Positions 1-64,000 of a DNA stretch of 64,000 bases are shown piece by piece (the first letter of the stretch is position 1; every line of letters starts with the position of its first letter). Location of the stretch: positions 68,821 through 132,820 of the forward strand of contig JADFYI010000004.1 of the NCBI GenBank assembly GCA_015233145.1, in the 5' to 3' direction. A model generated the notes under the pieces. That model ran no database searches. It saw only the letters and a list, made by a program, of their open reading frames with translations, and was not told where the DNA came from. The translations under genes were made by a program, and so were the position numbers. This DNA is from Candidatus Omnitrophota bacterium (GTDB lineage Bacteria > Omnitrophota > Gorgyraeia > Zapsychrales > Fredricksoniimonadaceae).

Positions 1-755
1 CTTAAATGGAACATGACTTCCGGAGCATATCCCTCGACAGGGTTAACGCCGGCTTTTGTAAGCTGCACAGCTAATTTATTAATGGGAGCATCATAAGCAA
101 TATTCTCTCTCGATAAATGCGCATTAAAAATTCTGGAAATAAAATAATACAAACCCACAAAATCATTCTTTGATTCAACAGAAAAGAAATTCTTTATGTA
201 ACTCCAATGTTCTTCCTTTAAGTATTCATTAAAAGATTTAACAGCAATTTCTTCCAACCCAAGACTTTTTCTGATCTGATTTATCTTCTCTAGCGGTTCA
301 ATAAAACACTCTAACATCAAATACAACCCGCCAGGCTTTAGAGCATGATGAATCTTACGCACAACCTTGTTTTTATCGTCTCCCTTCAAATTGATCATTA
401 AACGCTTTGTTAAAACCACATCAAATCGGCCCGCATCAGTATCTAAAAAGTTAGTGCCGCAAGCATCGGCAACCGAAAAAATAACATTTTTTATCTTTAG
501 ACGTTCTTGTTCTGCTTTGGCCACAGAAATCATCCCATCTGAAAAGTCAAAACCATAAAAATGCGCCGAAGGATTTTGTTTCGCCAATTCTAAAAGCGTA
601 CGGCCGTTGCCACATCCGGCATCACAAAACGTCTGGCCGTCAAAGCGCAACTTTCCAAGAAAAAAAGATTCCAAATCTTCTAGCATAATATCAAAGTTTA
701 CTGCGTGAATACCGGCCTTATACTCCCTGGCCTGTTGCTCCCAAAAATCCTTCAT
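1..755 (-). CDS. class I SAM-dependent methyltransferase (3' partial, runs off the left edge)
   Basis: Manual minus-strand translation from ATG (rc of cat 753-755): MKDFWEQQAREYKAGIH...FCDAGCGNGRTLLEL...LKPGGLYLM. SAM motif I is DxGCGxG. There is no stop before the window edge, so it is absent from the ORF track. Confidence 0.8.
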   Translation of the reverse strand, partial: MKDFWEQQAREYKAGIHAVNFDIMLEDLESFFLGKLRFDGQTFCDAGCGNGRTLLELAKQNPSAHFYGFDFSDGMISVAKAEQERLKIKNVIFSVADACGTNFLDTDAGRFDVVLTKRLMINLKGDDKNKVVRKIHHALKPGGLYLMLECFIEPLEKINQIRKSLGLEEIAVKSFNEYLKEEHWSYIKNFFSVESKNDFVGLYYFISRIFNAHLSRENIAYDAPINKLAVQLTKAGVNPVEGYAPEVMFHL

Positions 756-776
756 AGGTCCCCTTTTCTTTAAAAT

Positions 777-1547
777 CTATAAAATCATCAAATGCTGTAA
801 AAAATTGACATCCTGCAAGAAATCATCAAGGCTATCTGGAAAATCTTTTTTGGTTTCAACAGTCAGCATCGCATCAGAATGCAGATATTTAATAATCTTC
901 GATAAATCAAACTGACCTTTTCCTAAATGTTCGTGCGCATCTTGCCCGGAATAATAGCCATCGCAGACATGAAACATCGCAGGATTAAGCTCCAAGAAGC
1001 CCGCGACTATTTGTTCCCAGATCTTCTTCGCAGAAATCGCATAACAGATAGCATGGCCAAAGTCCAAACAAAAACCCAACCCTGTTTGCGTAAGGATACT
1101 CCTTACTTCTTCCACGGAAGCCCCCAAGCACTGCTCTCCCCGTAATCCAACCTGAGGTTTATTCTCAATAAGAACTCTTTGATACATCTCCGCAAAAGAA
1201 TCCCGAAAAGAACGAAATTGCATAACCGATTCGTTAATATCACCATTCACTCCAGGATGAAAAATAACCCAAGTTGGCATAAGGGCGGAAAAAAACAAAT
1301 CAACTTCACGGATTAATCCCATATTCACATGGCGTTTGGATGAATCCGAAGGATTTAATCCTGCATAACTATGGGGCGCATGTAAAATATAAGGAATGCC
1401 AAGTTTCTTCCAATGAGGTATCATTCCACAGGACCCTGGAACTATAAAAAGCTCAATATAATCAAACACCTTTTTCGCAAAAAGATCCTGAGCCTCGGGA
1501 ATGTAAGTCAAATTCGTTGACCATAATTTCAGCCCGATTTTTTTCAT
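777..1547 (-). CDS. sugar phosphate isomerase/epimerase, xylose-isomerase-like TIM barrel
   Basis: 256 aa. The spacing of HAPH, FHPG, ENK, DFGH, HVCD and HEHLG resembles the metal-ligand pattern of the xylose isomerase-like/AP endonuclease 2 fold. 1-nt gap to the upstream gene. Confidence 0.55.
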   Translation of the reverse strand: MKKIGLKLWSTNLTYIPEAQDLFAKKVFDYIELFIVPGSCGMIPHWKKLGIPYILHAPHSYAGLNPSDSSKRHVNMGLIREVDLFFSALMPTWVIFHPGVNGDINESVMQFRSFRDSFAEMYQRVLIENKPQVGLRGEQCLGASVEEVRSILTQTGLGFCLDFGHAICYAISAKKIWEQIVAGFLELNPAMFHVCDGYYSGQDAHEHLGKGQFDLSKIIKYLHSDAMLTVETKKDFPDSLDDFLQDVNFLQHLMIL

Positions 1548-1548
1548 A

Positions 1549-2310
1549 TCAAGCCACTTCCCTATCCTGAGCTAGAGACTTTTGATAACCTTCATTACGG
1601 ATAATACCATCATTCATTCTATCAATACCGGGATGCTCATCCAAAAACTCCAGAACGTCCTTCATTGAAAAAAAGGCGTCTTTCTGATACAAAGCATCAT
1701 AAATAGCAGATAACTTCTCATAATCCCTTGGCTCATCCAGTGTCCAACGCTGGGATGAGTGGTCATTTTCACAAAGAACATTAACCTTTCTTACGGCATC
1801 ACTTTTTTTTATATATGGTGTCACATGTTCGCGCTCGGAAAGCATTTTTGCGTTTCCCCAGGCGCGATGTAGAATATCCGCGCTAAAAACCTCCACATCT
1901 TCGCCGTCCGGATAGGTCAGCTGCAATGTATTCGTTGCATAATCAGCACTAGAAGTAAAATATTCCCCAATAACACGATCAATAATATCCGGGTCAATCA
2001 TCGGGCAGTCCGCTGTAATGCGGACAATGTGCTGTAATTGAAAAAGCTTGGCCGTTTGATAATAACGGTCAAGGACATCATTCACTGAACCGCAAAAAAC
2101 ACCAACCCCCAAATGGCTTACAAAATTAACAACAGCCAAATCTTTAGAATCGATGGTTGTCGCCACAATGACCTGATCTACCCGTTTCGCATGCTGGCAA
2201 CGGCGTATCACATGCTCAAGAACAGGCTTGCCAGCCAAAGGCAGAAGTACTTTATTGGGCAAACGTGACGCACCCATCCGGGCCTGAATAATAACAGAGG
2301 CTTTTTTCAT
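1549..2310 (-). CDS. SpsF-type cytidylyltransferase (acylneuraminate cytidylyltransferase family)
   Basis: 253 aa. N-terminus VIIQARMGASRLPNKVLLPLAGKPVLEH matches the CMP-sugar synthetase/SpsF signature. 4-nt overlap with the upstream gene. Confidence 0.7.
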   Translation of the reverse strand: MKKASVIIQARMGASRLPNKVLLPLAGKPVLEHVIRRCQHAKRVDQVIVATTIDSKDLAVVNFVSHLGVGVFCGSVNDVLDRYYQTAKLFQLQHIVRITADCPMIDPDIIDRVIGEYFTSSADYATNTLQLTYPDGEDVEVFSADILHRAWGNAKMLSEREHVTPYIKKSDAVRKVNVLCENDHSSQRWTLDEPRDYEKLSAIYDALYQKDAFFSMKDVLEFLDEHPGIDRMNDGIIRNEGYQKSLAQDREVA

Positions 2311-3191
2311 AATTTAGGCCAAAGCATTGGATTTACAATATTCTCCGGGACATTTCTAAAAATATTGTCATCAATCTTCAAAATTTTTCTTGAAGAAAAA
2401 GCCCGTACATTACCCGTAACCTGCGCTTCGTTCTCAGCACCAAACAAAACAAAAGAATCTGGCCAGCGTTTTTCCGCATACCCCAAAAACAACTCTTGAC
2501 GGCTCACCTTCATCTGAAACGCCATTTGTTCCAATTGCTCAAGGTAAGGCCGCGCATACGCCATAGGCACCGGAACACGATCAAGGGGCATAAGTAACAG
2601 CCCTTGAAGGAAAACACTGCGCACAAAAACTTTCTTGCCACGTTCTTGACTCTTTTTAAAGACCCCGGCGTCTTCAAACCGTTTATCTAAAATATTCGCC
2701 GGAACTTGAATCAAATCAATCCCATTAATATCCAACGCCGCTAAAGCTTTTGGGGGGGCATAAAACGACACCCCGATGGACTTGACTTTTCCTTGACGGA
2801 CTAACTCCTGCAACAAATCACCCAGCCCTTTGTCCCAAAAGCGCACGCTGTCTTCATGATGCAATAAAAGGCCCTCAAGCTGGTCAACCTTTAGCCTGCA
2901 TAAAGAACCATCAACAGCCGTTCGGACAGCATCCTCATTGGATAAATCAAGTGCAGAATGAAGCTTGCTATACACTTTAACCTTTGCGGCTAACTTAAAC
3001 TTATCAAAGACCCTGCCCAAAACCTCTTCACTGTTCCCATAAGCCTGGGCTGTATCAAACCGTGTAATCCCATTTTCAAATGCGCCATGCACAATCCGGC
3101 AGGCATGGTCAAAATTCGGCTTTCCAGTTTCATTGCCGATCCCATACGGCATGCCAAGTTGAACAGTGCCAAGAACCAATCTATCCGTCAT
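2307..3191 (-). CDS. aldo/keto reductase
   Basis: 294 aa. LGTVQLGMPYG and FDTAQAYGNSEEVLG are a typical AKR N-terminus. Abuts the upstream gene. Confidence 0.8.
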   Translation of the reverse strand: MTDRLVLGTVQLGMPYGIGNETGKPNFDHACRIVHGAFENGITRFDTAQAYGNSEEVLGRVFDKFKLAAKVKVYSKLHSALDLSNEDAVRTAVDGSLCRLKVDQLEGLLLHHEDSVRFWDKGLGDLLQELVRQGKVKSIGVSFYAPPKALAALDINGIDLIQVPANILDKRFEDAGVFKKSQERGKKVFVRSVFLQGLLLMPLDRVPVPMAYARPYLEQLEQMAFQMKVSRQELFLGYAEKRWPDSFVLFGAENEAQVTGNVRAFSSRKILKIDDNIFRNVPENIVNPMLWPKL

Positions 3192-4508
3192 TTAAGTGAT
3201 CCGTTTAAATCCCGACACGGACGGCTCGCCCTGCAGCGCTGCACGTAACCCGCCGGAAATCTTTAGTTTTTTAATCTGCCCGAACACCTCATCCACTGCC
3301 AACAAATAGGAATCCGCCTGCTCACGGGTGTGCGCCAACATAGGATAAAATAAATTGGACGCCAAGAAACCTTTCTCGAGCATTTCCTGCACAAAAAATG
3401 CCTTCATGAGCAAGAAATCCTCATCATCAAAAGAAAAATGGCTGAGCGGGTATATTCCCGACACCTTAACCTTTAGCCCATGATGCTCCCCTGAAACCGC
3501 CCAGCCTTCCTGAATTAACCGCCCCATGGTCATCAAATGTTCATGTGCTTTAACGGCGCGAAACTTCTTGATCATAGCTAATGCTGCAGAGGGACCAACA
3601 CGCTCTGTCCACATCGTACTGCTAATAAAACTCTTCTGGGCTGATTCCATAACCGAAGCGCGTCCTATAATAGCTGCAATAGGATAGCCATTTCCCAAAG
3701 CTTTTGAAAAAACCGCCATGTCCGGATCCACACCATAAAGAAGATGCGCGCCTCCGCAATTCATGCGAAAACCAGATGATATTTCATCAAAAATAAATAC
3801 AGCGCCTGCCTGATCTGCCAGTTTCCGTACACCCTGCAGAAACCCCTTTTCTGGTGAGACATTACGTACCGGCTCCATCACAATAGCCGCAACCTTATCT
3901 TTATTTTTTAAAAGCACTTTTTCTAAGCTCTCAATATCGTTATAACGAAAAACTAGCGTCGTCCCTTTTAACGCCTTTGGCACGCCTGTGGGACTTAATC
4001 CCGGAATAAGATGCTCACCCAACGCGTTTTCAGTGCCCACGTTTGCAGCCAAATACCAGTCATGCCATCCGTGATAACCGCAAATGATAACAGTATCGCG
4101 GCCGGTATGCGCCCGCGCAATACGTACTGCAATCGCCATAGACTCTCCACCGCTGCGCGCGAAACGAGCCATCTGGGCCCAAGGATGCATACGACATAAC
4201 TCTTCTGCAAGCTCAACTTCTTCAGGACAATTCAACGAGGAGCTCGAACCATTGTTAATCGCCTCTACAACGGCGGCATTGACTTGGGGATCCGCATAAC
4301 CCAAGACATTCGCCCCTATCCCACCGATGCTCATGTCGATAAACTCATTGCCATCTAAATCCCAAACTTTTGCACCTTCAGCCTTGCTGTAATAGGCCGG
4401 CCAAACCCCCAACGAAAACATATCAGGACGCTTAGATAATAACTGACTCATCCCAGGAATAACCTGACGGGCTTTCTTTTGCATTATCAAAGAATTCATA
4501 TTTTTCAT
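3192..4508 (-). CDS. class-III PLP aminotransferase, glutamate-1-semialdehyde aminomutase-like
   Basis: ORF 3192-4526 trimmed to ATG 4506-4508, which forms an ATGA overlap with the pseC stop. Motifs GYHGWHDW, IFDEISSGFR and FSKALGNGYP (Schiff-base Lys). Confidence 0.75.
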   Translation of the reverse strand: MKNMNSLIMQKKARQVIPGMSQLLSKRPDMFSLGVWPAYYSKAEGAKVWDLDGNEFIDMSIGGIGANVLGYADPQVNAAVVEAINNGSSSSLNCPEEVELAEELCRMHPWAQMARFARSGGESMAIAVRIARAHTGRDTVIICGYHGWHDWYLAANVGTENALGEHLIPGLSPTGVPKALKGTTLVFRYNDIESLEKVLLKNKDKVAAIVMEPVRNVSPEKGFLQGVRKLADQAGAVFIFDEISSGFRMNCGGAHLLYGVDPDMAVFSKALGNGYPIAAIIGRASVMESAQKSFISSTMWTERVGPSAALAMIKKFRAVKAHEHLMTMGRLIQEGWAVSGEHHGLKVKVSGIYPLSHFSFDDEDFLLMKAFFVQEMLEKGFLASNLFYPMLAHTREQADSYLLAVDEVFGQIKKLKISGGLRAALQGEPSVSGFKRIT

Positions 4509-5683
4509 AAAATGTCCTGACCACATTGGAGAACCGCCGATATCACCCTTTTCACGTCACTATCCTTCAACCCCGGAAAAAGAGGCAACGACAGGCACTC
4601 TTCATAATATTTCTCTGCCTGGGAAAACCATGCATAAGAAACTTTAAAATTTCGGCTGTAAAAGGGGTGACGATAAACAGGAATATAATGGACCTGAGTG
4701 CCCACTCCCGACCTCGCTAACCTTCCCATGAAATTCTTACGAGAGATCTTAAGTTTCCTAAAATCAATACGAATAACATACAAGTGATACGCATGCGACT
4801 TGTCATCAATCGAAACCGAACGAATCCAGCTTCTTTGTCTAAACGCTGCGTTGTATCGAGAAACAATCTGTTGACGCCGGGCAATAAACTGGTTGATTTT
4901 CTTTAACTGACTCAATCCCAACGCAGCCTGCATATCCGTAAGGCGATAATTAAATCCTAATTCCCGCATCTCGTAATACCAAGGGCCAGGGTTTTTCTTC
5001 ATCACGCGAGGATCACGGATAACCCCATGTGAACGCAAAGAACGCAAACGGTCATAAAATTTCTTATCATTAGTCATGATAGCGCCCCCCTCACCAGTCG
5101 TAATCATCTTGACCGGGTGGAACGAAAAAATAGTCATATCAGAATACGCGCAATTACCAACCCTCCCGCCATCAGGATAAGAGCTGCCAATGGCATGCGC
5201 CGCATCCTCGATGACATAACATTTTCGACGGCGAGCAATCGCATCAATTCTTTTCATTTCCGCTGGACAACCGGCAAAATGAACCGGAATGATAAGCCTG
5301 GTATCTTTTTTAATCACACACTGCAACGCTTCAGGGGACATATTCGCCGTCTTGGCATCAACATCTGCAAACAACGGTTTAATCCCGTTATAAACCAAGG
5401 CATTTGCCGAAGCTAGAAATGTGATAGGCGAAGTAACGCCGGAACTGCCTTTTTTAAGGCCAAGTGAGGCCACAGCCAAATGGAGAGCGGCAGTTCCATT
5501 AGCCACAGCCACGCAATATTTTGCTCCGGTATAGGCGCATAAGGCGTGCTCAAACGCCTCAACCGCCGGGCCCTGCGTAAGAAACGGACTTTTTAATGTC
5601 CGTACCACAAACGCGACGTCGTCATTATCAATACTTTGCCGACCGTATGGCAATACTGAAACAGGCTTCTTCATCTTAAGCAT
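4505..5683 (-). CDS. pseC: UDP-4-amino-4,6-dideoxy-sugar aminotransferase, PseC-type (DegT family)
   Basis: 392 aa. LPYGRQSIDNDD, FLTQGP, ANGTAALHLA and FSFHPVKMITTGEGG (PLP Lys). Lies immediately downstream of the PseB-type dehydratase. Confidence 0.75.
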   Translation of the reverse strand: MLKMKKPVSVLPYGRQSIDNDDVAFVVRTLKSPFLTQGPAVEAFEHALCAYTGAKYCVAVANGTAALHLAVASLGLKKGSSGVTSPITFLASANALVYNGIKPLFADVDAKTANMSPEALQCVIKKDTRLIIPVHFAGCPAEMKRIDAIARRRKCYVIEDAAHAIGSSYPDGGRVGNCAYSDMTIFSFHPVKMITTGEGGAIMTNDKKFYDRLRSLRSHGVIRDPRVMKKNPGPWYYEMRELGFNYRLTDMQAALGLSQLKKINQFIARRQQIVSRYNAAFRQRSWIRSVSIDDKSHAYHLYVIRIDFRKLKISRKNFMGRLARSGVGTQVHYIPVYRHPFYSRNFKVSYAWFSQAEKYYEECLSLPLFPGLKDSDVKRVISAVLQCGQDIL

Positions 5684-6695
5684 CCAAATCTTTCCAATGA
5701 CGAACCATGGTCCTCAAATGCTCAACATTCAGCCAGTCCTTGTTAAGATCGCTGCGATAGATAAAACCCTCTGGCAGGGCCTTGCCACCTTTAAACTTGG
5801 CAAAAATATCTTCTGCGCTCATAAACTGAGGCAAAACAATAAAATGCCTCTCAAATTCCAACGCTTTTCTGGCCTCATCTTCAGAAATAAGCGATTCATG
5901 GATCTTTTCACCGGGGCGGATACCAATATTTTTAAGCACACAATCCGGCTCTAACGCTTTAGCGAGGTCAACCACACGCATGGAAGGTATTTTGGGGATA
6001 AAAATCTCCCCCCCCACAGATTCGTGAAGTGCCTTTAAAACCAAATCAACTCCCTGTTCAAGGGTTATCCAAAATCGGGTCATCCTTTCATCGGTAATAG
6101 GATATTCCCGGCAGCCCTCTTTCTTAAGGTTCACAAAAAAAGGTATCACACTCCCGCGAGAACCCACCACATTGCCATAGCGAACCGCAGAAAACTTAAC
6201 ACGCCCGCCGCCATAAGCATTGGCGGCTATAAAAGTTTTTTCTGCCACAAGTTTTGTGGCACCATAAAGATTGGCAGGATTGACCGCCTTGTCTGTTGAC
6301 AACGCCACGACTTTCTTCACACCAGTATCAATCGCCGCATCCACAATATTATCCGCGCCAAGTACATTAGTTTTAACTGCCTCCATCGGGTTATACTCCA
6401 AGGCAGGCACTTGCTTCAATGCTGCGGCATGGACCACATAATCCACACCCTCAAAAGCACGATTCAAACGGCCGCGGTCACGGATATCACCAATAAAATA
6501 ACGCACCGGATAACGGCTTTCCGGAAAAATCTTTCCCATCTCATATTGCTTAAATTCATCACGGCTAAAAATGATGAGCTTCTTGGGCTTATAGTTCTTT
6601 AATACGGTCTCGGTAAATTTCCTACCAAACGACCCGGTGCCCCCTGTAACTAAAATTGTTTTTCCATCCATAAAATTCCTTTGTTTGTTATTCAA
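5676..6695 (-). CDS. pseB: UDP-GlcNAc 4,6-dehydratase (inverting), PseB/FlaA1-type
   Basis: 339 aa. GKTILVTGGTGSFG Rossmann motif, FIGDIRD and YGATK (YxxxK). Size and motifs fit short CapD/PseB enzymes. Confidence 0.8.
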   Translation of the reverse strand: MNNKQRNFMDGKTILVTGGTGSFGRKFTETVLKNYKPKKLIIFSRDEFKQYEMGKIFPESRYPVRYFIGDIRDRGRLNRAFEGVDYVVHAAALKQVPALEYNPMEAVKTNVLGADNIVDAAIDTGVKKVVALSTDKAVNPANLYGATKLVAEKTFIAANAYGGGRVKFSAVRYGNVVGSRGSVIPFFVNLKKEGCREYPITDERMTRFWITLEQGVDLVLKALHESVGGEIFIPKIPSMRVVDLAKALEPDCVLKNIGIRPGEKIHESLISEDEARKALEFERHFIVLPQFMSAEDIFAKFKGGKALPEGFIYRSDLNKDWLNVEHLRTMVRHWKDLDA

Positions 6696-8509
6696 TGCTG
6701 AGCCGCGGCCAAAGCAAAAAACCTTCCCTTTCTTGCCAAAAGCTCCTCATAGGTCCCTGATTCACAAACCTTACCGCCATCGATCACAAAAATTTTATCT
6801 GCCCCTTTAATGGTAGAAAGGCGATGCGCCACAACAATCGTGGTCATGCCTGCGCGCAACTCTTTAAGAGACCGTTGGATGATAGCCTCTGATTCAAGGT
6901 CTAACTCGCTCGTGGCCTCATCTAGAATTAATATTTTTGGCTTAGTTAAGAGGCAGCGCGCCAAGGCAATCCTCTGCCTTTGGCCGCCGGAAAGCTTAAC
7001 TCCATTCTCTCCAACAAACGTATCCAGCCCCTGTGGCAACTGATCAATAAAATCTTTCAAATGAACTTGCTGACAAACCTCCAAAATCTCCTCATCTTTT
7101 GCTGATCGAGCGACAATCGTTAAATTTTCACGCAAAGTCCCTGCCAATAGCGATGGCCGCTGGCCCACAAAAGCCACTAACTGGCGTAAAGAATTCTTAT
7201 CAAGCTGTGGGTGTGGAATATCCCCATAATAAATCGTCCCACCTAATGGATCGTATAATCCCAGGAAAAGATCCAATATTGTGGACTTCCCGGAACCCGA
7301 CGGTCCCACAAAGGCTACAACGGTATTAGGAGTTATCAATAAGTTAAGATCAGAAAAAAGTTCCGGCTGATTCGGATAGGAAAAACGCACATTTTTAAAA
7401 GACACCGGAGTGTTCATCAAAAAACGCCCGGTACCGTTCTTTTCCCGATGGATCTCCAAATCTTTTAAATGCGCCTGAAGAGCTTTGAAAATCGGGATGC
7501 GCATCTCCAAAGCTGACAGGATATCTGAAAAAGCAACAAATTGAGGCGCAATGCGCATAAATACAAAAAGAATCAACAGCAACGACGCATAATTTAGAAG
7601 AAACGCCTTGTGAAACGCAATAAGGACAATCAATAGCATAAATGTACTCATCATGTTCCATGCACGCTGCATCTCCATATGAAACATTTGGCGCTTCTTA
7701 AGACGGCGAGAAGAATCAATCATATGCGAAAGCGAAGCTGAAAACATGCCCTCCAAAAGGGCAACTTTGATAAATTTCTTGTTATGCTGAAAACTCACCA
7801 ACTCATTAGACAAGGCTTCTTCCTTGGCGTTCATCTCCAGCGTAAGATTGCTCAGCTTTTGACGGCTCAAAATATTCAATAAAGTCAAACCTACATATAC
7901 GCCTATGGCGAACAATGTCACCTGGAAAGAAAGGCGAAGCGCGATCGCCAAGAAAATTAAGATTTGAAAACAATTAATAAAGGCACTCAATGCGTTCAGG
8001 TGGACATCCGCCGCGTAAACTGACCCCGCACTAAGATCATAATAAAGTTTTCCTGAATTATGATCTGTCAGCCATTGCCAATCAACCAAGAAATAAGACT
8101 GAAGTATCTTCTTGCGGTACTGCATAAGCAGTCTTTCCCTGACGAATGCCGTCACAAGACTTGACGCATTAACCAGAAGCTGTCCTATCAAAATAAGCCC
8201 AGCGGCAAGACAAAGCATGCTGCGAAAATTAACTTCAATACCGCAAGACTTAAAAAAAGGCATAAAAACTTTCAGATACCCCAAGGATTGCTTTGAAACA
8301 TCATCCCCTTGCATTAACTCCAGAACTGGAACCAGCAACGGCAAGCCCAAAAAGCTGGTACAAGCGCTCAATATCTGAAGAACACAAATAAGCCCCCAAT
8401 AGGGTGTTGATACAAAAACATCACAGAAATATCGAAAACCTTTTAAGAAGCCTTTGTTGAAAAAGGCTTGTCTAAATTTCCAGATAGAAGATTTTTCTAA
8501 TTTAACCAT
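6692..8509 (-). CDS. ABC exporter, fused permease/ATPase (MsbA/PglK-like half transporter)
   Basis: ORF 6692-8596 trimmed to ATG 8509, 5 nt after the peptidase stop. Hydrophobic N-terminal half, then GPSGSGKST, LSGGQRQR and ILILDEATS. Confidence 0.85.
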   Translation of the reverse strand: MVKLEKSSIWKFRQAFFNKGFLKGFRYFCDVFVSTPYWGLICVLQILSACTSFLGLPLLVPVLELMQGDDVSKQSLGYLKVFMPFFKSCGIEVNFRSMLCLAAGLILIGQLLVNASSLVTAFVRERLLMQYRKKILQSYFLVDWQWLTDHNSGKLYYDLSAGSVYAADVHLNALSAFINCFQILIFLAIALRLSFQVTLFAIGVYVGLTLLNILSRQKLSNLTLEMNAKEEALSNELVSFQHNKKFIKVALLEGMFSASLSHMIDSSRRLKKRQMFHMEMQRAWNMMSTFMLLIVLIAFHKAFLLNYASLLLILFVFMRIAPQFVAFSDILSALEMRIPIFKALQAHLKDLEIHREKNGTGRFLMNTPVSFKNVRFSYPNQPELFSDLNLLITPNTVVAFVGPSGSGKSTILDLFLGLYDPLGGTIYYGDIPHPQLDKNSLRQLVAFVGQRPSLLAGTLRENLTIVARSAKDEEILEVCQQVHLKDFIDQLPQGLDTFVGENGVKLSGGQRQRIALARCLLTKPKILILDEATSELDLESEAIIQRSLKELRAGMTTIVVAHRLSTIKGADKIFVIDGGKVCESGTYEELLARKGRFFALAAAQH

Positions 8510-8514
8510 ATAAG

Positions 8515-9273
8515 TTACTTTCTTATCGTCCAGAAATCTGCGGCCAAAGTTTCTAAATATTGAAAAGGCATAGTGAAATACCCCTTTTGGCCCCACCCCT
8601 CACCCCAGGAATTACGCACAATAAAGCGTTTGTCTTTCTGGGTGTACCCCACAGCCATGACTGCATGGCCGCCTAAAACCCGCTCGCCTTTTTTGGGCAT
8701 CCGTGCAATTCCGCTTTTGGCGACTTGCGGGCTTTCAAAACTCTCGTAAACTGTAAAACCGAATACAAAAGGAAATCCATCTGAAAGGCACGCGAGCATT
8801 TCATTGAGGCTCACAATCCTGTGATAGGACGAAATACAATGCGCCTTGGCCTCGGTATAGCAACGCTTGGGCGGCACATCCGCAAATTTGGCTATCGCAT
8901 ATGGCCATGATTTTTCAGAACAAACACCGGCCTTGGCCAATGTTTTGATCCCATCGCGAAGGGCAGCCCCGGAATCAGCATCTTCATGCCCTTCCAAAAC
9001 ACGTTCATTAAAATAAATAAAAAGACGGCTCACATCCGTATAAATCCCGTCAGACTGCTTATCTAGGAATTCCAAATTCCCGGCCAGGGCATTGGCTGTG
9101 CAACTGCCAAGGCGTCCCTGGTCTTCGACAAGAGAGCAACTGCCCCTAAGATCAACAGAGACTGGAATTTTTAATTTTGGCCGAATGGCGGCATACAAAT
9201 AATCCCGCGAGTCCGGGATATCTGGTACCCAGCCATAACGAAACACACCCCGCTTTTTCAACTGTATTGCCAT
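8515..9273 (-). CDS. papain-like C1 cysteine peptidase, mature domain only
   Basis: ORF trimmed to ATG 9273, with an AGGG Shine-Dalgarno upstream. QGRLGSCTANA (Cys), GGHAVMAVGY (His) and NSWGEGWGQKGYF (Asn/Trp). No signal peptide or pro-region. Confidence 0.8.
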   Translation of the reverse strand: MAIQLKKRGVFRYGWVPDIPDSRDYLYAAIRPKLKIPVSVDLRGSCSLVEDQGRLGSCTANALAGNLEFLDKQSDGIYTDVSRLFIYFNERVLEGHEDADSGAALRDGIKTLAKAGVCSEKSWPYAIAKFADVPPKRCYTEAKAHCISSYHRIVSLNEMLACLSDGFPFVFGFTVYESFESPQVAKSGIARMPKKGERVLGGHAVMAVGYTQKDKRFIVRNSWGEGWGQKGYFTMPFQYLETLAADFWTIRK

Positions 9274-9280
9274 AACAACC

Positions 9281-9856
9281 CTACCCTTGCTGCACTTCAA
9301 GGAAAGCTTTACCTTCACCCATATCCATAGTCAAAGCATTATCCCTGGCTAATTCTTCAACCATATTCACACCTTTAAAGCCATCAGGCACTTTGACACC
9401 TTCCTGGCAAACCAAAATGGCCCCATCTGTCAAATCCACTGACAATTCCCTAATGTGAACAGTCGAGAAATCCTGTTTAAAGTTCTCTTGTAAGACCATC
9501 TCTATCAGCCCTGCAAGATCCGACTCCCCCAGGATATAAAATTTCCGTACGCCGGAACTATGAAATTTCTGTAGAACTTCGGACAGGCAATTTTTTATTA
9601 AACCAATGGAATTAATGGTCTTAAGCGTGTACTTGACAGACTTTTGCATCTTTTCTGCAAAGCCTTTGGGGGTCAAAATATACTCAACTTTTTTCTTATT
9701 AAGCTGTTTGATGCGGATATAGCCTTTGGCCAGAAGACGGCGAATAAGCATGTTGGTCATGCCTAAAGAAAGTTCCATATGGCGGGAAAGGTCCCGCTGG
9801 TTAGCGCCAAGCTCGGCACCGATGATGTTGACAAGTTCGAATTCTCGTTCGTCCAT
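9281..9856 (-). CDS. winged-helix (MarR-like) transcriptional regulator with a C-terminal domain of unknown function
   Basis: 191 aa. N-terminal NQRDLSRHMELSLGMTNMLIRRLLAKGYI reads as an HTH recognition helix. First gene behind the consensus promoter and palindrome. Confidence 0.65.
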   Translation of the reverse strand: MDEREFELVNIIGAELGANQRDLSRHMELSLGMTNMLIRRLLAKGYIRIKQLNKKKVEYILTPKGFAEKMQKSVKYTLKTINSIGLIKNCLSEVLQKFHSSGVRKFYILGESDLAGLIEMVLQENFKQDFSTVHIRELSVDLTDGAILVCQEGVKVPDGFKGVNMVEELARDNALTMDMGEGKAFLEVQQG

Positions 9857-9903
9857 AATTAAAAAGAATCCTGGGGCTTAAGGGGATGCGTTGGTTACAA
9901 AAA

Positions 9904-9928
9904 TTAATTGTTCAAACTATGAACAATT
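9904..9928. promoter_or_regulatory. operator-like perfect dyad TAATTGTTCA-N5-TGAACAATTA overlapping the -10 box
   Basis: 10-bp arms at 9904-9913 and 9919-9928 are exact reverse complements. The right arm shares 4 nt with the -10 hexamer. Confidence 0.5.
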
Positions 9929-9952
9929 ATAGTCATAACCCCTTATATGTCA
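9925..9952 (-). promoter_or_regulatory. sigma70-type promoter, perfect TTGACA-N16-TATAAT
   Basis: The minus strand reads TTGACA (rc of 9947-9952), then tataaggggttatgac, then TATAAT (rc of 9925-9930). It lies about 70 nt upstream of the wHTH start at 9856. Confidence 0.6.
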
Positions 9953-10006
9953 ATGAAAAGAATACGGTTAAATTCGAGAAAGACTTAAGAAAACTAGAGG
10001 GAAAAA

Positions 10007-10882
10007 TCAGGGGTAGGCCAACGCTTTAATAATAGTCTTAACTGGCTCTGCCTTATTAAGTGTATACAGATGCAATCCTGGAGCGCCGCCTTTTAAAAGT
10101 TCGCGGCACTGGCGAATAGCCCATTGGGTGCCGGCTTCAAGAGTTTTTTCTTTATCATCACGAATGGGCTTAAAAATGTCATGAATCTTTTGAGGGACTG
10201 ACGCACCGCAGCCTTTACAAAAATTGACCGCACCCTCGTAATTCGTAATAGGAAGAACCCCGGGGATCACGCGAACGCTCACCCCCTGGCTTTTGAGACG
10301 CTTAACATAATCAAAATAATCTTTATTATCAAAAAAAAGCTGGGTCACCACGAACTCGCCGCCGGCATCAATCTTTTTCTTAAGGATTTGCGCATCAAAC
10401 TCACGGCTCGTGGCTAAAGGGTGGCCTTCAGGAAAACCCGCAACGCCAATAGCAAAAAAATCCCCATAGTTCTCACGAATAAACTGCACCAATTCACAGC
10501 TGTATTGAAAATTCTCAAGCCCCGGTTTCCAGTCTGGCCTGTCTTTGGGCGGGTCTCCCCGCAAGGCCAGGATATTACAGATGCCAAGGCCCTTAATTTT
10601 ATCGAGAATAACCTTGATCTCGTTTTTGGTATGAATAACGCAGGTAAAATGATGCATGGCCGTAAGCCCGTACTTCTCACCGACCAGGCGGACAAGCCCA
10701 AGCGTGGTGTCGCGGTTAGATCCGCCAGCGCCGTAAGTGACAGACACAAAGTCAGGCTTAAGAAGCGCCAGTTCATCGAGTGCGCCGCCCAAAGATTCCA
10801 TGCCTTTTTCGGTCTTGGGCGGAAAAATCTCGAAGGAGATGGTGGTTTTTTGAGACTTGAATATTTCGGTCAGTTTCTTCAT
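10007..10882 (-). CDS. metF: 5,10-methylenetetrahydrofolate reductase
   Basis: 291 aa. ISFEIFPPKT, VSVTYGAGGS and ILALRGDPP are canonical MetF blocks. Confidence 0.9.
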   Translation of the reverse strand: MKKLTEIFKSQKTTISFEIFPPKTEKGMESLGGALDELALLKPDFVSVTYGAGGSNRDTTLGLVRLVGEKYGLTAMHHFTCVIHTKNEIKVILDKIKGLGICNILALRGDPPKDRPDWKPGLENFQYSCELVQFIRENYGDFFAIGVAGFPEGHPLATSREFDAQILKKKIDAGGEFVVTQLFFDNKDYFDYVKRLKSQGVSVRVIPGVLPITNYEGAVNFCKGCGASVPQKIHDIFKPIRDDKEKTLEAGTQWAIRQCRELLKGGAPGLHLYTLNKAEPVKTIIKALAYP

Positions 10883-10891
10883 AGCGCTTAA

Positions 10892-10918
10892 ATTATATTA
10901 TAACCCCTAATATGGCAA
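10892..10918 (-). promoter_or_regulatory. promoter-like TTGCCA-N15-TATAAT immediately upstream of metF
   Basis: The minus strand reads TTGCCAtattaggggttataaTATAAT. The -10 box ends 9 nt before the metF ATG. About 24 of 30 positions match the 9925-9955 promoter block. Confidence 0.4.
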
Positions 10919-11995
10919 TAGAGAACGTTTAGCTGAAAAACAAGAAAAACGCCCGCCAATCTTTTCCCAATAATCCGGCAATACTAACGACAGGCCTAAA
11001 AAAAAGAGTGGAAAAATTAAATGATAATATAGATATTGCCGACCATCAAAGAAAAAGCCGCTCCTAAGCATCACATAGTTAGCTAATGGTGAAAAAATAT
11101 AGAGCAACAACATAGCTCCAAAAACAACAGAACCCGTGGGGTATCTAGCTGAAAATACCATTAAAACTATCCCTGCCACAGAAAAAATTGAAACAAACCA
11201 TTGCGATTCCCAAAAAGTAAAGAAAGCCGTAACATAGCCCTGATAGGCTTCCGGCCGGTCACAATAGCCCATTTTGCTCCTTATTGAGTAAAAAAGAGTG
11301 ACCAACACTGGTAAGGCAAACTTTTTTATTACACCTATTAATGCCCTTTTCGAGTCCTTTCTTTTCAAAAAGCTAAAAAGAACAAAGCTCAATGCCAGCA
11401 TAAGCAACTGAAAAAGAGCGCCGCTGCTTGTCATGGCTAAAAATAAAGCCAGAAAGAATGCCCCCCAGAAAGATTCCGGGAAAAGAAATACCAGGGCCGC
11501 CAAAGAAAACCAAAGCGAGTTCCATAGCGCATAGGGGCGCATTTCAGCGGAGAAATAAATATTACTCGGCCAAAAATAATACAAAATCAAAGCGGCAGAC
11601 AGACACAAGACCTGGAAAAAATAGACCGGATTCTTACCCGCTTCAGAATAAATCCTTCTTAAATATAAGAAAATAACAAAAAGGCCTGAAACAAAATTCC
11701 AAAAAATAGGATTTAACCGATAATAAACATTTTCCGGAATCCATCTCAAAAGCGAACTCTTTCGCATTTGATCAAACGTTTTAATAAAAATATAATCCAG
11801 CGGAGCCCTGCTTCCCTGGCTTATCACGCCAGACAGAAGCAAACTTGAAAAACTTTGAACTTGTGTTTTTCCAAGCCCCGTCATCTCATCCAGCCAAAGA
11901 TCCTTAACAAAAGACTTCTTGACCGCCATAAACAAAAATAATACCGCAATCCCCGTAAAAACAATAACTCCCAAAACCGTGATGGCCTTCTTCAT
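10907..11995 (-). CDS. polytopic membrane protein, possible GT-C-type glycosyltransferase or polymerase
   Basis: About 10 hydrophobic segments. First periplasmic-loop candidate is LWLDEMTG (acidic DE motif as in GT-C enzymes). ATG 11995 has a GGGAG Shine-Dalgarno 6 nt upstream; alternative ATG at 12034. Confidence 0.35.
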   Translation of the reverse strand: MKKAITVLGVIVFTGIAVLFLFMAVKKSFVKDLWLDEMTGLGKTQVQSFSSLLLSGVISQGSRAPLDYIFIKTFDQMRKSSLLRWIPENVYYRLNPIFWNFVSGLFVIFLYLRRIYSEAGKNPVYFFQVLCLSAALILYYFWPSNIYFSAEMRPYALWNSLWFSLAALVFLFPESFWGAFFLALFLAMTSSGALFQLLMLALSFVLFSFLKRKDSKRALIGVIKKFALPVLVTLFYSIRSKMGYCDRPEAYQGYVTAFFTFWESQWFVSIFSVAGIVLMVFSARYPTGSVVFGAMLLLYIFSPLANYVMLRSGFFFDGRQYLYYHLIFPLFFLGLSLVLPDYWEKIGGRFSCFSAKRSLLPY

Positions 11996-12070
11996 GACAA
12001 CTCCCGTGAATACAGATAAAAAAAGCGCCCTCATAAAATGAAAGCGCTCCTTTTATTTTTCAAGGATTCT

Positions 12071-12131
12071 TAAAAAGCAACTCCTCAGCCCCTGACGGCC
12101 TGTTCGCGGCCATCAAAGTCTGAGGAGTTGC
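12071..12131 (-). terminator. rho-independent terminator downstream of gap
   Basis: 12-bp outer stem GCAACTCCTCAG/CTGAGGAGTTGC (12077-12088 and 12120-12131), an inner GACGGCC/GGCCATC stem, and a minus-strand TTTTTA tract (12071-12076). Confidence 0.55.
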
Positions 12132-12136
12132 AACAT

Positions 12137-13225
<1,089 letters not shown>

Positions 13226-13307
13226 TTATGGATTACTAAAATCTGGATCAACAATCCCGTCAAATCCCTTCATAGGGTCATCCGGGAAAAATCCCAAGTT
13301 AGGAGGG

Positions 13308-13335
13308 ATTATAGCAAAAAAGAGAATTTGGGCAA
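13308..13335 (-). promoter_or_regulatory. candidate gap promoter TTGCCC-N16-TATAAT
   Basis: The rc of 13330-13335 is TTGCCC and the rc of 13308-13313 is TATAAT. It lies about 110 nt upstream of the gap ATG, which has a GGGAGG Shine-Dalgarno. Confidence 0.4.
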
Positions 13336-13347
13336 ACAAAAACAAAG

Positions 13348-14799
13348 TCAATTCGCTTTTGTCCTCCAGACGCGCTCATCAGAATAAACAATGCCGTTGG
13401 GTTCCAAAGGATCCATGATCAAGGCATAGTTGGCTGCAATCTCAGGACGAAATGGCCTTGTGGCCATATAAAGGCAGTTGTGCTGGATGTGGGGCTCAAT
13501 GCCAGGGGTGTTATTTTTGTAAATATAAGGGAACGACAAACGTGTGGTATTCCAGGAAAGTCCACCCCCCAAAAGAATGACAACCCCTTGATCATTCATG
13601 ATGTCCTTGAGGCGGCCGAAAAATTCTGTCGTGAAAAACCCGATTTGATACGGGTCTTGCAGGCTGTGGTCGAGGGCAATCACATCATACTTCTCATGGG
13701 TAAAACGCGCGTAACCGCGAAAGTCATCCACAATAATATGCGCGCGCGGGTCATTCATGACTTTGGCATATTCTTTGGGAAAAAACTTCTTTCCTGCCTC
13801 CACCACAGGCCCGCAGTTTTCAATAATATCCAGCCGCTCAAGATTGGGCCAGCTTAAATAGGCCTCTGCGGTTACGCCGCTGGCATAGCCCATCAAAAGC
13901 ACTTTGGCCTTGTGCCCCACAATGGCAAGGCTGGTGGCAGCCCACTGCTCGTGGATATGGCGGTCCACCGGAAGGTTGTAAGCCTGGTGCACGTTATTGA
14001 TCTTGATATCAATGGCAGGCTCTGACATCTTATAAACGGTTTGGCCGAACCCGATGCGGTCACTGTTTTTTTTGGCGCGGTCTTCCGTCATCTGCCAGAC
14101 TTCCACAATGCCAAACTGGCTGTCTTTGCTGAACAAAAGCCCCCGCGACGGGAAAAGCATTTGCACAGGGTCATAAAAAACAACGCCCACTGCGGATAAG
14201 GCCAAACACACGGTCAAAATCCGGCGTAAAAGGTTTTCCCTCGCAATAAGCCAGCCCGCCAGCGCGGCGCACACAAGCGCGGTCATATAGGCCGAGCGCA
14301 TGCCCCACAAGGGAACCAAAACCAGGCCTTGCAAAATCCCGCCGATAACACTGCCGAGCGTGCTTATGCCATACACCCAGACAATCAGCCGCTCTCCGCG
14401 CTCATGGAGCACTTTGACAATAAAGGCATAGCCCAACCCTGAAAGAAACGCGGGAAAAAAGACTGTCACAAGAAAATATGCCATCACGACTTTGGGATGG
14501 TGGCAGTGGTAGATAAAAAATTTCTTGGTGAAAAAAAATCCAATAATGTAGATGATGCTCACAATCTGAAGGGCTGCAAACTGCTCTTTGGCCTCTCGGG
14601 GTGAGTATTTAAACTTCCGCCATGTCCCGGCGTAAGACCCGGTAGCCAAACCCACCAGAAAAACTGAAATAATGAGCGCGTTCGACGTGGCGGTTGAGCC
14701 GAAAATATACACAAACTCCCGCAATAACGATAATTCCAAAAGAAGCGAAACAACGCCTGCAAAAAACACGGCTGCAAATATGCTCACTATTCCTGGCAT
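13348..14799 (-). CDS. fused polytopic membrane / spermidine synthase-like (aminopropyltransferase fold) protein
   Basis: N-terminal about 220 aa hydrophobic. C-terminal LLMGYASGVTA...IVDDFRGY...YDVIALD is the class I MTase/spermidine synthase fold. ATG 14799 has a GGAGGA Shine-Dalgarno 6 nt upstream (the ORF track start 14811 is an alternative). Confidence 0.65.
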   Translation of the reverse strand: MPGIVSIFAAVFFAGVVSLLLELSLLREFVYIFGSTATSNALIISVFLVGLATGSYAGTWRKFKYSPREAKEQFAALQIVSIIYIIGFFFTKKFFIYHCHHPKVVMAYFLVTVFFPAFLSGLGYAFIVKVLHERGERLIVWVYGISTLGSVIGGILQGLVLVPLWGMRSAYMTALVCAALAGWLIARENLLRRILTVCLALSAVGVVFYDPVQMLFPSRGLLFSKDSQFGIVEVWQMTEDRAKKNSDRIGFGQTVYKMSEPAIDIKINNVHQAYNLPVDRHIHEQWAATSLAIVGHKAKVLLMGYASGVTAEAYLSWPNLERLDIIENCGPVVEAGKKFFPKEYAKVMNDPRAHIIVDDFRGYARFTHEKYDVIALDHSLQDPYQIGFFTTEFFGRLKDIMNDQGVVILLGGGLSWNTTRLSFPYIYKNNTPGIEPHIQHNCLYMATRPFRPEIAANYALIMDPLEPNGIVYSDERVWRTKAN

Positions 14800-14824
14800 T
14801 ATTTCCTCCATCTATCCGTTTACA

Positions 14825-14952
14825 GAGCCGTTGGGGGCATGTCACAAAGCGAGTTCCGCAGTGAGCCGCTCCACAAATAATCAAAATTTATAATTCCAAA
14901 CTTGGCGGTAAAACGAGGACTGTCCGAGCGACTGACATGCACCCAATGGCTC
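14825..14952. repeat. 128-bp element bounded by 20-bp imperfect inverted repeats
   Basis: GAGCCGTTGGGGGCATGTCA (14825-14844) pairs with TGACATGCACCCAATGGCTC (14933-14952): 18 Watson-Crick pairs, one G-T and one mismatch. The 88-bp interior has an AT-rich centre. Confidence 0.6.
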
Positions 14953-14966
14953 ATCTCATCGGATTC

Positions 14967-16085
14967 CTACTTCACCACCCACTTAAACCCAAAAGCGCCG
15001 TCTCTTGTAATAATATTCAAGCGGCTGGACAATTGTGTCTGATCATACGCGCACCGCGACACGTCCAACGTGTAGTTGTCAAAACTTCGATCCAAAGGAG
15101 CAACCGTTAAATGATAATAAGTACTGTGCTTGCCATGAGAAATGTATTTATTAATCACAATAGATTCATGCGTTTTCGCCTTGGAAATATCCCCCGTGCC
15201 ATTAAGCACTACGCCCCCGCTCCACCCGCACAAAATAAACCCGACGCCGGCAGTCAACCCTGCTATTAAAAGCGTTTTTGCTGACGTGGAATGCCCTTTA
15301 AGCTGCTGAAACGCAAAAAAAGCAAACAAGCCAAAAAAAGGAACGCTGAAATTCAAAGATACTGCGAAAAGTTTTCCTTTATCAATCGGCTCAAAAGCGG
15401 CAACGCCCCAAATCAACAACACCACGCCGAAAACCAGGCTCGCTATCCCGATTCCGGTAAACAAACCTTCTGACATTTTCCAATCATCCGTCGCAGGCGT
15501 TGCCGACCTTTCCCCAGGCGCTGGAAGCGGTATCTGGTCAGCAATAAAACAAAGTTTTTCTGCGGCCTGCCTGATTTCTTCGGAATCAATGCCGGAAAGG
15601 CTTTCACAGGGTGTTTTTGTCAGAGTAACGCTGCTGCCATTGATCTCAAGCCTGGTAAAATTACGCAAAAGCCCGACCAAAAAAACCTTTGTATCAGAAG
15701 AGCTGAAAAAACGGCTCACAAAACCCTGGTCTTCACACTCGATATACAGTTCATCATCAACAGGCGGATCGTACAACTGGATTTCCTGATTAACACCTGC
15801 AGATTTAACCGCTTTATCTGCGGATGTTTCGTGGTGAAACGCGGCATGGGCAAAAAAATTCCCTTTGAGGGAAAGCCTTAAGAGTGAGGGGGAATTCCTG
15901 CTGCTCTCCTGATAATAAAACCCGACGTCACGACCGTTGACATTAATGACGCCGCCGCCAAGCCCAGTGCTTCTGCCTCCGCATGAATTAAGGACCCCCT
16001 TGACCTGAGCCATGCGCTTCCAAAACATGAAGATTACAATGCCGTTGATGACCAGAAATATAAAAATTGGAATAGCCGGCAGCAT
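14967..16085 (-). CDS. hypothetical membrane protein (1 N-terminal TM, 4 central TM, soluble C-terminal domain)
   Basis: 372-aa ORF with an ATG start and no family I recognise. Hydrophobic stretches at aa 3-22 and about 205-300. Confidence 0.5.
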   Translation of the reverse strand: MLPAIPIFIFLVINGIVIFMFWKRMAQVKGVLNSCGGRSTGLGGGVINVNGRDVGFYYQESSRNSPSLLRLSLKGNFFAHAAFHHETSADKAVKSAGVNQEIQLYDPPVDDELYIECEDQGFVSRFFSSSDTKVFLVGLLRNFTRLEINGSSVTLTKTPCESLSGIDSEEIRQAAEKLCFIADQIPLPAPGERSATPATDDWKMSEGLFTGIGIASLVFGVVLLIWGVAAFEPIDKGKLFAVSLNFSVPFFGLFAFFAFQQLKGHSTSAKTLLIAGLTAGVGFILCGWSGGVVLNGTGDISKAKTHESIVINKYISHGKHSTYYHLTVAPLDRSFDNYTLDVSRCAYDQTQLSSRLNIITRDGAFGFKWVVK

Positions 16086-16118
16086 AAATATGCACCCCTT
16101 TTTGTCAGTCTCCGGGCA

Positions 16119-17048
16119 TCACCCCAGAACTTCTCCAACAGCCAATTTATGCCCGGCGAGAAAACTGCGGGCATCCATGGGCTTGGAAGACGCCGGATGA
16201 ACTCTGCGGACAAGAACCGCGCGGTCAGCGGCCTGGACATAAAAACCATCCTTATGAAGCTCCACAATCTCACCGGGCTTACCCCTAAGCGAGGCGTCCG
16301 AAGAAATTGCATCCAGAATCTTAAGACGATTGCCGCGCCAGAAGGTAAAGGCCCCTGGCCAGGGCTGGACTCCGCGGACAAGGTCATGAATGCGTTTGGC
16401 AGAAAGATCCCAATGGATGTGCCCTAAATCTTTGTGCATTTTAGGGGCCCGGGTGGCCAAAGCATCATTTTGCTTCTCAAACGTAAAATCTCCTGCTTTG
16501 ATTTTAGAAACAACGTCGGGAAGGAGCTCAGCGCTCATCTGAGCTAATTTGTTACGCAGCTCAAACGATGTCGTATTTTCAAGAATAGGGCATGTGGCGC
16601 ACCCCACAATGTCTCCGCCGTCCATAGCAGAGTTCATCTTAATAAAAGTAATACCGGTTTCGATTTCGCCATTAATAACCGCCCAATTGATGGGCGCTGC
16701 CCCGCGATATTTGGGAAGAAGCGAGCCGTGGACATTCAAACAAAATGTTTTCGGGATGGTCAAAACATTGTCAGGAAAAAACTGCCCATAGGCAATCACC
16801 ACAAACACATCGGCGTTAAAGGAGCGCAATTTTTCCACAACAACAGCTTCTTTTAAATTCGCGGGCTGGAACACTTCAATCCCGTGGTTTAGCGCCACCT
16901 GCTTGGTGTCAGAATACACCACATGCATGCCGCGGCCTTTGGGTTTGTCGGGCTGAGTTACCAACCCTAAAAGCTTGTGGCCGGAATGAATAAGCCGGTG
17001 AAAACTGATTGCCGCAAAATCATCGCAGCCAAAAAATAAAATCCGCAT
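16119..17048 (-). CDS. fmt: methionyl-tRNA formyltransferase
   Basis: 309 aa. MRILFFG, HGSLLPKYRGAAPINWAVI (SLLP motif), plus the C-terminal Fmt domain. Confidence 0.9.
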   Translation of the reverse strand: MRILFFGCDDFAAISFHRLIHSGHKLLGLVTQPDKPKGRGMHVVYSDTKQVALNHGIEVFQPANLKEAVVVEKLRSFNADVFVVIAYGQFFPDNVLTIPKTFCLNVHGSLLPKYRGAAPINWAVINGEIETGITFIKMNSAMDGGDIVGCATCPILENTTSFELRNKLAQMSAELLPDVVSKIKAGDFTFEKQNDALATRAPKMHKDLGHIHWDLSAKRIHDLVRGVQPWPGAFTFWRGNRLKILDAISSDASLRGKPGEIVELHKDGFYVQAADRAVLVRRVHPASSKPMDARSFLAGHKLAVGEVLG

Positions 17049-17084
17049 AACCTAATCCCAATCCCCCATTATTTGACAAATCAT

Positions 17085-17129
17085 CAACAAAACCCACCCA
17101 ACCGCGCAGGTCCGACCTGCGCGGTTGGG
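17085..17129 (-). terminator. rho-independent terminator downstream of the PriA-like gene
   Basis: Perfect 15-bp GC-rich stem CCCAACCGCGCAGGT/ACCTGCGCGGTTGGG (17097-17111 and 17115-17129) with a 3-nt loop. The minus strand continues TGGGTTTTGTTG. Confidence 0.55.
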
Positions 17130-17139
17130 CGAAGCCGGC

Positions 17140-18807
17140 TCATGGATTGACGTTCACTGTTAATACGATGTCTTTTTTCCGCCGAAAATTGCGCTGGGTG
17201 TCTTTTACCAGCGCCATGACCGACTTTAAAGATTCCCCCCGCACCATAACACAATAACGGAACTTGCCCCGCACAATCGCTGCGCGGTCCTGCTGGGGCT
17301 CAAAAATTTCAACGCCCTTCACTGCCGCGGAACTTAATTTATCATACAGTAATTTGGCCTCCCCGCAAGCCAATTGCGGGTCGGATGAACGCACCACCAC
17401 CGCCGCAAAATACGCGTAAGGGGGAAACCCCATTTCCTTGCGCGACGAAAGTTCCCTGGCGTAAAAACCGGAGGTATCATCATGGGCCATAAGCGGCAAA
17501 AGTTCCTGCGCCATATTTCTCGTTTGCAAAAGCACGCACTCCTCGGACATCTGGCGCAAATACCGGACAAGAAGAAAAGCGCCGTGGGAAGCCCTGTAAT
17601 CCGCCTTATGAAATTCCCAGTCAATATCCAAGACAACAGATAACGCAAAGCGTAAATTCTCCCGATGGCGAAACACGGCCTGGGTCGTGACCAGAATATC
17701 AAAATTATCCTTTAATCCCGACGATGCCTTGTCATACCCCAAAACCCTTGCCCCCCACAGAGACGAACGGATCTCTTCCACAACGCTTTCCGTGCCCCGG
17801 CTGGCCTGGATATATAAACAGGCCTTTTTGCCTTCCTTGACCACCCGCTCCAAATGCTGGCGCAGGGGCTGGGATAAAAATGTACCTTTGCGCATTTTAA
17901 AATTCGTAAGGTCTAGGAATTTTACCGGCGAAAGGCTTTCTTTCAGCTCTGTTAAAACCACCTTACGATCAGCCACCAATTTTCGCGCTTCAATGGATGG
18001 GGCTGAACTGACATAAAGGATATCCGCACCTTCCACAACTGCTCGAAGAAAAACAGCCTCACGTGCATGATAAAACGGCGACTGGTCGTGTTTATAAGAC
18101 GCGCTCTCCTCATCCAGCACAACCAAAAGCCCCAATTTCTTGACTGGCGCAAATGCAGCTGAAATAAACCCCAGCGCAACGCGTGCCCTGCCTGACCAAA
18201 GGATTTTCCAGCGCTCAAACTCCTCCTTATCAGTCCCCTGAGATAGAAAAACAACATCCTCACCGGAGATTTTCCTGAGCCTTAAGGAAACGCCCTCAAC
18301 ATACGAACCGTCCGGCACAAGACAGATAACCCCCTCACCTCTTTGAAGCGTTTCTTGGATACGCTGAGATAGAATATCCCAGCGTTGCGTAAGGCCATGG
18401 TCGAAAAGCAGGGTAAAAACGCCTTTTTTAACCGGCCGCGCCGCCTCTTTCACAGCCCCATCCGCAGGCCCGGCAAATTTCTTGGGCGCTCGTAAATAAG
18501 ACGGCAAGAAAAGGGTTAACGCATCTCCTAAAGAACAACCGAAACGCAACGCGAAAATCTCTGCAAATTTTAGAAATAAAGGAGGGAAGACAGGCTCTTC
18601 GTCTAAAAGGGCGAGAACATTGTTAAGCTTGAGGATAGCGCTCTTCTCTGCAAAACCTACTACAATCCCGACGCATTTACGGCGGCGAAAAGACACAAGT
18701 ACCCGCATGCCGAGCGCGATATCCGCGCGATACTCCTCGGGCACACAATAATCAAAAGCCCCTTCAACAGGGGCATTGACCACGATATGGGCAATATTCT
18801 TTATCAT
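17140..18807 (-). CDS. PriA-like protein with degenerate helicase motifs and no Cys-rich zinc region
   Basis: From M27 (IKNIAHIVVNAPVEGAFDYCVP) it is collinear with E. coli PriA as I recall it. The Walker A position reads FDHGLTQRW (nt 18379-18405), Walker B reads DEES, and no CxxC clusters are present. Alternative starts at 18879 and 18885. Confidence 0.65.
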   Translation of the reverse strand: MIKNIAHIVVNAPVEGAFDYCVPEEYRADIALGMRVLVSFRRRKCVGIVVGFAEKSAILKLNNVLALLDEEPVFPPLFLKFAEIFALRFGCSLGDALTLFLPSYLRAPKKFAGPADGAVKEAARPVKKGVFTLLFDHGLTQRWDILSQRIQETLQRGEGVICLVPDGSYVEGVSLRLRKISGEDVVFLSQGTDKEEFERWKILWSGRARVALGFISAAFAPVKKLGLLVVLDEESASYKHDQSPFYHAREAVFLRAVVEGADILYVSSAPSIEARKLVADRKVVLTELKESLSPVKFLDLTNFKMRKGTFLSQPLRQHLERVVKEGKKACLYIQASRGTESVVEEIRSSLWGARVLGYDKASSGLKDNFDILVTTQAVFRHRENLRFALSVVLDIDWEFHKADYRASHGAFLLVRYLRQMSEECVLLQTRNMAQELLPLMAHDDTSGFYARELSSRKEMGFPPYAYFAAVVVRSSDPQLACGEAKLLYDKLSSAAVKGVEIFEPQQDRAAIVRGKFRYCVMVRGESLKSVMALVKDTQRNFRRKKDIVLTVNVNP

Positions 18808-18831
18808 ATAAAAAGACTGCTCCGCGCATCC

Positions 18832-18851
18832 GGGCGCCATAAATGGCGCCC
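18832..18851. promoter_or_regulatory. perfect 20-bp palindrome GGGCGCCATAAATGGCGCCC
   Basis: Arms 18832-18840 and 18843-18851 are exact reverse complements. It sits in the 77-nt gap before the PriA-like start. A second dyad, GGAAGA-aa-TCTTCC, lies at 18863-18876. Confidence 0.4.
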
Positions 18852-18884
18852 CTACGCTTATAGGAAGAAATCTTCCCATGCACA

Positions 18885-19994
18885 CTAAGTCAATTGTTTA
18901 ATAATATCCTCAACCGACTTGGGCCTTGCGAGCGCCCGGCATTTTTCTTTGGCCTGACGAAGCGTTTCCGGAGAGGATGAAAACTTTTTGATTTCCGCGG
19001 CGATTTCTTCAAGGCTCTTGTCGCTTAGCCCGATGCCGTGCCTGGCCAAAACCTCGACATTGCCCGCTTCTTGCCCGGGGATAGCGCTAAAAAAAATCAG
19101 CGGCAGCGAATTGGCAAGGGCTTCGGTGATCGAAAGCCCGCCGGGCTTGGTTAACATCACATCCGAGGCACTCATAAGTTCTTCCATATTATCAACAAAT
19201 TTACAAACCTTATGGAGAGGATTTCCCTGGGAAGACATTTTGTCAAAAAGGATTTTATTGTTCCCGCAGATAATAATCATCTGCTCGTCTTTCAAAAGCC
19301 TGGACAGCTCTTCAATCGGGCCAAAGCCAAACGAACTTGTGGATAAAAGAACTGTAAACTTGTCTTCCTTCAAGCCCAGTTTGCGGCGGATTTCTTTAGG
19401 GTCACGCGCCAGCGTAAACTTTTCATCACAAGGGATGCCGGTCACAACAATTTTCTTTTCATCCACTCCGAGCGCGGCAAGCCGCCCCTTGGTATAGTCA
19501 GAAGCCACGAGATACAGGTCGACCCCCTTGGAAAGCCAGATTTTGTGGACATCAAAATCTGTCACCATTGTGACAAGTTTTGCATCTGTCTCGCCCCTGA
19601 CTCGCATATCCCCGACAACTTCGGTAGAAAGAAAGTGCGTGGTCACAATAACGTCAAAATGGCCGTCCTTGACAAACTTGACAAGCGCCCCGGCGTTGGC
19701 CCCGTTATAAATACGGCGCGTGCGCTGAAAAAGAGGGAGCATCCATTTTTTATCTGTTAATTCAAAAAACACAGCCCAAAGCTTGGGAAGCTTGCCCACC
19801 ATAAACTCATAACCCTGGCTGTAGGCTTTGCGGAAAAATGAATTGGTGTGGTCAAGGGCATCAACAATCTGGACGTTGTCGATTTTGCGCGCGATGAGGC
19901 CGTGATAAATCGCCTCAGCGGCTTTTCGGTGGCCGGCTCCGGCGGTGGCGTGAAGGATGAGAATCTTTCTTGAGGATGAGTTCTGCTGCGTCAT
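18885..19994 (-). CDS. GT28 glycosyltransferase, MGDG synthase/UgtP-like diacylglycerol glycosyltransferase
   Basis: 369 aa. KILILHATAGAGHRKAAEAI N-terminus and PGGLSITEA C-terminal motif typical of the MGDG synthase family. Confidence 0.7.
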   Translation of the reverse strand: MTQQNSSSRKILILHATAGAGHRKAAEAIYHGLIARKIDNVQIVDALDHTNSFFRKAYSQGYEFMVGKLPKLWAVFFELTDKKWMLPLFQRTRRIYNGANAGALVKFVKDGHFDVIVTTHFLSTEVVGDMRVRGETDAKLVTMVTDFDVHKIWLSKGVDLYLVASDYTKGRLAALGVDEKKIVVTGIPCDEKFTLARDPKEIRRKLGLKEDKFTVLLSTSSFGFGPIEELSRLLKDEQMIIICGNNKILFDKMSSQGNPLHKVCKFVDNMEELMSASDVMLTKPGGLSITEALANSLPLIFFSAIPGQEAGNVEVLARHGIGLSDKSLEEIAAEIKKFSSSPETLRQAKEKCRALARPKSVEDIIKQLT

Positions 19995-20514
19995 AAAGGT
20001 CCTCCACGATAAAGTCAGGACGGACGTCCCAACGTTTCATATACTCGCGGTCCTCACGGCCCGAGAGGCAAAATATCGTTTTACACCCTGCGTTTTTGCC
20101 GGCCTTGACATCGCCCTCGGTGTCACCCACAAAATAGGCATGCGGGGCATCGTCAATGGTTTTATCAAGAAGCTCAAGGGCTTTAATGATATTCCCGATC
20201 CGGGGTTTGCGGCAGTTGCAGGCATCCGATGACTTGCAGGTACAGTACAACACTTCCCTGATCCTGCCGCCCGCCTCTTTAACGCCTTTAAGCATGTGCT
20301 CCGTGATCTGGTCGAGCTTTTCTTTGGAATAGACACCCTTCCCTACTCCGGCCTGATTGGAGACAACAAAAATATCATACCCCGCGTCAGTCAGGGCCTT
20401 CAACGCCTCAAGCGCCCGGGGAATAAAATGAAAATCCCTGACCCGGGTCACGTAAAGGCCGTTGCCGGGAAACTTGTTGATAACACCGTCTCTGTCTAAA
20501 AAGACAACTTGCAT
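19915..20514 (-). CDS. gmhB: D-glycero-D-manno-heptose 1,7-bisphosphate phosphatase (HAD)
   Basis: FLDRDGVIN (DxDGT/V HAD motif I), SNQAGVGKG, the CTCKSSDACNCRKP zinc loop and GDTEGDVKAG. The basic 3' tail overlaps the next gene by 80 nt. Confidence 0.75.
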   Translation of the reverse strand: MQVVFLDRDGVINKFPGNGLYVTRVRDFHFIPRALEALKALTDAGYDIFVVSNQAGVGKGVYSKEKLDQITEHMLKGVKEAGGRIREVLYCTCKSSDACNCRKPRIGNIIKALELLDKTIDDAPHAYFVGDTEGDVKAGKNAGCKTIFCLSGREDREYMKRWDVRPDFIVEDLYDAAELILKKDSHPSRHRRSRPPKSR

Positions 20515-20524
20515 GGATTTGCTG

Positions 20525-21289
20525 TTATTTTTTCTGTTTAACGACTTTCATCATCTCGTAATACTTGGCGTAACTCATGATCTGATAAAGAGAGGCAAAA
20601 ATAGCCAGCATAAACCCCATAAAGCCGTCCCGCCAGCCCTGCTTGCCGATAAAGGAACGGAAAAAACGGTCAACCGTCCGCCACAAGGCGATCCCTAAGG
20701 TCATATTCCTTTTTGTATCTACCCATTTCTGCGCTTCCAATGTGGTTTGGCCGTTAAGCTTGGCCAGAAAATGGGCAAAATCACGATAACTTTTATGGAT
20801 AATATCTTTCCTGAGATGGTTCATTTTCCCGTCAAAAAAAAGCCTGGGATGAACGCCGACCTCTTCATAACGAAAATTTTTCTTAAGGAAAACCCTGACC
20901 TGGGCCGCCGGATACTGCCCGCCATACTTATACCAGTAGTCACCGACATAATTCCGGCGGGGAACCGTAAAACCCTGGACATCCGAGGGAAGTGTTGCGT
21001 CAATTTCTGCTTTAAGCTCATCCGTAACACGCTCATCAGCATCCAGGCTGAAAACCCAGTCGTTTTTTGCCTGGGCATACGCCCAATTGCGGTGCTTGCC
21101 CTCGGTATCCATTTTGCGAAGAAAGATACGCGCCCCGTACTTTTGGGCGCGGGCAACAGTGCTGTCCGTGCTTTCGTCATCAACAACAATAATCTCTTCC
21201 GCCCAGCCGTAAACGCTCTTTAAACACTCATCAATATTGTTTTCTTCGTTCTTCGCAATAACAACAACGCTGATGGGCGGACGGCTCAT
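20525..21289 (-). CDS. GT2 glycosyltransferase (LPS-core KdtX/WaaE-like)
   Basis: ISVVVIAKNEENNI, IIVVDDESTDST and FSLDADE (DxD). Confidence 0.75.
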   Translation of the reverse strand: MSRPPISVVVIAKNEENNIDECLKSVYGWAEEIIVVDDESTDSTVARAQKYGARIFLRKMDTEGKHRNWAYAQAKNDWVFSLDADERVTDELKAEIDATLPSDVQGFTVPRRNYVGDYWYKYGGQYPAAQVRVFLKKNFRYEEVGVHPRLFFDGKMNHLRKDIIHKSYRDFAHFLAKLNGQTTLEAQKWVDTKRNMTLGIALWRTVDRFFRSFIGKQGWRDGFMGFMLAIFASLYQIMSYAKYYEMMKVVKQKK

Positions 21290-22386
21290 GACAACGACTC
21301 CTTAAGGGCATTAGCCACTTCCTTGACTTGCGCAGCCGTCATATGCGGGAACATGGGGAGTGATAAAATCTCGTCACACACCTTCTCGCTGACCGGAAAA
21401 TCATTCTTTTTATAGCCGGCATCTGCATAAGCCTCCTGCAAATGAATCGGGATCGGATAATGGATCAGGGATGTCACGCCCTTTGCCTTAAGCGCCTCCA
21501 TCACCTTGTCGCGGCTTTTGACGCGAACAGCGTAGGTCTGGTAAACATGCTCGCGATGAGAGGCTAATTTCGGGACGATAACATCAACACCCTTTAATTC
21601 CTCGGCGTAAACAGCCGCCACTTTCTTGCGCATATCGTTCCAATGATCAAGAGATTTAAGTTTCGCTGAAAGGACCACCGCCTGCATGGTATCTAGGCGC
21701 GAGTTGAACCCCTTCATCTTGTGAGAATAGCGGTCTGTACGGCCGTAATCGCGGAGCATCTCAACCATATATTTTACTTTGTCGTCATTGGTAACTACCG
21801 CCCCGCCGTCTCCCCACGCGCCCAAACCTTTTGTGGGATAAAAACTGAAGCACCCGGCCTTGCCCATAGAGCCGCTGCGCGCGCCCTTATAACGCGTGCC
21901 GTGCGCCTGGCAGGCATCTTCAACCACAGCCACGCCATGTTTATTGGCAATACTCATAATCTCATCCATATTCGCCATCTGGCCATAAAGATGAACCGGA
22001 ATAATCGCCTTGGTTTTCTTGGTAATGACTTTTTCAAGCTTTTGGGGGTCAATATTGTAAGTTTCTTCCTCAATATCCACAAACTTGACTGCCGCGCCGG
22101 TATAAGAAACGCAAAGCGCTGTGGCAATAAACGTATACGTCGGAAGGATCACCTCATCGCCCGGCGCAATATCAAGCGCGCAAAGCGCCAGATAAAGCGC
22201 GTCAGTGCCGGAATTGACACCAATGGCATGTTTTGTTCCGCAATACGCAGCGAATTCCTGCTCAAATTTTTTGACCTGCGGCCCCATGATAAACGATGAC
22301 TTTTCAATAATCCCTTCCCAGGCCGCATTAATCTCGGGCCGGATCGCCTTGTTCTGTTCGGTAAAATCAATAAACGGTACGCTCAT
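21286..22386 (-). CDS. DegT/DnrJ/EryC1-family sugar aminotransferase
   Basis: 366 aa. NSGTDALYLAL and CFSFYPTKGLGAWGDGGAV (PLP Lys present). Confidence 0.8.
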   Translation of the reverse strand: MSVPFIDFTEQNKAIRPEINAAWEGIIEKSSFIMGPQVKKFEQEFAAYCGTKHAIGVNSGTDALYLALCALDIAPGDEVILPTYTFIATALCVSYTGAAVKFVDIEEETYNIDPQKLEKVITKKTKAIIPVHLYGQMANMDEIMSIANKHGVAVVEDACQAHGTRYKGARSGSMGKAGCFSFYPTKGLGAWGDGGAVVTNDDKVKYMVEMLRDYGRTDRYSHKMKGFNSRLDTMQAVVLSAKLKSLDHWNDMRKKVAAVYAEELKGVDVIVPKLASHREHVYQTYAVRVKSRDKVMEALKAKGVTSLIHYPIPIHLQEAYADAGYKKNDFPVSEKVCDEILSLPMFPHMTAAQVKEVANALKESLS

Positions 22387-23465
22387 AATAAAACCTCTAC
22401 TTGGTTAAAAACTTCTTCAACTGACAATTCCTTCAGGCAGCTCAAGTGCTGGCAATCCGTCATGCGGAAGCGACGGTAACATGGCTGGCAAGAAAGCCCT
22501 TTAATAATAACTTTATGTCCCTTAGCCGGAAACGGCCCGTAAACTACCGAATCCACAGGTCCAAAAATCGAGGCTGTTGGCACGCCGGAGGCAACGGCAA
22601 CATGCAACGGCCCGCCGTCGTTAGCCACAACACACCGCGCATGACACACCAAGGCCGCTGCCTGCAATACTGAAGTTTTTCCTGCGGCATTAATGGCTTT
22701 GGGGCCACGCATGGCGTTTTTGACAGTTTCACAAAGCTCAATCTCGCTTTTATCACCCATCAGTATAAGGGCAAGGGATGTTTTTTCAATTATTTTGTCC
22801 GCCAATTTCGCATACTGCCCGGCAGGCCAGCGTTTCTGATGGGCGCCCTTGCCCCAGCTGGCTCCGCCGCCAGGGTAAAGGCATAAAAATTTTTTGTCAG
22901 ACAAACTGTTTTGCGCCAAAAAATCCCTGGCCCAATTCCTGTCGGATTCTGAAGGAAAAAGAGCCATCCCGGGGGGAGCGCCTGCCCTGCCACTCTTGTG
23001 ATGATCCGCTTTCCAATACTTTAATAATTCCAAATAATACCCTGCCACAGGCCTGCCTTCAAAGCCCTTGAGCGGAATCTTTTGGGTCAGCCAGCGGCCG
23101 CGGCCTTTGTAATCGTAGCCAATGCGCAGAGGAACCCCTGCGAGCATCAGCGCCAACCCCAAAGGCGAGCCCAACGAAAAATCAAACGCAGCATCAAACT
23201 TTTCTCTGCGGATATCCGTTATAAAGCCTTGCCACTTTCTTAAAAAGGCCCAGGGAGACTTTTTGTAAACCGCAAAAAATTCATCACGTTCATAAGAAAA
23301 CACTTTATGAAGACGGGGATCATTCTTTAAGACAGGAAAAGTGCGGGCATTGCCGATATAAGAAATCCGGATATCAGGAGCTTCTTCTTTTAATGCCGCA
23401 ATAAAAGGCGTTGTGAAAAGCACATCTCCGATGCCAAACGGGCAGACCACAATAATATTTTTCAT
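22383..23465 (-). CDS. GT9 heptosyltransferase (RfaF/RfaC family)
   Basis: 360 aa. IIVVCPFGIGDVLFTTP N-terminus and NDGGPLHVAVA C-terminal motif. Confidence 0.75.
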   Translation of the reverse strand: MKNIIVVCPFGIGDVLFTTPFIAALKEEAPDIRISYIGNARTFPVLKNDPRLHKVFSYERDEFFAVYKKSPWAFLRKWQGFITDIRREKFDAAFDFSLGSPLGLALMLAGVPLRIGYDYKGRGRWLTQKIPLKGFEGRPVAGYYLELLKYWKADHHKSGRAGAPPGMALFPSESDRNWARDFLAQNSLSDKKFLCLYPGGGASWGKGAHQKRWPAGQYAKLADKIIEKTSLALILMGDKSEIELCETVKNAMRGPKAINAAGKTSVLQAAALVCHARCVVANDGGPLHVAVASGVPTASIFGPVDSVVYGPFPAKGHKVIIKGLSCQPCYRRFRMTDCQHLSCLKELSVEEVFNQVEVLL

Positions 23466-23505
23466 AACTTTTCAAAAGAGCACCGTCGAACAGCGCTCTC
23501 GCCTT

Positions 23506-24243
23506 TTACCTTTTTACAGCCTTCACTATCAAATGCTCCCCAAACAGCATGTCCCTGGATAATAAAATACGATTGATCCTTGAAAAATCAACGCCGCCTT
23601 TCTTCCGGGACCGGTTCTCTTTTGATTTCAGCTGAAACTTTATAAGCGGAATAAAAAACGCCAGCCCCAGGCCCTCGTATTTGCTGGTATGGATACTCTG
23701 GATTGGAAGATTATTATAATGGAGCAAATATTCTATATCATGATACCGCCACGGAATAAGATGCAAGTTCCAGATAACCTCTTTGGGATTCTGGGAATGC
23801 TCGAGGGGGATTTCCCTGAAATATTCCCAGCAGCCTTCCACCAAAAACCTGACCCTGGACTTTAAATTCAAAATATTGGGTGTCGATAAAACAAGCTTTC
23901 CTCCGGGCTTCAAAATCCGGTGCAGCTCTTTAACCACATCATAAGGGTTCTTTAAATGCTCGACGACTTCCGCAAGAACAATAAAATCAAAACTATTGTC
24001 ATCAAAAGGCAGTTTTTCCGTTACATTGCATTTTTGGAATTTGATCTGGTTTTGATACCGGAACCGGTTGACGTCCATGTCTCCGGCGAGAACATCAAAC
24101 CCCATCTTATGAAGGTTATACGCATAATCCCCGTCGCCACAGCCGATATCCAAAACCCTGCCGCGTTTTTCCGCGTCAAAAACAGCCAAAAAACTCTCTA
24201 ATAAATAATTTTTCTTTTTCACAACAAACTCTCCCGTGGGCAT
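23506..24243 (-). CDS. class I SAM-dependent methyltransferase
   Basis: VLDIGCGDGDY (motif I) and LKPGGKLVLSTPN. ORF 23506-24324 trimmed to ATG 24243 because the extension overlaps the upstream GT4 gene. Confidence 0.75.
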   Translation of the reverse strand: MPTGEFVVKKKNYLLESFLAVFDAEKRGRVLDIGCGDGDYAYNLHKMGFDVLAGDMDVNRFRYQNQIKFQKCNVTEKLPFDDNSFDFIVLAEVVEHLKNPYDVVKELHRILKPGGKLVLSTPNILNLKSRVRFLVEGCWEYFREIPLEHSQNPKEVIWNLHLIPWRYHDIEYLLHYNNLPIQSIHTSKYEGLGLAFFIPLIKFQLKSKENRSRKKGGVDFSRINRILLSRDMLFGEHLIVKAVKR

Positions 24244-24250
24244 TCCTTTT

Positions 24251-25402
24251 TTAGTCTGAAATGATTTCCTTATAAACTTCAAGCGTGCCTTCCGCCATGC
24301 GATCCCACGAAAAATCTTTGGCACGATTTAATGCTTTCTCAGCATAAAGGTCATGCTCAACAGGATCTTCCAGAAGTTTTTTCACTGCGTTTGCGATGGC
24401 GGGCGAATCATAAGGATCCACCAACACCGCCGCGTCAGAAGCCACCTCAGGGATGGCTCCCCGGTCGCTCGCCACGACCGGAACCCCGAACGAAAACGAA
24501 TCCAAAACCGCAAGCGGCGTTCCGGTAAAGAACGGCGTGACGACTGAAACCGCGGCATTGGATAAAATCACGCGAAAAACGCGGTCTGGAATATAGCCTG
24601 TGGCGATCACCTTGTCGCGCAACCCCAGGCGTTCCATTTTTCTCAAGGTCCTCGCATACTGGCCGTCGGAGCGGTAGTTGTTTCCCGTGAAAACAAAATA
24701 CACGTCATGAGGCAAAGCCCGGTGGCACTGGGCAAAGGCCTCAATAAGAAAATCTGGATTGCGCCGGCTTTTATCCAGGCCTGAAACGCTTAAAACATAT
24801 GTTTTATCTTCCAGTTTATACTTCCGTAAAATCCCGGCCTCTTCCTCCTTGGATATAAAAGACAGCGCCTCATCACCCGCGCCCAAGGGCGTTACCACAA
24901 CCTGCTCGGCGCTCACCCGGCAAAGCCACATCACGTCCATCTTCCCGGTTTCAGACACTGTTAAAACTTTCTGGGCCTTACGCGCCCACATCCAGTGGCG
25001 GACACGGTACCGCCAGGCTTCCCAAATCCCCGCAAGCCCGTTTTTGGTCATGCGCGGAACCATGTCAAATACGGTAATGACCGTGGGGCACGGGACGCTG
25101 AACAGAGGCAAAGAATCATGAATCGGCGCATGGAAAATATCAATGGCATGTTCCGCCAAAAGGCCGGGAAGGACTTTCGCAGGCCAAAGCCCGCGCATTT
25201 TCTTAGGGAGCGGTGCCACAACCCTTGTCACCTGCGGGAAATGGATATACGGCTCATAATCCACGCAAATTTTATCCGGCGAAAAAAGCACGATCTCAAT
25301 GCGCTCATTTGCTCTCACAAGAGCCTCCACGAGCTTGGCCAAATAATGCGCCGCAGCTGTCCTCTCACCGGTCAAAACATTGGCATCAAAACCAATTCGC
25401 AT
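24251..25402 (-). CDS. GT4 glycosyltransferase
   Basis: GT-B/GT4 layout. ATG 25402 is preceded by a GGGAGG Shine-Dalgarno; the ORF-track start is a TTG. Confidence 0.7.
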   Translation of the reverse strand: MRIGFDANVLTGERTAAAHYLAKLVEALVRANERIEIVLFSPDKICVDYEPYIHFPQVTRVVAPLPKKMRGLWPAKVLPGLLAEHAIDIFHAPIHDSLPLFSVPCPTVITVFDMVPRMTKNGLAGIWEAWRYRVRHWMWARKAQKVLTVSETGKMDVMWLCRVSAEQVVVTPLGAGDEALSFISKEEEAGILRKYKLEDKTYVLSVSGLDKSRRNPDFLIEAFAQCHRALPHDVYFVFTGNNYRSDGQYARTLRKMERLGLRDKVIATGYIPDRVFRVILSNAAVSVVTPFFTGTPLAVLDSFSFGVPVVASDRGAIPEVASDAAVLVDPYDSPAIANAVKKLLEDPVEHDLYAEKALNRAKDFSWDRMAEGTLEVYKEIISD

Positions 25403-25415
25403 ATCCCCTCCCAAG

Positions 25416-26270
25416 TTAAATCATATTGCAAAAACGGCATGGAAGCATCCGTGATTTCTTATTCTTACGGTATTCACGCGCCAAGGCCCCGTTATAAATA
25501 TCCAAAAGCGACCGATCGTTGGCATTGCCCAGGATATACTCTCCTTCCATATCCATACAGCAAAGAGCCACAAGCCCATTGGCTAAAACAACCATGTTTT
25601 TTAAACGCTGGCAATGGATATCCTTAAAACCTCTAAAACTAAAAATCCGCGAAATATAATTATATTTATACCCCACCTTGATCTCAGCCCCTGGAAAATT
25701 CTGACGACAAAAAACGCAAAAACTGTCATTATATATTTTATTTCCAACCTTATCTTCTTTACCATGCTCAACGGAAGCAACAATAATATTTTCCGCAAAT
25801 TTACGCTCGCTATTAAGCCTTAACACATTTTTAATATTAGCCACAACCCTCTTGAAATCCAATCCTACTCTCCTTTTATAATCCAAAGGCTCAAAACCAT
25901 TAAGACTAAAATTAATTAAACGAATATTCCTTATCCGGGACAACTTCTCTGCACGCTCTTCATCTAAAAGAAACCCATTGGTGAAAACAACAATCCCTGC
26001 AGCCGGAAGTTCATGATTAATAAGATCAAGCCGATCAAAAATTTTCTTATCAAGAAACATTTCCCCATTTGCAAACGGATGAACATTTTCAGGGTTAATC
26101 TCCTTAAGATCTTTCAGCAGCTTCAAAAAAAGCTCATCCGACATATCGGTCAAACCGCGCTTCATGTTTCGATGATGGCAAAACTCACACTTCGCATTGC
26201 AGCGATTGGTTGTTTCAATCTGTATCTCTAAAGGACGCTCAACCCGTTCAATCCTTTTCTTCCAAAACAT
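25416..26270 (-). CDS. radical SAM protein with a C-terminal SPASM/twitch-like Cys cluster
   Basis: ETTNRCNAKCEFC (CxxxCxxC). C-terminal Cys residues CQRL...LCCMD...PCRFC. The gene looks much more AT-rich than its neighbours. Confidence 0.75.
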   Translation of the reverse strand: MFWKKRIERVERPLEIQIETTNRCNAKCEFCHHRNMKRGLTDMSDELFLKLLKDLKEINPENVHPFANGEMFLDKKIFDRLDLINHELPAAGIVVFTNGFLLDEERAEKLSRIRNIRLINFSLNGFEPLDYKRRVGLDFKRVVANIKNVLRLNSERKFAENIIVASVEHGKEDKVGNKIYNDSFCVFCRQNFPGAEIKVGYKYNYISRIFSFRGFKDIHCQRLKNMVVLANGLVALCCMDMEGEYILGNANDRSLLDIYNGALAREYRKNKKSRMLPCRFCNMI

Positions 26271-26271
26271 G

Positions 26272-27402
26272 TTACGCCTTTCTTGTCTCCAATAGTGTCT
26301 TGATAACCGCGACGGCCTTATTCACAGATGCCGTTAAAGAAAAATTTTCAACTACAAATTCTCTGGCTGCCATCCGTATACGGTCTTTTAATCTGGAATC
26401 CTGGGCAAGCCTGACGACCGCCTGGCTCATGTTATCAATATCACTGACCGCGGCTAGAAAACCGGTCTCGCCATCCCTGACAATCTCCTCAGGCCCGCCG
26501 CAACGGGTTGCCACAACCACGGCTCCCACGGCCATGGCCTCAATAATAACCCTTCCAAAAGCCTCGTAATGCCCTGGAAAAAGAAAACAATCCATTGCTG
26601 ATAAAATCTTTTCAGGCGCATCAACAAATCCTGGCATGATCAAACGTTTTGCCATGCCCAATGCTTCCGCACGCTGCTGCAACTCCTTGACAATGCCCTC
26701 CTGCCCCGGCTTTGGGGTGCCTGCCATGATAAACCAGGCCTCAGGCACATTTAAAGAAACCTGGCCCGCAAATTTGAGAAAATCAAAAATCCCTTTCTTC
26801 TCAACCAGAGTCCCCACATACCCAACCACAAAGGCATTAACAGGAATGTTCAAAGAACGACGGGCTTGAGCGCGAATTGCGTTATCAAAAAAAACAAACC
26901 GGTTGACATCAACTCCGTTAGGAACCACAAAGACCTGGGGCCTGTACTTTTTGACCAAAGAAGCAACGCCCTGGGAGCACGCCGCAACCCCGTCGGCCTG
27001 TTTAAAAAGAAATTTGTCACTGCCACTGGCATCAAAAACATCATGCACATGCGTTAAGACCACGACACCCAAAAGCCTGCCTAACTTCACTGAAAAAGAA
27101 TTGAGATGCCCTGCATTGGCATAAATCAAATCCGGCTTAAAGGCCCGCGCCAATAACCAAAGACGCATCAACCGCCAATAATTAGGAAAAATACTTTTCC
27201 ATTTTCTATTCCAGCCACAGCAGGCAATAAAAACTTTTACGCCCTTGCGGCAAAAATGCTCTGCAAGATCACCGTCAGCCGGACAGACACACGCGAGGTC
27301 AAAATCATGACGAGCCAAAAGCCCATCCATAAGCTCAACTAAAAACCGTTCTCCTCCGCCTTTAATGTCCGGTTCTGCGGCAATAAATAAAACTCTTGGC
27401 AT
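26272..27402 (-). CDS. GT4 glycosyltransferase
   Basis: 376 aa. FPGHYEAFGRVIIEAMAVGAVVVATRCGGPEEIV (EX7E region). Confidence 0.8.
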   Translation of the reverse strand: MPRVLFIAAEPDIKGGGERFLVELMDGLLARHDFDLACVCPADGDLAEHFCRKGVKVFIACCGWNRKWKSIFPNYWRLMRLWLLARAFKPDLIYANAGHLNSFSVKLGRLLGVVVLTHVHDVFDASGSDKFLFKQADGVAACSQGVASLVKKYRPQVFVVPNGVDVNRFVFFDNAIRAQARRSLNIPVNAFVVGYVGTLVEKKGIFDFLKFAGQVSLNVPEAWFIMAGTPKPGQEGIVKELQQRAEALGMAKRLIMPGFVDAPEKILSAMDCFLFPGHYEAFGRVIIEAMAVGAVVVATRCGGPEEIVRDGETGFLAAVSDIDNMSQAVVRLAQDSRLKDRIRMAAREFVVENFSLTASVNKAVAVIKTLLETRKA

Positions 27403-27412
27403 GGTTCATTTC

Positions 27413-28186
27413 TCAGACCAGTTTGTTCTGCTTTTGGGCTTCTTCCCATATCATAAACCAGCGAATCATGGGGCCGACAACATTAAAAACACAAAAAACC
27501 AATCCATGCGCCCCGTCTTTATATCCCTGCTTCTTAAAATACAGCTTCCAGAATGTTTTTAATGGCTTTAGGGTAAGGCCGTAACGGATTTCTTTAAAGA
27601 GAACCTTGTCGCAAGACTGAACATACGCTTCAGCATCCTTGGAAGTATATTGAACGACTTTGGCGATCAGCCCCGGCATGGAAGTAAACGGGTAATGGTC
27701 AATCGACGCGTCTATCTGGGAAATCTGGCCCTGAAATTTCCAGTCTTCATGAACAAGCCCCCTATCCCGGGCTTCTTTGCGGAAAATCTTGAGCAGAAAC
27801 ATATAATTTCCGGCATGATAAATAGGTTTTCCAAAAAAATAATTTAAACGGCGAATTTTAAAAGCCCCTGTTTGTTGGGGGGCAGACGCAAGGGCCTGCT
27901 TTATCTTCGCGATCGTCTCATCACTCATAATTTCATCAGCATCAAGAGACATAAACCATGGCGACTTGACAAGCTCTGCCCCGGCGTTACGCTGGCGGGC
28001 AAAAAAACTGTCCGATCGCCGCACAATGACTTTGGCGCCATATTCACCCGCTATCTCACGAGTGCGGTCAGTTGATTCGTCGTCAACAATGATAATTTCA
28101 TCCGTTAATTTCTTAACTTGAGAAAGGCACGACTGAAGACGATTTTCTTCATTTTTAGTTATGATGACAACCGCTACCTGTGACAT
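27413..28186 (-). CDS. GT2 glycosyltransferase (paralogue of 20525-21289)
   Basis: VAVVIITKNEENRL, IIIVDDESTDRT and MSLDADE. Confidence 0.75.
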   Translation of the reverse strand: MSQVAVVIITKNEENRLQSCLSQVKKLTDEIIIVDDESTDRTREIAGEYGAKVIVRRSDSFFARQRNAGAELVKSPWFMSLDADEIMSDETIAKIKQALASAPQQTGAFKIRRLNYFFGKPIYHAGNYMFLLKIFRKEARDRGLVHEDWKFQGQISQIDASIDHYPFTSMPGLIAKVVQYTSKDAEAYVQSCDKVLFKEIRYGLTLKPLKTFWKLYFKKQGYKDGAHGLVFCVFNVVGPMIRWFMIWEEAQKQNKLV

Positions 28187-28206
28187 GTCAACTTCCTTAC
28201 GAAATG

Positions 28207-28905
28207 CTATTTGCGTCTCATTTTTCGCTGCTTCTTGAATTTCTTGTATTTGTACTTTAATTTATGATGCAATGGAGCGTTAACCTTACCGTGACCGGAA
28301 TTAATGACAAATAAAAGCCCCCGGTCGGTCCGCTCTCCCTCCGCGGACTTATCTTTAAAATGATAACAAGGATGCCCGGCCTTTCTCACAATCGCTTCAA
28401 TCTTCAAAAGATTGGAAAACATCGGATTATTGGTGTCATGAAAGAAAATAAACGCATCTTTCTTCGCAACCCTGAAAATCTTATCAATAAAGAAATACAT
28501 GTTGACATGATCCCCGTCAGAAATAATAAAGTCGTACCTGCCGCTATCCTGCCGGACAAGAAAACTCTCCTCTTCCTCTATGACGATGCGGCCGCCACCG
28601 GACTCAATGCTGTCGAAATGAGGAGGCCGAACTCCCTTCCAATCCCAAAGGCTGTCTACGGACGTTAAAGTTCCCCTACGATTGGTGCGAATAGCAGCTA
28701 AAAGCATTTGCGATACAAACCCGCTTCCGATTCCTAATTCCAGAATATTGTGAGGTTTTCTAGACAAAAGCGAACCCAGAATAAAGAAATCATGGGCAAT
28801 ATCTATAGCCACATCACTTTGCCACGGATAGGCCTTAAACTGCTCCAGTAATACGTTGACGTCTTGCAGCATCTCCTGCCTCCTCATAAACCTTGAGACT
28901 CTCAC
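28207..28905 (-). CDS. class I SAM-dependent (O-)methyltransferase-like protein
   Basis: ILELGIGSGFVS motif I and FIISDGDH. Strongly basic C-terminal tail KYKYKKFKKQRKMRRK. Start uncertain (alternative Met codons at 28887 and 28872). Confidence 0.6.
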   Translation of the reverse strand: MRVSRFMRRQEMLQDVNVLLEQFKAYPWQSDVAIDIAHDFFILGSLLSRKPHNILELGIGSGFVSQMLLAAIRTNRRGTLTSVDSLWDWKGVRPPHFDSIESGGGRIVIEEEESFLVRQDSGRYDFIISDGDHVNMYFFIDKIFRVAKKDAFIFFHDTNNPMFSNLLKIEAIVRKAGHPCYHFKDKSAEGERTDRGLLFVINSGHGKVNAPLHHKLKYKYKKFKKQRKMRRK

Positions 28906-28985
28906 CGTGCATCTTGTTCAAAAAAAATTATCAGAACGATCTACCGTCTTTTAATTATGATTTAAAACCTCAAATACCGAGGGCT

Positions 28986-30131
28986 CTAGTATTCGTACTG
29001 TATGGATTTCGGCGGCCTGGGATTGAGAATTTTATCGTAAATGTCCAGCGTTTCGCGGGCGTTCTTTTGGAAAGAAAATTCCTTGGCACGGACCATTCCC
29101 CGTCTCACCAAATCCGCGCGAAATGGGCCATCGGTCAGGATCTTTTTGATGCTTGCGGCAATCTCAGAAGGAGAATGGGGATCAATGGTAAGAGCGCCGC
29201 CGCCAGCAATCTCCCCCAGACAGGATACCCGGGAGGTGACCACAGCAGTCCCGCACGACATGGCCTCCACAACAGGAAACCCAAACCCTTCATAAAGGGA
29301 TGGATAAACAAAAACATCGGCCAGATTGTAAAGGCACCTTAATTCATCATCGCTGAGATATCCGGCCAGGATCACGTCATTTTGAATGCCAAGCGTTGTA
29401 ATATCAGCATGGACAGCCTCGGCCATCCAGCCTTTCATGCCAGCAACCACAAGCTTGCCCTCATAGCTGCCGGAAGATTTTAACGAAGAAAACGCGCGAA
29501 AGAGGCTGGACAGATTTTTCCTCGGCTCAATAGTCCCGACAAAAAGCAGAAAACGGTCTTTAATGCCAAGCGCCCGCAAACGGTCCTGGGCCGAAGAAAG
29601 CTCCCCGCCGTGGATATGATAAAATTTTTTATGATCAATGCCGTTATAAACCACCTTTGTCCGGCCTTTGGTCTCCGGGAAAAAACGTTCCAGGTCATTG
29701 CGCGTTGCCTCTGAACCGCAAATAAGCACTGTGGCCCGCTCAACAGCGCTTTTCATGGCAGCCTCGGAAAGGGCGATCGTTTCAGGCGTATGGGTTTCAG
29801 GGAAAATCTTGTAAACAAGGTCATGGATCGTGACAATAACTTTTTTAGCGCCGCTTTGAATCACTTCAGGGGTGGGGCTATGGTAAAGGTCACTCCGGCC
29901 GACAGTAAAGTCCACGCCAAGCCCCAAGGCATCCATCTTGACCTTGAAATTCTTTGCTGAAAATTGCGGCAAAGAGCGTTTGGGATCAACGATATTCTTT
30001 CGGCAGTAAAGGCTATATTCATTGTTCTGGTCAATAAAGGAAAGGTTCTCAACAAGATTCCTGGCATAGCGCCCGATCCCGGCGGGTTTAAGGCTTAAAA
30101 AGGAGCGGCAATTAATGGTTATACGATGCAT
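28986..30131 (-). CDS. GT4 glycosyltransferase
   Basis: YPSLYEGFGFPVVEAMSCGTAVVTS (EX7E). ATG 30131 chosen over the GTG at 30143. Confidence 0.8.
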   Translation of the reverse strand: MHRITINCRSFLSLKPAGIGRYARNLVENLSFIDQNNEYSLYCRKNIVDPKRSLPQFSAKNFKVKMDALGLGVDFTVGRSDLYHSPTPEVIQSGAKKVIVTIHDLVYKIFPETHTPETIALSEAAMKSAVERATVLICGSEATRNDLERFFPETKGRTKVVYNGIDHKKFYHIHGGELSSAQDRLRALGIKDRFLLFVGTIEPRKNLSSLFRAFSSLKSSGSYEGKLVVAGMKGWMAEAVHADITTLGIQNDVILAGYLSDDELRCLYNLADVFVYPSLYEGFGFPVVEAMSCGTAVVTSRVSCLGEIAGGGALTIDPHSPSEIAASIKKILTDGPFRADLVRRGMVRAKEFSFQKNARETLDIYDKILNPRPPKSIQYEY

Positions 30132-30152
30132 AGAATTTTCCACCGTAAAATT

Positions 30153-31931
30153 TTACTGGTTAAAATGATAACTCGCCAGCCGCGAGTACAATTCTGAAGA
30201 ATTTAAAAGCTCCTCGTGAACGCCTTTTTGGACAATTTCACCGTTCTCCAAAACCAGTATGCAGTTAGCATGCCGGATGGTTGACAACCGGTGCGCAATG
30301 ACAATAACTGTCCGGTCTTTCATAAGGTTATCAAGGGCCGCCTGCACAAGATACTCAGACTCCGCATCAAGCGCGGAAGTGGCCTCATCCAAAAGAAGAA
30401 TCTTGGGGTTCTTTAAAATAGCCCTGGCAATGCAAAGCCTCTGCTTCTGCCCTCCGGAAAGTTTAAAACCCCTGTCGCCGATAACGGTATCAAGCCCTTT
30501 CGGCATTTTCTCAATAAATTCAAGGGCGAGCGCCTGGCGCGCGGCATCAAAAATCTCTTCATCCGTGGCGTCAAGCTTGCCGTACTGCAGGTTCGCCCGG
30601 ATCGTCTCATTAAAAAGAATCATGTCCTGTGTCACAAGGCCAATATGACTGCGCAAAGACAACAGCGTCACACCCTTGATGTCCTGGCTGTCAAAAAGGA
30701 TCCTTCCCTTGTCAGGGTCATAAAAACGAAGGATCATGTTAATAATCGTGGTTTTCCCGCATCCCGTCGGCCCCACAAGGGCCGTGGTTTTCCCGATTTC
30801 AAAATCATGGGAAAAATCCTTGATAATCCAGCGCTCTTCATCCTTGTTATAACGGAAGGAAATGTTTTCAAAACAAATGCTTTTCTTAGGTAAGACACAT
30901 TCTTTGGCATCAGGGGCATCAACAATTTTTAGTTTCCAGTCCAAGATAGCGTAAATGCGTTTGGATGACGCCAGGGCCTGCTGAATAATGCCGTACACGG
31001 CTGTTAATTTCTTGATGGGGCGGAAAATGCTGATCAGCGCGGCCACATATACGCCAAAAACGCCGAACGAAATGCTCCCTGACATCACACGCTTTCCGCC
31101 AAGCCAGAGCACCAGAACAAAGGCAATCGCCTGCATGACTTCTGAAGACGGGGAAAGCAAAAGCGCTCTTTTGTTGGCCTTCAAGAACGCGTGATAATAC
31201 CTCAAATTGGCCGTATCAAACCTTGTCATCTCATGGGTCTCACGCGAAAAGGCTTTAACAACTGATACGCCCTGGCTCGCCTCAGCCAAAACTGAATTAA
31301 GGTCGGCCATGGATTCCTGGGAATGGATGGACTGTTTCTTGACGGTTTTTCCGATCACGTGGATCAAAAGCCCGATGAGCGGCAGGGTTGCCAGGATCAC
31401 CAGGGTCATCCGCCAGTCAATGGAAAGCGCCACAACCGCAAAAAATATCGCGAGAAGCGTCTGATAAACAACATCCGTAATGCCATACGATATGGAATGG
31501 CCTAAAAAAGGCACGTCGTGCGTCACGCGCGACATAAGCTCGCCCTGGCGTTTCTGGCTGTAGAAATCATGGGAAAGTTTCTGATAATGCGCAAAAAGAT
31601 CCGAGCGAACGTCGGCAACTGTTTTTTGCGCCACAACGTTCATAAAATACCCCTGCATATAAAAGACAATCCCTTTAAGGATATAAAAGACAGGCGTAAA
31701 ACATATGATCCCGTAAAAAAGGGTCTGACGGTCAATGGTATTCACCCGCCCCGCCAAATCCATGACCCAGGGCGGCATCCCCGATGGAAGGACAATGAGC
31801 TTGTTGGTAAAAATACGGTCCACAATAGGCCCGATCGCGCCAAACTGCCCGCCCTCAAAAAGGGTTGAAAAAAGCATGCAGCCAATACCCAAAAAAAGAT
31901 ACTTCAGGTTGCGCCGCGACAAACTGATCAT
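30153..31931 (-). CDS. ABC exporter, fused permease/ATPase (MsbA/PglK-like)
   Basis: 592 aa. Six hydrophobic segments, then GPTGCGKTT, LSGGQKQR and ILLLDEATS. Confidence 0.85.
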   Translation of the reverse strand: MISLSRRNLKYLFLGIGCMLFSTLFEGGQFGAIGPIVDRIFTNKLIVLPSGMPPWVMDLAGRVNTIDRQTLFYGIICFTPVFYILKGIVFYMQGYFMNVVAQKTVADVRSDLFAHYQKLSHDFYSQKRQGELMSRVTHDVPFLGHSISYGITDVVYQTLLAIFFAVVALSIDWRMTLVILATLPLIGLLIHVIGKTVKKQSIHSQESMADLNSVLAEASQGVSVVKAFSRETHEMTRFDTANLRYYHAFLKANKRALLLSPSSEVMQAIAFVLVLWLGGKRVMSGSISFGVFGVYVAALISIFRPIKKLTAVYGIIQQALASSKRIYAILDWKLKIVDAPDAKECVLPKKSICFENISFRYNKDEERWIIKDFSHDFEIGKTTALVGPTGCGKTTIINMILRFYDPDKGRILFDSQDIKGVTLLSLRSHIGLVTQDMILFNETIRANLQYGKLDATDEEIFDAARQALALEFIEKMPKGLDTVIGDRGFKLSGGQKQRLCIARAILKNPKILLLDEATSALDAESEYLVQAALDNLMKDRTVIVIAHRLSTIRHANCILVLENGEIVQKGVHEELLNSSELYSRLASYHFNQ

Positions 31932-31944
31932 GCGAAAATATTCT

Positions 31945-33123
31945 TTAATAGGAAGCCCCTTTGCTCTTTAAGAATTTTTGAACAACCTCAACCACATAAT
32001 CCAACTGCGACGGCTCAATGTCCTGGTGAATCCCGATATGCGTGCCGTGATTGCTGCAATACTCCGCCTCTGGAAAGTCGCCGAGCTTATACCCCAAAAA
32101 GGCATAGCTCGGACACTGGGTTGGCATGGCATAAAAAAGATTGCGCGAATCCACACCCTGGCTTTCAATGAAGGTCACAAATTCATCTTTTGTAAAATTA
32201 AGGCCTTCACGCAAAATCATGGAAAAAGCGTGCGGCCCGAGTTTTTCGTAAGGCTCTTGTTTCAGCGTAATAAAATATTTATCGAAAAGGCGGAATTTAT
32301 CGATCAGGTACAACATATTCCGACGGCGTTTTGCAAGGATGTCTGCGAAGATTTCAATGTTCCCGAGCCCGACAGCGGCTTCGATTTCATTCATCTTAGC
32401 GGAAAATCCAATGCGTTCAAAGGTAAATTTGCCTGTCATGCCGTGGTTGCGCAAAGACCGAAGGGCATCTGCTGTTTTTTCGCAATTGGTGATAATCATG
32501 CCGCCCTCGATCGTGGTCACGATATGCGCGGCATAAAGGCTGAAACAGGCCGTATCGCCCATCGCGCCGATCTTTTGCCCCTTATACTCTGCGCCGTGCG
32601 CTTCGGCCGCATCTTCAATCACTTTCAAATTGTGCTTTCTGGCAATACTTAAAATTTTATCCATTTCCGCGGGCTTGCCCATAAGGTGGACCGGCATAAT
32701 GGCACGGGTACGCTTTGTGATTTTTTCCTCAATTTTGTCCGGGTCAATATTCAAAGTGTCACGCTTGACGTCCACAAAGACCGGTGTAAGCCCGGCCTGA
32801 AAAACAGCGTTGCCGGTGGCCACAAACGAGAGCGCCGGAATAATGACCTCATCCCCGCGCCTGGCGCCAAAATCATAAAGCGCGGCGCATGCCAAAGCAT
32901 CCGCGTCGGTGCCGCTCGAAACCGCAACCCCGTATTTGACACCAAAGAGAGCCGCGAATTTGTCTTCAAACTCTTTAACGTATTTGCCCTTGGTCACCCA
33001 TTTTGTTTCAAGGGCCTCGTCAATAAGCTTGCGCGCCTTGGGCGTGATGGAAACCGTTCCAAAGGGGACTTTATAGCCTGATTTCCTGAATTCCTGGCCT
33101 GCTGATATTGTCATACGCTTCAC
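31945..33123 (-). CDS. DegT-fold PMP-dependent sugar 3-dehydratase candidate (ColD/E1-like, His replaces the PLP lysine)
   Basis: 392 aa. CFSLYAAHIVTTIEGG aligns with SFHPVK (pseC) and SFYPTK (21286 gene). His200 is codon CAT, the rc of 32524-32526. 4-nt overlap with the hddC-like gene. Confidence 0.55.
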   Translation of the reverse strand: MKRMTISAGQEFRKSGYKVPFGTVSITPKARKLIDEALETKWVTKGKYVKEFEDKFAALFGVKYGVAVSSGTDADALACAALYDFGARRGDEVIIPALSFVATGNAVFQAGLTPVFVDVKRDTLNIDPDKIEEKITKRTRAIMPVHLMGKPAEMDKILSIARKHNLKVIEDAAEAHGAEYKGQKIGAMGDTACFSLYAAHIVTTIEGGMIITNCEKTADALRSLRNHGMTGKFTFERIGFSAKMNEIEAAVGLGNIEIFADILAKRRRNMLYLIDKFRLFDKYFITLKQEPYEKLGPHAFSMILREGLNFTKDEFVTFIESQGVDSRNLFYAMPTQCPSYAFLGYKLGDFPEAEYCSNHGTHIGIHQDIEPSQLDYVVEVVQKFLKSKGASY

Positions 33124-33821
33124 TCAATCATTTCATTTAAATGTTTCTTGGCCCACTCAAATCGTTCGGGTGTTCCGATATCAATAAAAGGGGCATCCAC
33201 CTTATGACAAAAAAACCTATTGCCGATCAGCTTTGGAAAAAAGTCATACTCAATGGAAAATTTTGTGGGCGGCATCATATCAAAAACGCTTTTATTGAAA
33301 CAATAAACGCCGGCGCTGATATACTGCACGTCTTTTGTGACAAACTTTTCCTTAAACGCCGTGATTTCCTCTTTGTCGTTGGTGAGAATTGTCCCGAAAT
33401 CCTTGTTGCCTTCAATGCGCACACCGACCAACGTGGCAAGGGCATTTTTGGCCTGATGCCCACGCAAAAGCTCCTGATAATTGACGGGTGTAAAGCAATC
33501 ACCGTTCAGGCCAAACACGTAAGGTTTCTTGACGAGAGGCGCGGCATTCTTTAATGCGCCGCCGGTCCCCAAAGGCTCACGTTCAATCGAAAGATGCAGT
33601 TCAATATTCTTAAATTTTTCCTTATAATACGCCTCAAACGCCTCGGCCTTATACCCGGCACAAAGGATAATGCGCGCCGCGCCCTGTTTTATGAGGTAGC
33701 GAATCAGGAAGTCCAGGAAAGGCTCACCCTGCACAGAGGCCATCACCTTGGGCGTTTCACCCGTGACAGACCGAAGGCGCGTCCCCAGCCCTCCACACAA
33801 AATTAGAAAATCAGCATCCAT
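33120..33821 (-). CDS. hddC: sugar-1-phosphate nucleotidyltransferase, HddC-like (heptose-1-P guanylyltransferase candidate)
   Basis: LILCGGLGTRLR nucleotidyltransferase signature, 233 aa, adjacent to the GHMP heptose kinase-like gene. Confidence 0.55.
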   Translation of the reverse strand: MDADFLILCGGLGTRLRSVTGETPKVMASVQGEPFLDFLIRYLIKQGAARIILCAGYKAEAFEAYYKEKFKNIELHLSIEREPLGTGGALKNAAPLVKKPYVFGLNGDCFTPVNYQELLRGHQAKNALATLVGVRIEGNKDFGTILTNDKEEITAFKEKFVTKDVQYISAGVYCFNKSVFDMMPPTKFSIEYDFFPKLIGNRFFCHKVDAPFIDIGTPERFEWAKKHLNEMIE

Positions 33822-33826
33822 AAGTT

Positions 33827-34825
33827 TTACGCAACGACTCCGCTGTTAGGTTGATAAAAAATAATCTGGCTCCCCAGGGTTTCAAAATGGAACGGGATTT
33901 CCAAAAGCCCTTTTAACGCGCTTCTGACCAACGGCTTTTTTTCAGGCTCGGCATAAATCAGGATAAACCCGCCGCCGCCAGCGCCTAAAAGTTTTCCGCC
34001 CAAAGCCCCGGCCTTGAGGGCCTTGTCATAAATATCATCAATATAGGATGTCGTGATCTTGTCGGAAAGCGTGCGCTTGATCTGCCAGCTTTCACCAAGG
34101 AGCTTCCCAAAACGCAGGAGATCATTCGCGTTTAAGGCGCTGAGCGCCTGCGTCACCAAATGATACATGGCCGCAAGTTCCTGCTTTTTATTGGGAATAT
34201 TCTGTATTTGATGGACCGCAATCTGCGAGGCCGTACGCGCGAACCCGGTAAAAAAAATCATCATATGGTCTTGAAGCGCGGTTATCCTCTCTTTGGAAAG
34301 CGTGACAGGCCGCACGCCCAGCTGGCCGTCCCTGCCGAATTCAATATAATTCAACCCGCCATACGCGGCCAAAGCCTGGTCCTGGCAGCCGACATTTTCC
34401 TTGATCATGTTTTGTTCAATATGGATCGCTTCGCGAGCCATTTGCTCTTTGGTGGCCATGGTGCCTTTAAGCGCGTAAAGCGAATTCAAAAGGCCCACTG
34501 TAAACGAGGAACTCGAGCCCAGGCCCGCACGGGCCGGCAAATCACCATCGTGATGAATCTCAATGCCCTGGTGGATATTGAGAAACCGCAGAGTTTCACG
34601 CACCGATGGATGGTCAATCTCATCGACATTCTGGACATGCTCCATTTTGGAATAAATAATGCGCGATTTATGGTCAAAAAAAGGAGGAAGATAACGCGCC
34701 GTGATATAGCAATATTTGTCAATCGTTGTGGCCAAAACCGCGCCCGGGTTGTCATGAAACCACTGGGGATAATCGGTTCCTCCGCCAAAAAAAGACACAC
34801 GAAACGGGGTGCGGCTGATAATCAT
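33827..34825 (-). CDS. hddA: GHMP kinase, HddA-like (D-glycero-alpha-D-manno-heptose-7-P kinase candidate)
   Basis: SRTPFRVSFFGGGTDYP and GDLPARAGLGSSSSF (GHMP motif II). Confidence 0.6.
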   Translation of the reverse strand: MIISRTPFRVSFFGGGTDYPQWFHDNPGAVLATTIDKYCYITARYLPPFFDHKSRIIYSKMEHVQNVDEIDHPSVRETLRFLNIHQGIEIHHDGDLPARAGLGSSSSFTVGLLNSLYALKGTMATKEQMAREAIHIEQNMIKENVGCQDQALAAYGGLNYIEFGRDGQLGVRPVTLSKERITALQDHMMIFFTGFARTASQIAVHQIQNIPNKKQELAAMYHLVTQALSALNANDLLRFGKLLGESWQIKRTLSDKITTSYIDDIYDKALKAGALGGKLLGAGGGGFILIYAEPEKKPLVRSALKGLLEIPFHFETLGSQIIFYQPNSGVVA

Positions 34826-36066
34826 ACCTTCTCCCTTATTTTGACCTTAAGCATATCTTGGATCTCATCCACGACAACGCTTCCAAATTTTGAACCCATG
34901 AAAGACAAATACTTTCCATCCGAATAATATTCGTTAAAGGCATTGTCCCGAAACCGCAGCACGTCCAATCCGCTGAGATGCTTTGTCGGCACGGGCTTGA
35001 AACGCGGACTCATTTGTGAAAACTCCTCCCCTGTCTGGGGCATGTCAATCCCGCGGGATTTCATGTCTTCATAAAGCTGGCTTCCGGGATATGCGGTCAC
35101 GCAATAAAAGTTAGAATACTCGCACAAAAGTTCACGGCTCAGGTCAAAGGTGGCGCGCATGGTATCCAAATTGTCATCCCAGAATCCAAACATGTAATTA
35201 CCAATAATATGGATGCCCGCGTCTTTTGTCATCCTGATGACATCACGGATTTTCGCATTATCAAAACGGCCTTTCATAATATCTTTGCGGATATTCTCAT
35301 CACCGGATTCAATGCCATAGGCCAGCCATAAAATACCGGCGGAACGCAGCTTCTTTAAAAGCGCAGCATCAACCGTATCTATCCGCGCGTAGGCCCAAAT
35401 ATTGATCTCGCTCCCCAGTCCGCTTGCTTTTAAAAGCTCTAAAACAGCATGGACGCCCTTGTTATTGATCGCAAAAAGCTCATCCATCATCTTGAAATTG
35501 GTAATCCCCTTGTCAACAAGCCCGCGGACATCATCAAGAAGCAGGCGCGGTTCCCGCTGAGTATAGTCTGACCTGTAAAAATCTTTCACGCAACAAAACT
35601 CACAGGAAAACGGGCACGAAATACTTGAAAAGACAGCGCCGTAAGACTTGTCTTTCCGGCCCCACGAGTGCCAGTTATGCGCGCGATAAGACTTAACCGG
35701 CACCAGGCTCCAGTCCGGCGGGGCCATCTCAACAGGATTAAACACAAGGTGGTTATAAACATCCACCGGAAGCCTTAACGCGGTCACAATAAGATTACGC
35801 AGGTTTTCAGCAGCCTCGGTCTGCTGGATATGAGCCGAAGGATGCGAACCAATGGCCAAAACCACCACACGCTCCGCCGCCAGTTCCTTAAGCCGCACAA
35901 GCAATCCCGCGCCGTCAAGGCCTTCGGCCTCCATATCCACTATTTTTGCGCCTGGAAACTTCTGGGCAAAAAGCACAAGCCAGATCGGCGGCTCAATGGC
36001 GGAAAGATGCACCACCCGGCCGTACTGCTTTCTTTTCTCATTAGGTTTTACCAAAACAACAGACAT
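34822..36066 (-). CDS. B12-binding (class B) radical SAM enzyme
   Basis: The N-terminal about 110 aa resemble a cobalamin-binding Rossmann-like domain. Followed by SSISCPFSCEFCCV (CxxxCxxC), 414 aa in total. Confidence 0.7.
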   Translation of the reverse strand: MSVVLVKPNEKRKQYGRVVHLSAIEPPIWLVLFAQKFPGAKIVDMEAEGLDGAGLLVRLKELAAERVVVLAIGSHPSAHIQQTEAAENLRNLIVTALRLPVDVYNHLVFNPVEMAPPDWSLVPVKSYRAHNWHSWGRKDKSYGAVFSSISCPFSCEFCCVKDFYRSDYTQREPRLLLDDVRGLVDKGITNFKMMDELFAINNKGVHAVLELLKASGLGSEINIWAYARIDTVDAALLKKLRSAGILWLAYGIESGDENIRKDIMKGRFDNAKIRDVIRMTKDAGIHIIGNYMFGFWDDNLDTMRATFDLSRELLCEYSNFYCVTAYPGSQLYEDMKSRGIDMPQTGEEFSQMSPRFKPVPTKHLSGLDVLRFRDNAFNEYYSDGKYLSFMGSKFGSVVVDEIQDMLKVKIREKV

Positions 36067-36072
36067 AATATT

Positions 36073-37005
36073 TTAAACATTAGCGTACTGATTGCGTTTT
36101 AAAATTTGATAAGTCTTTACCAATTCCCTGATTCCAGAAGATAACGACATGTCCGGCTTAAACCCTGTCTTTTCAATTTTGTCATTGGAAACGATATAAT
36201 CACGCTTATCCGGGTCTTCGCCGACAGCCGCTTCCACGAAATAAAAATCCGGGATCTGCTTTTTGATCTCTTCGCACAGTTCCTTTTTGCTCAAATTGGC
36301 ATCGCTTAACCCCACGTTATAAGGCTCGTTTTTCATCTTTTCAAAATTGTTCAAAGAATGGATAAAGGCCTTGGCCACATCGCGCGTGTGGATAAAATTA
36401 CGCTTGAAATGCGCCTCAAAAAGGATCACAAAACGGTCATACACCGCGCGGTAAACAAAATCATTGACCAACAAATCAAGCCTCATGCGCGGGCTTGCGC
36501 CAAAAGCCGTGGCCAGGCGCAGGGTAATGCCGTGTCCGCTGTCCAATACAATTTTCTCCGCGTCACACTTGAGCCTCCCATAGACAGAAATCGGCCTTAA
36601 CGGCGTTTCCTCTGTGCAAAATTTCCCCTTTTCACCGACACCGTATCCGCTGTTGGTCGTCGGAAAAATAACCGGCTGGCTCTTTGAGGAAAAATCGACA
36701 GCCATTTTGATGGCATCCACAAGGATCGTTTGCGCGGCAATAGGGTCTTTGGCGCATAAAGGAGCACCCGTAAGACAGGCCAAAGGGAAAAGCGCATCAG
36801 ACTCTTTAACGAGCTTTTCAACAATTTTCTTATCCCTGGCATCACCCCGCACAATCGTCAGTTTCGGGTTGTGGCAAATATCCAAAAGCGGCGTCTGGTT
36901 ATACATAAAATTATCCAAAACCGCAACCTCATGCCCGGCGTCCAAAAGGCGAGGCACCATCACAGACCCCAAATAACCGGCGCCGCCTGTCACTAAAATC
37001 TTCAT
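36073..37005 (-). CDS. NAD-dependent extended SDR epimerase/dehydratase/reductase
   Basis: ILVTGGAGYLGS and YGRLK (YxxxK). Confidence 0.75.
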   Translation of the reverse strand: MKILVTGGAGYLGSVMVPRLLDAGHEVAVLDNFMYNQTPLLDICHNPKLTIVRGDARDKKIVEKLVKESDALFPLACLTGAPLCAKDPIAAQTILVDAIKMAVDFSSKSQPVIFPTTNSGYGVGEKGKFCTEETPLRPISVYGRLKCDAEKIVLDSGHGITLRLATAFGASPRMRLDLLVNDFVYRAVYDRFVILFEAHFKRNFIHTRDVAKAFIHSLNNFEKMKNEPYNVGLSDANLSKKELCEEIKKQIPDFYFVEAAVGEDPDKRDYIVSNDKIEKTGFKPDMSLSSGIRELVKTYQILKRNQYANV

Positions 37006-37022
37006 CTCCCACTCCTTTTAAG

Positions 37023-37997
37023 TTAAGGCAAATTAAATAAACTTCTCTTCACAACAAATGTTTGCTCCTCAAGCCCTGCTTCACAGGTGGCTGAAATCCC
37101 CTCGCGAAGGCCGGTCGGGGCATTCCATCCCAGGGATTTAATGCGGGAACTGTCCAAAAGCTTGCGCATGACGCCATCAGGCCTTGTTTTATCCCAGGTT
37201 ATTTGTCCCCGATATCCGACAATGGAGGCAATCACTGCAGCCAATTCCCCGATTTCCACATCAATGCCGGTGCCGATATTAATAAGCTCCGGGGAATGAT
37301 ACCTCTCCAGAAGAAAAAGGCAGGCCTCCGTAAGGTCATCGCCGAAAATAAATTCCCGCCGCGGCTTGCCGCTGCCCCACAACTCAACATGGCGCGTCCC
37401 CATTTTGGCAGCCTTGCGGAGTTTGCCGATCAAAGCGCCCATGACATGGGCTTCTTCAAGGTCGCGCTCAGGGGCCGGGCCATAAACTGTCGCTGGTACC
37501 GCTGAAATAGCAGGAAACCCGTACTGCTTGAAGTACGCCTGGCACATCACCACTCCCGCCGCCTTAGCCATGGAATACGGCTCGCTTATTTTCTCCATGG
37601 TCCCTGTTAAAAAATATTCCTCTTTGATGGGCTGCGGGCAATCCTGGGGATAAACGCAGGAGGCGGCCAAAAATAACAGTTTTTTAACTCCCACACGGTA
37701 AGAAAAATCAATCACATTATTTTGCGCCTGAAGGTTTTCAAACATAAACTCAGCCCCGTGAGCCTGGTTGGCCGCAATGCCGCCGGCACGGACTGAAGAA
37801 AGGATCACAAACTCCGGGCGCTCCCTGTCCATAAACGCACGCAGGGCCTTGCCGTCCAAAGGATTTAAACTGAGCTCCGTCGAGGAAAGCACGGATGAAA
37901 ATCCCCGACGGTAAAGCCCGCGGACTAAAGACATTTCAATCGCGTCGGCATGGCCGACAATAAGTATTTTCGACTTTTTGACGATTCCTGCGCGCAT
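37023..37997 (-). CDS. GDP-L-fucose synthase (Fcl)/ColC-like SDR with an atypical dinucleotide motif
   Basis: Collinear with E. coli Fcl as recalled: AASCVYP, YSMAKAAG, WGSGKPRREF and DKTRPDGVMRKLLD. The N-terminal GxxGxxG position reads GHADAIE. Confidence 0.6.
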   Translation of the reverse strand: MRAGIVKKSKILIVGHADAIEMSLVRGLYRRGFSSVLSSTELSLNPLDGKALRAFMDRERPEFVILSSVRAGGIAANQAHGAEFMFENLQAQNNVIDFSYRVGVKKLLFLAASCVYPQDCPQPIKEEYFLTGTMEKISEPYSMAKAAGVVMCQAYFKQYGFPAISAVPATVYGPAPERDLEEAHVMGALIGKLRKAAKMGTRHVELWGSGKPRREFIFGDDLTEACLFLLERYHSPELINIGTGIDVEIGELAAVIASIVGYRGQITWDKTRPDGVMRKLLDSSRIKSLGWNAPTGLREGISATCEAGLEEQTFVVKRSLFNLP

Positions 37998-37999
37998 AA

Positions 38000-38536
38000 T
38001 TACTTCTCGTTATAATAATTGCCGTCTTCAATCAGAAGCGTGGCACGGTTATCTTCCCGCTCAAAAGCGCGCTGATAGGCTGGAAAAATATCCTGCGGCT
38101 CGGAAAGTTCAACAACCTCAATCCAGTCAAAAAGCTTACGGAAAGACTCTGCAAAATTCCCCACATGCTGATGCCCGGGATGCACTGGTTTATAAGGCCC
38201 TGTGGCCACGCGGATAATAACTTTAGGAGTGACCCGCCCCTGGCTCATGGCCGGGAATTTGTCGAGCATGTTGGACATGTCTCCCGTTGCCAGCAATAAA
38301 AAATTCTGGCGCGGATAAACAGAGACCGGAACATAGCCGGCCAGCGCCAGGCCTATGGAAAACTGCATCTGGAAACTTTCATTGACCGGGAATTCAACCG
38401 CACGGTCTTTGGGCACGTCCCGCAGGGTCTGGTACATAAATGTGCCCGGCACCGCTGCGGTCTGGCCGACAAAAATCGTTTTGGGCTGTGTGGCCAGCCA
38501 TTCCATGGTCCGTTTAAGCTCGTCGAAATATTTCAT
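38000..38536 (-). CDS. ThDP-enzyme beta-like subunit (Pyr domain only, E1-beta-like)
   Basis: 178 aa. EFPVNESFQMQFSIGLALAG contains the conserved ThDP-activating Glu context. Lacks the C-terminal transketolase domain of E1-beta. Confidence 0.6.
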   Translation of the reverse strand: MKYFDELKRTMEWLATQPKTIFVGQTAAVPGTFMYQTLRDVPKDRAVEFPVNESFQMQFSIGLALAGYVPVSVYPRQNFLLLATGDMSNMLDKFPAMSQGRVTPKVIIRVATGPYKPVHPGHQHVGNFAESFRKLFDWIEVVELSEPQDIFPAYQRAFEREDNRATLLIEDGNYYNEK

Positions 38537-38537
38537 A

Positions 38538-39161
38538 TTAAAATTTTATGAGTTTTCCAAGCCCGGAATGCGGCCAGCCGTTCTTGTATTGAAAATAAAC
38601 AATTTTTTTCTCAAACCGCGTCCCCTTAAACCAGGGTTCTTCAGAGCCCCATGTTTCACGGGTCTGGGTCATAACACTGAGTCCGTTGTCAGACACGATA
38701 AATTTTGCCGGTAAATCAAAATTAACAGCATACTTGACCGCCTCATGAAAAATTCCGGTCTCCGACGACATGTCACCGCAAAAAAGAAACACGCGCCCCT
38801 TTTTGCCCTCATGCTTAAGCGCCCAGGCGACACCCGTGGCAACACCCATGAGGCTCCCGACAATCCCTGAGCAGAAAATCTTGTGTTCTGGAAAACAAAG
38901 CGCAATGCTGCGTCCGTCCATGATCGCGGCTAACACTTCTTCCCGCGCAACGCCTTTGAGCAGGCAAAGCTCATGCGAATCCCAAAAACCAAAAAGATAA
39001 TCGTCAGCACCGATATTGTATTCTTGAAAAATACGAATAAGCTCTTCTTCACGCCCGGAACGAAGATGCACCGGCGCTTTGATGAGCCCCTGGGCAAAAA
39101 TTCCGGCGACTTCATTCTCAAAGCCTTCCAGGTCTTTTTTGGTTAACGCTGTCATGGCCAT
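38538..39161 (-). CDS. ThDP-enzyme alpha-like subunit (PP domain, E1-alpha-like, minimal)
   Basis: 207 aa. GDMSSETGIFHEAVKYAVNFDLPAKFIVSDNG fits the GDG-X(25-30)-N ThDP/Mg motif (GDM-X26-DN). Confidence 0.6.
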   Translation of the reverse strand: MAMTALTKKDLEGFENEVAGIFAQGLIKAPVHLRSGREEELIRIFQEYNIGADDYLFGFWDSHELCLLKGVAREEVLAAIMDGRSIALCFPEHKIFCSGIVGSLMGVATGVAWALKHEGKKGRVFLFCGDMSSETGIFHEAVKYAVNFDLPAKFIVSDNGLSVMTQTRETWGSEEPWFKGTRFEKKIVYFQYKNGWPHSGLGKLIKF

Positions 39162-40102
39162 TATAAATTCTCTTTAAACCACTCAATTGTCTTGGCAAGG
39201 CCTTCCCGTAACGAAACTTTTGGCTCCCAGCCTAACTTGGCCCTGGCTATGGAAATATCAGGTTTACGCTGTTTAGGATCATCCTGAGGAAACGGCTCGT
39301 AAACAAACTTGCTCCTGCTGCCCGTCAGTTCCAGCACAATTTTGGCAAATTCAATAATGGTAAATTCCCCGGGATTGCCGATATTCACAGGGCCACTCAG
39401 GTTCGAAAACATGAGCCGCAAAATCCCTTTGGCCTCATCGTCAACATAACAAAAGGAGCGTGTCTGCTTTCCATCGCCATAAATCGTCAACGGGAGCCCC
39501 TTAAGCGCCTGATAAATAAAATTCGGCACCACACGCCCGTCATGAAGATTCATGCGGGGGCCGTAAGTATTAAAAATACGCACGACTTTGGTGTCCACCT
39601 TAAATGTACGCCGATACGCAAATGTTACTGCTTCGGCATAACGCTTGGCCTCATCATAAACACTGCGCGGGCCAATGGGATTAACGTTGCCCCAATAGGT
39701 TTCTTTTTGGGGATGCTCCTTAGGGTCGCCGTAGACTTCTGAAGTCGATGTTAAAAGAAACACGGCTTTTTTTGCTTTCGCGATTTCAAGCATGTGATGG
39801 GTACCTTGCGAGCCCACCAAAAGCGTTTCCACAGGATGGTTCAGGTAATCCACCGGGCTCGCCGGAGACGCGCAATGCATCACATAATCAATCTTTCCGG
39901 GAATCTTAAAAGGCCTTGAGACATCCTGTTTGATCAGCGTAAAATTCTTGTCTTTCAAAAGATGCGCGATATTGGTTTTTTTGCCTGTAATAAAATTATC
40001 AACGCAAAAAATCCTGTGCCCCTGCTCCATAAGCTGGTCGCACATGTGGCTTGGTAAAAATCCTGCCCCGCCGCTCATGAGCGTTACTTTCTTTCTTGTC
40101 AT
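39161..40102 (-). CDS. UDP-glucuronate decarboxylase (UXS-like SDR)
   Basis: 313 aa. [23 protein letters not shown] and YDEAKR. The third Gly of the Rossmann motif is Pro. Confidence 0.75.
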
Positions 40103-40114
40103 GCGATCCTCTTT

Positions 40115-41416
40115 TTATAACTTGATAATTTTCTCTGAAACCGTTTTATGATAAATATTCTTAAGATCAAAAATCTGCCTCGCGTTCTTTAAAACAAGCT
40201 TATAGTCCACGTTCGTGTGATCGACAGCAATGACAACGCAATCCTGATCCGCAATGTTTTTGGGGGTCAACGGTGCGCCTTCCATCTCCAGCCCTTCCAG
40301 ATGAAGAAACGGCACCAAAGGATCATAAAACGAAACCACAGCCCCGCGTCTTTTCAAGATATCAATCAGCCTTAACGACGGCGACTTTCGGAGGTCCTTA
40401 ACGTCTTTTTTGTATGTCACGCCCATAATGAGCACCCTGGCGCCTTTAAGGATTTTACCGCGGGCGCTGAGCATATCTTTCACTCGAGACACAACGTATT
40501 CCGGCATGGCGGAATTGATATCCGCGGAAAGTTTGATAAAACGCGACGCACACCCCTTTTCCTTGGCCTTCCAGTAAAGATAAATAGGGTCTTCCGGGAT
40601 GCAATGGCCGCCCACGCCAAGCCCGGGGTAAAAGGGCATAAATCCGAAAGGCTTTGTTTTGGCTGCGTCGATAACCTCCCAGACATCAATGTCAAACTTA
40701 TGGCACATCATGGCCGCTTCATTGATCCAGCCAATATTCACAAGCCTGAAGGTATTTTCAAGAAGTTTGCACATCTCAGCCGCTCGGGGCGAAGAAACAA
40801 CGTGGATGTCCTTGATAATTTTCCCATAAAGGGCTTTGGCCAGGATACTGCACGCCGGGGTGACACCGCCGACAACCTTGGGGATCTGTGTCACGGTATG
40901 CGTGGCATTGCCCGGGTCAATCCTTTCGGGGGAAAATGCCAGATAAAAATCCCTGCCGACCTTGAGTCCCCCTCTTTCAAGCTCGGGCGCGATCAACTCC
41001 TCAGTCGTGCCAGGGTAGGTTGTGCTCTCGAGAATAACAAGGGTGCCTTTGGAAAGATTTTCCGCAACCGAACGGACCGCGGAAAGAATAAATGAAATAT
41101 CCGGAGTATACTTTTTTTTGATCGGAGTCGGGACGCAAATAATCACAGCCCTGCAGTTTTTGATACAGCCGAAATCCGTTGTCGGTAAAAAAGCCCTGTG
41201 GGATACAGGCTCGACGATTTCAGCGTCTGTCACATCAGTAATATAACTCGTTCCGGCCAGAAGCCTGTCAATGCGGTCGGTGTTGTTGTCGATTCCGTAA
41301 ACACGGAAACCTTTATTGGCAAACCCCAACGCCAGAGGAAGGCCGACATAGCCAAGCCCGATGACGGCGACAGATATTTCGTTTTTTTTGATTTTTGAAA
41401 AAAGTTTCTTATACAT
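40115..41416 (-). CDS. nucleotide-sugar dehydrogenase (UDP-GlcNAc/ManNAc 6-dehydrogenase-like)
   Basis: 433 aa. VIGLGYVGLPLA and GVGGHCIPEDP (catalytic Cys). Confidence 0.75.
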   Translation of the reverse strand: MYKKLFSKIKKNEISVAVIGLGYVGLPLALGFANKGFRVYGIDNNTDRIDRLLAGTSYITDVTDAEIVEPVSHRAFLPTTDFGCIKNCRAVIICVPTPIKKKYTPDISFILSAVRSVAENLSKGTLVILESTTYPGTTEELIAPELERGGLKVGRDFYLAFSPERIDPGNATHTVTQIPKVVGGVTPACSILAKALYGKIIKDIHVVSSPRAAEMCKLLENTFRLVNIGWINEAAMMCHKFDIDVWEVIDAAKTKPFGFMPFYPGLGVGGHCIPEDPIYLYWKAKEKGCASRFIKLSADINSAMPEYVVSRVKDMLSARGKILKGARVLIMGVTYKKDVKDLRKSPSLRLIDILKRRGAVVSFYDPLVPFLHLEGLEMEGAPLTPKNIADQDCVVIAVDHTNVDYKLVLKNARQIFDLKNIYHKTVSEKIIKL

Positions 41417-42731
41417 GCCCGCGGCCTATCCCGTAATATTCAAATCCCAGATCACCCAATGCCTTCATGTCGAGGAAATTACGGCCGTCAAAAATCACGG
41501 CCTGCCGCATGGCATCGCGAACCCTGGCCCAGTCAGCCGCCTTAAACTCTTCCCACTCCGTCAAAAGAAGAAGGCAATCCGCGCCTTTCGCGGCGGCATA
41601 AGGGTCAGAACAAAACTTAATCCCTTTGAGCATTTTTTTAGCATTAGGCACGGCCTGCGGGTCATAGGCCTGAATGCAGGCGCCTTCATTTTGAAGGGCT
41701 TCGATGATCGTAACCGACGCGGCACTGCGCATGTCATCCGTGTTCGACTTAAACGCCAATCCCCAGACTGCAATGGTTTTATCTTTGAGGATCCACAATT
41801 TATCTTCCACAAGGCGGATAAAAGATTGCTTTTGCTCTTCATTCACCTCACGCACGCTTTTTAACAATTTAAAGTCATAGCCGCTCTTCTCAGCCAGGCG
41901 GACAAAGGCATCCACATCCTTAGGAAAACAGCTTCCGCCGTAACCGACACCCGCGTTCAAAAAAGCCCGGCCGATGCGCTTGTCATAGCCCATGCCCTCG
42001 GCCACCTGCTCGACATCCGCGCCCACCCGCTCACAAATCTGGGAAACCGCATTGATGAATGAAATTTTTGTCGCTAAAAAAGAATTCGACGCGTGCTTGA
42101 TGATCTCGGCGGTCGCCACATTCGTCACCAGCATCTTGGCCTTCAAAGGCTTGTAAATCTCACGCAAAAGCCTTTCCGCACGCTTTGATTCAACACCGAT
42201 AACAATGCGGTCTGGATTCATGAAATCCTTGATCGCCGACCCTTCCCGAAGAAATTCAGGGTTAGAGGCAACATCGAATTCAAGCGTTATCTTGTTCCCG
42301 TTTTTAAACTTATTGGGAAGATTGAGCTTAACCGTGCGTTCAATACGATTTCCGGTCTGGGCAGGGACCGTGGACTTTTCCACCAGGAGTTTATACGAAT
42401 CCATGTTGCGCGCAATTTCCCGGGTCACATTTTCAATGTACGTGAGGTCGGCATCGCCGTTCTTTTTCGACGGAGTCCCCACCGCGATAAAAATAACAGA
42501 AGCTTTCTTCGATGATTCTGCGATAGAGCTTGAAAAAGTAATTCTTCCGGACTTGCGGTATTTCTCCAGAAGCTCACCTAAGCCTGGCTCATAAATAGGA
42601 ATCCCGCCGGCTTTAAGAACCTTGATCTTCTCCTCGTTATTATCCACACAAATAACGTTGTGGCCGATGTGTGCCAGGCATACCCCTGTCACAAGCCCGA
42701 CGTATCCGGACCCGATGATAGCTATATCCAT
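41409..42731 (-). CDS. ugd: UDP-glucose 6-dehydrogenase
   Basis: ORF trimmed to ATG 42731 (MDIAIIGSGYVGLVTG, AGGA Shine-Dalgarno upstream). GYGGSCFPKD catalytic Cys. Confidence 0.85.
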   Translation of the reverse strand: MDIAIIGSGYVGLVTGVCLAHIGHNVICVDNNEEKIKVLKAGGIPIYEPGLGELLEKYRKSGRITFSSSIAESSKKASVIFIAVGTPSKKNGDADLTYIENVTREIARNMDSYKLLVEKSTVPAQTGNRIERTVKLNLPNKFKNGNKITLEFDVASNPEFLREGSAIKDFMNPDRIVIGVESKRAERLLREIYKPLKAKMLVTNVATAEIIKHASNSFLATKISFINAVSQICERVGADVEQVAEGMGYDKRIGRAFLNAGVGYGGSCFPKDVDAFVRLAEKSGYDFKLLKSVREVNEEQKQSFIRLVEDKLWILKDKTIAVWGLAFKSNTDDMRSAASVTIIEALQNEGACIQAYDPQAVPNAKKMLKGIKFCSDPYAAAKGADCLLLLTEWEEFKAADWARVRDAMRQAVIFDGRNFLDMKALGDLGFEYYGIGRGHV

Positions 42732-42750
42732 TTTTCTTCCTTCAGTCTTT

Positions 42751-44976
42751 TTAAGGCTGCGGTTGCGAGCCAACTTCTCTCTTGCTGAAACTTGTGCTTC
42801 CATTAAATTTTACGGATGGGAACGCCTTGATACGGAAAATAAACCAGAATTCTGTGCCTGATTTTTCCGGTTCTTTCTTGTTGTTGATCGCGAATTCAAC
42901 TTCCCAGGAATGGAGGTCGCGCACAAAAGAATACTGCTGTTCCTGCCAATGGCCCGTATCCACATTCCAGCGGTCGTAAACGACTGTCCGCCATTTGGGA
43001 TTGAATTTGTACGACACCTGTGTTGTGACAAGGTCGTCATCCTTGTGCGCATACCGGCGGCCGATATCAAATTCCCATTTTTTGTTGTCTTTCAAATACA
43101 AGTCAAAATTGGCGGTCTGCAGATGCCTGGTGTCATTATTGTAATCCATGTCATTATGAAACGTGACATACTGGTTCGGGTAAAGTTCATTCGTCCACTT
43201 CATATCCCCCCAGCTGCCAGGCGTTGGGTTGTCTTTCAGCCGAAACTCGGTTGTGAGAGACGAACGCGCAAGATCAACGCTTTTCCCGTCACGCTTGGTC
43301 TGAAGCGTGTTGTCGAGCCCCAGGGCAAAACGGTCTATGGTATCGCGGGCGTCCATAGAGTCAAAACCATAAAGTTTCTCAGACCCGAGCGTTGGGTGAT
43401 GCTGGTACAGATAGCCCACCGTCGGCGTTATGACATGGCGGAGCTGGTTCACCTCAATGCCATACTTATTAAAAGTGACGTCATACACGCGGTAAAACTT
43501 TGTGCTCACATCCATCCCGGTACGGAAAATCCCGCGCACGGAATCATTGTGCGAGCTGTCCAATGTGTTGGAATAATACGTTTGTTCGGTCCCGATATAA
43601 GGCCGCATCTCCAGGAAAGAAACTTTAAAAGGACGCGAAAGTTCATTGTCCGTATCAATGCGAATCGTATGATGCGTGTTGTCTGAAACCGAAGGATCTT
43701 TTTGCCTTAAATTCGAAATCGTATTGTTGCTTTTGACATAAAAACCCGTGTCAGAAATCGGCTGGTTTGTCAGGCTGTAATTAAATTCCGGTAAGCGCTC
43801 GACCGGAGCCTCAAAATTGTTAACACGCAGGTCAGCCCGCAAGCTTGCCGTGGCATTGGCCATCGAATGAGTCAAAAGGGCATACGTAGGAGGATTCTGG
43901 TCCTGCTGGTATTCTCTCCTGAAATACTCCTTAATAAAATCTTTATCCGACACTTTGTAATACTGGGAAATAAAACTTGTCTGCGGGTCAATGTCCCATT
44001 TATGGCGCCATTCAATGCGATAGCGCTCACCCGTTGTCGGCGTTGCATTGGTCTGGCCGATGGTGTTGCCGATCAGCTGATGCTCATTAATATAATATGT
44101 TTTGACAAGACCATGTCCCCCGTTTTCCCAGGCATTATAATCGGCATCCACGCCATAACCGACGCCTTTGCGGCCGTAAAGGTCCAGATGATACGTGGTA
44201 TCAATCCAATCCGTCACCATCATATGCGTGCTCATAAGAACATACGCGCCTAAATCTTTTTGATAACCGGGAACAACCCTGAGATGCGGGCGGTCATCAT
44301 TCAAATACTGGACATACTTGGGCATATACATGACCGGCATACCCCCCAAATACATGACAGAGTTGTGCGCAATCGCCCGGTCATACGGATAAACCTCGAT
44401 TTTGCGCGACTTAATGCGGTATTCCGGATTATCGTAATCGCTCGTGGAAATCCACCCGTCGGAAAGGACATAATAATCATCATGGAATTTTGTAATGGAC
44501 GCAGCCTTGCCGAAATAAGGGTTGGCCATGATCCGGGCATTGGTAAATTCGCCGCGCTTGGTTTCAAAATTATAAAACGCCTTATCCGCCCAGACCGTGC
44601 CTTTGGGCGAAACAAGGACAATATTGCCAATGGCATGGGCTTCTTTGCGGTCGCGATAAAATTCAAGCTTGTCACAAAAAAGTGTTGAGTCGTTTTGCTT
44701 TAAGACAACATTGCCGCTGGCCACAAACTTGGATTCTTCCGCCTTAAATTCAATGGAGTCTCCGGTTAATTCCACAGGGGCATTCTTGTCATAGGGGGCA
44801 TTTTTGTCATGCGGGACGTCTTTGGCCGGGGCTTTATCATCTAAAGGGGATGATGATGGCGCTGCCTGCGCCGAATTTTCTTGTGCCTGTGCCCCGGAAG
44901 CAGAAAAAATCAGTGCTGCCAAAGCCACACACCAGAAAACAACAAAGGCCCTCATCACTTGTTTGGTATCTTTCAT
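42751..44976 (-). CDS. lptD: LPS-assembly outer-membrane protein LptD
   Basis: 741 aa. Signal peptide ending AQAQ, an OstA-like N-terminal domain (ELTGDSIEFK...ASGNVVL...A.GNIVL) and a large beta-barrel-type C-terminus ending in an aromatic-rich strand. Confidence 0.8.
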   Translation of the reverse strand: MKDTKQVMRAFVVFWCVALAALIFSASGAQAQENSAQAAPSSSPLDDKAPAKDVPHDKNAPYDKNAPVELTGDSIEFKAEESKFVASGNVVLKQNDSTLFCDKLEFYRDRKEAHAIGNIVLVSPKGTVWADKAFYNFETKRGEFTNARIMANPYFGKAASITKFHDDYYVLSDGWISTSDYDNPEYRIKSRKIEVYPYDRAIAHNSVMYLGGMPVMYMPKYVQYLNDDRPHLRVVPGYQKDLGAYVLMSTHMMVTDWIDTTYHLDLYGRKGVGYGVDADYNAWENGGHGLVKTYYINEHQLIGNTIGQTNATPTTGERYRIEWRHKWDIDPQTSFISQYYKVSDKDFIKEYFRREYQQDQNPPTYALLTHSMANATASLRADLRVNNFEAPVERLPEFNYSLTNQPISDTGFYVKSNNTISNLRQKDPSVSDNTHHTIRIDTDNELSRPFKVSFLEMRPYIGTEQTYYSNTLDSSHNDSVRGIFRTGMDVSTKFYRVYDVTFNKYGIEVNQLRHVITPTVGYLYQHHPTLGSEKLYGFDSMDARDTIDRFALGLDNTLQTKRDGKSVDLARSSLTTEFRLKDNPTPGSWGDMKWTNELYPNQYVTFHNDMDYNNDTRHLQTANFDLYLKDNKKWEFDIGRRYAHKDDDLVTTQVSYKFNPKWRTVVYDRWNVDTGHWQEQQYSFVRDLHSWEVEFAINNKKEPEKSGTEFWFIFRIKAFPSVKFNGSTSFSKREVGSQPQP

Positions 44977-44989
44977 GTTAAACCCCGGT

Positions 44990-45916
44990 TCAATATTTTC
45001 TGGAAGAAATCAAAACCCTGGCGCCCACCAGCCCTGCATCATCACCCAGCTTTGCCTTGATAATACTGACCAAGGACGCTTGTGTCTGCATGACACGTGC
45101 ATCAATAACTTTTCTGATGGCAGGAGCCATAAATTGAAAACTGGAAGAAACTCCACCGCCAATAATAATGCGTTCAGGATTAAGCAGGTTAATCGCGCCA
45201 ATAAGGCCGGTTCCCACTTTTGTCCCCACATCCTGCCAAAACCTGAGCGCCCTTGTATTGCCCTCGCGCGCCAAACAAAAAACCTCTTCCAAAGTGATAT
45301 TGCTCTTGTGAAATACCTTGCCTGCCCATTTCTGGAGCGCGGCGTTGCCGACATAACGCTCAAAACAGGCATATCCGCCGCAGCCGCATCGGGGCCCATG
45401 CTCATTTAAAGGCGCATGGCCGATTTCGCCCGCCGCAAATCCGGGCCCGCGATAAATCTCATTATTCAAAATCAAGCCCGCGCCAACCCCTGTGCCCAGC
45501 GTCATGCAAATAAGATTTTTATACCCCTGCCCCGCGCCGTATTTCCATTCGCCCAGGGCCATCATATTGACATCATTCTCAATTTGAACCGGAAGGCCTG
45601 TTTTGGCCTTGAGTATCTTCTTTAAAGGAACGTTTTTCCAGCCTGGGATATTGGGCAAAAGACGCACAATCCCTTTCTCAACATCAACAAGCCCTGGCAA
45701 GCCAATGCCAATGCCGCAAACGCTTTTTTTTGATATCCCTCCCTCTTTTAAGAGCGAGGCCACGTTTTGGCTAATGGCTTTTATAAGGCACCGAGGAGAA
45801 GAAATAAACTTCCTGGTGGAAAAAACAGCGCGCAGACTAATCCGTGAAGAGGCATCCACAATCCCCAGCTTGACATTCGTGCCCCCCACATCAACTCCAA
45901 CAACAAACTGCTTCAT
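44990..45916 (-). CDS. ROK-family sugar kinase (glucokinase-like)
   Basis: VGVDVGGTNVKLG, the CGCGGYACFE zinc motif and ATG 45916 (the ORF-track start is a TTG). Confidence 0.8.
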   Translation of the reverse strand: MKQFVVGVDVGGTNVKLGIVDASSRISLRAVFSTRKFISSPRCLIKAISQNVASLLKEGGISKKSVCGIGIGLPGLVDVEKGIVRLLPNIPGWKNVPLKKILKAKTGLPVQIENDVNMMALGEWKYGAGQGYKNLICMTLGTGVGAGLILNNEIYRGPGFAAGEIGHAPLNEHGPRCGCGGYACFERYVGNAALQKWAGKVFHKSNITLEEVFCLAREGNTRALRFWQDVGTKVGTGLIGAINLLNPERIIIGGGVSSSFQFMAPAIRKVIDARVMQTQASLVSIIKAKLGDDAGLVGARVLISSRKY

Positions 45917-46016
45917 ATATAATAATTTAGGTTTCAAATATAATAGATTAAAGAGAAAAGATTGCGGCTAATTCTACACGAAAGCCTGGCAGGATTCAAC
46001 TGGGATTTTAAACAAA

Positions 46017-47039
46017 TTAATCACTGTAAACGCTAAAGGCCACAACGCGGTTACGGCCTTGTTTTTTGGCGCGGTAAAGCGCCCAGTCAGCCTTGTCCAA
46101 AAGCTCTTCAAGTTCATGGGCATCATCAGGAAACGTGGCCACCCCCACGCTCAAACTCACATTAAGGGAGGCGTCATACGCCTTGATTTTCTCATCATGC
46201 ATGGCCGCGCGGATACGTTCTGCAGCCAAAAGCGCGCCCTGCTTGTCTGTATCAGGAAGGATGGCGCAAAATTCTTCTCCGCCAAACCGGCCGGTAATAT
46301 CAATTTCGCGGGTATGAAGGCCGATCATCCGCCCCACCTCGCGCAAAACCATATCACCTGTGAGATGCCCATATTGGTCATTAACGCGCTTAAAATGATC
46401 CACATCCATCATGAGAAGCGATAAAGGAAGCTTTCGCATCCTGGCCCGGGCAAATTCTTCCTCAAAACGCTCCATAAAATGCCTGCGGGTATGCAAATGC
46501 GTAAGGCTGTCGGTTATGGCCATGTTTTCAACTTCTTTGTAAAGCTTGATCCGGCGAAGAGCCAGCGCAAACTGATGGGCCAGAATGGAAAACGTCTCTT
46601 CATCCTTGTCCGCAAGCCCTTTATAGGCCAATTCCCCCAAGACCACGCGTTTGGACTTTAAAGGAAAGAATTTATACCCCTTAAAAGAAGGAAAATCAGA
46701 AATATCATCCGGAAAATTCTCGACCAGCTGGCAGTCATCCAGATAAATCTGCCGGCCCAGGTAATCCTTAAACGATTGAAAAGCCTCGGCTTCGTCAAAA
46801 CTCTTGGTAATTTCGCGGGTCAGCTCATAAAGGGTAAAAATACGCTGGGACTCATCCTCAAGGTGCTTTTTTTCAGCGGCCAGTTCATCTTTCTGCTGGA
46901 TAATCCTGGAATAGGACTCCTTAACGCGCAAAACATCGCCGTCAGCGCGTTCTTCAAACTGTAAAACCGCAACCTTGGCCAGATAGACCACGACCAGGAC
47001 AAAAGCCACGACTAATAAAAACATGATATAAAATTGCAT
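46017..47039 (-). CDS. membrane-anchored diguanylate cyclase (GGDEF)
   Basis: N-terminal TM, a coiled-coil, a short GAF-like segment, then DVDHFKRVND and RFGGEEFCAILP. Confidence 0.85.
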   Translation of the reverse strand: MQFYIMFLLVVAFVLVVVYLAKVAVLQFEERADGDVLRVKESYSRIIQQKDELAAEKKHLEDESQRIFTLYELTREITKSFDEAEAFQSFKDYLGRQIYLDDCQLVENFPDDISDFPSFKGYKFFPLKSKRVVLGELAYKGLADKDEETFSILAHQFALALRRIKLYKEVENMAITDSLTHLHTRRHFMERFEEEFARARMRKLPLSLLMMDVDHFKRVNDQYGHLTGDMVLREVGRMIGLHTREIDITGRFGGEEFCAILPDTDKQGALLAAERIRAAMHDEKIKAYDASLNVSLSVGVATFPDDAHELEELLDKADWALYRAKKQGRNRVVAFSVYSD

Positions 47040-47048
47040 ACGCCTGCC

Positions 47049-48344
47049 TTAAGCTACGCAAACCCGGTTACGGCCTTTGCGCTTTGCCTCATAAAGCGCG
47101 TCATCAGCTTTCTGAATAAGCTCTTCTTTGGTTTTAGCGTCCTTCGGAAAAGAGGCCACCCCTGCTGATAACGTAATATGCGTTTTTTCCCGGCGAAGAA
47201 TGATATCTTCACCAGCCACAAACTCAATAAACCCCTGCACCTGGGCAACCGCCTCGCTCTTAGGGCATTCCGGCAAAGTCAGGCAAAACTCTTCCCCGCC
47301 ATACCGGCAAATCAAATTCCCCGGGGCGCTGAAATGTTTTTCCATTAAAACCGCAAGGTGCTTTAAAACAATATCCCCGGCTGTGTGGCCAAAATGGTCG
47401 TTATACCTTTTAAAATGGTCAATATCAATCATCACAAACGACATTTCCTGCTCGCGCCGGAAATGCCTGTTGATTTCATCCCCCAGGCGCTCGAGAAGGT
47501 AGCGGCGCAAATAGAGCCCTGTCAGCCCGTCTTTAATCGCCATGTCCTCGACCTTGTCGTAAAGCTCGGCGTTTTCAATGGCCACGGCCGCGATGTCCCC
47601 AATAGCCTGAAGCAGGCGAAGGTCTTCCTCGTTAAAACGGCCTGGCACAGGACTATCCATCCTGAGGATGCCGATCACTTTCTTCTGAATAACCAAAGGC
47701 ACGCTTAACAGCGACCTTAAGGGCCGCAGATCTTCTTCCTGCATTTTTTCCATATCAAAACGAAAGTCGCTCTTGGTGTCTTCCAGATACAAAGGCTGCT
47801 GGGTTTTCATAATCCAGCGGTCAAACATATCCCCAAGTTTGGATTTGATATTCACGACACGCTGGTTGCGTTCAGCGCTCGCGATGGCAAGCTCTCCGGA
47901 ATTTGAATCAAAAATATAAAGAATGATCGTAGAGTCGCCATGATCAAAAAAATGCCCTGTTTCCCGGCAAAGGGTGTGCGCGGTATCTTCCAGCGTCAAA
48001 CAGCCGCTTAATTTCTCGATAAATCCTTTAAGCTGGGAATAGCTGATGATTTTCTGGCGAAAAGCGCTGATGACCTGGGCTTCCCGCTCAAGATCAGCCT
48101 TTAACATATTGGCCCGTTCAAAAAAATCTTCTTTTTGGAGTTTGACCTGGGACTTTTTACGCTTAAGGCGGCGATAAAACGCGACGAGGATAATAATATT
48201 GATAGAAAAGGCAATGACAAGATAGGCAAAAAAGTTCGTCTGGTATCGGGAGGCGTAAATGAAAAAGAAAACCAGAGGGACAAAAAGACTGACAACAAAA
48301 AAGAGGTAATACCTAGATAATTGTTGTTTCAGTTTTTGGATCAA
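47049..48344 (-). CDS. membrane-anchored GAF-GGDEF diguanylate cyclase
   Basis: Two TM helices, a coiled-coil, a GAF-like region (LSVPLVIQKKVIGILR), then DIDHFKRYND and RYGGEEFCLTLP. Confidence 0.85.
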   Translation of the reverse strand: MIQKLKQQLSRYYLFFVVSLFVPLVFFFIYASRYQTNFFAYLVIAFSINIIILVAFYRRLKRKKSQVKLQKEDFFERANMLKADLEREAQVISAFRQKIISYSQLKGFIEKLSGCLTLEDTAHTLCRETGHFFDHGDSTIILYIFDSNSGELAIASAERNQRVVNIKSKLGDMFDRWIMKTQQPLYLEDTKSDFRFDMEKMQEEDLRPLRSLLSVPLVIQKKVIGILRMDSPVPGRFNEEDLRLLQAIGDIAAVAIENAELYDKVEDMAIKDGLTGLYLRRYLLERLGDEINRHFRREQEMSFVMIDIDHFKRYNDHFGHTAGDIVLKHLAVLMEKHFSAPGNLICRYGGEEFCLTLPECPKSEAVAQVQGFIEFVAGEDIILRREKTHITLSAGVASFPKDAKTKEELIQKADDALYEAKRKGRNRVCVA

Positions 48345-49419
48345 AGAAGTGCACCTTGCGCATATCGAAGACCACTTCCATGTCGCGGTTGACTTCGGGC
48401 CTGTTGTGAGCGCCCACGCGAGCCATGAAACTGTTCTTCCCGGAGTTCAAGTATAAATGGACATCCGAGCCCAGCGGCTCGACCACTTCGCATGTCACAC
48501 GGATCGTATTTTCAGGCGAAGCTTCCGAGACGAAAAGCTTGTCATAAATATCTTCGCTCCTGATGCCGAAAACAACCTCTTTGCCGGCATACGGAACCAG
48601 AATATCGCTCATCTCATCTACAAGTTTAACGCGGAATTTGCCTTCATCAAAGTAATATTTTTTGTCTTTCTTGAAAATATGGCCTTTCATCAGGTTAATG
48701 GGAGGTGTCCCGATAAAACTGGCCACAAACTTGTTGGCAGGATTGTCATAAATATTCATCGGCTCATCGCACTGCTGAATGACGCCGTTTTTCATGACCA
48801 CAATACGGTCGCCCATGGTCATGGCTTCCACCTGGTCGTGCGTAACATAAATAAAAGTCGTCTGCAAACGCATGCGAAGCTTATGAATTTCCGTGCGCAT
48901 GGTCACGCGCATCTTGGCATCAAGGTTGCTTAAAGGCTCATCAAAAAGAAATACCCTGGGCTTGCGCACAATGGCACGCCCCAGCGCAACGCGCTGGCGC
49001 TCGCCGCCCGAAAGCTGGCGGGGCCTGCGGCCCAGATACCTGTGGATATTAAGAATTTCAGCGGCCTCATTGACGCGCTTTTCAATCTCGAGCTTGGGGT
49101 AATTTCTTAACTTCAAGCCAAAGGCCATGTTCTCAAACACGGTCATATGCGGATAAAGCGCATAATTCTGAAAAACCATGGCAATATCGCGGTCTTTGGG
49201 AGGGACATCGTTCACCCGCTTGTCGCCGATCCAGATGTTCCCGGATGAAATTTCCTCCAGGCCCGCAATCATGCGCAAAGTCGTTGATTTTCCGCAGCCC
49301 GAGGGGCCGACCAGGACAATAAACTCTTTATCCTTCACATCAAGATTGACGCTGTCAACGGCCTTGACAACGCCGCCGCGGTAGGTTTTGCAAAGATTTT
49401 CTAACCGAACACTGGCCAT
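48313..49419 (-). CDS. ABC sugar-importer ATPase, MalK/UgpC-like (no permease or binding protein in the window)
   Basis: GPSGCGKST, LSGGERQRVA and FLFDEPLSNLD, plus a C-terminal TOBE-like regulatory domain. Confidence 0.85.
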   Translation of the reverse strand: MASVRLENLCKTYRGGVVKAVDSVNLDVKDKEFIVLVGPSGCGKSTTLRMIAGLEEISSGNIWIGDKRVNDVPPKDRDIAMVFQNYALYPHMTVFENMAFGLKLRNYPKLEIEKRVNEAAEILNIHRYLGRRPRQLSGGERQRVALGRAIVRKPRVFLFDEPLSNLDAKMRVTMRTEIHKLRMRLQTTFIYVTHDQVEAMTMGDRIVVMKNGVIQQCDEPMNIYDNPANKFVASFIGTPPINLMKGHIFKKDKKYYFDEGKFRVKLVDEMSDILVPYAGKEVVFGIRSEDIYDKLFVSEASPENTIRVTCEVVEPLGSDVHLYLNSGKNSFMARVGAHNRPEVNRDMEVVFDMRKVHFFDPKTETTII

Positions 49420-49437
49420 GGGTGTCCTTAAAGTAAA

Positions 49438-50295
49438 TTATTCTTTTTTATTGCTCTGGGAATAATCAATAATCTGCGCAAGTTTCTGTTTCATGTCTTT
49501 GCGAGAAACAATAAGGTCAATCAAGCCGTGCGCATGCATAAACTCTGATGTCTGGAATCCCTTGGGAAGCTTCTGCCGCACGGTCTGTTCAATAACGCGA
49601 GGGCCGGCAAACCCCAAAAGCGCCTTGGGTTCCGCAAGGATCACGTCGCCCACGCCGGCATACGAAGCCATGATGCCGCCCATGGTGGGGTTGGTTAAGA
49701 CAGAAATATAAAGAAATTTGGCCTCGGCATGCCGCCCCAGCGCCGCGCAGGTTTTGGCCATCTGCATCAGGGAAATACACCCCTCATACATGCGCGCCCC
49801 GCCGCCCGAACCTGAAATAATCACAACAGGTAAATGGTTTTTGGTCGCATACTCAACGGCGCGGGTTACTTTTTCGCCGACCACGGACCCCATGGATCCC
49901 ATGATAAACTGCGAATCCGTCACCACCACAACCGCATCAAGCCCGTTAATTTTCCCATAACCGGTAATTGCCGCATCCAAAAGCCCGGTCGCTTTTTGAT
50001 CGCCGGCAATCTTATCTTTATAGGTTTTAACCCCTTTAAACTCCAAAGGGTCCATGGAAAGCATGTCGGCATCCATCTCGACAAACGTGCCTTCGTCGAC
50101 CGTGAGCTCTATGCGCTTGCGCGCGGTCAGGGTCATGTGGTAACCGCATTTGGGGCAGATACTCTGGTTGGCATCGACTTCCTTGGTATAGGAAGGATGC
50201 TGACAGTCAGGGCACTTGAGCCACACGCCGTCAGGAATGGCCTTGCGCTTGTTGACCCTGACAAAAGTATTGTTGCTTTTACCAAAAAGGCTCAT
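49438..50295 (-). CDS. accD: acetyl-CoA carboxylase carboxyltransferase beta subunit
   Basis: Zinc ribbon CPDCQH...CPKCGYH followed by the carboxyltransferase domain (GGARMYEG). Confidence 0.9.
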   Translation of the reverse strand: MSLFGKSNNTFVRVNKRKAIPDGVWLKCPDCQHPSYTKEVDANQSICPKCGYHMTLTARKRIELTVDEGTFVEMDADMLSMDPLEFKGVKTYKDKIAGDQKATGLLDAAITGYGKINGLDAVVVVTDSQFIMGSMGSVVGEKVTRAVEYATKNHLPVVIISGSGGGARMYEGCISLMQMAKTCAALGRHAEAKFLYISVLTNPTMGGIMASYAGVGDVILAEPKALLGFAGPRVIEQTVRQKLPKGFQTSEFMHAHGLIDLIVSRKDMKQKLAQIIDYSQSNKKE

Positions 50296-50305
50296 CCAAG
50301 GCTCC

Positions 50306-51568
50306 TCACAATTTATACAATGCTATTCCTGAAAGCGCTTTGGGATAAAAATATGTACTTTTGGGTGGCATTTTCTCACCGTTAAGCGCAATGGCGCGCA
50401 GCTGGTCAATCCGGACAGGATTTAAAATAAACGCGGCATCAGCCTCACCGTTGTCAATAAAGCTGAAACATTCATCCAGGTTTTTATTGCAATAGGTAAT
50501 CTCTTCGCTCTTGATGCCCAGTTTATCAAACACAAACGCCTTGAGGATCAGGGAATCAAGGCTGCGGTAATCTTTGGAGCCTTCTTTGATATATTCATTG
50601 ATCTGGGATTTGTTCTTAAGCCTTAAAAGCTGGATGCCTTTTTTAGTATAAAGCCCGAAAGCGTGCTCGTTTTGGCCGGCCCTGGCCAGCAAAAGCACAA
50701 GTTCCTGTTTGTTTTTGATGGCATCAATGCGGAAAAGGTTTTCGAGAAAACCGATATCTTGAGGAAAATTTTTAACAATACGGTGGATGGGAAAAATCAA
50801 AAGATCCTTGGAATCAACATTCGTAAAATAAGTCATGACGTAATTCCAGGGCTCGTCACCCGTCGGATTTGGCGTTCTTTCGAGCATCATTTCACGATAG
50901 CGCCTGGAAACCTCGTAACGGTGATGGCCGTCCGCAATGAAAAGGTTCTGGTTGTTAAACGTATCCACAACATCCTGGATCAAAACCGGGTCCTCAAGCC
51001 GCCAGACCTGGTTGCGCGTGCCGTCATCATCTATCACGTCCATAAAAGGCTTTGTCGGCGCAACCTTGCGCAGAAAAATATTCTCAACCTTTTTCTGCCT
51101 GTCCGCAAAACAAACAAAAATCGGGCTGCAGGCCGCCTGAAGCGCATTCCAGAGCCGGAAACGGTCTTCCTTGGCGCCGGCATGGGTCTTTTCGTGCGGA
51201 TGAATCTTGGCTTTTTCGTCTTCGATCTTCATGGCTGCCAAAAAGCCCATGCGGCTGAACCGCTGGCCGAGAATCTTATATTCCTGCTTGATGTAATAAA
51301 TGCAGGGTTTTTTGTCCTGGACCAGAATTTCGTCTTTAATCCATTCTTTCAGGGTAGCGCCGGCCTGCTCGTAACGCTTTGTGTCCTCAGTCTCTTTGGC
51401 GTCTGCCTTGGCCAGCATCACATGAATAAAATTATAAGGGCTTCTTTTCTGTAAAACAGCCTCCTGTTCAGGAGAAATCACGTCATAAGGGGGGCAAACA
51501 ACCCTTGAAAAATCAGGAAATTCTTTTGGATTATAAACATAAGCTTCAAATGGTTTAATGACTGACAT
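50306..51568 (-). CDS. DUF1015 family protein
   Basis: 420 aa. IKPFEAYVYNP, CPPYDVIS and FIADGHHRYE are characteristic DUF1015 blocks as I recall them. Confidence 0.7.
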   Translation of the reverse strand: MSVIKPFEAYVYNPKEFPDFSRVVCPPYDVISPEQEAVLQKRSPYNFIHVMLAKADAKETEDTKRYEQAGATLKEWIKDEILVQDKKPCIYYIKQEYKILGQRFSRMGFLAAMKIEDEKAKIHPHEKTHAGAKEDRFRLWNALQAACSPIFVCFADRQKKVENIFLRKVAPTKPFMDVIDDDGTRNQVWRLEDPVLIQDVVDTFNNQNLFIADGHHRYEVSRRYREMMLERTPNPTGDEPWNYVMTYFTNVDSKDLLIFPIHRIVKNFPQDIGFLENLFRIDAIKNKQELVLLLARAGQNEHAFGLYTKKGIQLLRLKNKSQINEYIKEGSKDYRSLDSLILKAFVFDKLGIKSEEITYCNKNLDECFSFIDNGEADAAFILNPVRIDQLRAIALNGEKMPPKSTYFYPKALSGIALYKL

Positions 51569-51629
51569 TACGGCTGAAATCCTTTATTAAATGATTAATA
51601 GATGGAGAATAAACCCACTAAGTATACAC

Positions 51630-51655
51630 AAAAACCTATTTTTGTCCCACAAAAA
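51630..51655 (-). terminator. weak AT-rich hairpin plus T-tract downstream of the large secreted protein
   Basis: TTTTTGT-ccc-ACAAAAA (51639-51655). The minus strand continues TAGGTTTTTG. Confidence 0.3.
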
Positions 51656-51680
51656 ATATCAGAAGTCTTGAAAAATTTTT

Positions 51681-54600
51681 CTATTCTGAAAGGATCATGG
51701 AAGGAATCGGGGTAATGCCAAGAATCACCGGACGAATACCGGTAAAGTCGCCTGCCCGGAATTGCTCGATTAACAGCGGATCAAACGCCATCTCTGGGGC
51801 TGCGCCGGTTTCCGTCATGTCCAGATTGTTGGCATTCATGTCAATACCACCGTTAACCTGGGCAGAATCAGCAACCAAAGCCGCCTCCTCCAAATGCACA
51901 AAAAGAGAGCCCCTTGACTTCTCAAGTTCATTCTGAATAAAGGGCTGGAGCCAGGGCCACAAAGGGCTTTCGCGGTGCAATTCTATGGGCGTCCAACTGT
52001 CCAGCCTGCCGTCTTTAAAAACAAGGGCCACAGTCCCTTGATAGTAATTATAAGAAAAACCCTGGTTGGGTTTGACAAAAATCTGGTAAAGCACCTGGCC
52101 ATTGTTCGTGGCCTGCAATGTGTCCTGACGAACCTTTAAAAACACATCAAAACTATCTGCGGCATAAGCATTCCGGATACTACTCACCAATCGGCCGGTT
52201 TGCATGAGCGCACTCACCCGCGTTGCCAGTGCCAGCTTTTCCTCTTGAGAAAGCTTTTTGGTCCATGACGGCTGGCGAATGGCACCCGTACCCGACTTAT
52301 ACGGCCCGACATTCTGGGCGCTGTCAGACGCAGCGTCTTCCCGCAATATCGTAAGAGTCCTTTCTCCCTTATTAAAGAATGACCGGCCTTTTAAATCGTT
52401 CAGTTTTTGTTCTATGAATCCGGGAAGCCAGGCATATAACTCTGCATCCTGACTCACCACCTGGCCCAACTCATCATTCATAAACACCACTTTGCCAAAA
52501 TCCGCCAGCTTGCCGTCCTTAAAGGAAAGCATGACCACAGCCTTGCGGTCCAAAATTTTCTTGAGTTCCTGATCTTGGGGAGTGACATGGATCTGGTAAG
52601 CAATTTGCGCATCAGGATTTTTGACTGCCATTGTCATCTTGGGATTGGGGGTCAGGGAAACATCATAAGCATTTGATGATCGCATCATCCTTTCGGTCCA
52701 AACCTCATTAAAATGAAGCCTGTCGAGGACATCTTTTTGAGCCTGCTGCTCTTCGGCAGAAAGTGTCTTCGCCCAGCCAAACATCTGAAGCAACTGCTGA
52801 GGGTATACGCCGGCCCAATCCAATGCCATGGCTGTTAAAAACACATTGTTTTCCTGGCTTGCGGCATTGTCAGAGGACTGGGCATCATCTGCGGAGGAAA
52901 ATTCCTGCTCATCGGTGCCTCGAATAAGTGAAGCGCCTTGTAACGCGGTCAGTTTTTCCCTTACAAAACCTTCAACCCAGGGCAAATACAAAGAAAAGTT
53001 TGAAGAAATTTTCAAATCAGCAATTTTTACAAGATGGCCTTGCCTCAGCTCAAGAGTGACAGAGCCAATGTAAAAGCTCGCATTATCTCCCCTGGTCATG
53101 GGATAAACAAAAATATTATAAACTTCGTTGCCTGTGCCGGTGTCATGAATTCTGGCCCTGTGATCAAGGTGTACGCCAAAATTCTGTGAATTGCCCAGGA
53201 AATCCACGGCCGTCTTCTGCTCGAGATTATCGGAAATGGTTTTAGCGCCGGCCTTCCCTGCCCTCAATTCTTCAACAGACAATAATTTAGACCAGCCAAA
53301 GCCGCGCACAGCCCCTCGAGGCTGGCTTTGAATATTTCTTAAAGCAGATAATATCCTGTCTGTGGCGGCAGGATACTCCTGCCTTAAATCAGTTTCAAGA
53401 TCTGCCATATCACCCGTCAAGCGGCCCTGGCCAGGAGCCATTTCTTTTAAATATCCAGCACGAACCAGCCAGTCAAAAACAGCGTCTCCCTGTCGAATGT
53501 CTTTGGCAAAAGCCTTTTTGACAAGAACCCCGGATTCCCAATCGCCCAGCATAGCCTGATCCGCCGCATCTGCAGGTTTTTGTAATGCCAAGAGCATTTC
53601 CTGCCAGGAGCCATTAATAAGAGCTCTCTGGGGGTCTGGAAGGGTTCTTTGGGTTAACAGCTTTTCCCAGCGTTTTTCCTTTTGCCATTGTTTTAAACGA
53701 ACCGTGGTGTTCAGTGTTTTGGGATTCCAGGAAACAACCAATCGGTATCCATTCTCTTTAAAAAACATCCTTCTTTCCAGAAGCATTCGCTTGTCATCCA
53801 GCTTTGTTGACTTACTGTAATCAAGCGTTAATTGATTTGATTGGGGAATCTGGAATTTCTCAATGTCAGACGCACGAGCTTCACCGGCGGCGCGATTCCC
53901 CCTGTACGCAAGCGCTGCACGCGGCAACGGGGTTGTTCGAAGGAGCGTTAACACATTTTCCCAGGAGCTAAAAAAAATGGCGGATTCAGGATCTTCAATG
54001 GTCATCTGTCCTATGATGGTCGCTTTGTGGCCGCCCGGATATAACTTTTGCAAAATGACCCTTGTGACACTTTTCTTGGAATCTGAAAGAGCCACCAGCC
54101 GGTAGCCTTGCGGAGAAGATTTTTCCACAAGAGACACCCGCCAGCTGCCGCGGGCATCCCACACCTTAACAGTCTTTGCCGCAGGCGCTCTCGGATTTTG
54201 CCGTGGCACCAGATCTTCAACCAGCGGGATATTCTGCCGGAACACATCTGTTGGTTCTGCCTCATCAAAAGCCTGGGCAGAATCGCGGCCTTTGGCCAGC
54301 CCGTCAACCCAGTTGACAATAAAATCCACCCCTGAGTTTAAATCACGTAAAACATTACCTGTAGGTTCTTGGGATAATGCGATCTTTAGGCCTTCCGGAT
54401 CAACAGAAAGATGAAGAAAGCTACCAATCCCTAAATTGACTTTAGACAGCTGTTTATGATCATCTCTTTCTTGTGGAGTGTCTTTTTTCTTAAGCTGCCA
54501 AAACTCATCAGCCATGGCCTGAAGGATTCTGGTATTCAGCTCCTGGCCAGACAAGGGAATAACAATCGTTTTTTCTCTCTTGTTGGCTTTGGGACGTGCC

Positions 54601-55895
54601 CGGCCCCTCTTAATAACACTGACAACCGACTGGACTTCTGACAAAGGGTAGACCCCTTTACCTAATTTGACTTTGCCTTCTTCTGAAGAAGGGGATTGCT
54701 CCTGCGCCGAGTCCTTCTCCATGGCAACCCGCACCTGAAGGCTATCGCCTACCGGTACGGCCTGGGAGGCATCAATGCCTTCTTTCCCCACCACATCAGC
54801 CCTGGCAAGGTCTGTCATCCCACCGGAAAAATATTTACGCGGAATCATATCGCCGGAAACAGGGTCTGGCTCTTCCTTAATAAGATTAAAAACGCCCTTT
54901 TGATACGCCTGCGCATACTTTTCCCAAATGGCCTGGGGGTCTACATCTGCTTTTTTATCAGCCACCCACGCGCCTTCAACGCCGCTGGTTTTTTTCTGAT
55001 TCGCATAAACTTGCGTGAGAAGCGCCTCTTTTAAATTTTTCTTATACCAGGTGGCGAGAATCATGGAATGAAAAATCTGGCGGAGGCTGGCAAAATTTTG
55101 GGAAGCGTTCACTTCTTTTTCAAGTTCAGGGATCACAACATCACGAATCACTTGCTTCGACAATTCATTCGTAGGGGTTTGATTCATCAAACCCTCAGTG
55201 GGCGCGAGCCTTCCGGGCTCGATAAATCGAGCCCCTACGGCCTTTTCTTGCGCCAAATAGTCTGATTCCAGCATGACCTTAAGATGCGACCCGACGATAA
55301 AAGCCGTATTATTTTTTACATAAACATTCGCCTTATCCGCAACCACCCAGACTTTGTTAAATGTATCCACAGGAATATCGGTTGTTCCGAATTCTTTTTG
55401 CGCGCGGGCATAAACCCTGGCCCAGAACTCGCGGCCAAAATCTTTTTGGGGGTACATTAAAGATGCTGTCACCTGTTTTAAAAGATAATCCTGGGCCAGC
55501 ATGTCGCGGCCCAGCGCGGTCTTTCCCAAATCCTCGGGAAGGATGCGGTCTTTTTCATAAGGGGAAAGGTTGACCCACTGGTCTTTTTCAGGAAGTGTGA
55601 GCGAAGAAAGGAAATATTTTATAAGCTTATCTGATTCCTGCCTGATGGCCGCATTATCAGGGCCTGACTTAAAGCCGGTATTGCCGGTATCTACAATAAA
55701 ATCAAACAAGAGCGGGTTATCCGCATGGACCGTCAGCCCTTTAAAAATCACAGGAACAAAGGCCGGAGCGCGCTCAACCATTGTGCCTGGCTCAGGTAAA
55801 AATAAACCCTGGGCATAAGACACCTGGGGCGCACAAGCTATTAAAATAGCAAGAACAACTGCAAGTGCTTTTCCTAAAGCTGTTGTCATAATCAT
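51681..55895 (-). CDS. large secreted modular protein of unknown function (about 1404 aa)
   Basis: Signal peptide (ALAVVLAILIACAPQVSYA). The ORF-track start 55916 is a TTG; ATG codons lie at 55895 and 55889. Five D-S/D-A-Q punctuation motifs, three about 170-aa tandem modules and a C-terminal GGIDMN...LDM tail. Confidence 0.8.
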   Translation of the reverse strand: MIMTTALGKALAVVLAILIACAPQVSYAQGLFLPEPGTMVERAPAFVPVIFKGLTVHADNPLLFDFIVDTGNTGFKSGPDNAAIRQESDKLIKYFLSSLTLPEKDQWVNLSPYEKDRILPEDLGKTALGRDMLAQDYLLKQVTASLMYPQKDFGREFWARVYARAQKEFGTTDIPVDTFNKVWVVADKANVYVKNNTAFIVGSHLKVMLESDYLAQEKAVGARFIEPGRLAPTEGLMNQTPTNELSKQVIRDVVIPELEKEVNASQNFASLRQIFHSMILATWYKKNLKEALLTQVYANQKKTSGVEGAWVADKKADVDPQAIWEKYAQAYQKGVFNLIKEEPDPVSGDMIPRKYFSGGMTDLARADVVGKEGIDASQAVPVGDSLQVRVAMEKDSAQEQSPSSEEGKVKLGKGVYPLSEVQSVVSVIKRGRARPKANKREKTIVIPLSGQELNTRILQAMADEFWQLKKKDTPQERDDHKQLSKVNLGIGSFLHLSVDPEGLKIALSQEPTGNVLRDLNSGVDFIVNWVDGLAKGRDSAQAFDEAEPTDVFRQNIPLVEDLVPRQNPRAPAAKTVKVWDARGSWRVSLVEKSSPQGYRLVALSDSKKSVTRVILQKLYPGGHKATIIGQMTIEDPESAIFFSSWENVLTLLRTTPLPRAALAYRGNRAAGEARASDIEKFQIPQSNQLTLDYSKSTKLDDKRMLLERRMFFKENGYRLVVSWNPKTLNTTVRLKQWQKEKRWEKLLTQRTLPDPQRALINGSWQEMLLALQKPADAADQAMLGDWESGVLVKKAFAKDIRQGDAVFDWLVRAGYLKEMAPGQGRLTGDMADLETDLRQEYPAATDRILSALRNIQSQPRGAVRGFGWSKLLSVEELRAGKAGAKTISDNLEQKTAVDFLGNSQNFGVHLDHRARIHDTGTGNEVYNIFVYPMTRGDNASFYIGSVTLELRQGHLVKIADLKISSNFSLYLPWVEGFVREKLTALQGASLIRGTDEQEFSSADDAQSSDNAASQENNVFLTAMALDWAGVYPQQLLQMFGWAKTLSAEEQQAQKDVLDRLHFNEVWTERMMRSSNAYDVSLTPNPKMTMAVKNPDAQIAYQIHVTPQDQELKKILDRKAVVMLSFKDGKLADFGKVVFMNDELGQVVSQDAELYAWLPGFIEQKLNDLKGRSFFNKGERTLTILREDAASDSAQNVGPYKSGTGAIRQPSWTKKLSQEEKLALATRVSALMQTGRLVSSIRNAYAADSFDVFLKVRQDTLQATNNGQVLYQIFVKPNQGFSYNYYQGTVALVFKDGRLDSWTPIELHRESPLWPWLQPFIQNELEKSRGSLFVHLEEAALVADSAQVNGGIDMNANNLDMTETGAAPEMAFDPLLIEQFRAGDFTGIRPVILGITPIPSMILSE
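51858..53300 (-). repeat. three tandem divergent protein modules (period about 170 aa) within the large secreted protein
   Basis: Anchors are W875-SKLLSVEE, W1048-AKTLSAEE and W1218-TKKLSQEE. Each module continues with Y-x-I-F/H-V-x-P, then a G-x-L strand, then W-L/V-x-x-F-I/V-x-x-x-L, and ends in DDAQ/DSAQ/DSAQ. Confidence 0.7.
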
Positions 55896-56144
55896 TTCCG
55901 TTGCCTTCGGCAACAAACTACGCCGGTTAGACGAATCCGCAAGAAGAATAACATTAAATATAAATATAAGTCAATGTAAGGAGATAAATAAGAGGGAAAT
56001 TATTTATATCTCTAAGTAGCTGGGAAATAACAACTTAATAGATATTTAACAATGAATAGGAAAAGATTTTCTTGTTTTCTTGATAATTTCACTAGAAAAC
56101 AACGAAAAATTTCGTGGTGAAGGTGGAAACAACCTTCTAGGACA

Positions 56145-56417
56145 TTACGATCCGCACTGTCCTGAGGCTTTCATGGGGCAGGAATCTGCCTTGGCACACG
56201 GTGATGCAGGCTTGTCAGATTTGGGCGCGCTTTTCTTCTTATAATCTGTTTCGTAAAAGCCGCTGCCTTTAAAAATCACGCCGCTTCCAGAACCAATCAG
56301 GCGCGACAATTTCTTCTTGCCGCACTGGGGGCAATCCGTAAGTTTTGGTTCAGCCATAGACTGCAGCGCCTCAAAGGCATGGCCGCAGGCATTGCATTCA
56401 TATTCGTAAGTAGGCAT
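56145..56417 (-). CDS. FmdB-family zinc-ribbon protein
   Basis: True start is MPTYEYECNACGHAFE at ATG 56415-56417, 1 nt after the dnaJ stop. CxxC...CPQCG pair. The longer ORF to 56540 overlaps dnaJ. Confidence 0.75.
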   Translation of the reverse strand: MPTYEYECNACGHAFEALQSMAEPKLTDCPQCGKKKLSRLIGSGSGVIFKGSGFYETDYKKKSAPKSDKPASPCAKADSCPMKASGQCGS

Positions 56418-56418
56418 A

Positions 56419-57567
56419 TTATTTAAACGCTTTCTTGAATTTATCTTTAAACGATGCGGAATTGTTCGCATCTTCTCCGCTGGCCTTGGCAAATTCTTCC
56501 AACAGCCGGCGCTGGTCGCTCGAAAGTTTTTTGGGAACATCCACCATCACACGCACATAAATATCGCCGTAATGGCTCGGGTCATGGACATCCGGCATGC
56601 CCTTAGCCTTAAGGCGAAAAACCTTGCCGCTTTCCGTTCCGGCAGGAATTTTCATGGTCACCGGCCCGCTCAGCGTCTCCACACCTGCTTCCCCGCCAAG
56701 CGCAGCCTTTACAAAACTGACCAGAAGGTCCATCTCAAGGTCATTATGAACCCTGCGGAAACGCGGGTCTGCGGTCACCCGGATATAAAGATACAAATCC
56801 CCTGCGCCGCCCGGGCCAACCTCGCCCTCACCGCGCACGCGCATTTGGGAATCATTATCAAGCCCCTTAGGGAACGTCACATCAATATTGCGTGTGATCC
56901 GCGTATAACCCTGTCCACGGCACGACGGGCAAGACTCCCGAATAACGCGCCCGGCCCCGCGGCAGTCGGGACACGTTTGCGCCAGGCGGAAATAGCCGCT
57001 GTTCATCATCACCTGGCCGCGGCCGCCGCATGTTTCGCAATCCGAAAGCGCAGTCCCGTTTTTGGCGCCATTGCCATGGCAGTCTTGACACACTTCATTG
57101 CGCGGAACCTTGATCGTTTTTTTAGTGCCGCTATAGGCTTCGGCTAAGAGGATTTCCACTTCATACTGAATATCCCGGCCGCGCACCGCACGGCGTTGAC
57201 GCGCCCCGCCACCGCCGCCACCGCCAAATCCAAAGGACGAACCAAAAAACTGTCCCAAAATATCGTCAAGCCCTCCTCCGTCGCCAAAAATGCTCGAAAA
57301 ATCCGCGCCGCGAAAAATATCTTCGGACGTGTAATTCTGGTCTATTCCCGAGTGCCCGTACTGGTCATACGTCTGGCGCTTCTTGGGATCGGAAAGAACA
57401 CCGTACGCCTCGGAAATTTCCTTAAACTTCTCCTCAGCCTGTTTTTTTTCCTTCTCCTCAACACGGTCAGGATGATACCGCATCGCAAGCTGGCGGTAGG
57501 CTTTTTTGACCTCCGCCACATCAGCGTCTTTCTTGATCCCGAGAATTTCGTAATAATCTTTCTTCAT
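56419..57567 (-). CDS. dnaJ: molecular chaperone DnaJ (type I)
   Basis: J domain with HPD, a G/F region and four CxxCxGxG repeats (CQDCHGNG, CETCGGRG, CPDCRGAG, CPSCRGQG). Confidence 0.95.
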   Translation of the reverse strand: MKKDYYEILGIKKDADVAEVKKAYRQLAMRYHPDRVEEKEKKQAEEKFKEISEAYGVLSDPKKRQTYDQYGHSGIDQNYTSEDIFRGADFSSIFGDGGGLDDILGQFFGSSFGFGGGGGGGARQRRAVRGRDIQYEVEILLAEAYSGTKKTIKVPRNEVCQDCHGNGAKNGTALSDCETCGGRGQVMMNSGYFRLAQTCPDCRGAGRVIRESCPSCRGQGYTRITRNIDVTFPKGLDNDSQMRVRGEGEVGPGGAGDLYLYIRVTADPRFRRVHNDLEMDLLVSFVKAALGGEAGVETLSGPVTMKIPAGTESGKVFRLKAKGMPDVHDPSHYGDIYVRVMVDVPKKLSSDQRRLLEEFAKASGEDANNSASFKDKFKKAFK

Positions 57568-59483
57568 TATTTCTTATCGTCCTGAACCTTGAAATCCGCA
57601 TCAATAACATCGTCTTTCTTTCCGGACGGTGAATCATTCTTCTCACCTTGAGACGCATCACCAGACGAGGTTGGCTCTTCAGGCTGCGGCCCAGGCTGCC
57701 CGGCACCCTGCCCCTGAGCGGCCGTGGCCTTATACATTTCCTCGGCAAGCTTGTGGCTCACTTTGGTGAGGGCTTCCATGCCGGACTTGATACGGTCTGC
57801 GGCCTTGTCCTTAATCGCCTGCTTGAGCGTTTCCATTTCTTTTAAAATACTCTCCCGCTCAGCCTGCGGCACTTTATCGCCGTAATCCTTAAGCGCTTTT
57901 TCCGTGGAATACACAAGGGTGTTGGCCTGGTTTTCAAGCTCGGCCGCTTCCTTGCGCTTTTTATCTTCCTCGGCAAACTTTTCCGCCTCTTTGACCATGT
58001 TCTTGATTTCGTCTTCCGAAAGCTTTTTGGGAGACGTGATTTGAATAGACTGTTCCTTGCCTGTGGCCTTGTCTTTGGCATGAACATGCACGATGCCGTT
58101 GACGTCAATATCAAAGGTCACTTCAATCTGCGGGATGCCGCGCGGTGCCGGCGGAATACCCACAAGGTCAAAACGCCCGAGTTCGGTATTGTCGCTCGAC
58201 ATCTGACGCTCGCCCTGAAGGACGCGAATCGTCACAGCCGGCTGATTGTCTTCTGCCGTTGAAAACACCTGGCTCTTTTTGGTGGGAATGGTGGTATTGC
58301 GCTCAATGATCTTGGTAAACACTCCGCCCATGGTTTCAATGCCCAGCGAGAGCGGCGTCACATCGAGCAGAAGCACATCCTTCACCTCGCCCTTGATGAT
58401 CCCGGCCTGAACCGCGGCTCCCAAGGCAACGCATTCCATGGGGTCAATGCCACGCTCGATTTTTTGCCCGGCCTCTTTCTCCACAAAATTCTGCACGATC
58501 GGCATGCGCGTGGGGCCGCCGACCATGATAATTTTATCAATCTTGACTTCTGCGCCTAGCTTGGTTGAGGCGTCTTTCATGGCCTGGCGGATCGGATTGC
58601 GGCATCTCTCCACAATCGGGCTCACAAGGCTCTCCAGTTTTGCGCGGTCCAAAGACAACGCGAGATGCTTGGGTCCTGTGGAATCCGCGGTAATAAACGG
58701 AAGATTGACCTCGGTCTGGATCGTTGAAGACAGTTCGACCTTGGCTTTTTCCGCAGCCTCACGCAGGCGCTGGAAAGCCATTTTGTCTTTCATCAGGTCA
58801 ATGCCGGTTTCTTTCTTGAACTGGTTAACAATGTGCTCAATAAGAACATTGTCCATGTCTGTACCGCCCAGGAGATTGTCTCCGCTGGTGGAAAGGACTT
58901 CAAATGTCCCGCCTTCGCCCATCTCAAGGATGGTCACGTCCAGCGTTCCGCCTCCTAAGTCAAACACCATGATCTTCTGCTCTTTGCCGGCCTTATCAAT
59001 GCCGTAAGCCAGGCACGCAGCCGTCGGCTCGTTAATGATGCGCATGACCTTAAGGCCTGCGATCTCGCCGGCATCTTTGGTCGCCTGGCGCTGGTTGTCG
59101 TTAAAATACGCAGGAACCGTGATCACAGCCCCCTCAACGGTATCGCCCAGATACTTTTCCGCATCAGCCTTGATCTTCTGCAAAATGAACGCGGAAATCT
59201 GCTGGGGCGTATAGTCTTTGCCGAACACGGTGAATTTATGGTCTGTGCCCATCTTGCGCTTGGCGGCATAAACCGTGCCTTCAGAATTAATCGCTGCCTG
59301 ACGACGGGCAGGTTCGCCCACAAGCCGCTGACCGTCTTTCGTAAATGCCACGAAAGAAGGAAATGCCTTGCCGGAAGCCACACCCGCGCCCTCTGCTGAC
59401 GGGACTATGACAGGCCTTCCGCCTTCCATCACAGCCGCAGCTGAATTTGATGTCCCTAAATCAATCCCAATAAACTTTGCCAT
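57567..59483 (-). CDS. dnaK: molecular chaperone DnaK (Hsp70)
   Basis: [19 protein letters not shown] and the remaining Hsp70 blocks. The stop overlaps the dnaJ ATG by 1 nt (TAATG). Confidence 0.95.
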
Positions 59484-59528
59484 AAATGCCTCCTATTTTT
59501 GGGGAAAATCACCCCTAATACCTAATAT

Positions 59529-60053
59529 TTATGCCGGTTTCTTTGAAACCTTCACTTTGGCCGTGCGGACAACCCGTCCGCCCAGCGTATATCCTTTTTG
59601 AAAAACTTCGCTCACCGTATCATCCTCGCGGTCGGGAGATTCCTCAACCATCAACGCCTCGTGGCAATTATGGTCAAACTTTTTTCCCAAAGCCTCGATT
59701 TCCCTGACATCATACTTTTTTAACAACTGCTGCATCTTGGCCAGCACCATTTCAAGCCCTTTGATGATCGTGGATACCTCGCCCGGACTGGCCTTGGCCG
59801 CGGCAAGCGAACGTTCAAAATCTTCAAGAAAATTAAGCATCTCAACAATCACTTCTTCATGCGCGTATTTAATGAGCTCCATGCGGTCGCGCTCGTTGCG
59901 CTTTCGCATGTTATCGAATTCGGCAAAAAGCCTGACATACTTGTCTTTCCAGTCCTCAACTTCCAGCTTAAGCTTGTCCGCCTGCGAAAGCTCGGCCGTA
60001 GGCTCCTCGGTGGGCTTGGACGTTTCGGCATGATTCTGATCTTCGTCAGGCAT
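59529..60053 (-). CDS. grpE: nucleotide exchange factor GrpE
   Basis: KYVRLFAEFDNMRKR and the C-terminal GYTLGGRVVRTAKV. Start set at ATG 60053 (AGAGGA about 10 nt upstream); the ORF extension to 60224 overlaps hrcA. Confidence 0.85.
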   Translation of the reverse strand: MPDEDQNHAETSKPTEEPTAELSQADKLKLEVEDWKDKYVRLFAEFDNMRKRNERDRMELIKYAHEEVIVEMLNFLEDFERSLAAAKASPGEVSTIIKGLEMVLAKMQQLLKKYDVREIEALGKKFDHNCHEALMVEESPDREDDTVSEVFQKGYTLGGRVVRTAKVKVSKKPA

Positions 60054-60069
60054 TTCTTTTTTATCCTCT

Positions 60070-60798
60070 TTAAACAATGTCATGCAACACTTCCGAGACA
60101 TATTCCAGCGCAGAAACAACGCGCTCGTAATCCATTCTCGTTGGCCCCAAGACCGCGATACGGCCTGTTGGCCCGCGGCGCATCTCAAACTTTGAAACCG
60201 CCAAGGCGCAACTGTCAAACTCATTGCACGCGGTTTCCTGGCCGATATAAATCTTGATGCGCTTATGAATATCGCGCTGGATCACTTCAATAATCCGTTC
60301 CTTTTCCTCAAGGGCTTTAAGGATCTGTGCCATCTTTTCAATATTGGAAATCCCCACATCATGGGCAATATAACTTAACCCGCGGCAGATATAAGCGCTG
60401 GGAACTCCGTCTAAGGTCACAATACTCGCGCAATGCGTGAGGTCAGACACGATTTCTGTTGTCTTTTCAAGGAGGAACTGCAGTTCTGCAATGCCGGCCC
60501 TGTATTCCTGTTGAACCTGCAAGCGCTCCTCCTCCAAAAGGTTCATTTCATGCATCAGAAAATCAACGTAATATCGGTAACCGCGTTCTGTGGGAAGACG
60601 TCCGGCCGAAGTATGCGGATGGGTCAAATACCCGTCAGATTCAAGTTCCGCCAGAATATTACGGATAGTGGCAGAGCTCACCTCTTCCTCATACTCATCA
60701 GCAATAAAGGCAGAACTCACAGGCGACACTGTTTGAATGTAGTGGCGCACCACGAGCCCCAAAACCGCATCTTTTCTGTGCTGTGCATTATTACGCAT
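60070..60798 (-). CDS. hrcA: heat-inducible repressor HrcA (compact, 242 aa)
   Basis: VSSATIRNILAELESDGYLTHPHTSAGRLPTERGYRYYVD and the C-terminal GRIAVLGPTRMDYERVV. About 100 aa shorter than the roughly 340-aa HrcA of Bacillus as I recall it. Confidence 0.85.
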   Translation of the reverse strand: MRNNAQHRKDAVLGLVVRHYIQTVSPVSSAFIADEYEEEVSSATIRNILAELESDGYLTHPHTSAGRLPTERGYRYYVDFLMHEMNLLEEERLQVQQEYRAGIAELQFLLEKTTEIVSDLTHCASIVTLDGVPSAYICRGLSYIAHDVGISNIEKMAQILKALEEKERIIEVIQRDIHKRIKIYIGQETACNEFDSCALAVSKFEMRRGPTGRIAVLGPTRMDYERVVSALEYVSEVLHDIV

Positions 60799-60830
60799 AA
60801 TTGCCCATCCTTCGTAATCCCAAAGCCCCC

Positions 60831-60888
60831 GAGCCCCCGTTGGGGCTCTGGCGGTCTTCGGGATAATTTTTCAAGAATCCTTGAAAAA
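60831..60888 (-). promoter_or_regulatory. two further hairpins in the hrcA 5' leader
   Basis: TTTTTCAAG-aatc-CTTGAAAAA (60867-60888) abuts the CIRCE element. GAGCCCC-cgtt-GGGGCTC (60831-60848) lies about 33 nt before the hrcA ATG. Confidence 0.4.
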
Positions 60889-60915
60889 TTAGCAGTCTAC
60901 TAGCCAAAGTGCCAA
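60889..60915 (-). promoter_or_regulatory. degenerate CIRCE operator (HrcA site)
   Basis: The minus strand reads TTGGCACTT-tggctagta-GACTGCTAA, against the consensus TTAGCACTC-N9-GAGTGCTAA (15 of 18). It begins 7 nt downstream of the -10 box. Confidence 0.55.
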
Positions 60916-60921
60916 GCGCGC

Positions 60922-60950
60922 ATTATAAAAAAAAGACACCTGTGTGTCAA
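60922..60950 (-). promoter_or_regulatory. sigma70-type promoter, perfect TTGACA-N17-TATAAT, for the hrcA operon
   Basis: The rc of 60945-60950 is TTGACA and the rc of 60922-60927 is TATAAT. The spacer contains a GACAC-ctgt-GTGTC hairpin plus a T8 run, which could also terminate the upstream MORN gene. Confidence 0.6.
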
Positions 60951-60955
60951 CGAAC

Positions 60956-61972
60956 TTATTGTTTGTCCTCATAAAAGTACTGATCGTTCTTAATTTTACC
61001 TGAGGGAAAAAATTCTGTCCGCCTCACCACGCGCCCGGCGATATATTGCTCTTCAGAAAGCCGCAGGCCGCTTTTGTCAAAGTTCTTAAAAATCCCGTCG
61101 CGCTTATCATCCTTAAAAGCGCCTTCACTCTCAAGCTCGCCTGAATCATAATACTCCCTAGCCGAGCCTTGTTTTTGATCATGGATCACCGCAACCACCC
61201 AGTGCAAATTGGCGTTATCAAAATACTCGCGCCAGGCCGGGTCTTCCACCAGGCCGTTTACATAATTTGTTTTCACGCGAAGCCGGCCGTTTTTATAAAA
61301 CATTTTGGCCGGGCCGTTTAATTTATCATTTTCAAAAAACCCGTGTAAAAGGTCTTCACCTGTCGAATAAAACTCTTTGCCGTCACCATGACGAAGCCCG
61401 CCAGACGCTTCGTAAACTCCTTTTAGCCTTCCGTCAGGATAATAGTCGCGGATCTTGCCGTGTTGAACGCCATTTTTATAATCGAGCTCACGCTTGACAC
61501 CTGCCGAAGGATAAAACTCTTTCGTGACCCCGTCTTCCTGGTTATGACGAAAGGGTCGTTCCAAAAGAACAGCCCCGTCATCGCCATATTCTTTTGTAGG
61601 GCCCTCTTTCCAGCCTTCCACAAAAGTTTCCTCAATCTGAATATTCCCGGAAGGGTAATACGTTGTTTTCACACCATGCAGCCGGCCATTGCGATAAGAG
61701 CATTTGAAATGCAGTTTGCCGTCTTCAAAAAACTCTTCGTAAAACCCGTCGACTTTTCCGTTGTTGTATGTGCCTGTGGCTAAAAGACGGCCGTCAGGAT
61801 AAAACAAACGAAAACGGCCATGCGGCACGCCCAGCTGGTACTCAACAGTCCGGACGATGTTGCCTTTGGCGTCATAATCATCGTAGAACCCGTCCTTCAT
61901 GGTCGGCGCGCAAAACGCGCTAACGCACAAGGCCGTTAAAAAAATGATGAGGGTAAGAATGAATTTTTTCAT
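60956..61972 (-). CDS. secreted MORN/YwqK-type repeat protein
   Basis: Signal peptide MKKFILTLIIFLTALCVSAFCAP, followed by about 12 repeats of the G-x-x-x-G-x-x-x-x-Y/F-Y-x-x-G type. Confidence 0.7.
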   Translation of the reverse strand: MKKFILTLIIFLTALCVSAFCAPTMKDGFYDDYDAKGNIVRTVEYQLGVPHGRFRLFYPDGRLLATGTYNNGKVDGFYEEFFEDGKLHFKCSYRNGRLHGVKTTYYPSGNIQIEETFVEGWKEGPTKEYGDDGAVLLERPFRHNQEDGVTKEFYPSAGVKRELDYKNGVQHGKIRDYYPDGRLKGVYEASGGLRHGDGKEFYSTGEDLLHGFFENDKLNGPAKMFYKNGRLRVKTNYVNGLVEDPAWREYFDNANLHWVVAVIHDQKQGSAREYYDSGELESEGAFKDDKRDGIFKNFDKSGLRLSEEQYIAGRVVRRTEFFPSGKIKNDQYFYEDKQ

Positions 61973-62015
61973 GCTTAAATTCATTTTAGCAAACCCCAAC
62001 GACAATGCAATCACG

Positions 62016-64000
62016 TTACCGAATTATCAAAGAACACTCATCCTGGCTCACATCCGCTTTAATAGTCTGGCCTTCCTTCAACTGGCCTTCAAGCACGAGC
62101 AGTGCTATTTTATCCTGCAGTGACGACTGGATCAGCCGCTTTAAAGGCCGCGCCCCGAACTCGGCATCATAACCTTCTTTCGCAAGCCAGGTACGTGCGG
62201 CCGGGCTCACCTGAAGAATGATCTTTTTTTCGCTCAAACGCCTGGAGAGCGTTTCCAGCTGAACATCCACAATCTTCACCATATCTTTTTTCTCGAGGCG
62301 GTTAAAAACAATCACTTCGTCAATCCGGTTTAAAAATTCCGGACGAAACGCCGCGCGCAACGCCTCGCGAACTTTAATTTCCGCTTCCTCATGGCCTTTG
62401 AGAGCCAGCGCGTAATCCGTCCCGATATTGGATGTCATAATCACGATCGTGTTTTTAAAGTTCACGGTACGGCCCTGGCTGTCGGTCAAGCGTCCGTCAT
62501 CCAGAAGCTGAAGAAGCACATGAAAAACATCCGCGTGCGCCTTTTCAATCTCGTCGAACAACACCACACTGTAAGGCCGGCGGCGGACGGCTTCCGTAAG
62601 CTGGCCCCCCTCTTCAAAGCCTACGTACCCTGGCGGCGCGCCGATAAGGCGTGCCACAGAATGCTTTTCCATATACTCGCTCATATCAATGCGGATCATG
62701 GCATTGTCGTCATCAAAAAGAAATCCGGCCAGGGCTTTCGCCAGCTCAGTTTTTCCAACGCCTGTGGGCCCGACAAAAATAAATGAGCCCATGGGCCGGT
62801 TGGGGTCGTTTAAGCCCGCCCGGGAACGCCGCACACACGCGGCCACAAGGCCAAGGGCCGTGTCCTGCCCCACTACGCGCTTTTTAAGGGCCTCCTCGAT
62901 ATGCACGAGTTTTTCACTTTCCCCCTGCAGAAGCTTTTCCAAAGGAATTTTTGTCCACTTGGAAATGACCGAGGCAATATCCTCCTCACTCACTTCCTCT
63001 TTCAAAAGAGGCTTGCCGCCTTGAATCCGCCCAAGCTCCTTGTTTTTAGCCTCAAGTTCCTTGTTAAGCGTGACAAGTTTTCCGTAACGAATTTCGGCGG
63101 CCTTGCCCAAATCGCCGTCGCGTTCCGCCTTTGATTCTTCCACCTTAAACTCTTCCATCCTGGTTTTAATCTGGCGAATCTGGTCAATGACCTCTTTTTC
63201 ATTGTGCCAACGCTCGCGCAGGCCCTTGTTCTCACTTTTTAAAATCACAAGCTGTTCCTCAAGCCTGGCCAACCGTTCACGAGAAGCCTCGTCACTTTCT
63301 TTCTTTAACGCCTGGCGCTCGATCTCAAGCGTCCTGATTTTTCTTTCATTCTGGTCGAGCTCATGGGGCATGCTGTCAATCTCAATGCGCAGCTTGGAAG
63401 CCGCCTCGTCAATGAGGTCAATGGCCTTGTCCGGCAAAAACCTGTCGGAAATATACCGGTCCGACATGACCGCGGCCGCGACAATGGCATTGTCCTGAAT
63501 CCGCACGCCATGATGAATTTCATAACGCTCTTTCAGCCCTCTTAAAATTCCAATGGTGTCCTCCACCGTCGGTTCATTCACAAGAACCGGCTGAAAACGG
63601 CGCTCCAGGGCCGCGTCTTTTTCAATATATTGGCGGTATTCATCAAGTGTTGTTGCGCCCACACAGCGGAGAGTACCCCGGGACAAGGCAGGTTTTAACA
63701 TGTTGGAGGCATCCATGGCGCCATCCACTTTTCCTGCGCCGACAATCGTGTGCAGCTCATCAATAAAAAGAATCACAGCGCCATTTCTGGAGTCAATATC
63801 TTTCAAAACCGCGCGCAAACGCTCTTCAAACTCGCCTCTAAATTTAGTGCCCGCCACAAGAGCCCCCATGTCAAGGGCAATAACACGCTTGTGCTTTAAG
63901 CCTTCAGGAACATCCTGGGAATTGATCCGCTGGGCCAGGCCTTCAATAATGGCTGTTTTTCCAACGCCAGGCTCACCGATCAAAACCGGGTTATTTTTAG
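62016..64000 (-). CDS. clpB: ATP-dependent chaperone ClpB (5' partial, N-terminus beyond the right edge)
   Basis: NBD1 GEPGVGKTA, a long coiled-coil M domain, NBD2 GPTGVGKTE and the sensor GARPLKR. The frame stays open to nt 64000. Confidence 0.9.

Follow-up and report, generated by a model that had tools for sequence, protein, structure and literature searches.

What sugar might a bacterium make from an array of genes that joins a heptose-activation set to a radical SAM enzyme and a split ThDP enzyme? We examined this question in a 64,000-nucleotide stretch of a Candidatus Omnitrophota genome (the window), where such a module most likely removes oxygen from GDP-heptose and adds a carbon unit to it.

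The gene array and its setting

Eight tightly packed open reading frames occupy 31945-39161 on the minus strand, spaced between a 4-nt overlap and a 17-nt gap. All eight contiguous genes of the first-pass annotation are where it placed them, and Pfam agrees with the fold families that it named (E1_dh/TPP_enzyme_C; Transket_pyr; Epimerase/GDP_Man_Dehyd twice; Radical_SAM; GHMP_kinases_N+C; NTP_transferase; DegT_DnrJ_EryC1). The features are as follows.

39161..42803, minus strand: conserved upstream genes for a UXS-like SDR and a pair of nucleotide-sugar dehydrogenases (435 and 479 bits on NCBIfam NDP-sugar dehydrogenase)
38538..39161, minus strand: ThDP-binding (PP-domain) small subunit, 207 aa (E1_dh 47 bits, plus TPP_enzyme_C)
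38000..38536, minus strand: pyrimidine-binding (Pyr-domain) small subunit, 178 aa (Transket_pyr 29 bits)
37023..37997, minus strand: Fcl-like SDR, 324 aa, probably a 4-reductase with or without epimerase activity
36073..37005, minus strand: Cj1427-type NAD-dependent putative GDP-heptose C4 dehydrogenase (SDR310), 310 aa
34822..36066, minus strand: AprD4-like radical SAM protein, a short form whose N-terminal Rossmann domain is truncated, 414 aa (PF04055)
33827..34825, minus strand: HddA-like GHMP sugar-phosphate kinase, 332 aa
33120..33821, minus strand: HddC-like putative sugar-1-phosphate guanylyltransferase, 233 aa
31945..33123, minus strand: His-variant DegT-fold enzyme, presumed PMP-dependent sugar 3-dehydratase, 392 aa (DegT_DnrJ_EryC1 347 bits)
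30153..31931, minus strand: MsbA-like ABC exporter, conserved downstream neighbour
22383..23465, minus strand: GT9 heptosyltransferase-like glycosyltransferase (Glyco_transf_9 86 bits)
19915..20514, minus strand: GmhB-like HAD-IIIA phosphatase 11.4 kb away from the module, which it probably serves

The array runs on at the same spacing into the upstream UXS-like gene (1-nt overlap) and the downstream exporter (13-nt gap). The exporter, whose translation reads as a transmembrane domain followed by an ABC ATPase and whose ortholog in locus L001 matches ABC_membrane and ABC_tran, immediately follows DegT in 11 loci of Omnitrophota type (63-80% identity). The order of UXS-like and nucleotide-sugar dehydrogenase genes is repeated in L001, L007, L012, L015 and L045; these genes, with a score of 541 bits on a TuaD-type model (cutoff 700), probably form a separate UDP-sugar branch. 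LptD, the GT9 protein, the MsbA-like exporter and many glycosyltransferases give the array an LPS setting, in which the GT9 protein (131.3 bits on the heptosyltransferase II model, cutoff 134.6) is a candidate user of a heptose donor.

Probable heptose activation

The kinase and transferase had been called HddA-like and HddC-like, and HddA and HddC are their nearest characterised relatives, with all NCBIfam scores below cutoff. The kinase scores 143 bits on the HddA model (cutoff 600; the next family, fucokinase, gives 83), and its top solved relatives are the heptose kinases 3k85, 4usk and 4n3o. The transferase scores 157.5 bits on the HddC model (cutoff 300), a near tie with the mannose-1-P guanylyltransferase model (154), and its best solved relative is Yersinia HddC (6jq8). 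Model scores also bear out a GmhB-like phosphatase at 19915-20514 (144 bits on the GmhB equivalog, cutoff 178), which passes the HAD-IIIA and histidinol-phosphatase domain models; its homologs lie inside the module in L022 and L040, and in L086 the NTase itself carries a GmhB-like HAD domain as a fusion.

As first reported, neither GmhA nor a Gmd-type 4,6-dehydratase has a homolog within the window (tblastn). Elsewhere, GmhA (40-46% identity) adjoins orthologous genes in L036, L040, L063, L064, L067 and L074; in the first four, kinase orthologs (55-62% identity) adjoin both GmhA and a HAD phosphatase, and L040 reads GmhA, HAD, Fcl, SDR, GHMP, TK-N, TK-C, rSAM, DegT-His. For the SDR, the NTase, the DegT protein and the Fcl-like protein alike, the closest relatives that have been characterised act on GDP-sugars. 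The case for a predicted GDP-heptose-type front end is strengthened by these homologies, although the exact substrates of the module enzymes are presumptive because every NCBIfam equivalog score lies below its cutoff.

Since an octose is activated by LmbP/K/O-type homologs, the sugar could be one other than heptose. The activation enzymes might instead act on a hexose, or on an octose as in lincosamide biosynthesis, which would then be tailored, a reading consistent with the missed HddA, HddC and GmhB cutoffs and with the transferase's similar score on the mannose-1-P model. Some viral contigs, moreover, carry the SDR310-rSAM-ThDP block with Gmd and without the kinase, so heptose is not its sole possible substrate. 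We nonetheless consider a non-heptose sugar highly unlikely here: the SDR shares 57% identity with Cj1427, which is specific for GDP-heptose, GmhA adjoins orthologous kinases in six loci, and the heptosyltransferase-like GT9 gene lies in the same array.

Predicted C4 oxidation, C3 deoxygenation and reduction

What the first-pass annotation described as an extended SDR is of that fold family and can be named more sharply as a close Cj1427 homolog. It matches PDB 6vo6 (E = 2.7e-121, 57% identity) without gaps over 308 residues, and a published primer encoding RAFKMMKV links that structure to Cj1427c. Cj1427 is a GDP-heptose C4 dehydrogenase that, together with a C3-dehydratase, yields GDP-3-deoxy-4-keto-heptose in vitro (PMC10680097). 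A Cj1427-type enzyme would make the 4-keto group, with the 6-OH expected to be kept, and its presence would explain the absence of Gmd. From the Gmd-ColD-ColC-like chemistry proposed earlier, the ColD-type step stands and the Gmd analogy falls away, so that the comparison becomes Cj1427-ColD-type.

The DegT protein had been read as a 3-dehydratase with His in place of the PLP lysine, and the alignment agrees: His200 falls on that lysine in GDP-perosamine synthase ('SLYAAHIVTTIEGG' versus 'FSFFGNKIITTGEGG'), its nearest solved relative (240 bits; ColD and E1 give about 170). The same replacement occurs in 93 of the 103 DegT proteins that adjoin the radical SAM gene across loci, and these come from two different DegT lineages. 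We presume this protein to be a PMP-dependent sugar 3-dehydratase.

The Fcl-like SDR scores 326.5 bits on the GDP-L-fucose synthase model (cutoff 500), and its best solved relatives are GDP-fucose synthases (234-242 bits). It retains Ser113, Cys114, Tyr141 and Lys145; Ala175 occupies the position of E. coli His179, in an alignment against what we take to be the E. coli fragment carrying that residue. With the His179 equivalent missing, the enzyme may be a reductase only.

A minimal two-subunit ThDP enzyme

The PP-domain subunit scores 62.8 bits on the PDH E1-alpha equivalog (cutoff 393.85) and has a cofactor motif (G129-D130-M131...D158-N159) that is kept across a compact family of 59 clusters (E<=1e-30 among 1.84 billion representatives). 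Its partner adjoins it in 59/59 loci. In the Pyr-domain subunit the residue expected to activate the cofactor, Glu53, does not vary among 46 distinct homologs, and Pfam finds no C-terminal E1-beta or transketolase domain; nor is an E2/E3 partner encoded anywhere in the window. These features support the earlier view of a split ThDP enzyme that is not a pyruvate/acetoin dehydrogenase E1, and point to a minimal enzyme built of single domains.

The first-pass annotation had suggested looking for the His-variant DegT, the radical SAM and the split pair together across genomes, and the combination is recurrent, with one variation. Among 166 radical SAM loci the small pair is present in 81 and the N-terminal half of a split transketolase in 44, and none has both. 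Loci seeded with the ThDP alpha subunit carry SDR310 in 56/59 cases, the radical SAM in 48/59, DegT in 41/59 and the kinase in 14/59. The ThDP enzyme is integral to the pathway.

It could also act upstream, on sugar phosphates, as a transketolase/DXS-like enzyme that supplies a ketose phosphate for the kinase, with no branching of a nucleotide sugar. A genuine transketolase-like enzyme in split form (Transketolase_N, 120 bits; Transket_pyr with Transketolase_C) takes the place of the small pair in 44-59 loci and could act on such substrates, GmhA is missing from the window, and the SAR11 locus L086 encodes, besides an additional and larger ThDP pair, a cupin that resembles a sugar-phosphate isomerase. 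However, the small pair is still found where viral loci have Gmd but lack the kinase, it keeps company most closely with the nucleotide-sugar SDR and the radical SAM rather than with the kinase, and sedoheptulose 7-phosphate is already supplied by central metabolism. We consider an upstream role improbable and prefer one on the nucleotide sugar.

The radical SAM enzyme

The radical SAM protein carries CxxxCxxC at C151, C155 and C158. It had been described as a B12-radical SAM methylase, a view that the present evidence does not support for this protein. Pfam returns PF04055 only, with no B12-binding match, and the protein lacks about 75-90 residues of the B12-type domain present in homologs of about 505 aa. 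Its best solved sequence match is AprD4 (17-18% identity; 66.5 bits on the AprD4 family model, cutoff 500), as is its best fold match (Foldseek TM 0.69-0.71, from a model with pLDDT 94). AprD4 is a cobalamin-independent radical diol dehydratase despite its B12-like domain. By sequence and modelled fold, then, the enzyme is nearest AprD4 and probably does not need cobalamin.

We would give a smaller but appreciable share of belief to a cobalamin-dependent class B C-methyltransferase that would methylate an unactivated carbon, either in the GDP-deoxyheptose itself or in the two-carbon branch, with the rest of the pathway unchanged. The long homologs score above the Pfam cutoff for B12 binding (38.8 and 36.6 bits versus 32.1), Foldseek also returns the B12-dependent methylases MgmA, TsrM, CysS and TokK (E 1e-16 to 1e-9), and several B12 radical SAM methylases score 30-55 bits in NCBIfam. 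Yet the short form, without that domain, sits in the same cassette types as the long form, and the top match itself bears a B12-like domain and is not known to use cobalamin. An AprD4-like activity is the reading that we carry forward.

Proposed pathway and its closest relatives

In the pathway that we propose, the HddA-like kinase, GmhB-like phosphatase and HddC-like guanylyltransferase would convert D-glycero-D-manno-heptose phosphate to GDP-heptose, with the GmhA isomerase gene outside the window. On homology and context, the Cj1427-type enzyme would then oxidise C4, and the His-variant DegT enzyme would remove the 3-OH in a ColD-type, PMP-dependent reaction to give GDP-3-deoxy-4-keto-heptose; the by-product alpha-ketoglutarate could re-oxidise NADH bound to the Cj1427-type enzyme. 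For the two-subunit ThDP enzyme we suggest C-C bond formation, in which a two-carbon acyl anion, with pyruvate as its probable source, would be added either at the C4 ketone or at a carbonyl generated by the radical SAM enzyme. The latter would catalyse a radical dehydration or rearrangement, probably without cobalamin, and the ketone left over would be reduced by the Fcl-like SDR. We expect as the product a deoxy heptose, either branched or two carbons longer. The first-pass annotation had predicted a deoxygenated GDP-heptose with a C-methyl and/or two-carbon branch; its heptose front end and 3-deoxygenation are retained and C-methylation by a B12 enzyme is not, while we infer both what the radical SAM and ThDP enzymes do and what product results.

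The closest known systems are the capsular GDP-heptose pathways of C. jejuni, with HddA/GmhB/HddC, the Cj1427 C4-dehydrogenase, the HS:5 C3-dehydratase and Cj1428-type C4-reductases (PMC10680097). They share with the module the activation logic, the Cj1427-type dehydrogenase, a His-type PLP/PMP 3-dehydratase and an Fcl-family reductase, and the predicted GDP-D-glycero-3-deoxy-4-keto-heptose was made in vitro from these same two enzyme types, dehydrogenase and 3-dehydratase (PMC10680097). However, they have neither a radical SAM nor a ThDP enzyme, and their 3-dehydratase naturally follows a 4,6-dehydratase rather than Cj1427. The presumed 3-dehydratase of the window belongs to a perosamine-synthase-like lineage, unlike that of C. 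jejuni, and the window's kinase and transferase share only about 30% identity with the C. jejuni counterparts. GDP-colitose synthesis (Gmd, ColD, ColC) likewise pairs a His-variant DegT 3-dehydratase with an Fcl-like final enzyme on a GDP-4-ketosugar, and the viral locus L091 has a complete Gmd/ColD-like/Fcl-like trio beside the block; the window differs in lacking Gmd, in a 4-keto group that would be made by the Cj1427-type enzyme with the 6-OH kept, and in its additional radical SAM and ThDP pair.

The order of steps resembles yersiniose A synthesis: a 4-ketosugar, loss of the 3-OH by a His-type PMP enzyme, a ThDP-dependent acyl branch at C4, then reduction. YerE, of the acetolactate-synthase family, acts there on a CDP-3,6-dideoxyhexose, whereas the module has a split PP/Pyr pair of E1/transketolase lineage, probably a GDP-linked heptose, and a radical SAM enzyme. 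YerE is a single-chain ThDP flavoprotein (PMC4753412) that follows 3-deoxygenation by E1/E3 and precedes the reductase YerF, with ErwE/MyGE making longer branches (PMC9306805). Two-subunit E1-like ThDP enzymes like the module's occur as AviB1/AviB2 (avilamycin) and Pau11/Pau12 (paulomycin). Compared by description, these are actinomycete antibiotic enzymes with full-size E1-like subunits, unlike the single-domain subunits of the window. They are proposed to add a two-carbon acetyl branch from pyruvate at C-4 of nucleotide 4-ketosugars, the activity itself being only proposed (PMC4753412). AprD4, with its partner reductase AprD3 in apramycin C3' deoxygenation, offers the precedent of an enzyme with an N-terminal B12-like domain acting on a sugar ring, but its substrate is a pseudodisaccharide rather than a nucleotide sugar and its system has no ThDP enzyme.

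Distribution of the cassette

Literature searches found no published function or characterised pathway for this enzyme combination, in line with the first-pass annotation, and we found no cultured carrier of the cassette. The same genes in the same order recur in 13 other Omnitrophota loci (53-87% protein identity), so the gene set is not a chance one. The cassette also occurs in Planctomycetota, Dehalococcoidales, Spirochaetota, SAR11, DPANN archaea and T4-like phages; the small ThDP subunit has 488 viral matches, and the enzyme set is present in hundreds of T4-like phage contigs. In our judgement there is about an even chance that the Omnitrophota module tailors GDP-heptose and so provides an LPS-type glycan with an unusual sugar. 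What is chiefly new is that the cassette proves widespread and modular, and is carried by T4-like phages as well as by cells.

A conserved gene unit

The eight minus-strand ORFs lie where the first-pass annotation had placed them, and the fold families it named are those assigned by Pfam. The genes are tightly packed: adjacent ORFs overlap by up to 4 nt or are separated by up to 17 nt, and this close spacing extends upstream through a UXS-like gene and a pair of nucleotide-sugar dehydrogenase genes and downstream through an MsbA-like ABC exporter and glycosyltransferases. A promoter and terminator scan returned counts at chance level and no operon boundaries. The radical SAM and ThDP-alpha proteins each match a database entry at 100% identity, and the window belongs to a Candidatus Omnitrophica MAG. 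Because the module genes and their order recur in 13 other Omnitrophota loci, with identities of 53-87%, we regard the module as a conserved unit and not a chance grouping. None of its proteins reaches an NCBIfam equivalog cutoff, so none can be assigned strictly to a characterised family; their nearest relatives are still informative.

Features of the window referred to in the text
777-8596, minus strand: second sugar module, with a xylose-isomerase-like TIM barrel, a CMP-type cytidylyltransferase, an aldo/keto reductase, a class-III aminotransferase, a DegT aminotransferase, a PseB/CapD-type dehydratase and a 634-aa ABC protein (6692-8596)
8515-9318: papain-family C1 peptidase ORF, overlapping the end of the ABC ORF by ~80 nt
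25416-26270, minus strand: SPASM-domain radical SAM protein of 284 aa, distinct from that of the module, within the glycosyltransferase array
31945-39161, minus strand: the eight-gene module
31945-33123, minus strand: DegT protein of the module, with His for the PLP lysine
36073-37005, minus strand: SDR310, a 310-aa Cj1427-like SDR
37023-37997, minus strand: Fcl-like SDR, with Ser, Cys, Tyr and Lys kept and Ala aligned to E. coli Fcl His179
51681-55916, minus strand: 1411-aa ORF with zero Pfam matches

The second sugar module looks like a CMP-activated (nonulosonic-acid-like) pathway, and the overlap between the peptidase and ABC ORFs may reflect a miscalled start codon in one of the two.

A probable GDP-heptose front half

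The strongest single clue to the predicted function of the module is the match of SDR310 to PDB 6vo6 (E = 2.7e-121), which runs without gaps over 308 residues at 57% identity. The identity of 6vo6 as Cj1427 is confirmed by the peptide RAFKMMKV, which corresponds exactly to chain residues 299-306 and is encoded by a published Cj1427c primer (PMC3546167). Cj1427 holds a tightly bound NADH that is recycled by alpha-ketoglutarate, and it oxidises GDP-heptose at C4 (PMC10680097). With so full-length and close a match, SDR310 is assigned as a predicted Cj1427-type GDP-heptose C4 dehydrogenase. A Gmd-type 4,6-dehydratase is then not needed, and the 6-OH is predicted to be retained.

Activation of the heptose is suggested by three further proteins. 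The kinase scores best against HddA, albeit below the cutoff of the NCBIfam equivalog (NF049969, 143 bits against 600), and solved heptose kinases rank first among its relatives of known structure. The transferase reaches 157.5 bits against the HddC equivalog (NF049965, cutoff 300), almost tied by a mannose-1-P guanylyltransferase model at 154 bits, and its best solved relative is Yersinia HddC. The HAD phosphatase, 11.4 kb from the module, has GmhB as its nearest characterised relative. No GmhA was found within the window. Orthologues of the kinase (55-62% identity) are associated with GmhA and a GmhB-like HAD phosphatase in four of the loci fetched around radical SAM relatives (L036, L040, L063 and L064), and six related loci in all contain a GmhA gene; in L040 the order is GmhA, HAD, Fcl-like, SDR, kinase, TK-N, TK-C, radical SAM and DegT-His, where TK-N and TK-C are the halves of a split transketolase-like enzyme. 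In a SAR11 locus, L086, the transferase is fused to GmhB in one protein. The six GmhA-containing loci and this fusion together support a heptose origin. Faecal 'Bacteriophage sp.' contigs with a kinase 45-49% identical to that of the module carry only a kinase and a transferase and were set aside as not relevant.

The SAR11 locus (L086, 11559-20441) comes from the Pelagibacteraceae SAG AG-414-A03 and additionally encodes a DJ-1/PfpI protein, a cupin resembling the C-terminus of mannose-6-phosphate isomerase and an RmlC-type epimerase.

The Fcl-like SDR scores 326.5 bits against the GDP-L-fucose synthase equivalog, below the cutoff of 500. In GDP-L-fucose synthase (Fcl/GMER), Cys109 and His179 form the epimerisation pair. 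Our alignment used a fragment of E. coli Fcl, and the missing His counts only as a lead. His is also rare at the aligned position in the module orthologues of the fetched loci, most of which lack it, and the Fcl-like SDR may, judging from these residues, act as a reductase and not as a complete epimerase/reductase.

A presumed 3-dehydratase

The nearest relative of the module's DegT protein is GDP-perosamine synthase (240 bits, against ~170 for ColD and E1), which suggests that its His variant arose independently. Its His200 aligns exactly with the catalytic Lys of perosamine synthase, and His occupies this position in 93 of 103 DegT homologues neighbouring the radical SAM gene, across two separate sequence lineages. 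Such retention argues that a dehydratase role has been selected for. We therefore presume, from the His-for-Lys replacement and although neither ColD nor E1 is the closest relative, that the protein is a PMP-dependent sugar 3-dehydratase.

The ColD-type dehydratase forms alpha-ketoglutarate from glutamate (PMC10680097). As Cj1427 needs alpha-ketoglutarate and the dehydratase makes it, we infer by analogy that the SDR310-type and His-DegT enzymes could feed each other through this cosubstrate, and such a loop may be the reason that their genes are found side by side in the cassettes.

An AprD4-like radical SAM enzyme

The radical SAM protein has a canonical CxxxCxxC motif (C151, C155 and C158) and matches PF04055 at 56.7 bits. 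Its first-pass description as B12-binding is not supported: the 414-aa protein has no match to PF02310, Pfam assigning Radical_SAM only, and PF02310 is likewise absent from the Pfam matches of 120 close homologues. Longer homologues (~505 aa) from this cassette do rise above the Pfam B12-binding cutoff (38.8 against 32.1), and the window's protein is about 75-90 residues shorter inside this B12-type domain. The short form and the long one are found in cassettes of the same types, from which we infer that their shared function is probably independent of an intact B12 domain.

AprD4, a radical 1,2-diol dehydratase with a sugar substrate, is not known to use cobalamin. It is the top solved sequence match for both the short and long forms (59 bits for the window's protein, 17-18% identity) and the best match in a fold search with the predicted model (pLDDT 94; TM 0.69-0.71), in which the B12 methylases MgmA, TsrM, CysS and TokK rank lower. 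Against the AprD4 family model NF033070 the protein scores 66.5 bits, below the cutoff of 500. Sequence and modelled fold thus favour non-methylating radical chemistry, a preference and not a proof given that identity to AprD4 is just 17-18%.

A minimal split ThDP enzyme

The two ThDP subunits are single-domain proteins, with a PP domain of 207 aa (ThDP-alpha) and a Pyr domain of 178 aa (ThDP-beta) that is missing the beta C-terminal domain. In the Mg-ThDP motif of ThDP-alpha (GDG-type, followed by N), G129, M131 and N159 do not vary, D130 and D158 are conserved or nearly so, and ThDP-beta Glu53, the expected cofactor-activating residue, is invariant in 46 sequences. By these motifs the pair is a predicted ThDP enzyme. 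The possibility that it represents a genuine pyruvate or acetoin dehydrogenase E1 was rejected on its size, on its scores against the E1 equivalogs (62.8 against a cutoff of 393.85 for ThDP-alpha; 26.7 against 321 for ThDP-beta) and on the absence of E2/E3 partners, as no lipoyl, 2-oxoacid dehydrogenase or pyridine-nucleotide-disulfide oxidoreductase domain occurs in the window's annotated ORFs.

The ThDP-alpha family is compact, with 59 clusters found among 1.84 billion representatives at E <= 1e-30, a few alpha-beta fusions included; the best 120 homologues carry no informative names. The natural fusions, of ~400-550 aa, include phrog_34187 and P0274, P0283, P0307, P0335, P0349 and P0374, and they support the view of the two small proteins as one enzyme.

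Two other neighbour families, of 271 and 320 aa, are the halves of a split transketolase-like enzyme. Among 166 radical SAM loci, the small ThDP-alpha (81 loci) and the 271-aa half (44 loci) never occur together, and the two split pairs appear to be interchangeable solutions for one step. That each locus has one split form or the other indicates that a ThDP enzyme is integral to the pathway. In the SAR11 locus L086 the small pair is accompanied by a larger E1_dh/Transket_pyr pair (279 and 305 aa).

A widespread and modular cassette

Our main addition to the first-pass finding is that the cassette is widespread and modular. Scans seeded with the radical SAM protein recovered 183 relatives in species-representative genomes and 191 in viral contigs, and all module proteins were compared by tblastn with 166 fetched loci. 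The radical SAM gene is co-located there with a Cj1427-like SDR (42-87% identity), the kinase and the DegT protein. Among the carriers are Planctomycetota, Desulfobacterota, Elusimicrobia, Dehalococcoidales, Spirochaetota/Leptospiraceae, Margulisiibacteriota and Alphaproteobacteria, as well as a Pelagibacteraceae single-cell genome, DPANN archaea and dozens of viral contigs. No cultured carrier was found, the best 80 of the 183 genome matches all being MAGs or SAGs. Unbiased clustering of ORFs in the radical SAM loci ranked the neighbour families as follows.

Neighbour families in 166 radical SAM loci
Radical SAM: 162 loci
SDR: 106 loci
DegT: 88 loci
Kinase: 82 loci
Small ThDP-alpha: 81 loci
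320-aa family: 59 loci
Small ThDP-beta: 58 loci
271-aa family: 44 loci

The cassette also resides among core phage genes. One T4-like phage locus, L156, encodes a Gp23 capsid protein, UvsW, a gp46/47-like nuclease, a late sigma factor and a peptide deformylase, and among these core genes the radical SAM, ThDP-alpha, ThDP-beta, kinase, DegT-His and SDR genes form one block (9989-15720); no nucleotidyltransferase was detected in blocks of this type. Ten further T4-like contigs (L119-L123, L127, L132, L149, L157 and L163) have the block as in L156, with a Cj1427-like SDR. The small ThDP pair of a SAR11 cell is 67-70% identical to the viral copies. A viral search seeded with ThDP-alpha gave 488 matches, and neighbours were counted in the 59 viral loci with sufficient flanking sequence.

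Genes beside ThDP-alpha in 59 viral loci
ThDP-beta: 59/59
SDR310: 56/59
Radical SAM: 48/59
DegT: 41/59
Fcl-like: 24/59
RmlC-type: 23/59
Gmd: 16/59
Kinase: 14/59

In the viral contig L091 (6975-21431), an SDR-radical SAM-ThDP block lies beside a complete colitose-like trio of Gmd, Fcl-like and His-DegT genes, together with glycosyltransferases and a methyltransferase, and the kinase is absent. Since contigs of this kind have Gmd and no kinase, the block can also sit on a GDP-hexose route.

Five phage-like contigs (L002-L006, with Thy1, GIY-YIG, HNH, NUMOD3 and Laminin_G) combine a short radical SAM gene and small ThDP genes with NeuB, a CMP-type cytidylyltransferase, a class-III aminotransferase and methyltransferases, as at 10001-18488 of L004, and have no kinase, DegT or SDR; L005 carries four additional radical SAM genes in a row. 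No radical SAM homologue was found among cultured or deposited phages. A pelagimyophage survey mentions auxiliary genes linked to LPS, and also 'cassettes related to radical SAM proteins', but gives them no function (PMC7029224).

Proposed pathway and implications

Homology and gene context support three early steps: the kinase, phosphatase and guanylyltransferase would supply GDP-heptose, the Cj1427-type enzyme would convert it to a 4-ketosugar and the His-DegT enzyme would remove the 3-OH. The later steps are more conjectural: the radical SAM enzyme might catalyse a dehydration or rearrangement; before or after it, the ThDP enzyme might, by the logic of YerE and AviB1/B2, attach a two-carbon unit to a sugar carbonyl; and the Fcl-like enzyme might reduce the remaining ketone. 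In vitro, Cj1427 with a C. jejuni C3-dehydratase yields GDP-D-glycero-3-deoxy-4-keto-heptose, with a reported m/z of 616.08, and the authors called the resulting 3-deoxy heptoses novel (PMC10680097).

We offer a tentative proposal, one that we think somewhat more apt to fail than to hold. The radical SAM enzyme and the minimal split ThDP enzyme would act in tandem on GDP-3-deoxy-4-keto-heptose, the former creating or rearranging a carbonyl and the latter adding two carbons, to give higher-carbon or C-branched sugars of a class not known before. The genes would constitute a portable block of four to six genes, transferred horizontally across >10 phyla and into the T4-like phages that infect SAR11-type hosts, where it would rewrite the host surface glycan during infection.

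The front half of the module resembles the C. jejuni capsular heptose pathways and its radical SAM protein resembles AprD4. Yersiniose biosynthesis offers a parallel in 3-deoxygenation followed by ThDP branching but relies on a different ThDP enzyme family. Erwiniose and caryophyllose, which are known 3-deoxy, C-branched higher sugars, were rejected as the cassette product because their route uses YerE-type enzymes, a CDP-hexose and long keto-acid donors (PMC9306805). The first-pass view that this enzyme combination lacks a characterised pathway agrees with the literature searched, in which we found none; the topics covered were radical SAM enzymes in connection with GDP, heptose and thiamine, with heptose, phage and GHMP, or with GDP-mannose and cobalamin, and transketolase in connection with hddA, and none returned anything relevant. 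We regard the module as a variant of nucleotide-sugar tailoring.

These observations matter in several ways. First, if our reading is true, the module would provide a new route for nucleotide-sugar tailoring, and one that is directly testable, as the early steps (Cj1427 and the C3-dehydratase) and the substrate synthesis are published (PMC10680097). Second, two enzyme subfamilies are newly defined, a minimal split PP/Pyr ThDP enzyme, which we compared with AviB1/AviB2 by literature description, and an AprD4-like radical SAM enzyme with a shortened B12-type domain. Finally, the cassette is abundant in uncultured bacteria, DPANN archaea and aquatic T4-like phages, one subunit alone accounting for the 488 viral matches, and it may thus make a surface sugar that is common but has gone unseen and that influences recognition between phage and host.

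Follow-up and report, generated by a model that had tools for sequence, protein, structure and literature searches.

A DegT-fold protein with histidine in place of the Schiff-base lysine is a predicted sugar-nucleotide 3-dehydratase of a putative GDP-heptose operon in Omnitrophota

Replacement of the Schiff-base lysine by histidine is the hallmark of the His-type 3-dehydratases (PMC8987622; bioRxiv 2021.09.04.459008). In the window, the 64-kb stretch of Omnitrophota DNA analyzed here, one DegT-fold gene carries this replacement, and its homologues are labeled in databases as "DegT family aminotransferase" or dTDP-amino-sugar transaminase. Does the encoded protein, called DegT-His below, deoxygenate a sugar nucleotide or transaminate it, and which sugar does it act on?

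The gene is intact and encodes 392 amino acids counted from its GTG codon, with an end-to-end match to Pfam PF01041 (DegT_DnrJ_EryC1; E=2e-103; residues 28-381). Since the closest homologues, which are 389 amino acids long, begin at the position of an in-frame ATG (33114-33112), this ATG is probably the true start. The numbering of the catalytic residue as His200 in the earlier note is therefore correct from the GTG only, and His197 is more likely; we keep the GTG numbering below. An AF2 model of the protein (pLDDT 84.7, pTM 0.87) was compared with the PDB by Foldseek. Perosamine synthase, E1, ArnB, PseC, and ColD all matched with TM scores of 0.78-0.84, the best being perosamine synthase PerA (0.84), so that fold comparison with this model does not separate dehydratases from transaminases.

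The earlier note had aligned three DegT-fold motifs of the window, and we found all three where it had placed them: FSLYAAHIVTTIEGG of DegT-His at 32500-32544, FSFHPVKMITTGEGG at 5084-5128 within the PseC-like ORF 4505-5683, and FSFYPTKGLGAWGDGG at 21802-21849 within ORF 21286-22386 (all on the minus strand). A sequence read confirmed that the histidine codon is CAT, the reverse complement of the three nucleotides given in Table 1. That this histidine occupies the position of the Schiff-base lysine was borne out by two alignments. With phmmer, its partner in GDP-perosamine synthase is the catalytic Lys186 ("fsffgnKiittgegg"). The second alignment, which is HMM-anchored and covers 163 family members, puts it in the column of ColD His188, E1 His220, and the histidine of 9WVY, and the same column holds lysine in PerA, PseC, and the 21286 gene. 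The FSLYAAHIVTTIEGG loop contains no second lysine, and neither alignment places one elsewhere in the active-site loop.

The F-S-L-Y-A-A-H motif was present in all 120 homologues listed, which are 74-87% identical to DegT-His; among the 20 orthologue ORFs taken into the tree, it was found in 19 (in the remaining locus, L065, the pattern matched an upstream segment instead). Across phyla, each of the 27 aligned subfamily members has histidine in this column, and the His-bearing orthologues come from about 10 phyla. Because the residue is kept in 120/120 listed homologues and 27/27 subfamily members, we judge from the sequences that it is neither chance nor a sequencing error. Loss of the canonical lysine could also mean that the protein is a former aminotransferase without catalytic activity that serves a structural or regulatory purpose. 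We regard this as extremely improbable, as the position is conserved as histidine and not as random residues, the 120 clusters retain their high identity, and the cofactor-site residues S70-G71-T72, D171, E174, and S195 are invariant in the family; the AF2 model is confident and the place of the gene in a biosynthetic operon is stable across phyla.

The best solved sequence match of DegT-His is the GDP-perosamine synthase of Caulobacter crescentus (PDB 3BN1/3DR4/3DR7; 37% identity), with 240 bits versus 169 bits for ColD. As perosamine synthases were the best pairwise matches, a recent, independent Lys-to-His change was first suggested; we rejected it because PerA outranks ColD for an E1-like representative as well and because a masked tree and masked HMMs agree on another placement. 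We compared DegT-His with the His-type PMP-dependent 3-dehydratase clade of the DegT/DnrJ/EryC1 family, as named from ColD, E1, SpnQ, and 9WVY. We masked the His/Lys column and built a neighbor-joining tree, not a maximum-likelihood one, from sequences picked by similarity to DegT-His and not from the entire DegT family. The 99 sequences with histidine, ColD, E1, and 9WVY among them, all fell in one clade (bootstrap 85), and the 64 Lys-bearing aminotransferases, perosamine synthase included, all lay outside it. DegT-His lies inside the His clade and not among ordinary aminotransferases. It belongs to a subfamily of its own with an "AHI" motif (bootstrap 95), whereas ColD, E1, and 9WVY sit in a different subclade with an "xHH" ("HH") motif (bootstrap 90).

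The masked HMMs gave the same assignment. DegT-His scored 507 bits with the His-clade HMM versus 419 bits with the Lys-group HMM (+88), next to +28 to +47 for ColD, E1, and 9WVY and -100 to -133 for PerA, PseC, and the 21286 gene; perosamine synthase, 133 bits better on the Lys-group HMM, thus behaves in the opposite way to DegT-His. Furthermore, DegT-His agrees with the His clade in 9 of the 10 most group-separating columns (e.g., A199, G364, H366, and Q367) and stays below the curated aminotransferase cutoffs (PseC, 242 bits versus 423.5; LegC, 231 versus 420; ArnB, 197 versus 631; WecE, 165 versus 435). The masked tree and the 88-bit preference support the proposal of the earlier note that the protein is a C3-deoxygenating enzyme rather than a transaminase. 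By sequence, it belongs to the sugar-deoxygenating branch as a separate, uncharacterized subfamily: the subfamily is new, and the enzyme kind (ColD/E1-type 3-dehydratase) is already known.

Its nearest solved relatives by score and by fold, the GDP-perosamine synthases, would also fit an aminotransferase that works despite the histidine and makes GDP-4-amino-4-deoxy-heptose with freely exchanging PMP. It would then resemble SpnQ, which transaminates without its reductase (PMC8987622), and transamination of a 4-keto-heptose is known from septacidin biosynthesis (SepG; PMC9978623). GDP-perosamine synthase takes a GDP-4-keto sugar and, unlike DegT-His, is a true aminotransferase with a catalytic lysine. 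Under conditions comparable to those used for SpnQ, ColD and E1 had no transferase activity (PMC8987622). The strict conservation of histidine in the subfamily, the dehydratase-type covarying positions of the whole clade, and the lack of any conserved N-acyl or N-methyl transferase in the gene module to decorate an amino sugar make transamination improbable in our view.

DegT-His is 28-30% identical to the three characterized dehydratases ColD, E1, and 9WVY. ColD (GDP-4-keto-6-deoxy-D-mannose 3-dehydratase of E. coli O55; PDB 2GMS) shares its fold, histidine, and clade, but at 29-30% identity DegT-His is not a ColD orthologue, unlike the Campylobacter jejuni GDP-heptose C3-dehydratases (HS:5/HS:11), which are 62-67% identical to ColD. 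ColD has a Ser-His pair (S187/H188) where DegT-His has Ala199-His200. E1 (CDP-6-deoxy-L-threo-D-glycero-4-hexulose 3-dehydrase, RfbH/DdhC; PDB 3BCX) has in common with DegT-His the histidine, a tyrosine three residues before it, and an alanine directly before it. Indeed, the best NCBIfam model for DegT-His is RfbH (NF011936; 242.6 bits, cutoff 423), matched in two stretches, as the C-terminal domain has diverged from that of E1. In addition, E1 F345, implicated in E1 specificity, is not kept (A299 in DegT-His), and the context is GDP where that of E1 is CDP. DegT-His is thus no E1 orthologue either. The region aligned to the [2Fe-2S] cysteine motif of E1, DCYCAPGCDNTC, contains no cysteine in DegT-His, and no E3-like flavin or Fe-S reductase gene was found among the Pfam and NCBIfam profile matches of the neighboring genes; an E1-type mechanism was therefore rejected. 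Like ColD, DegT-His has no Fe-S cysteine insertion and a predicted GDP-linked substrate, and because these cysteines are absent, a ColD-type glutamate-driven cycle is expected. The two differ in their partner, which is a C4-dehydrogenase for DegT-His and a 4,6-dehydratase in ColD-type systems.

Table 1. DegT-His and associated features of the window
Feature	Position	Strand	Basis
DegT-fold His-type predicted sugar-nucleotide 3-dehydratase (PMP-dependent)	31945..33123	-	PF01041, His-clade placement, AF2 model, homologue N-termini
CAT codon, His200 (His197 from ATG), Schiff-base lysine position	32524..32526	-	Sequence read, alignments, 120/120 homologues
Sugar-1-phosphate nucleotidyltransferase, HddC-like or mannose-1-P guanylyltransferase-like	33120..33821	-	NCBIfam
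GHMP sugar kinase, HddA-like (heptose kinase family)	33827..34825	-	NCBIfam, PDB
Radical SAM enzyme, B12-binding-domain class, no assigned role	34822..36066	-	PF04055
Cj1427-like NAD-dependent GDP-heptose C4-dehydrogenase, predicted 4-keto substrate supplier	36073..37005	-	PDB match
GDP-L-fucose synthase-like SDR	37023..37997	-	NCBIfam Fcl, PDB
Minimal thiamine-diphosphate enzyme, beta-like (pyrimidine-binding) subunit, 178 aa	38000..38536	-	PF02779
Minimal thiamine-diphosphate enzyme, E1-alpha-like (diphosphate-binding) subunit, 207 aa	38538..39161	-	PF00676
GmhB-like HAD phosphatase (heptose 1,7-bisphosphate phosphatase family)	19915..20514	-	NCBIfam, tblastn

The neighboring genes point to an activated heptose. 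The stop codon of the nucleotidyltransferase gene overlaps the GTG of the DegT-His gene, and its product scored 157.5 bits with NCBIfam HddC (cutoff 300) and 154 bits with mannose-1-P guanylyltransferase. The kinase scored 143 bits with HddA (cutoff 600), and its best PDB matches are heptose kinases (3K85, 4USK, and 4N3O); both proteins score far under the HddA and HddC cutoffs. The C4-dehydrogenase homologue matches PDB 6VO6/6VO8 over its full length (408 bits, E=3e-121), shares about 60% identity with C. jejuni Cj1427, and carries a TNSGYG motif, not the TDE/TSE of 4,6-dehydratases. The identity of 6VO6 as Cj1427 rests on its RAFKMMKV stretch, which is encoded by a published Cj1427c primer (PMC3546167).

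The GDP-L-fucose synthase-like SDR scored 326 bits with NCBIfam Fcl (cutoff 500) and 234-242 bits with the GDP-fucose synthases of the PDB. It also matched, with 202-225 bits, 345- to 373-amino-acid chains deposited as GDP-L-fucose synthase (7M13 and 7ANH), which we take to be C. jejuni heptose C4-reductases. We predict from these matches a ColC/Cj1428-like C5 (or C3/C5) epimerase and C4-reductase that would act on the 3-deoxy-4-keto product. The best solved relative of the radical SAM enzyme is AprD4, a radical diol dehydratase (PDB 6FD2; 59 bits), and its NCBIfam matches are far under their cutoffs. The thiamine enzyme, whose alpha-like subunit has 32 bits to PDH E1-alpha, is a candidate C4-branching enzyme. 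A UXS-like SDR gene (39161-40102) adjoins the thiamine enzyme genes, with two UDP-sugar dehydrogenase genes upstream. We considered this SDR as a heptose 4,6-dehydratase and rejected it in view of its UXS-like motifs, the two upstream dehydrogenases, and its absence from distant loci.

The operon thus has homologues of the kinase, guanylyltransferase, C4-dehydrogenase, and Fcl-like C4-reductase of the C. jejuni capsular GDP-heptose system (HddA, HddC, Cj1427, Cj1428, and DdahA), and the heptose 4,6-dehydratase of that system has a homologue in variant loci. Unlike the C. jejuni system, it contains neither GmhA nor a cupin-type C3/C5 epimerase within the cluster, and it adds a His-type DegT protein of another subfamily, a radical SAM enzyme of the B12 class, and a thiamine enzyme, none of which is part of the C. 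jejuni system.

We then evaluated the linkage of these genes in 39 well-flanked loci carrying the DegT-His gene. The kinase was present in 38 loci (54-79% identity), the nucleotidyltransferase in 34, the Cj1427-like C4-dehydrogenase and the radical SAM enzyme in 33 each, and the GDP-fucose-synthase-like SDR in 27. The beta-like thiamine subunit was conserved in 21 of 25 Omnitrophota loci and in two further loci, L002 and L063; in other phyla, the module has a full-size E1 alpha/beta enzyme or a split transketolase. Seven distant loci lack the Cj1427-like gene and have a GDP-heptose 4,6-dehydratase homologue in its stead, with 285 bits to PDB 7US5 versus 143 bits to GDP-mannose dehydratase. As either the C4-dehydrogenase or the 4,6-dehydratase homologue is present, DegT-His always stands beside an enzyme predicted to make a GDP-4-keto-heptose. 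The Cj1427-like neighbor and the 7US5-like homologue strengthen the suggestion of the earlier note that DegT-His acts on a ketosugar derived from GDP-heptose.

Other substrates deserve consideration, since the subfamily is distinct from every characterized dehydratase and the radical SAM partner lacks an assigned function. DegT-His could be a His-type PMP enzyme acting at another step: on a UDP-4-keto-pentose from the UXS-like SDR, on a thiamine-branched sugar, or by PMP chemistry other than simple dehydration. The UXS-like gene, the two UDP-sugar dehydrogenase genes, and the minimal thiamine enzyme lie directly upstream in Omnitrophota, and a PDH-E1-like heterodimer of everninomicin biosynthesis has been proposed to acetylate UDP-4-keto-xylose (PMC10338323). 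In contrast, the UXS-like gene was found in none of 14 distant loci that keep DegT-His, whereas the heptose kinase-like gene was found in all 14, together with a Cj1427-like or heptose 4,6-dehydratase-like gene, and the nucleotidyltransferase and the Fcl-like reductase indicate GDP rather than UDP. We therefore find such a role rather unlikely.

The proximity of the DegT and radical SAM genes, seen in most of the loci, recalls DesI and DesII, a known precedent for two-step deoxygenation in which transamination is followed by radical deamination. DesI carries a catalytic lysine, the linked radical SAM enzyme belongs to the B12-domain class and, among solved structures, matches AprD4 best, and an amino-sugar-forming role of this type for DegT-His seems to us very improbable. 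Indeed, the radical SAM gene co-occurs with the Cj1427-like gene and is missing from six of the seven 4,6-dehydratase-type loci (L067 keeps it), all of which retain DegT-His. The function of DegT-His thus appears independent of the radical SAM enzyme, and a DesI/DesII-type pairing was rejected.

Altogether, we consider it reasonably probable that DegT-His works like ColD, as a 3-dehydratase that depends on PMP and glutamate, and that its product is GDP-3-deoxy-4-keto-heptose. Because the supplier in the window is a C4-dehydrogenase, the predicted substrate keeps its 6-hydroxyl and is not a 4-keto-6-deoxy sugar. Cj1427 makes GDP-D-glycero-4-keto-D-lyxo-heptose, and with a ColD-type C3-dehydratase it yields GDP-D-glycero-3-deoxy-4-keto-heptose in vitro (PMC10680097); the ColD-type C3-dehydratases of C. 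jejuni use GDP-4-keto-heptoses, and one of them accepts the Cj1427 product (PMC10440746; PMC10680097). We infer the following chemistry and order of steps. PMP would form a ketimine with C4 of the 4-keto sugar, His200 would take the C4' proton, and the C3 hydroxyl would be expelled. Hydrolysis of the enamine would release GDP-3-deoxy-4-keto-heptose, ammonia, and PLP, which L-glutamate would turn back into PMP, as in ColD, with neither Fe-S cluster nor E3-type reductase. The GDP-fucose-synthase-like SDR would then epimerize and reduce the 3-deoxy-4-keto product, possibly after the linked thiamine enzyme has attached a carbon branch at C4.

The activated seven-carbon sugar from which DegT-His most likely takes the 3-hydroxyl would serve the cell envelope of this uncultured Omnitrophota bacterium. 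In yersiniose A biosynthesis (E1, YerE, and YerF), 3-deoxygenation of a 4-keto sugar likewise precedes a thiamine-dependent step (PMC9306805), although YerE is of the acetolactate-synthase type and the enzyme of the operon is E1-alpha/beta- or transketolase-like. More tentatively, DegT-His may catalyze the committed step in a GDP-heptose pathway that is widespread and so far undescribed, in which the C4-dehydrogenase/3-dehydratase pair, coupled through alpha-ketoglutarate and glutamate, would be followed by thiamine-dependent branching at C4 to give a yersiniose-like, branched higher-carbon envelope sugar. If so, each turnover of the dehydratase would make one alpha-ketoglutarate from glutamate and the Cj1427-type dehydrogenase would use one, and GDP-3-deoxy-4-keto-heptose, so far known only from mixed C. 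jejuni enzymes in vitro, would be made by a naturally occurring enzyme pair. The operon would offer a concrete route to 3-deoxy-heptoses in nature, possibly branched ones, as well as a first approach to envelope glycans in uncultured phyla and new enzymes with which to make rare GDP-heptoses.

Besides Omnitrophota, the module occurs in anammox Brocadia, Elusimicrobia, Nitrospirota, Margulisiibacteriota, and other environmental phyla. Relatives of DegT-His come from 288 species-level genomes, and for this family the aminotransferase label probably names the wrong reaction class. Among the 150 nearest cluster representatives, 79 have histidine and fall into at least 5 supported subclades, so that much deoxysugar chemistry may be hidden under that label; studies of His-type enzymes have so far covered a single small subclade.

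As for the early steps of heptose synthesis, a search with an E. coli sequence validated as GmhA at 404 bits gave no GmhA gene in the window or up to 10 kb from any of 80 related loci, which speaks against a heptose substrate. The GmhB-like phosphatase scored 144 bits with NCBIfam GmhB (cutoff 178) and was also found by tblastn with E. coli GmhB; though distant from DegT-His in the window, it is possibly shared with its pathway.

The ORF encoding the His-type DegT protein (31945-33123, minus strand; the DegT-His gene) is real, and the DegT/DnrJ/EryC1 domain PF01041 spans it entirely (E=2e-103). The three PLP-site motifs that the earlier note had reported, for this protein, PseC, and the 21286 gene product (another DegT protein), were all located exactly where they had been placed, and the His codon CAT is the reverse complement of 32524-32526. 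The query His paired with catalytic Lys186 of Caulobacter GDP-perosamine synthase when the two proteins were aligned by phmmer. Across 163 family members aligned on an HMM anchor, this His falls in the column of ColD His188, E1 His220, and the His of 9WVY, a PDB entry for a putative dehydratase; the same column holds Lys in perosamine synthase and in the window's two other DegT proteins. The alignments were also checked for a lysine elsewhere in the active-site loop, but no alternative was found, leaving the reading intact. Since the nearest homologues (389 aa) start at the in-frame ATG at 33114, the catalytic-position residue is probably His197 of the real protein (His200 from the GTG start). 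Cofactor-site residues S70-G71-T72, D171, E174, and S195 are invariant across the family, and the AlphaFold model of the query is confident (pLDDT 84.7, pTM 0.87).

The matches listed from a search of 5.8 billion proteins include at least 120 relatives at 74-87% identity, mostly from Candidatus Omnitrophota MAGs. The 120 listed relatives are annotated only as aminotransferases, and all 120 carry FSLYAAH. With one genome scanned per species, relatives turned up in 288 genomes, and those at 54-59% identity include Brocadia, Elusimicrobia, Deltaproteobacteria, Nitrospiraceae, Magnetobacteriaceae, Margulisiibacteriota, Firestonebacteria, Geobacter, and Sedimentisphaerales. The His was kept in all orthologues sampled. 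Three related loci (L067, L069, and L081) hold two His-type DegT copies ≤10 kb apart.

The earlier note had proposed a C3-deoxygenating enzyme rather than a transaminase. Curated models gave no decision, because RfbH/E1 and PseC tied at ~242 bits each, both far under their cutoffs. The top solved-structure match was an aminotransferase, perosamine synthase (240 bits versus ~169 for ColD and E1), and fold comparison separated the two activities no better. As these approaches were undecided, we sampled the family by a search that used no word index, taking the nearest 150 cluster representatives at 50% identity (P0121-P0270). His was found in 79/150 and Lys in 66/150, with His in nearly all of the nearest 20. 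The 79 His-bearing representatives make up no fewer than five supported subclades, with motifs such as CFSTYxAHxxxTGVGG and FSFxxSHTITTGEGG, and characterised enzymes are confined to one of them. Reference sequences were recovered from PDB alignments, the ColD sequence used matching 2GMS exactly. In a neighbour-joining tree built with the His/Lys column masked, all 99 His-bearing sequences formed one clade (bootstrap 85) with zero Lys-bearing members. This clade takes in ColD, E1, and 9WVY and leaves perosamine synthase outside; the query thus falls within it and not among ordinary aminotransferases, and this second check suggested in the earlier note likewise does not refute its reading. Its own subfamily has 27 members (bootstrap 95, motif FSLYxAHIITTIEGG), and ColD, E1, and 9WVY group separately, in a subclade with bootstrap 90 and motif xHHITTGEGG. 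In an independent test by profile HMMs, the catalytic column was masked and the query's subfamily excluded. The His-clade HMM exceeded the Lys-group HMM by 88 bits for the query (507 versus 419) and by 28 to 47 bits for ColD, E1, and 9WVY, whereas PerA (GDP-perosamine synthase), PseC, and the 21286 gene product scored -100 to -133 bits. Of the 10 columns that discriminate best, 9 hold the His-clade residue in the query. The predicted C3-deoxygenating activity draws support from phylogeny and comparative genomics as well as from sequence; the putative enzyme represents a subfamily that is new and widespread, within an enzyme kind already known, and is probably mis-annotated as an aminotransferase.

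The cysteine-rich [2Fe-2S]-binding insertion of E1 was not found in the query by alignment, and its neighbours include no E3-like reductase gene, so a ColD-type cycle fits better. There, proton abstraction by His is followed by expulsion of the C3 hydroxyl from the PMP-sugar ketimine, and hydrolysis yields a 3-deoxy-4-keto sugar and ammonia, PMP being restored by glutamate (PMC8987622, PMC10440746). The query His would likewise abstract a proton from the ketimine with loss of the C3 hydroxyl, hydrolysis would release the same products, and glutamate would then regenerate PMP. At sites reported important in E1 and ColD, the query is mixed: E1 Tyr217 is retained (Y197); at E1 Asp194 the query has Glu (E174) and so matches ColD; Ala (A199) stands directly before the His, matching E1; and E1 Phe345 is replaced by Ala (A299).

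From 42803 down to 28986, every gene lies on the minus strand. The PDB entry 6VO6, matched by the SDR at 36073, is C. jejuni Cj1427, because its chain holds RAFKMMKV, the peptide encoded by primer Cj1427cF918 (PMC3546167). The SDR at 36073 shares the TNSGYG motif with Cj1427, and the acid/base pair found in 4,6-dehydratases is missing from it.

Features of the window discussed in the text, named by predicted product
Feature	Coordinates	Strand	Remark
Nonulosonic-acid-like gene set	777-6695	-	
CMP-type cytidylyltransferase	1549-2310	-	
Aldo-keto reductase	2307-3191	-	
Class-III aminotransferase	3192-4526	-	
Lys-type PseC-like DegT	4505-5683	-	
PseB-like dehydratase	5676-6695	-	
GmhB-like HAD phosphatase	19915-20514	-	144 bits vs cutoff 178
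GmhB-like phosphatase and GT9 heptosyltransferase	19915-23465	-	downstream
Radical SAM/SPASM protein	25416-26270	-	
HddC-like/Man-1-P guanylyltransferase-like	33120-33821	-	
GHMP kinase	33827-34825	-	top solved relatives are heptose kinases
B12-class radical SAM	34822-36066	-	
SDR	36073-37005	-	408 bits to PDB 6VO6/6VO8
GDP-fucose-synthase-like SDR	37023-37997	-	
Minimal two-subunit thiamine enzyme	38000-39161	-	genes 38000-38536 and 38538-39161; 178 + 207 aa, Pyr and PP domains only
UXS-like SDR	39161-40102	-	goes with two upstream UDP-sugar dehydrogenases
UXS-like SDR after two UDP-glucose/GDP-mannose dehydrogenase-family genes	39161-42803	-	
LptD	42751-44976		
1411-aa ORF	51681-55916	-	no Pfam match at E≤1e-6

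Over 39 related loci with at least 7 kb on each side, the DegT-His gene was linked to the kinase in 38, the nucleotidyltransferase in 34, the Cj1427-like and radical SAM genes in 33 each, and the Fcl-like gene in 27. Clustering of ORFs from the 22 most distant loci revealed a different SDR, a GDP-heptose 4,6-dehydratase homologue, in seven; it replaces the Cj1427-like gene in six, and L067 carries both. The B12-class radical SAM family is missing from 6/7 of these loci (L067 retains it), which shows that the DegT-His role is independent of this radical SAM partner. When the window, L002, L063, L065, L067, L068, L076, L079, L080, and L082 were compared against L066, L070, L071, L073, L074, L078, and L081, the Cj1427-like C4-dehydrogenase and the radical SAM gene co-occurred, and seven loci had the 4,6-dehydratase homologue instead, mostly without this radical SAM gene. 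The DegT-His gene thus adjoins a counterpart of either of the C. jejuni enzymes that make a GDP-4-keto-heptose, the strongest argument for this substrate. Three results count against heptose: the HddA and HddC cutoffs lie well above the kinase and transferase scores, a validated query found no GmhA gene in the 64-kb window or near any related locus, and a GmhB-like phosphatase is all that is present. Comparative genomics of the linked heptose-type genes supports the GDP-heptose-derived ketosugar suggested earlier as the predicted substrate. The region with the GmhB-like phosphatase, GT9 heptosyltransferase, and LptD is an LPS and envelope-glycan island.

GDP-heptose C3-dehydratases are known in C. 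jejuni HS:5 and HS:11; these orthologues of ColD share 62-67% identity with it and work after a 4,6-dehydratase (PMC10440746). Cj1427 mixed in vitro with the C. jejuni C3-dehydratase gives GDP-D-glycero-3-deoxy-4-keto-heptose, presented by the authors as a novel compound (PMC10680097). Our data suggest that a Cj1427 orthologue is naturally paired with a His-type subfamily other than that of ColD, for the same chemistry as that mix. The two steps could be coupled, since each dehydratase turnover would yield one alpha-ketoglutarate and the Cj1427-type dehydrogenase uses one.

In most of the well-flanked loci the module comes with a two-subunit thiamine enzyme, which has three non-orthologous forms: a minimal alpha/beta pair (Omnitrophota, L002, L063) and, in other phyla, a full-size E1 alpha/beta or a split transketolase. 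The minimal form scores just 32 bits to PDH E1-alpha. A precedent for 3-deoxygenation followed by thiamine-enzyme branching is yersiniose A: once E1/E3 has deoxygenated C3, C4 of the 3,6-dideoxy-4-keto sugar receives a two-carbon branch from the thiamine enzyme YerE (PMC9306805). However, in the window the UXS-like gene also lies next to the thiamine genes, and in everninomicin biosynthesis UDP-4-keto-xylose is the proposed substrate for acetylation by a PDH-E1-like pair (PMC10338323), so the acceptor here may be either the 3-deoxy-4-keto sugar or a UXS-derived sugar. The 39161-42803 genes, directly upstream of the thiamine enzyme genes, look like a UDP-xylose or 4-keto-pentose branch. Interest in the system would rise if the branched 3-deoxy-heptose pathway were real. 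The radical SAM/SPASM gene lies amid glycosyltransferase and methyltransferase genes in the same envelope-glycan region.

Follow-up and report, generated by a model that had tools for sequence, protein, structure and literature searches.

ThDP-dependent C-branching of sugars is known in two types, the YerE-like flavoenzymes (lipopolysaccharide) and full-length E1-like pairs (actinomycete antibiotics). YerE transfers activated acetaldehyde from pyruvate onto CDP-3,6-dideoxy-4-keto-glucose (PMC12247030). The E1-like pairs, namely AviB1/B2, Pau11/12, the aldgamycin-pathway enzyme and KbDH-alpha/beta, have been proposed to perform C2-branching of keto sugars (PMC12247030; PMC4425429), and for KbDH the transfer of a pyruvate-derived C2 unit has been demonstrated on model ketones (PMC12247030; PMC4425429). 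Split transketolases have in turn been put forward as the enzymes that attach hydroxyacetyl branches in miharamycin and amipurimycin (PMC12247030).

A 64,000-nt stretch of DNA from a Candidatus Omnitrophota bacterium (GCA_015233145.1, JADFYI010000004.1:68821-132820; hereafter, the window) contains two short split-ThDP ORFs that had been reported in a first-pass annotation made from the sequence alone. Both are present on the minus strand (Table 1) and are here called alpha and beta. The stop codon of the preceding UXS-like gene overlaps the start of alpha (TAATG), a single nucleotide separates alpha from beta and 2 nt separate beta from the Fcl-like gene. The alpha and beta genes are translationally coupled. 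Together with naturally occurring alpha-beta fusion proteins, ~400 aa long (P0163, P0215, P0254, S-SM2 SSM2_198, P-TIM68 gp190 and phrog_34187), and the co-occurrence of beta with alpha at 138 of the 141 loci that span 12 kb or more, this coupling identifies the two subunits as a single functional unit, and the fusions further indicate that PP plus PYR make up the whole enzyme. Nor is the pair a product of chance, since orthologues are found in the same gene order in ~65 other species genomes, at identities of 68-82% for alpha and 67-87% for beta.

Table 1. Genes and residues discussed in the text; positions are counted from the first nucleotide of the window.
Feature	Position	Strand	Description	Basis
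Alpha subunit gene	38538..39161	(-)	207 aa, minimal E1-alpha-like PP (diphosphate-binding) domain	
ThDP/Mg motif of alpha	38685-38777		G129-D-M-X26-D158-N159	
Beta subunit gene	38000..38536	(-)	178 aa, E1-beta-like PYR (pyrimidine-binding) domain only	
Activating Glu of beta	38378-38380		Glu53 in FPVNESFQMQF	
Fcl-like SDR	37023..37997	(-)	324 aa, GDP-fucose-synthase family (epimerase and/or C4-reductase type)	
Cj1427 orthologue	36073..37005	(-)	GDP-heptose C4-dehydrogenase, putative 4-keto-sugar maker	phmmer, Foldseek
Radical-SAM protein	34822..36066	(-)	414 aa, B12-binding type (methylase or diol-dehydratase-like)	
GHMP kinase	33827..34825	(-)	332 aa, HddA-like (heptose phosphate anomeric kinase)	NCBIfam, PDB
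Nucleotidyltransferase	33120..33821	(-)	233 aa, HddC/ManC-like (GDP-sugar forming)	NCBIfam
DegT-family protein	31945..33123	(-)	392 aa, probable GDP-4-keto-sugar C3-dehydratase, ColD type	PLP lysine replaced by His200
His200 codon of the DegT gene	32524-32526			
Upstream syntenic genes	39161..42803	(-)	UXS-like SDR 39161-40102, nucleotide-sugar dehydrogenase 40115-41416, UDP-glucose dehydrogenase 41409-42803	
Downstream genes	28986..31931	(-)	MsbA-like ABC exporter 30153-31931, GT4 glycosyltransferase 28986-30143	Pfam

The alpha subunit matches Pfam E1_dh (1.7e-12) across profile positions 32-178 of 300 only, and its family profile aligns with residues 44-215 of the 365 residues of human PDH E1-alpha at 1e-23, which among solved structures places PDH E1 ahead of branched-chain E1 (2e-14). 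An AlphaFold (AF2) model of alpha (pLDDT 95.9) returned PDH E1-alpha 3EXE_A as its top Foldseek match (query TM 0.80, target TM 0.47). The GDM-X26-DN string, noticed earlier as fitting the ThDP/Mg motif, is in place, and across 45 diverse homologues its G129 and N159 are invariant, as is H32, with D130, H63 and H198 near-invariant. His198 belongs to a family-specific C-terminal tail (Y-x-Y...P-H-x-G), an unrelated segment of ~35 aa that follows the E1-alpha-matching part. The C-terminal half of E1-alpha (about 330-370 aa at full length), which comes after the ThDP motif, is missing; the absent part normally contributes to the active-site channel. A weak partial match of alpha to TPP_enzyme_C (9.7e-5) lies beneath the stronger E1_dh match, and neither subunit has a TPP_enzyme_N or central domain according to Pfam. 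A search of the BFVD viral folds gave nothing significant, the top match being a 192-aa 'transketolase' of Campylobacter phage CP21 (E 1e-3).

Beta matches Pfam Transket_pyr along its full extent, with residues 8-170 on profile positions 10-167 of 174 (8.5e-7). The beta family profile (A3) matches E1-beta at 7.6e-12, in an overall range of 4e-13 to 4e-11 for E1-beta, and this match is confined to E1-beta residues 4-178 of 324. Beta therefore carries no transketolase-C domain and stops after the Pyr domain, just as the initial description had it. The activating-Glu context recognised at that stage centres on Glu53, and E48, E53, R76, Q123, H124 and E170 are invariant across 20 diverse homologues.

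Alpha/beta descends from the E1 of 2-oxoacid dehydrogenases and is a minimal ThDP enzyme, with one PP domain, one PYR domain and no other parts. The first-pass annotation had concluded that the pair is not a dehydrogenase complex, having noted that both subunits are far shorter than E1-alpha and E1-beta and that no E2 or E3 gene is in the window. These points hold, and the conclusion that alpha/beta is not part of a 2-oxoacid dehydrogenase complex is firmly supported: beta lacks the E2-binding domain and alpha its C-terminal half, and lipoyl, 2-oxoacid_dh and E3 domains are found in none of the window's 52 ORFs of at least 90 aa.

What the pair might do instead is suggested by its neighbours. 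The UXS-like and Fcl-like SDRs said to flank it are indeed there, yet the informative partners are not these two but the Cj1427 orthologue, the His-variant DegT protein and the HddA/HddC-like enzymes. The Cj1427 orthologue matches PDB 6VO6 at 2.7e-121 (phmmer) and has 6VO6 and 6VO8, titled 'Cj1427', as its top Foldseek matches (57% identity, TM 0.87). The DegT protein finds GDP-perosamine synthase 3BN1 as its top PDB match (2.5e-70), and the lysine of 'FGNKIITTGEGG' in 3BN1 aligns with the His of 'YAAHIVTTIEGG'. Histidine occupies this PLP-lysine position in 64 of 71 DegT homologues adjoining alpha/beta, in Omnitrophota, Pelagibacteraceae, viral and fused-enzyme loci, and the other two DegT genes of the window retain Lys. 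In the DegT fold, His in place of the Schiff-base Lys marks dehydratases (ColD, E1). A role of this protein as transaminase of a new acetyl branch, as in kibdelomycin, was considered and rejected because the Schiff-base Lys is replaced.

The GHMP kinase matches NCBIfam HddA (1.6e-41, under the curated cut-off) and, as its top PDB entries, the heptose kinases 3K85, 4USK and 4N3O (1e-37 to 6e-32); copies that are 46-57% identical accompany alpha/beta in Pelagibacteraceae and Verrucomicrobiota loci. The nucleotidyltransferase matches NCBIfam HddC (3.8e-46) and mannose-1-P guanylyltransferase (3.4e-45), in both cases under the curated cut-offs. GmhA and GmhB are absent both from the window and from the insertions in related Omnitrophota clusters; these insertions encode carbamoyltransferase, GT2, GDSL and TPR proteins, a gene content that rules them out as a hiding place for the two enzymes, whose genes may be located in another part of the genome. 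The Fcl-like SDR scores 1.8e-97 against NCBIfam GDP-L-fucose synthase (under cut-off), 1e-70 against PDB 7LL6 and 1e-59 to 1e-66 against C. jejuni heptose C4-reductase-type entries, and displays an atypical N-terminal nucleotide motif, G-H-x-D-x-x-E, that is kept in 56 orthologues. The radical-SAM protein (Pfam Radical_SAM, 4.4e-15; NCBIfam HpnJ, BchE and AprD4, about 1e-18 to 1e-20) is a recurrent partner of alpha/beta: in several metagenomic loci a homologue directly precedes alpha, and in L074 and L075 one adjoins the fused alpha-beta. Downstream, the MsbA-like ABC exporter and the GT4 glycosyltransferase are likely users or exporters of the product, and in many Omnitrophota loci one of the two comes after the DegT gene.

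Recurrence across loci separates these partners further. The UXS-like/dehydrogenase upstream genes adjoin alpha in 38 of 40 Omnitrophota-type loci and in none of 101 viral or metagenomic ones. An idea that UXS supplies a UDP-4-keto-pentose acceptor was dropped since UXS is tied to alpha/beta in Omnitrophota only; the STSEVYG sequence of the window's UXS-like SDR, which we take to be the standard UXS catalytic motif, likewise counts against it. Cj1427-like genes (45-63% identity), by comparison, lie beside alpha/beta in 36/40 Omnitrophota-type, 15/26 metagenomic and 41/75 viral loci, with none in the cyanophage loci. Among 67 viral loci, a homologue of the C. jejuni GDP-D-glycero-4-keto-D-lyxo-heptose epimerases is directly upstream of alpha in 41, and a Cj1427-like gene starts within 2.6 kb upstream in 28. 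Beta is present in 74 of the 75 viral loci, a kinase in 1 and a nucleotidyltransferase in 0; that these loci keep the modification genes without kinase and nucleotidyltransferase places alpha/beta after nucleotide activation. His-DegT occurs in only 13 of the 75, which argues that 3-deoxygenation is not obligatory.

The family to which alpha/beta belongs comprises at least 8,000 proteins and extends to about 65 Omnitrophota species, Pelagibacteraceae, Verrucomicrobiota and hundreds of viral contigs. A single synteny of the pair is kept in the about 65 Omnitrophota species, where the operon adjoins lptD. In the cyanophages S-SM2 (SSM2_198) and P-TIM68 (gp190), alpha-beta is a single fused protein, classified as phrog_34187 of unknown function; on the 405 positions of the phrog_34187 profile, alpha aligns to 4-200 (1.7e-34) and beta to 237-405 (2.6e-19). 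Homologues are automatically labelled 'pyruvate dehydrogenase E1 alpha', 'acetoin oxidoreductase subunit alpha' or 'hypothetical', and the database labels of the at least 8,000 family proteins are probably all wrong. Neither the large family size nor the phage-borne copies figured in the first-pass annotation.

On balance, we favour, with somewhat better than even confidence, the reading that alpha/beta is a minimal E1-derived carboligase that would place a pyruvate-derived two-carbon branch onto C4 of a GDP-4-keto(-3-deoxy)heptose, along the lines of yersiniose or avilamycin branching. The first-pass annotation had likewise proposed a ketosugar carboligase in place of a dehydrogenase complex; the second half of that claim stands, and the first is now the best reading, drawn from the Cj1427-type/His-DegT/epimerase context. 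From similarity and gene context we infer donor, acceptor, site of attack and product. The Cj1427 orthologue would oxidise C4 of GDP-heptose, and the His-variant DegT protein would take off the C3 hydroxyl, so providing the GDP-4-keto(-3-deoxy)heptose on which alpha/beta would act; a nucleotide 4-keto sugar as acceptor is suggested by the combination of these two enzymes with the heptose epimerase homologues. Pyruvate as donor is a guess from the similarity of alpha/beta to PDH E1. Glu53 of beta is predicted to activate ThDP seated in the GDM-X26-DN/Mg site of alpha, whereupon the ylide would attack pyruvate and CO2 would be released. As no lipoyl-E2 is able to dock, the hydroxyethyl-ThDP carbanion would go to the C4 ketone of the nucleotide sugar, yielding a tertiary alcohol with an acetyl branch, i.e. 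a branched nine-carbon sugar. The Fcl-like SDR and the radical-SAM protein may tailor this sugar further before glycosyltransferases would move it to an envelope glycan.

Several other readings have to be weighed against this one. The first two kinds of automatic label, and subunit sizes that resemble those of ComD/ComE, could be taken to indicate an ordinary pyruvate, acetoin or branched-chain E1 with E2 and E3 encoded elsewhere, or a sulfopyruvate/phosphonopyruvate decarboxylase of the split ComDE/Ppd type. An ordinary E1 is already contradicted by domain content, and the NCBIfam E1 scores of the pair are far below the curated cut-offs (62.8 bits vs 393.85; 26.7 vs 321). A match to sulfopyruvate or phosphonopyruvate decarboxylase, named in the first-pass annotation as what would tell against its proposal, was not obtained: significant matches are all E1, transketolase or DXS-type, alpha/beta has no ComDE or Ppd family match in Pfam or NCBIfam, the window holds no PEP mutase or coenzyme-M genes, and genes and domains run from PP to PYR (E1_dh and Transket_pyr families), as opposed to the PYR-to-PP arrangement of the decarboxylase type. 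Either version is very improbable. A plain non-oxidative 2-oxo acid decarboxylase that forms no C-C bond would suit an E1 descendant, alpha-keto acids being the native E1 substrates; it could act on a sugar-borne alpha-keto acid (e.g. GDP-hept-6-ulosuronic acid, whose side chain would be cut back to an aldehyde) or on a 3-deoxy-2-ulosonic acid, and in Omnitrophota the pair is closely preceded by two genes of nucleotide-sugar 6-dehydrogenase type. These dehydrogenases are, however, not kept with alpha/beta elsewhere, and the recurrent partners make a C4 ketone rather than the needed keto acid, leaving such a decarboxylase improbable.

Closer to the favoured carboligase is the same enzyme with the same class of acceptor but with hydroxypyruvate, 2-oxobutyrate, 2-oxoglutarate or glyoxylate as donor, in which case the branch would be of the hydroxyacetyl, propionyl, succinyl or formyl type in place of acetyl. 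The sequence itself does not dictate the donor, YerE-like enzymes cover C2 to C8 donors and hydroxyacetyl branches have been proposed for transketolases (PMC12247030), and 2-oxoglutarate and glutamate already cycle via Cj1427 and the C3-dehydratase (PMC10680097). Yet the closest solved relatives are PDH E1, before branched-chain E1, and the known E1-like sugar-branching enzymes appear restricted to pyruvate-derived C2 units, so that we give another donor a small chance. The chance is slightly smaller still that alpha/beta works before activation as a DXS-/transketolase-like synthase, joining a 2-oxo acid or ketol unit to an aldose phosphate to give an unusual ketose phosphate, which a GmhA-type isomerase, kinase, phosphatase and nucleotidyltransferase would then process as in the lincosamide octose route. 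SIS/GmhA-type isomerases, kinases and phosphatases are indeed frequent neighbours of alpha/beta: SIS_2 isomerases recur (L074, L075, L078 and the cyanophages), as do kinases of three families (GHMP, PfkB and APH) and HAD phosphatases, and in the Pelagibacteraceae operon a kinase comes directly after beta. With the one APH-kinase::alpha fusion (P0229), these neighbours also fit a role before nucleotide activation. What weighs against it are the viral loci, where beta and Cj1427-like genes persist almost without kinase and entirely without nucleotidyltransferase, tightest neighbours that act on GDP-4-keto sugars, a window cluster with no isomerase or phosphatase and a fold that is E1-type, not TK- or DXS-type.

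If the carboligase reading is true, alpha/beta represents a third, minimal architecture for ThDP-dependent sugar C-branching and illustrates how little of E1 suffices for ThDP carboligation, at a time when small ketone-accepting ThDP carboligases are in demand for the biocatalytic preparation of tertiary alcohols. It would also imply a new branched heptose-derived sugar across uncultivated Omnitrophota that is encoded by many phages, and with it a surface structure, so far unrecognised, that bears on phage-host recognition. The wider view, to which we give a little less than even weight, is that of alpha/beta as the founding example of a very large family of the smallest known ThDP enzymes of the E1/transketolase lineage (about 385 aa in all, or about 400 aa when fused). 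The family would branch GDP-4-keto-heptoses to C4-branched nine-carbon sugars that have yet to be observed in a glycan; such a sugar would be a conserved part of the envelope across Omnitrophota and would also be made during infection by marine and freshwater phages, the cyanophages S-SM2 and P-TIM68 among them. A literature search combining heptose, thiamine diphosphate and branching returned nothing relevant. Enzymatic synthesis of the upstream substrates is already possible with C. jejuni enzymes described in the literature (PMC10680097).

Among known systems, the E1 (alpha2beta2) of pyruvate and branched-chain complexes is closest in sequence and fold and shares the ThDP/Mg motif and the activating Glu, whereas alpha/beta is without the E2-binding C-domain, the alpha C-terminal region, E2 and E3. 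ComDE and Ppd are likewise small split ThDP enzymes with only PYR plus PP and a total size similar to that of alpha/beta, but they belong to a different superfamily and have the opposite domain order. Split transketolases (Transketolase_N plus Transket_pyr/Transketolase_C) are two-gene ThDP enzymes of the same superfamily, also in sugar clusters, and occur together with the short pair in about 10 loci; unlike alpha/beta, they keep the C-terminal domain, measure about 270 + 300 aa and match Transketolase_N, not E1_dh. At one locus (L076), a long E1-like beta next to the short pair retains its transketolase-C domain as well.

The AviB/Pau/KbDH-type pairs, which are compared here by published description and not by sequence, resemble alpha/beta in being E1-alpha/E1-beta homologues without E2/E3 in keto-sugar clusters. 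They are full-length, with Pau11 at 325 aa and Pau12 at 345 aa against 207 + 178 aa here, and are part of dTDP-deoxyhexose antibiotic clusters, in contrast to the GDP-heptose envelope/phage glycan clusters of Omnitrophota, Pelagibacteraceae and phages. With the YerE-like enzymes (yersiniose, erwiniose, caryophyllose), alpha/beta would share the logic of a 4-keto sugar, PMP/PLP-dependent C3-deoxygenation and a ThDP-dependent branch at C4, applied to lipopolysaccharide sugars. YerE, however, consists of one chain, contains flavin, belongs to the decarboxylase (acetolactate-synthase-like) superfamily and works on CDP-hexoses, whereas alpha/beta is of the E1/transketolase lineage and sits in a GDP-heptose context.

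Finally, the C. jejuni GDP-heptose pathway, with its Cj1427 C4-dehydrogenase, Cj1430-type epimerases, Cj1428-type C4-reductases and HS:5 C3-dehydratase, has its counterparts here in the Cj1427 orthologue, the HddA/HddC-like enzymes, the Fcl-like SDR and the His-variant DegT protein (PMC10680097), and the epimerases of the viral loci are closest to the C. jejuni heptose epimerases. The C. jejuni pathway has no ThDP enzyme and its 4-keto intermediates are simply reduced, whereas the cluster described here includes, in addition, a ThDP enzyme and a radical-SAM protein.

Two short, tightly coupled minus-strand ORFs encode the putative thiamine diphosphate (ThDP) enzyme, as the first-pass annotation had proposed. 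Both motifs that it read from the sequence are present, a GDM-X26-DN ThDP/Mg motif in the PP subunit (alpha; residues 129–159) and an activating-glutamate context in the PYR subunit (beta). The UXS-like stop and the alpha start overlap in TAATG, the alpha–beta gap is a single nucleotide, and the gap from beta to the Fcl-like gene is two; the window has an exact database match in 'HQL16_03390'. Alpha matches Pfam E1_dh (1.7e-12) over profile positions 32–178 of 300 only, beta matches Transket_pyr over its full length (8.5e-7), and both scores against NCBIfam E1 models fall far under the curated cut-offs (62.8 bits vs 393.85; 26.7 vs 321). A check against the sulfopyruvate and phosphonopyruvate decarboxylase families, raised earlier as a competing identity, gave no match to alpha or beta in Pfam or NCBIfam.

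Features of the window discussed in the text
Feature	Position	Strand	Remarks
Alpha	38538-39161	(-)	207 aa; ORF, G129-D-M-X26-D158-N159
Beta	38000-38536	(-)	178 aa; ORF, Glu53 in FPVNESFQMQF
Fcl-like SDR	37023-37997		
Fcl-like N-terminal motif	37929-37958	(-)	V-G-H-A-D-A-I-E
Cj1427-like SDR	36073-37005		
GHMP kinase	33827-34825		
Nucleotidyltransferase	33120-33821		
DegT (probable C3-dehydratase)	31945-33123		His200
Region with lptD	42751-44976	(-)	
Second nucleotide-sugar pathway	777-6695	(-)	
Wzy_C-like/spermine-synthase-like protein	13348-14811	(-)	487 aa
Radical-SAM/SPASM protein	25416-26270	(-)	amid glycosyltransferases
Large ORF	51681-55916	(-)	1,411 aa

Comparison with E1 enzymes shows how much has been lost. 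A profile built from 45 diverse homologues of alpha covers residues 44–215 of the 365 in human PDH E1-alpha (1e-23) and matches branched-chain E1 (2e-14), a split transketolase (1e-8) and DXS (5e-8) more weakly. AlphaFold models alpha with very high confidence (pLDDT 95.9); the structures that match this model best are chains of PDH E1-alpha, at a TM-score of 0.80 normalised to the query but only 0.47 to the target. Alpha is therefore a core PP domain followed by a tail of some 35 residues peculiar to the family, in which Y-x-Y...P-H-x-G, including His198, is near-invariant. A profile of 20 beta homologues reaches E1-beta residues 4–178 of 324 (7.6e-12; 4e-13 to 1IK6). Beta has no transketolase-C domain at all, and its invariant residues are Glu48, Glu53, Arg76, Gln123-His124 and Glu170. 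In E1 structures, E2 binds to the beta C-domain that is lacking here, and the alpha region that is lacking holds loops serving reductive acylation of lipoamide. No E2, lipoyl or E3 domain occurs among the 52 window ORFs of at least 90 aa. The earlier claims that both subunits are far below E1 length, that beta ends after its Pyr domain, that E2 and E3 are absent from the window and that this is not a dehydrogenase complex thus all stand.

The alpha/beta family is very large. Searched exhaustively with HMMER, the 50%-identity representatives gave 1,371 clusters at E<=1e-3 and 291 at 1e-10, with most members 195–225 aa long, and a profile search of 90% clusters gave at least 7,994 at E<=1e-10 among 8,000 candidates scored. 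Of 141 loci no shorter than 12 kb, 138 have beta alongside alpha, and natural fusions of about 400 aa exist (P0163, P0215, P0254). The phage family phrog_34187 (405 positions, 'unknown function') is such a fusion, matched by window alpha at positions 4–200 (1.7e-34) and by window beta at 237–405 (2.6e-19). Alpha and beta are one enzyme. Among unusual homologues, P0187 contains an intein, P0154 a LAGLIDADG/Myb-containing extension, and P0229 (L073:1124-2782) is an APH-type kinase::alpha fusion with a beta gene after it.

Scanning one genome per species yielded 72 loci, nearly all from Omnitrophota (alpha identity 68–82%), with a conserved order of ROK, LptD, UGDH, NDP-sugar dehydrogenase, UXS, alpha, beta, Fcl-like, SDR, radical SAM, GHMP kinase, nucleotidyltransferase and DegT. 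The sugar operon lies directly 3′ of lptD, a placement kept in about 65 Omnitrophota species (L001–L067). For a surface-sugar cluster it is unusually well conserved (alpha 68–82%, SDR 67–87%), suggesting that its product belongs to the core envelope and not to a variable O-antigen. Elsewhere in the window, a second nucleotide-sugar pathway comprises a xylose-isomerase-like TIM barrel, a CMP-sugar-type cytidylyltransferase (CTP_transf_3), an aldo/keto reductase, a class-III aminotransferase, a Lys-containing DegT and a PseB-like dehydratase, and looks like a pseudaminic/legionaminic-acid-like route. A radical-SAM/SPASM protein, a protein joining a weak O-antigen-ligase-like (Wzy_C) region to a spermine-synthase-like domain, and a large ORF with no Pfam match were also seen.

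Viral copies are frequent: at least 578 of 600 stretches were confirmed in IMG/VR, on contigs that range from about 6 to 335 kb and whose viral assignments are predictions, and at least 552 of 600 in metagenomes. Firm evidence for phage carriage comes from cultured T4-like cyanophages, S-SM2 (SSM2_198) and P-TIM68 (gp190), which carry the fused form annotated as 'transketolase central region-containing protein'. The surrounding sugar clusters encode a zinc alcohol dehydrogenase, a carbohydrate kinase, a heptose-1-phosphate adenylyltransferase-like gene, phosphoheptose isomerase, nucleotide-sugar epimerases and glycosyltransferases; they contain no Cj1427-like gene. In viral-type loci, alpha is flanked by members of a ~428-aa family (186 copies across 82 loci, often two or three per locus, e.g. 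L083:14318-15604, L100, L120, L131) with no Pfam or PHROG match. Uncharacterised 139-, 288- and 478-aa families occur alongside it, the last with weak radical-SAM-like PHROG matches only.

To define recurrent partners, neighbours were clustered in 140 viral and metagenomic loci and compared with the window genes. By gene context, the pathway around alpha/beta would generate GDP-4-keto(-3-deoxy)heptose, the heptose assignment resting on homology. One window SDR is a Cj1427 orthologue (PDB 6VO6, 2.7e-121), and copies with 45–63% identity accompany alpha/beta in 36/40 Omnitrophota-type, 15/26 metagenomic and 41/75 viral loci; in 28 of 67 viral loci the gene starts at most 2.6 kb upstream of alpha. 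A heptose-type epimerase lies directly 5′ of alpha in 41 of the 67. The eight best PDB matches of this RmlC-fold enzyme are C. jejuni GDP-D-glycero-4-keto-D-lyxo-heptose 3- and 3,5-epimerases (~1e-34, vs ~1e-22 for dTDP RmlC enzymes). The GHMP kinase has heptose kinases as its nearest matches (HddA, 1.6e-41; PDB 3K85, 4USK, 4N3O), and the nucleotidyltransferase has HddC and mannose-1-P guanylyltransferase; neither the window nor the related clusters encode GmhA or GmhB. In the DegT protein, a histidine aligns with the 'FGNKIITTGEGG' lysine of GDP-perosamine synthase 3BN1; the 3DR4 chain has Ala in place of that lysine. The histidine recurs in 64 of 71 DegT homologues adjoining alpha/beta, including Pelagibacteraceae, Verrucomicrobiota, viral and fused-enzyme loci, while the window's two other DegT genes retain Lys. 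Such a Lys-to-His change in the DegT fold marks sugar C3-dehydratases (ColD, CDP-hexulose 3-dehydrase E1). C. jejuni has a C3-dehydratase of this kind, which in vitro converts the Cj1427 product to GDP-D-glycero-3-deoxy-4-keto-heptose (PMC10680097). Enzymes of the C3-dehydratase type free 2-oxoglutarate from glutamate, and those of the Cj1427 type consume it (PMC10680097); given these opposite demands, the two steps could feed each other. In its smallest conserved form, a Pelagibacteraceae operon, the cluster consists of alpha, beta, GHMP kinase, His-DegT and Cj1427-like SDR.

Further recurrent partners are a B12-type radical-SAM protein and the Fcl-like SDR. The N-terminal dinucleotide motif of the latter departs from GxxGxxG, and its G-H-x-D-x-x-E is kept across 56 Omnitrophota orthologues; its Ser/Cys/Tyr/Lys/His catalytic residues align with GDP-fucose synthase. 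It may have altered cofactor binding or an altered role, perhaps as an epimerase only. Carbamoyltransferase genes (Carbam_trans_N/C) in L022, L028, L031 and L060 from Omnitrophota and in 33 viral/metagenomic loci (e.g. L196:58-1722) hint that the sugar or glycan is O-carbamoylated. About 10 loci (e.g. L096, L098, L102, L103, L111, L130) add a split transketolase (Transketolase_N, 268 aa; Transket_pyr/Transketolase_C, 306 aa), and L076:7355-9068 a longer E1-like pair, beside the short alpha/beta, suggesting two different C–C bond-forming steps in one sugar cluster.

Where alpha/beta acts can be judged from the same loci. Possibly it builds a ketose phosphate upstream, before nucleotide activation: kinases of three families (GHMP, PfkB and APH, with one APH::alpha fusion), SIS isomerases and HAD phosphatases occur in some loci. 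Viral loci, however, carry the GHMP kinase in 1/75 cases and the nucleotidyltransferase in 0/75, yet retain beta in 74/75, plus the Cj1427-like oxidase and 4-keto-heptose epimerase right beside alpha. The simplest reading is that phages use host nucleotide heptose and encode tailoring steps only, alpha/beta included.

Our analysis shows a PP–PYR pair that, judged by its conserved residues, appears cofactor-competent and devoid of means of E2 docking, among enzymes predicted to generate GDP-4-keto(-3-deoxy)heptose. In the proposed tailoring reaction, Glu53 of beta would activate ThDP, which would decarboxylate pyruvate; the hydroxyethyl-ThDP carbanion would attack the C4 ketone, releasing a 4-C-acetyl tertiary alcohol that the Fcl-like SDR and radical-SAM protein might tailor further. 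Pyruvate as donor and the 4-C-acetyl sugar as product are guesses.

A literature search found no paper describing this family, and PHROG lists it as 'unknown function'. Tested for membership, alpha/beta falls outside both the flavin-type YerE-like enzymes and the ComDE/Ppd sulfo-/phosphonopyruvate decarboxylases, and the features of a true E1 (C-domain, alpha C-terminal half, E2, E3) are all missing. Its proposed logic would nevertheless be that of known branching systems: in the yersiniose route, a C3-dehydrase precedes YerE, which acts on CDP-3,6-dideoxy-4-keto-glucose (PMC4753412, PMC12247030), and E1-like branching enzymes serve avilamycin, paulomycin, aldgamycin and kibdelomycin (PMC12247030, PMC4425429). 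The latter are full length (Pau11, 325 aa; Pau12, 345 aa; PMC4425429), and a 2025 review restricts them to specialised metabolites, assigning lipopolysaccharide branching to YerE-like enzymes of another superfamily (PMC12247030). Set against these published descriptions, alpha/beta would work like the AviB/Pau/KbDH type but appears distinct in its reduced architecture, its GDP-heptose setting and its distribution.
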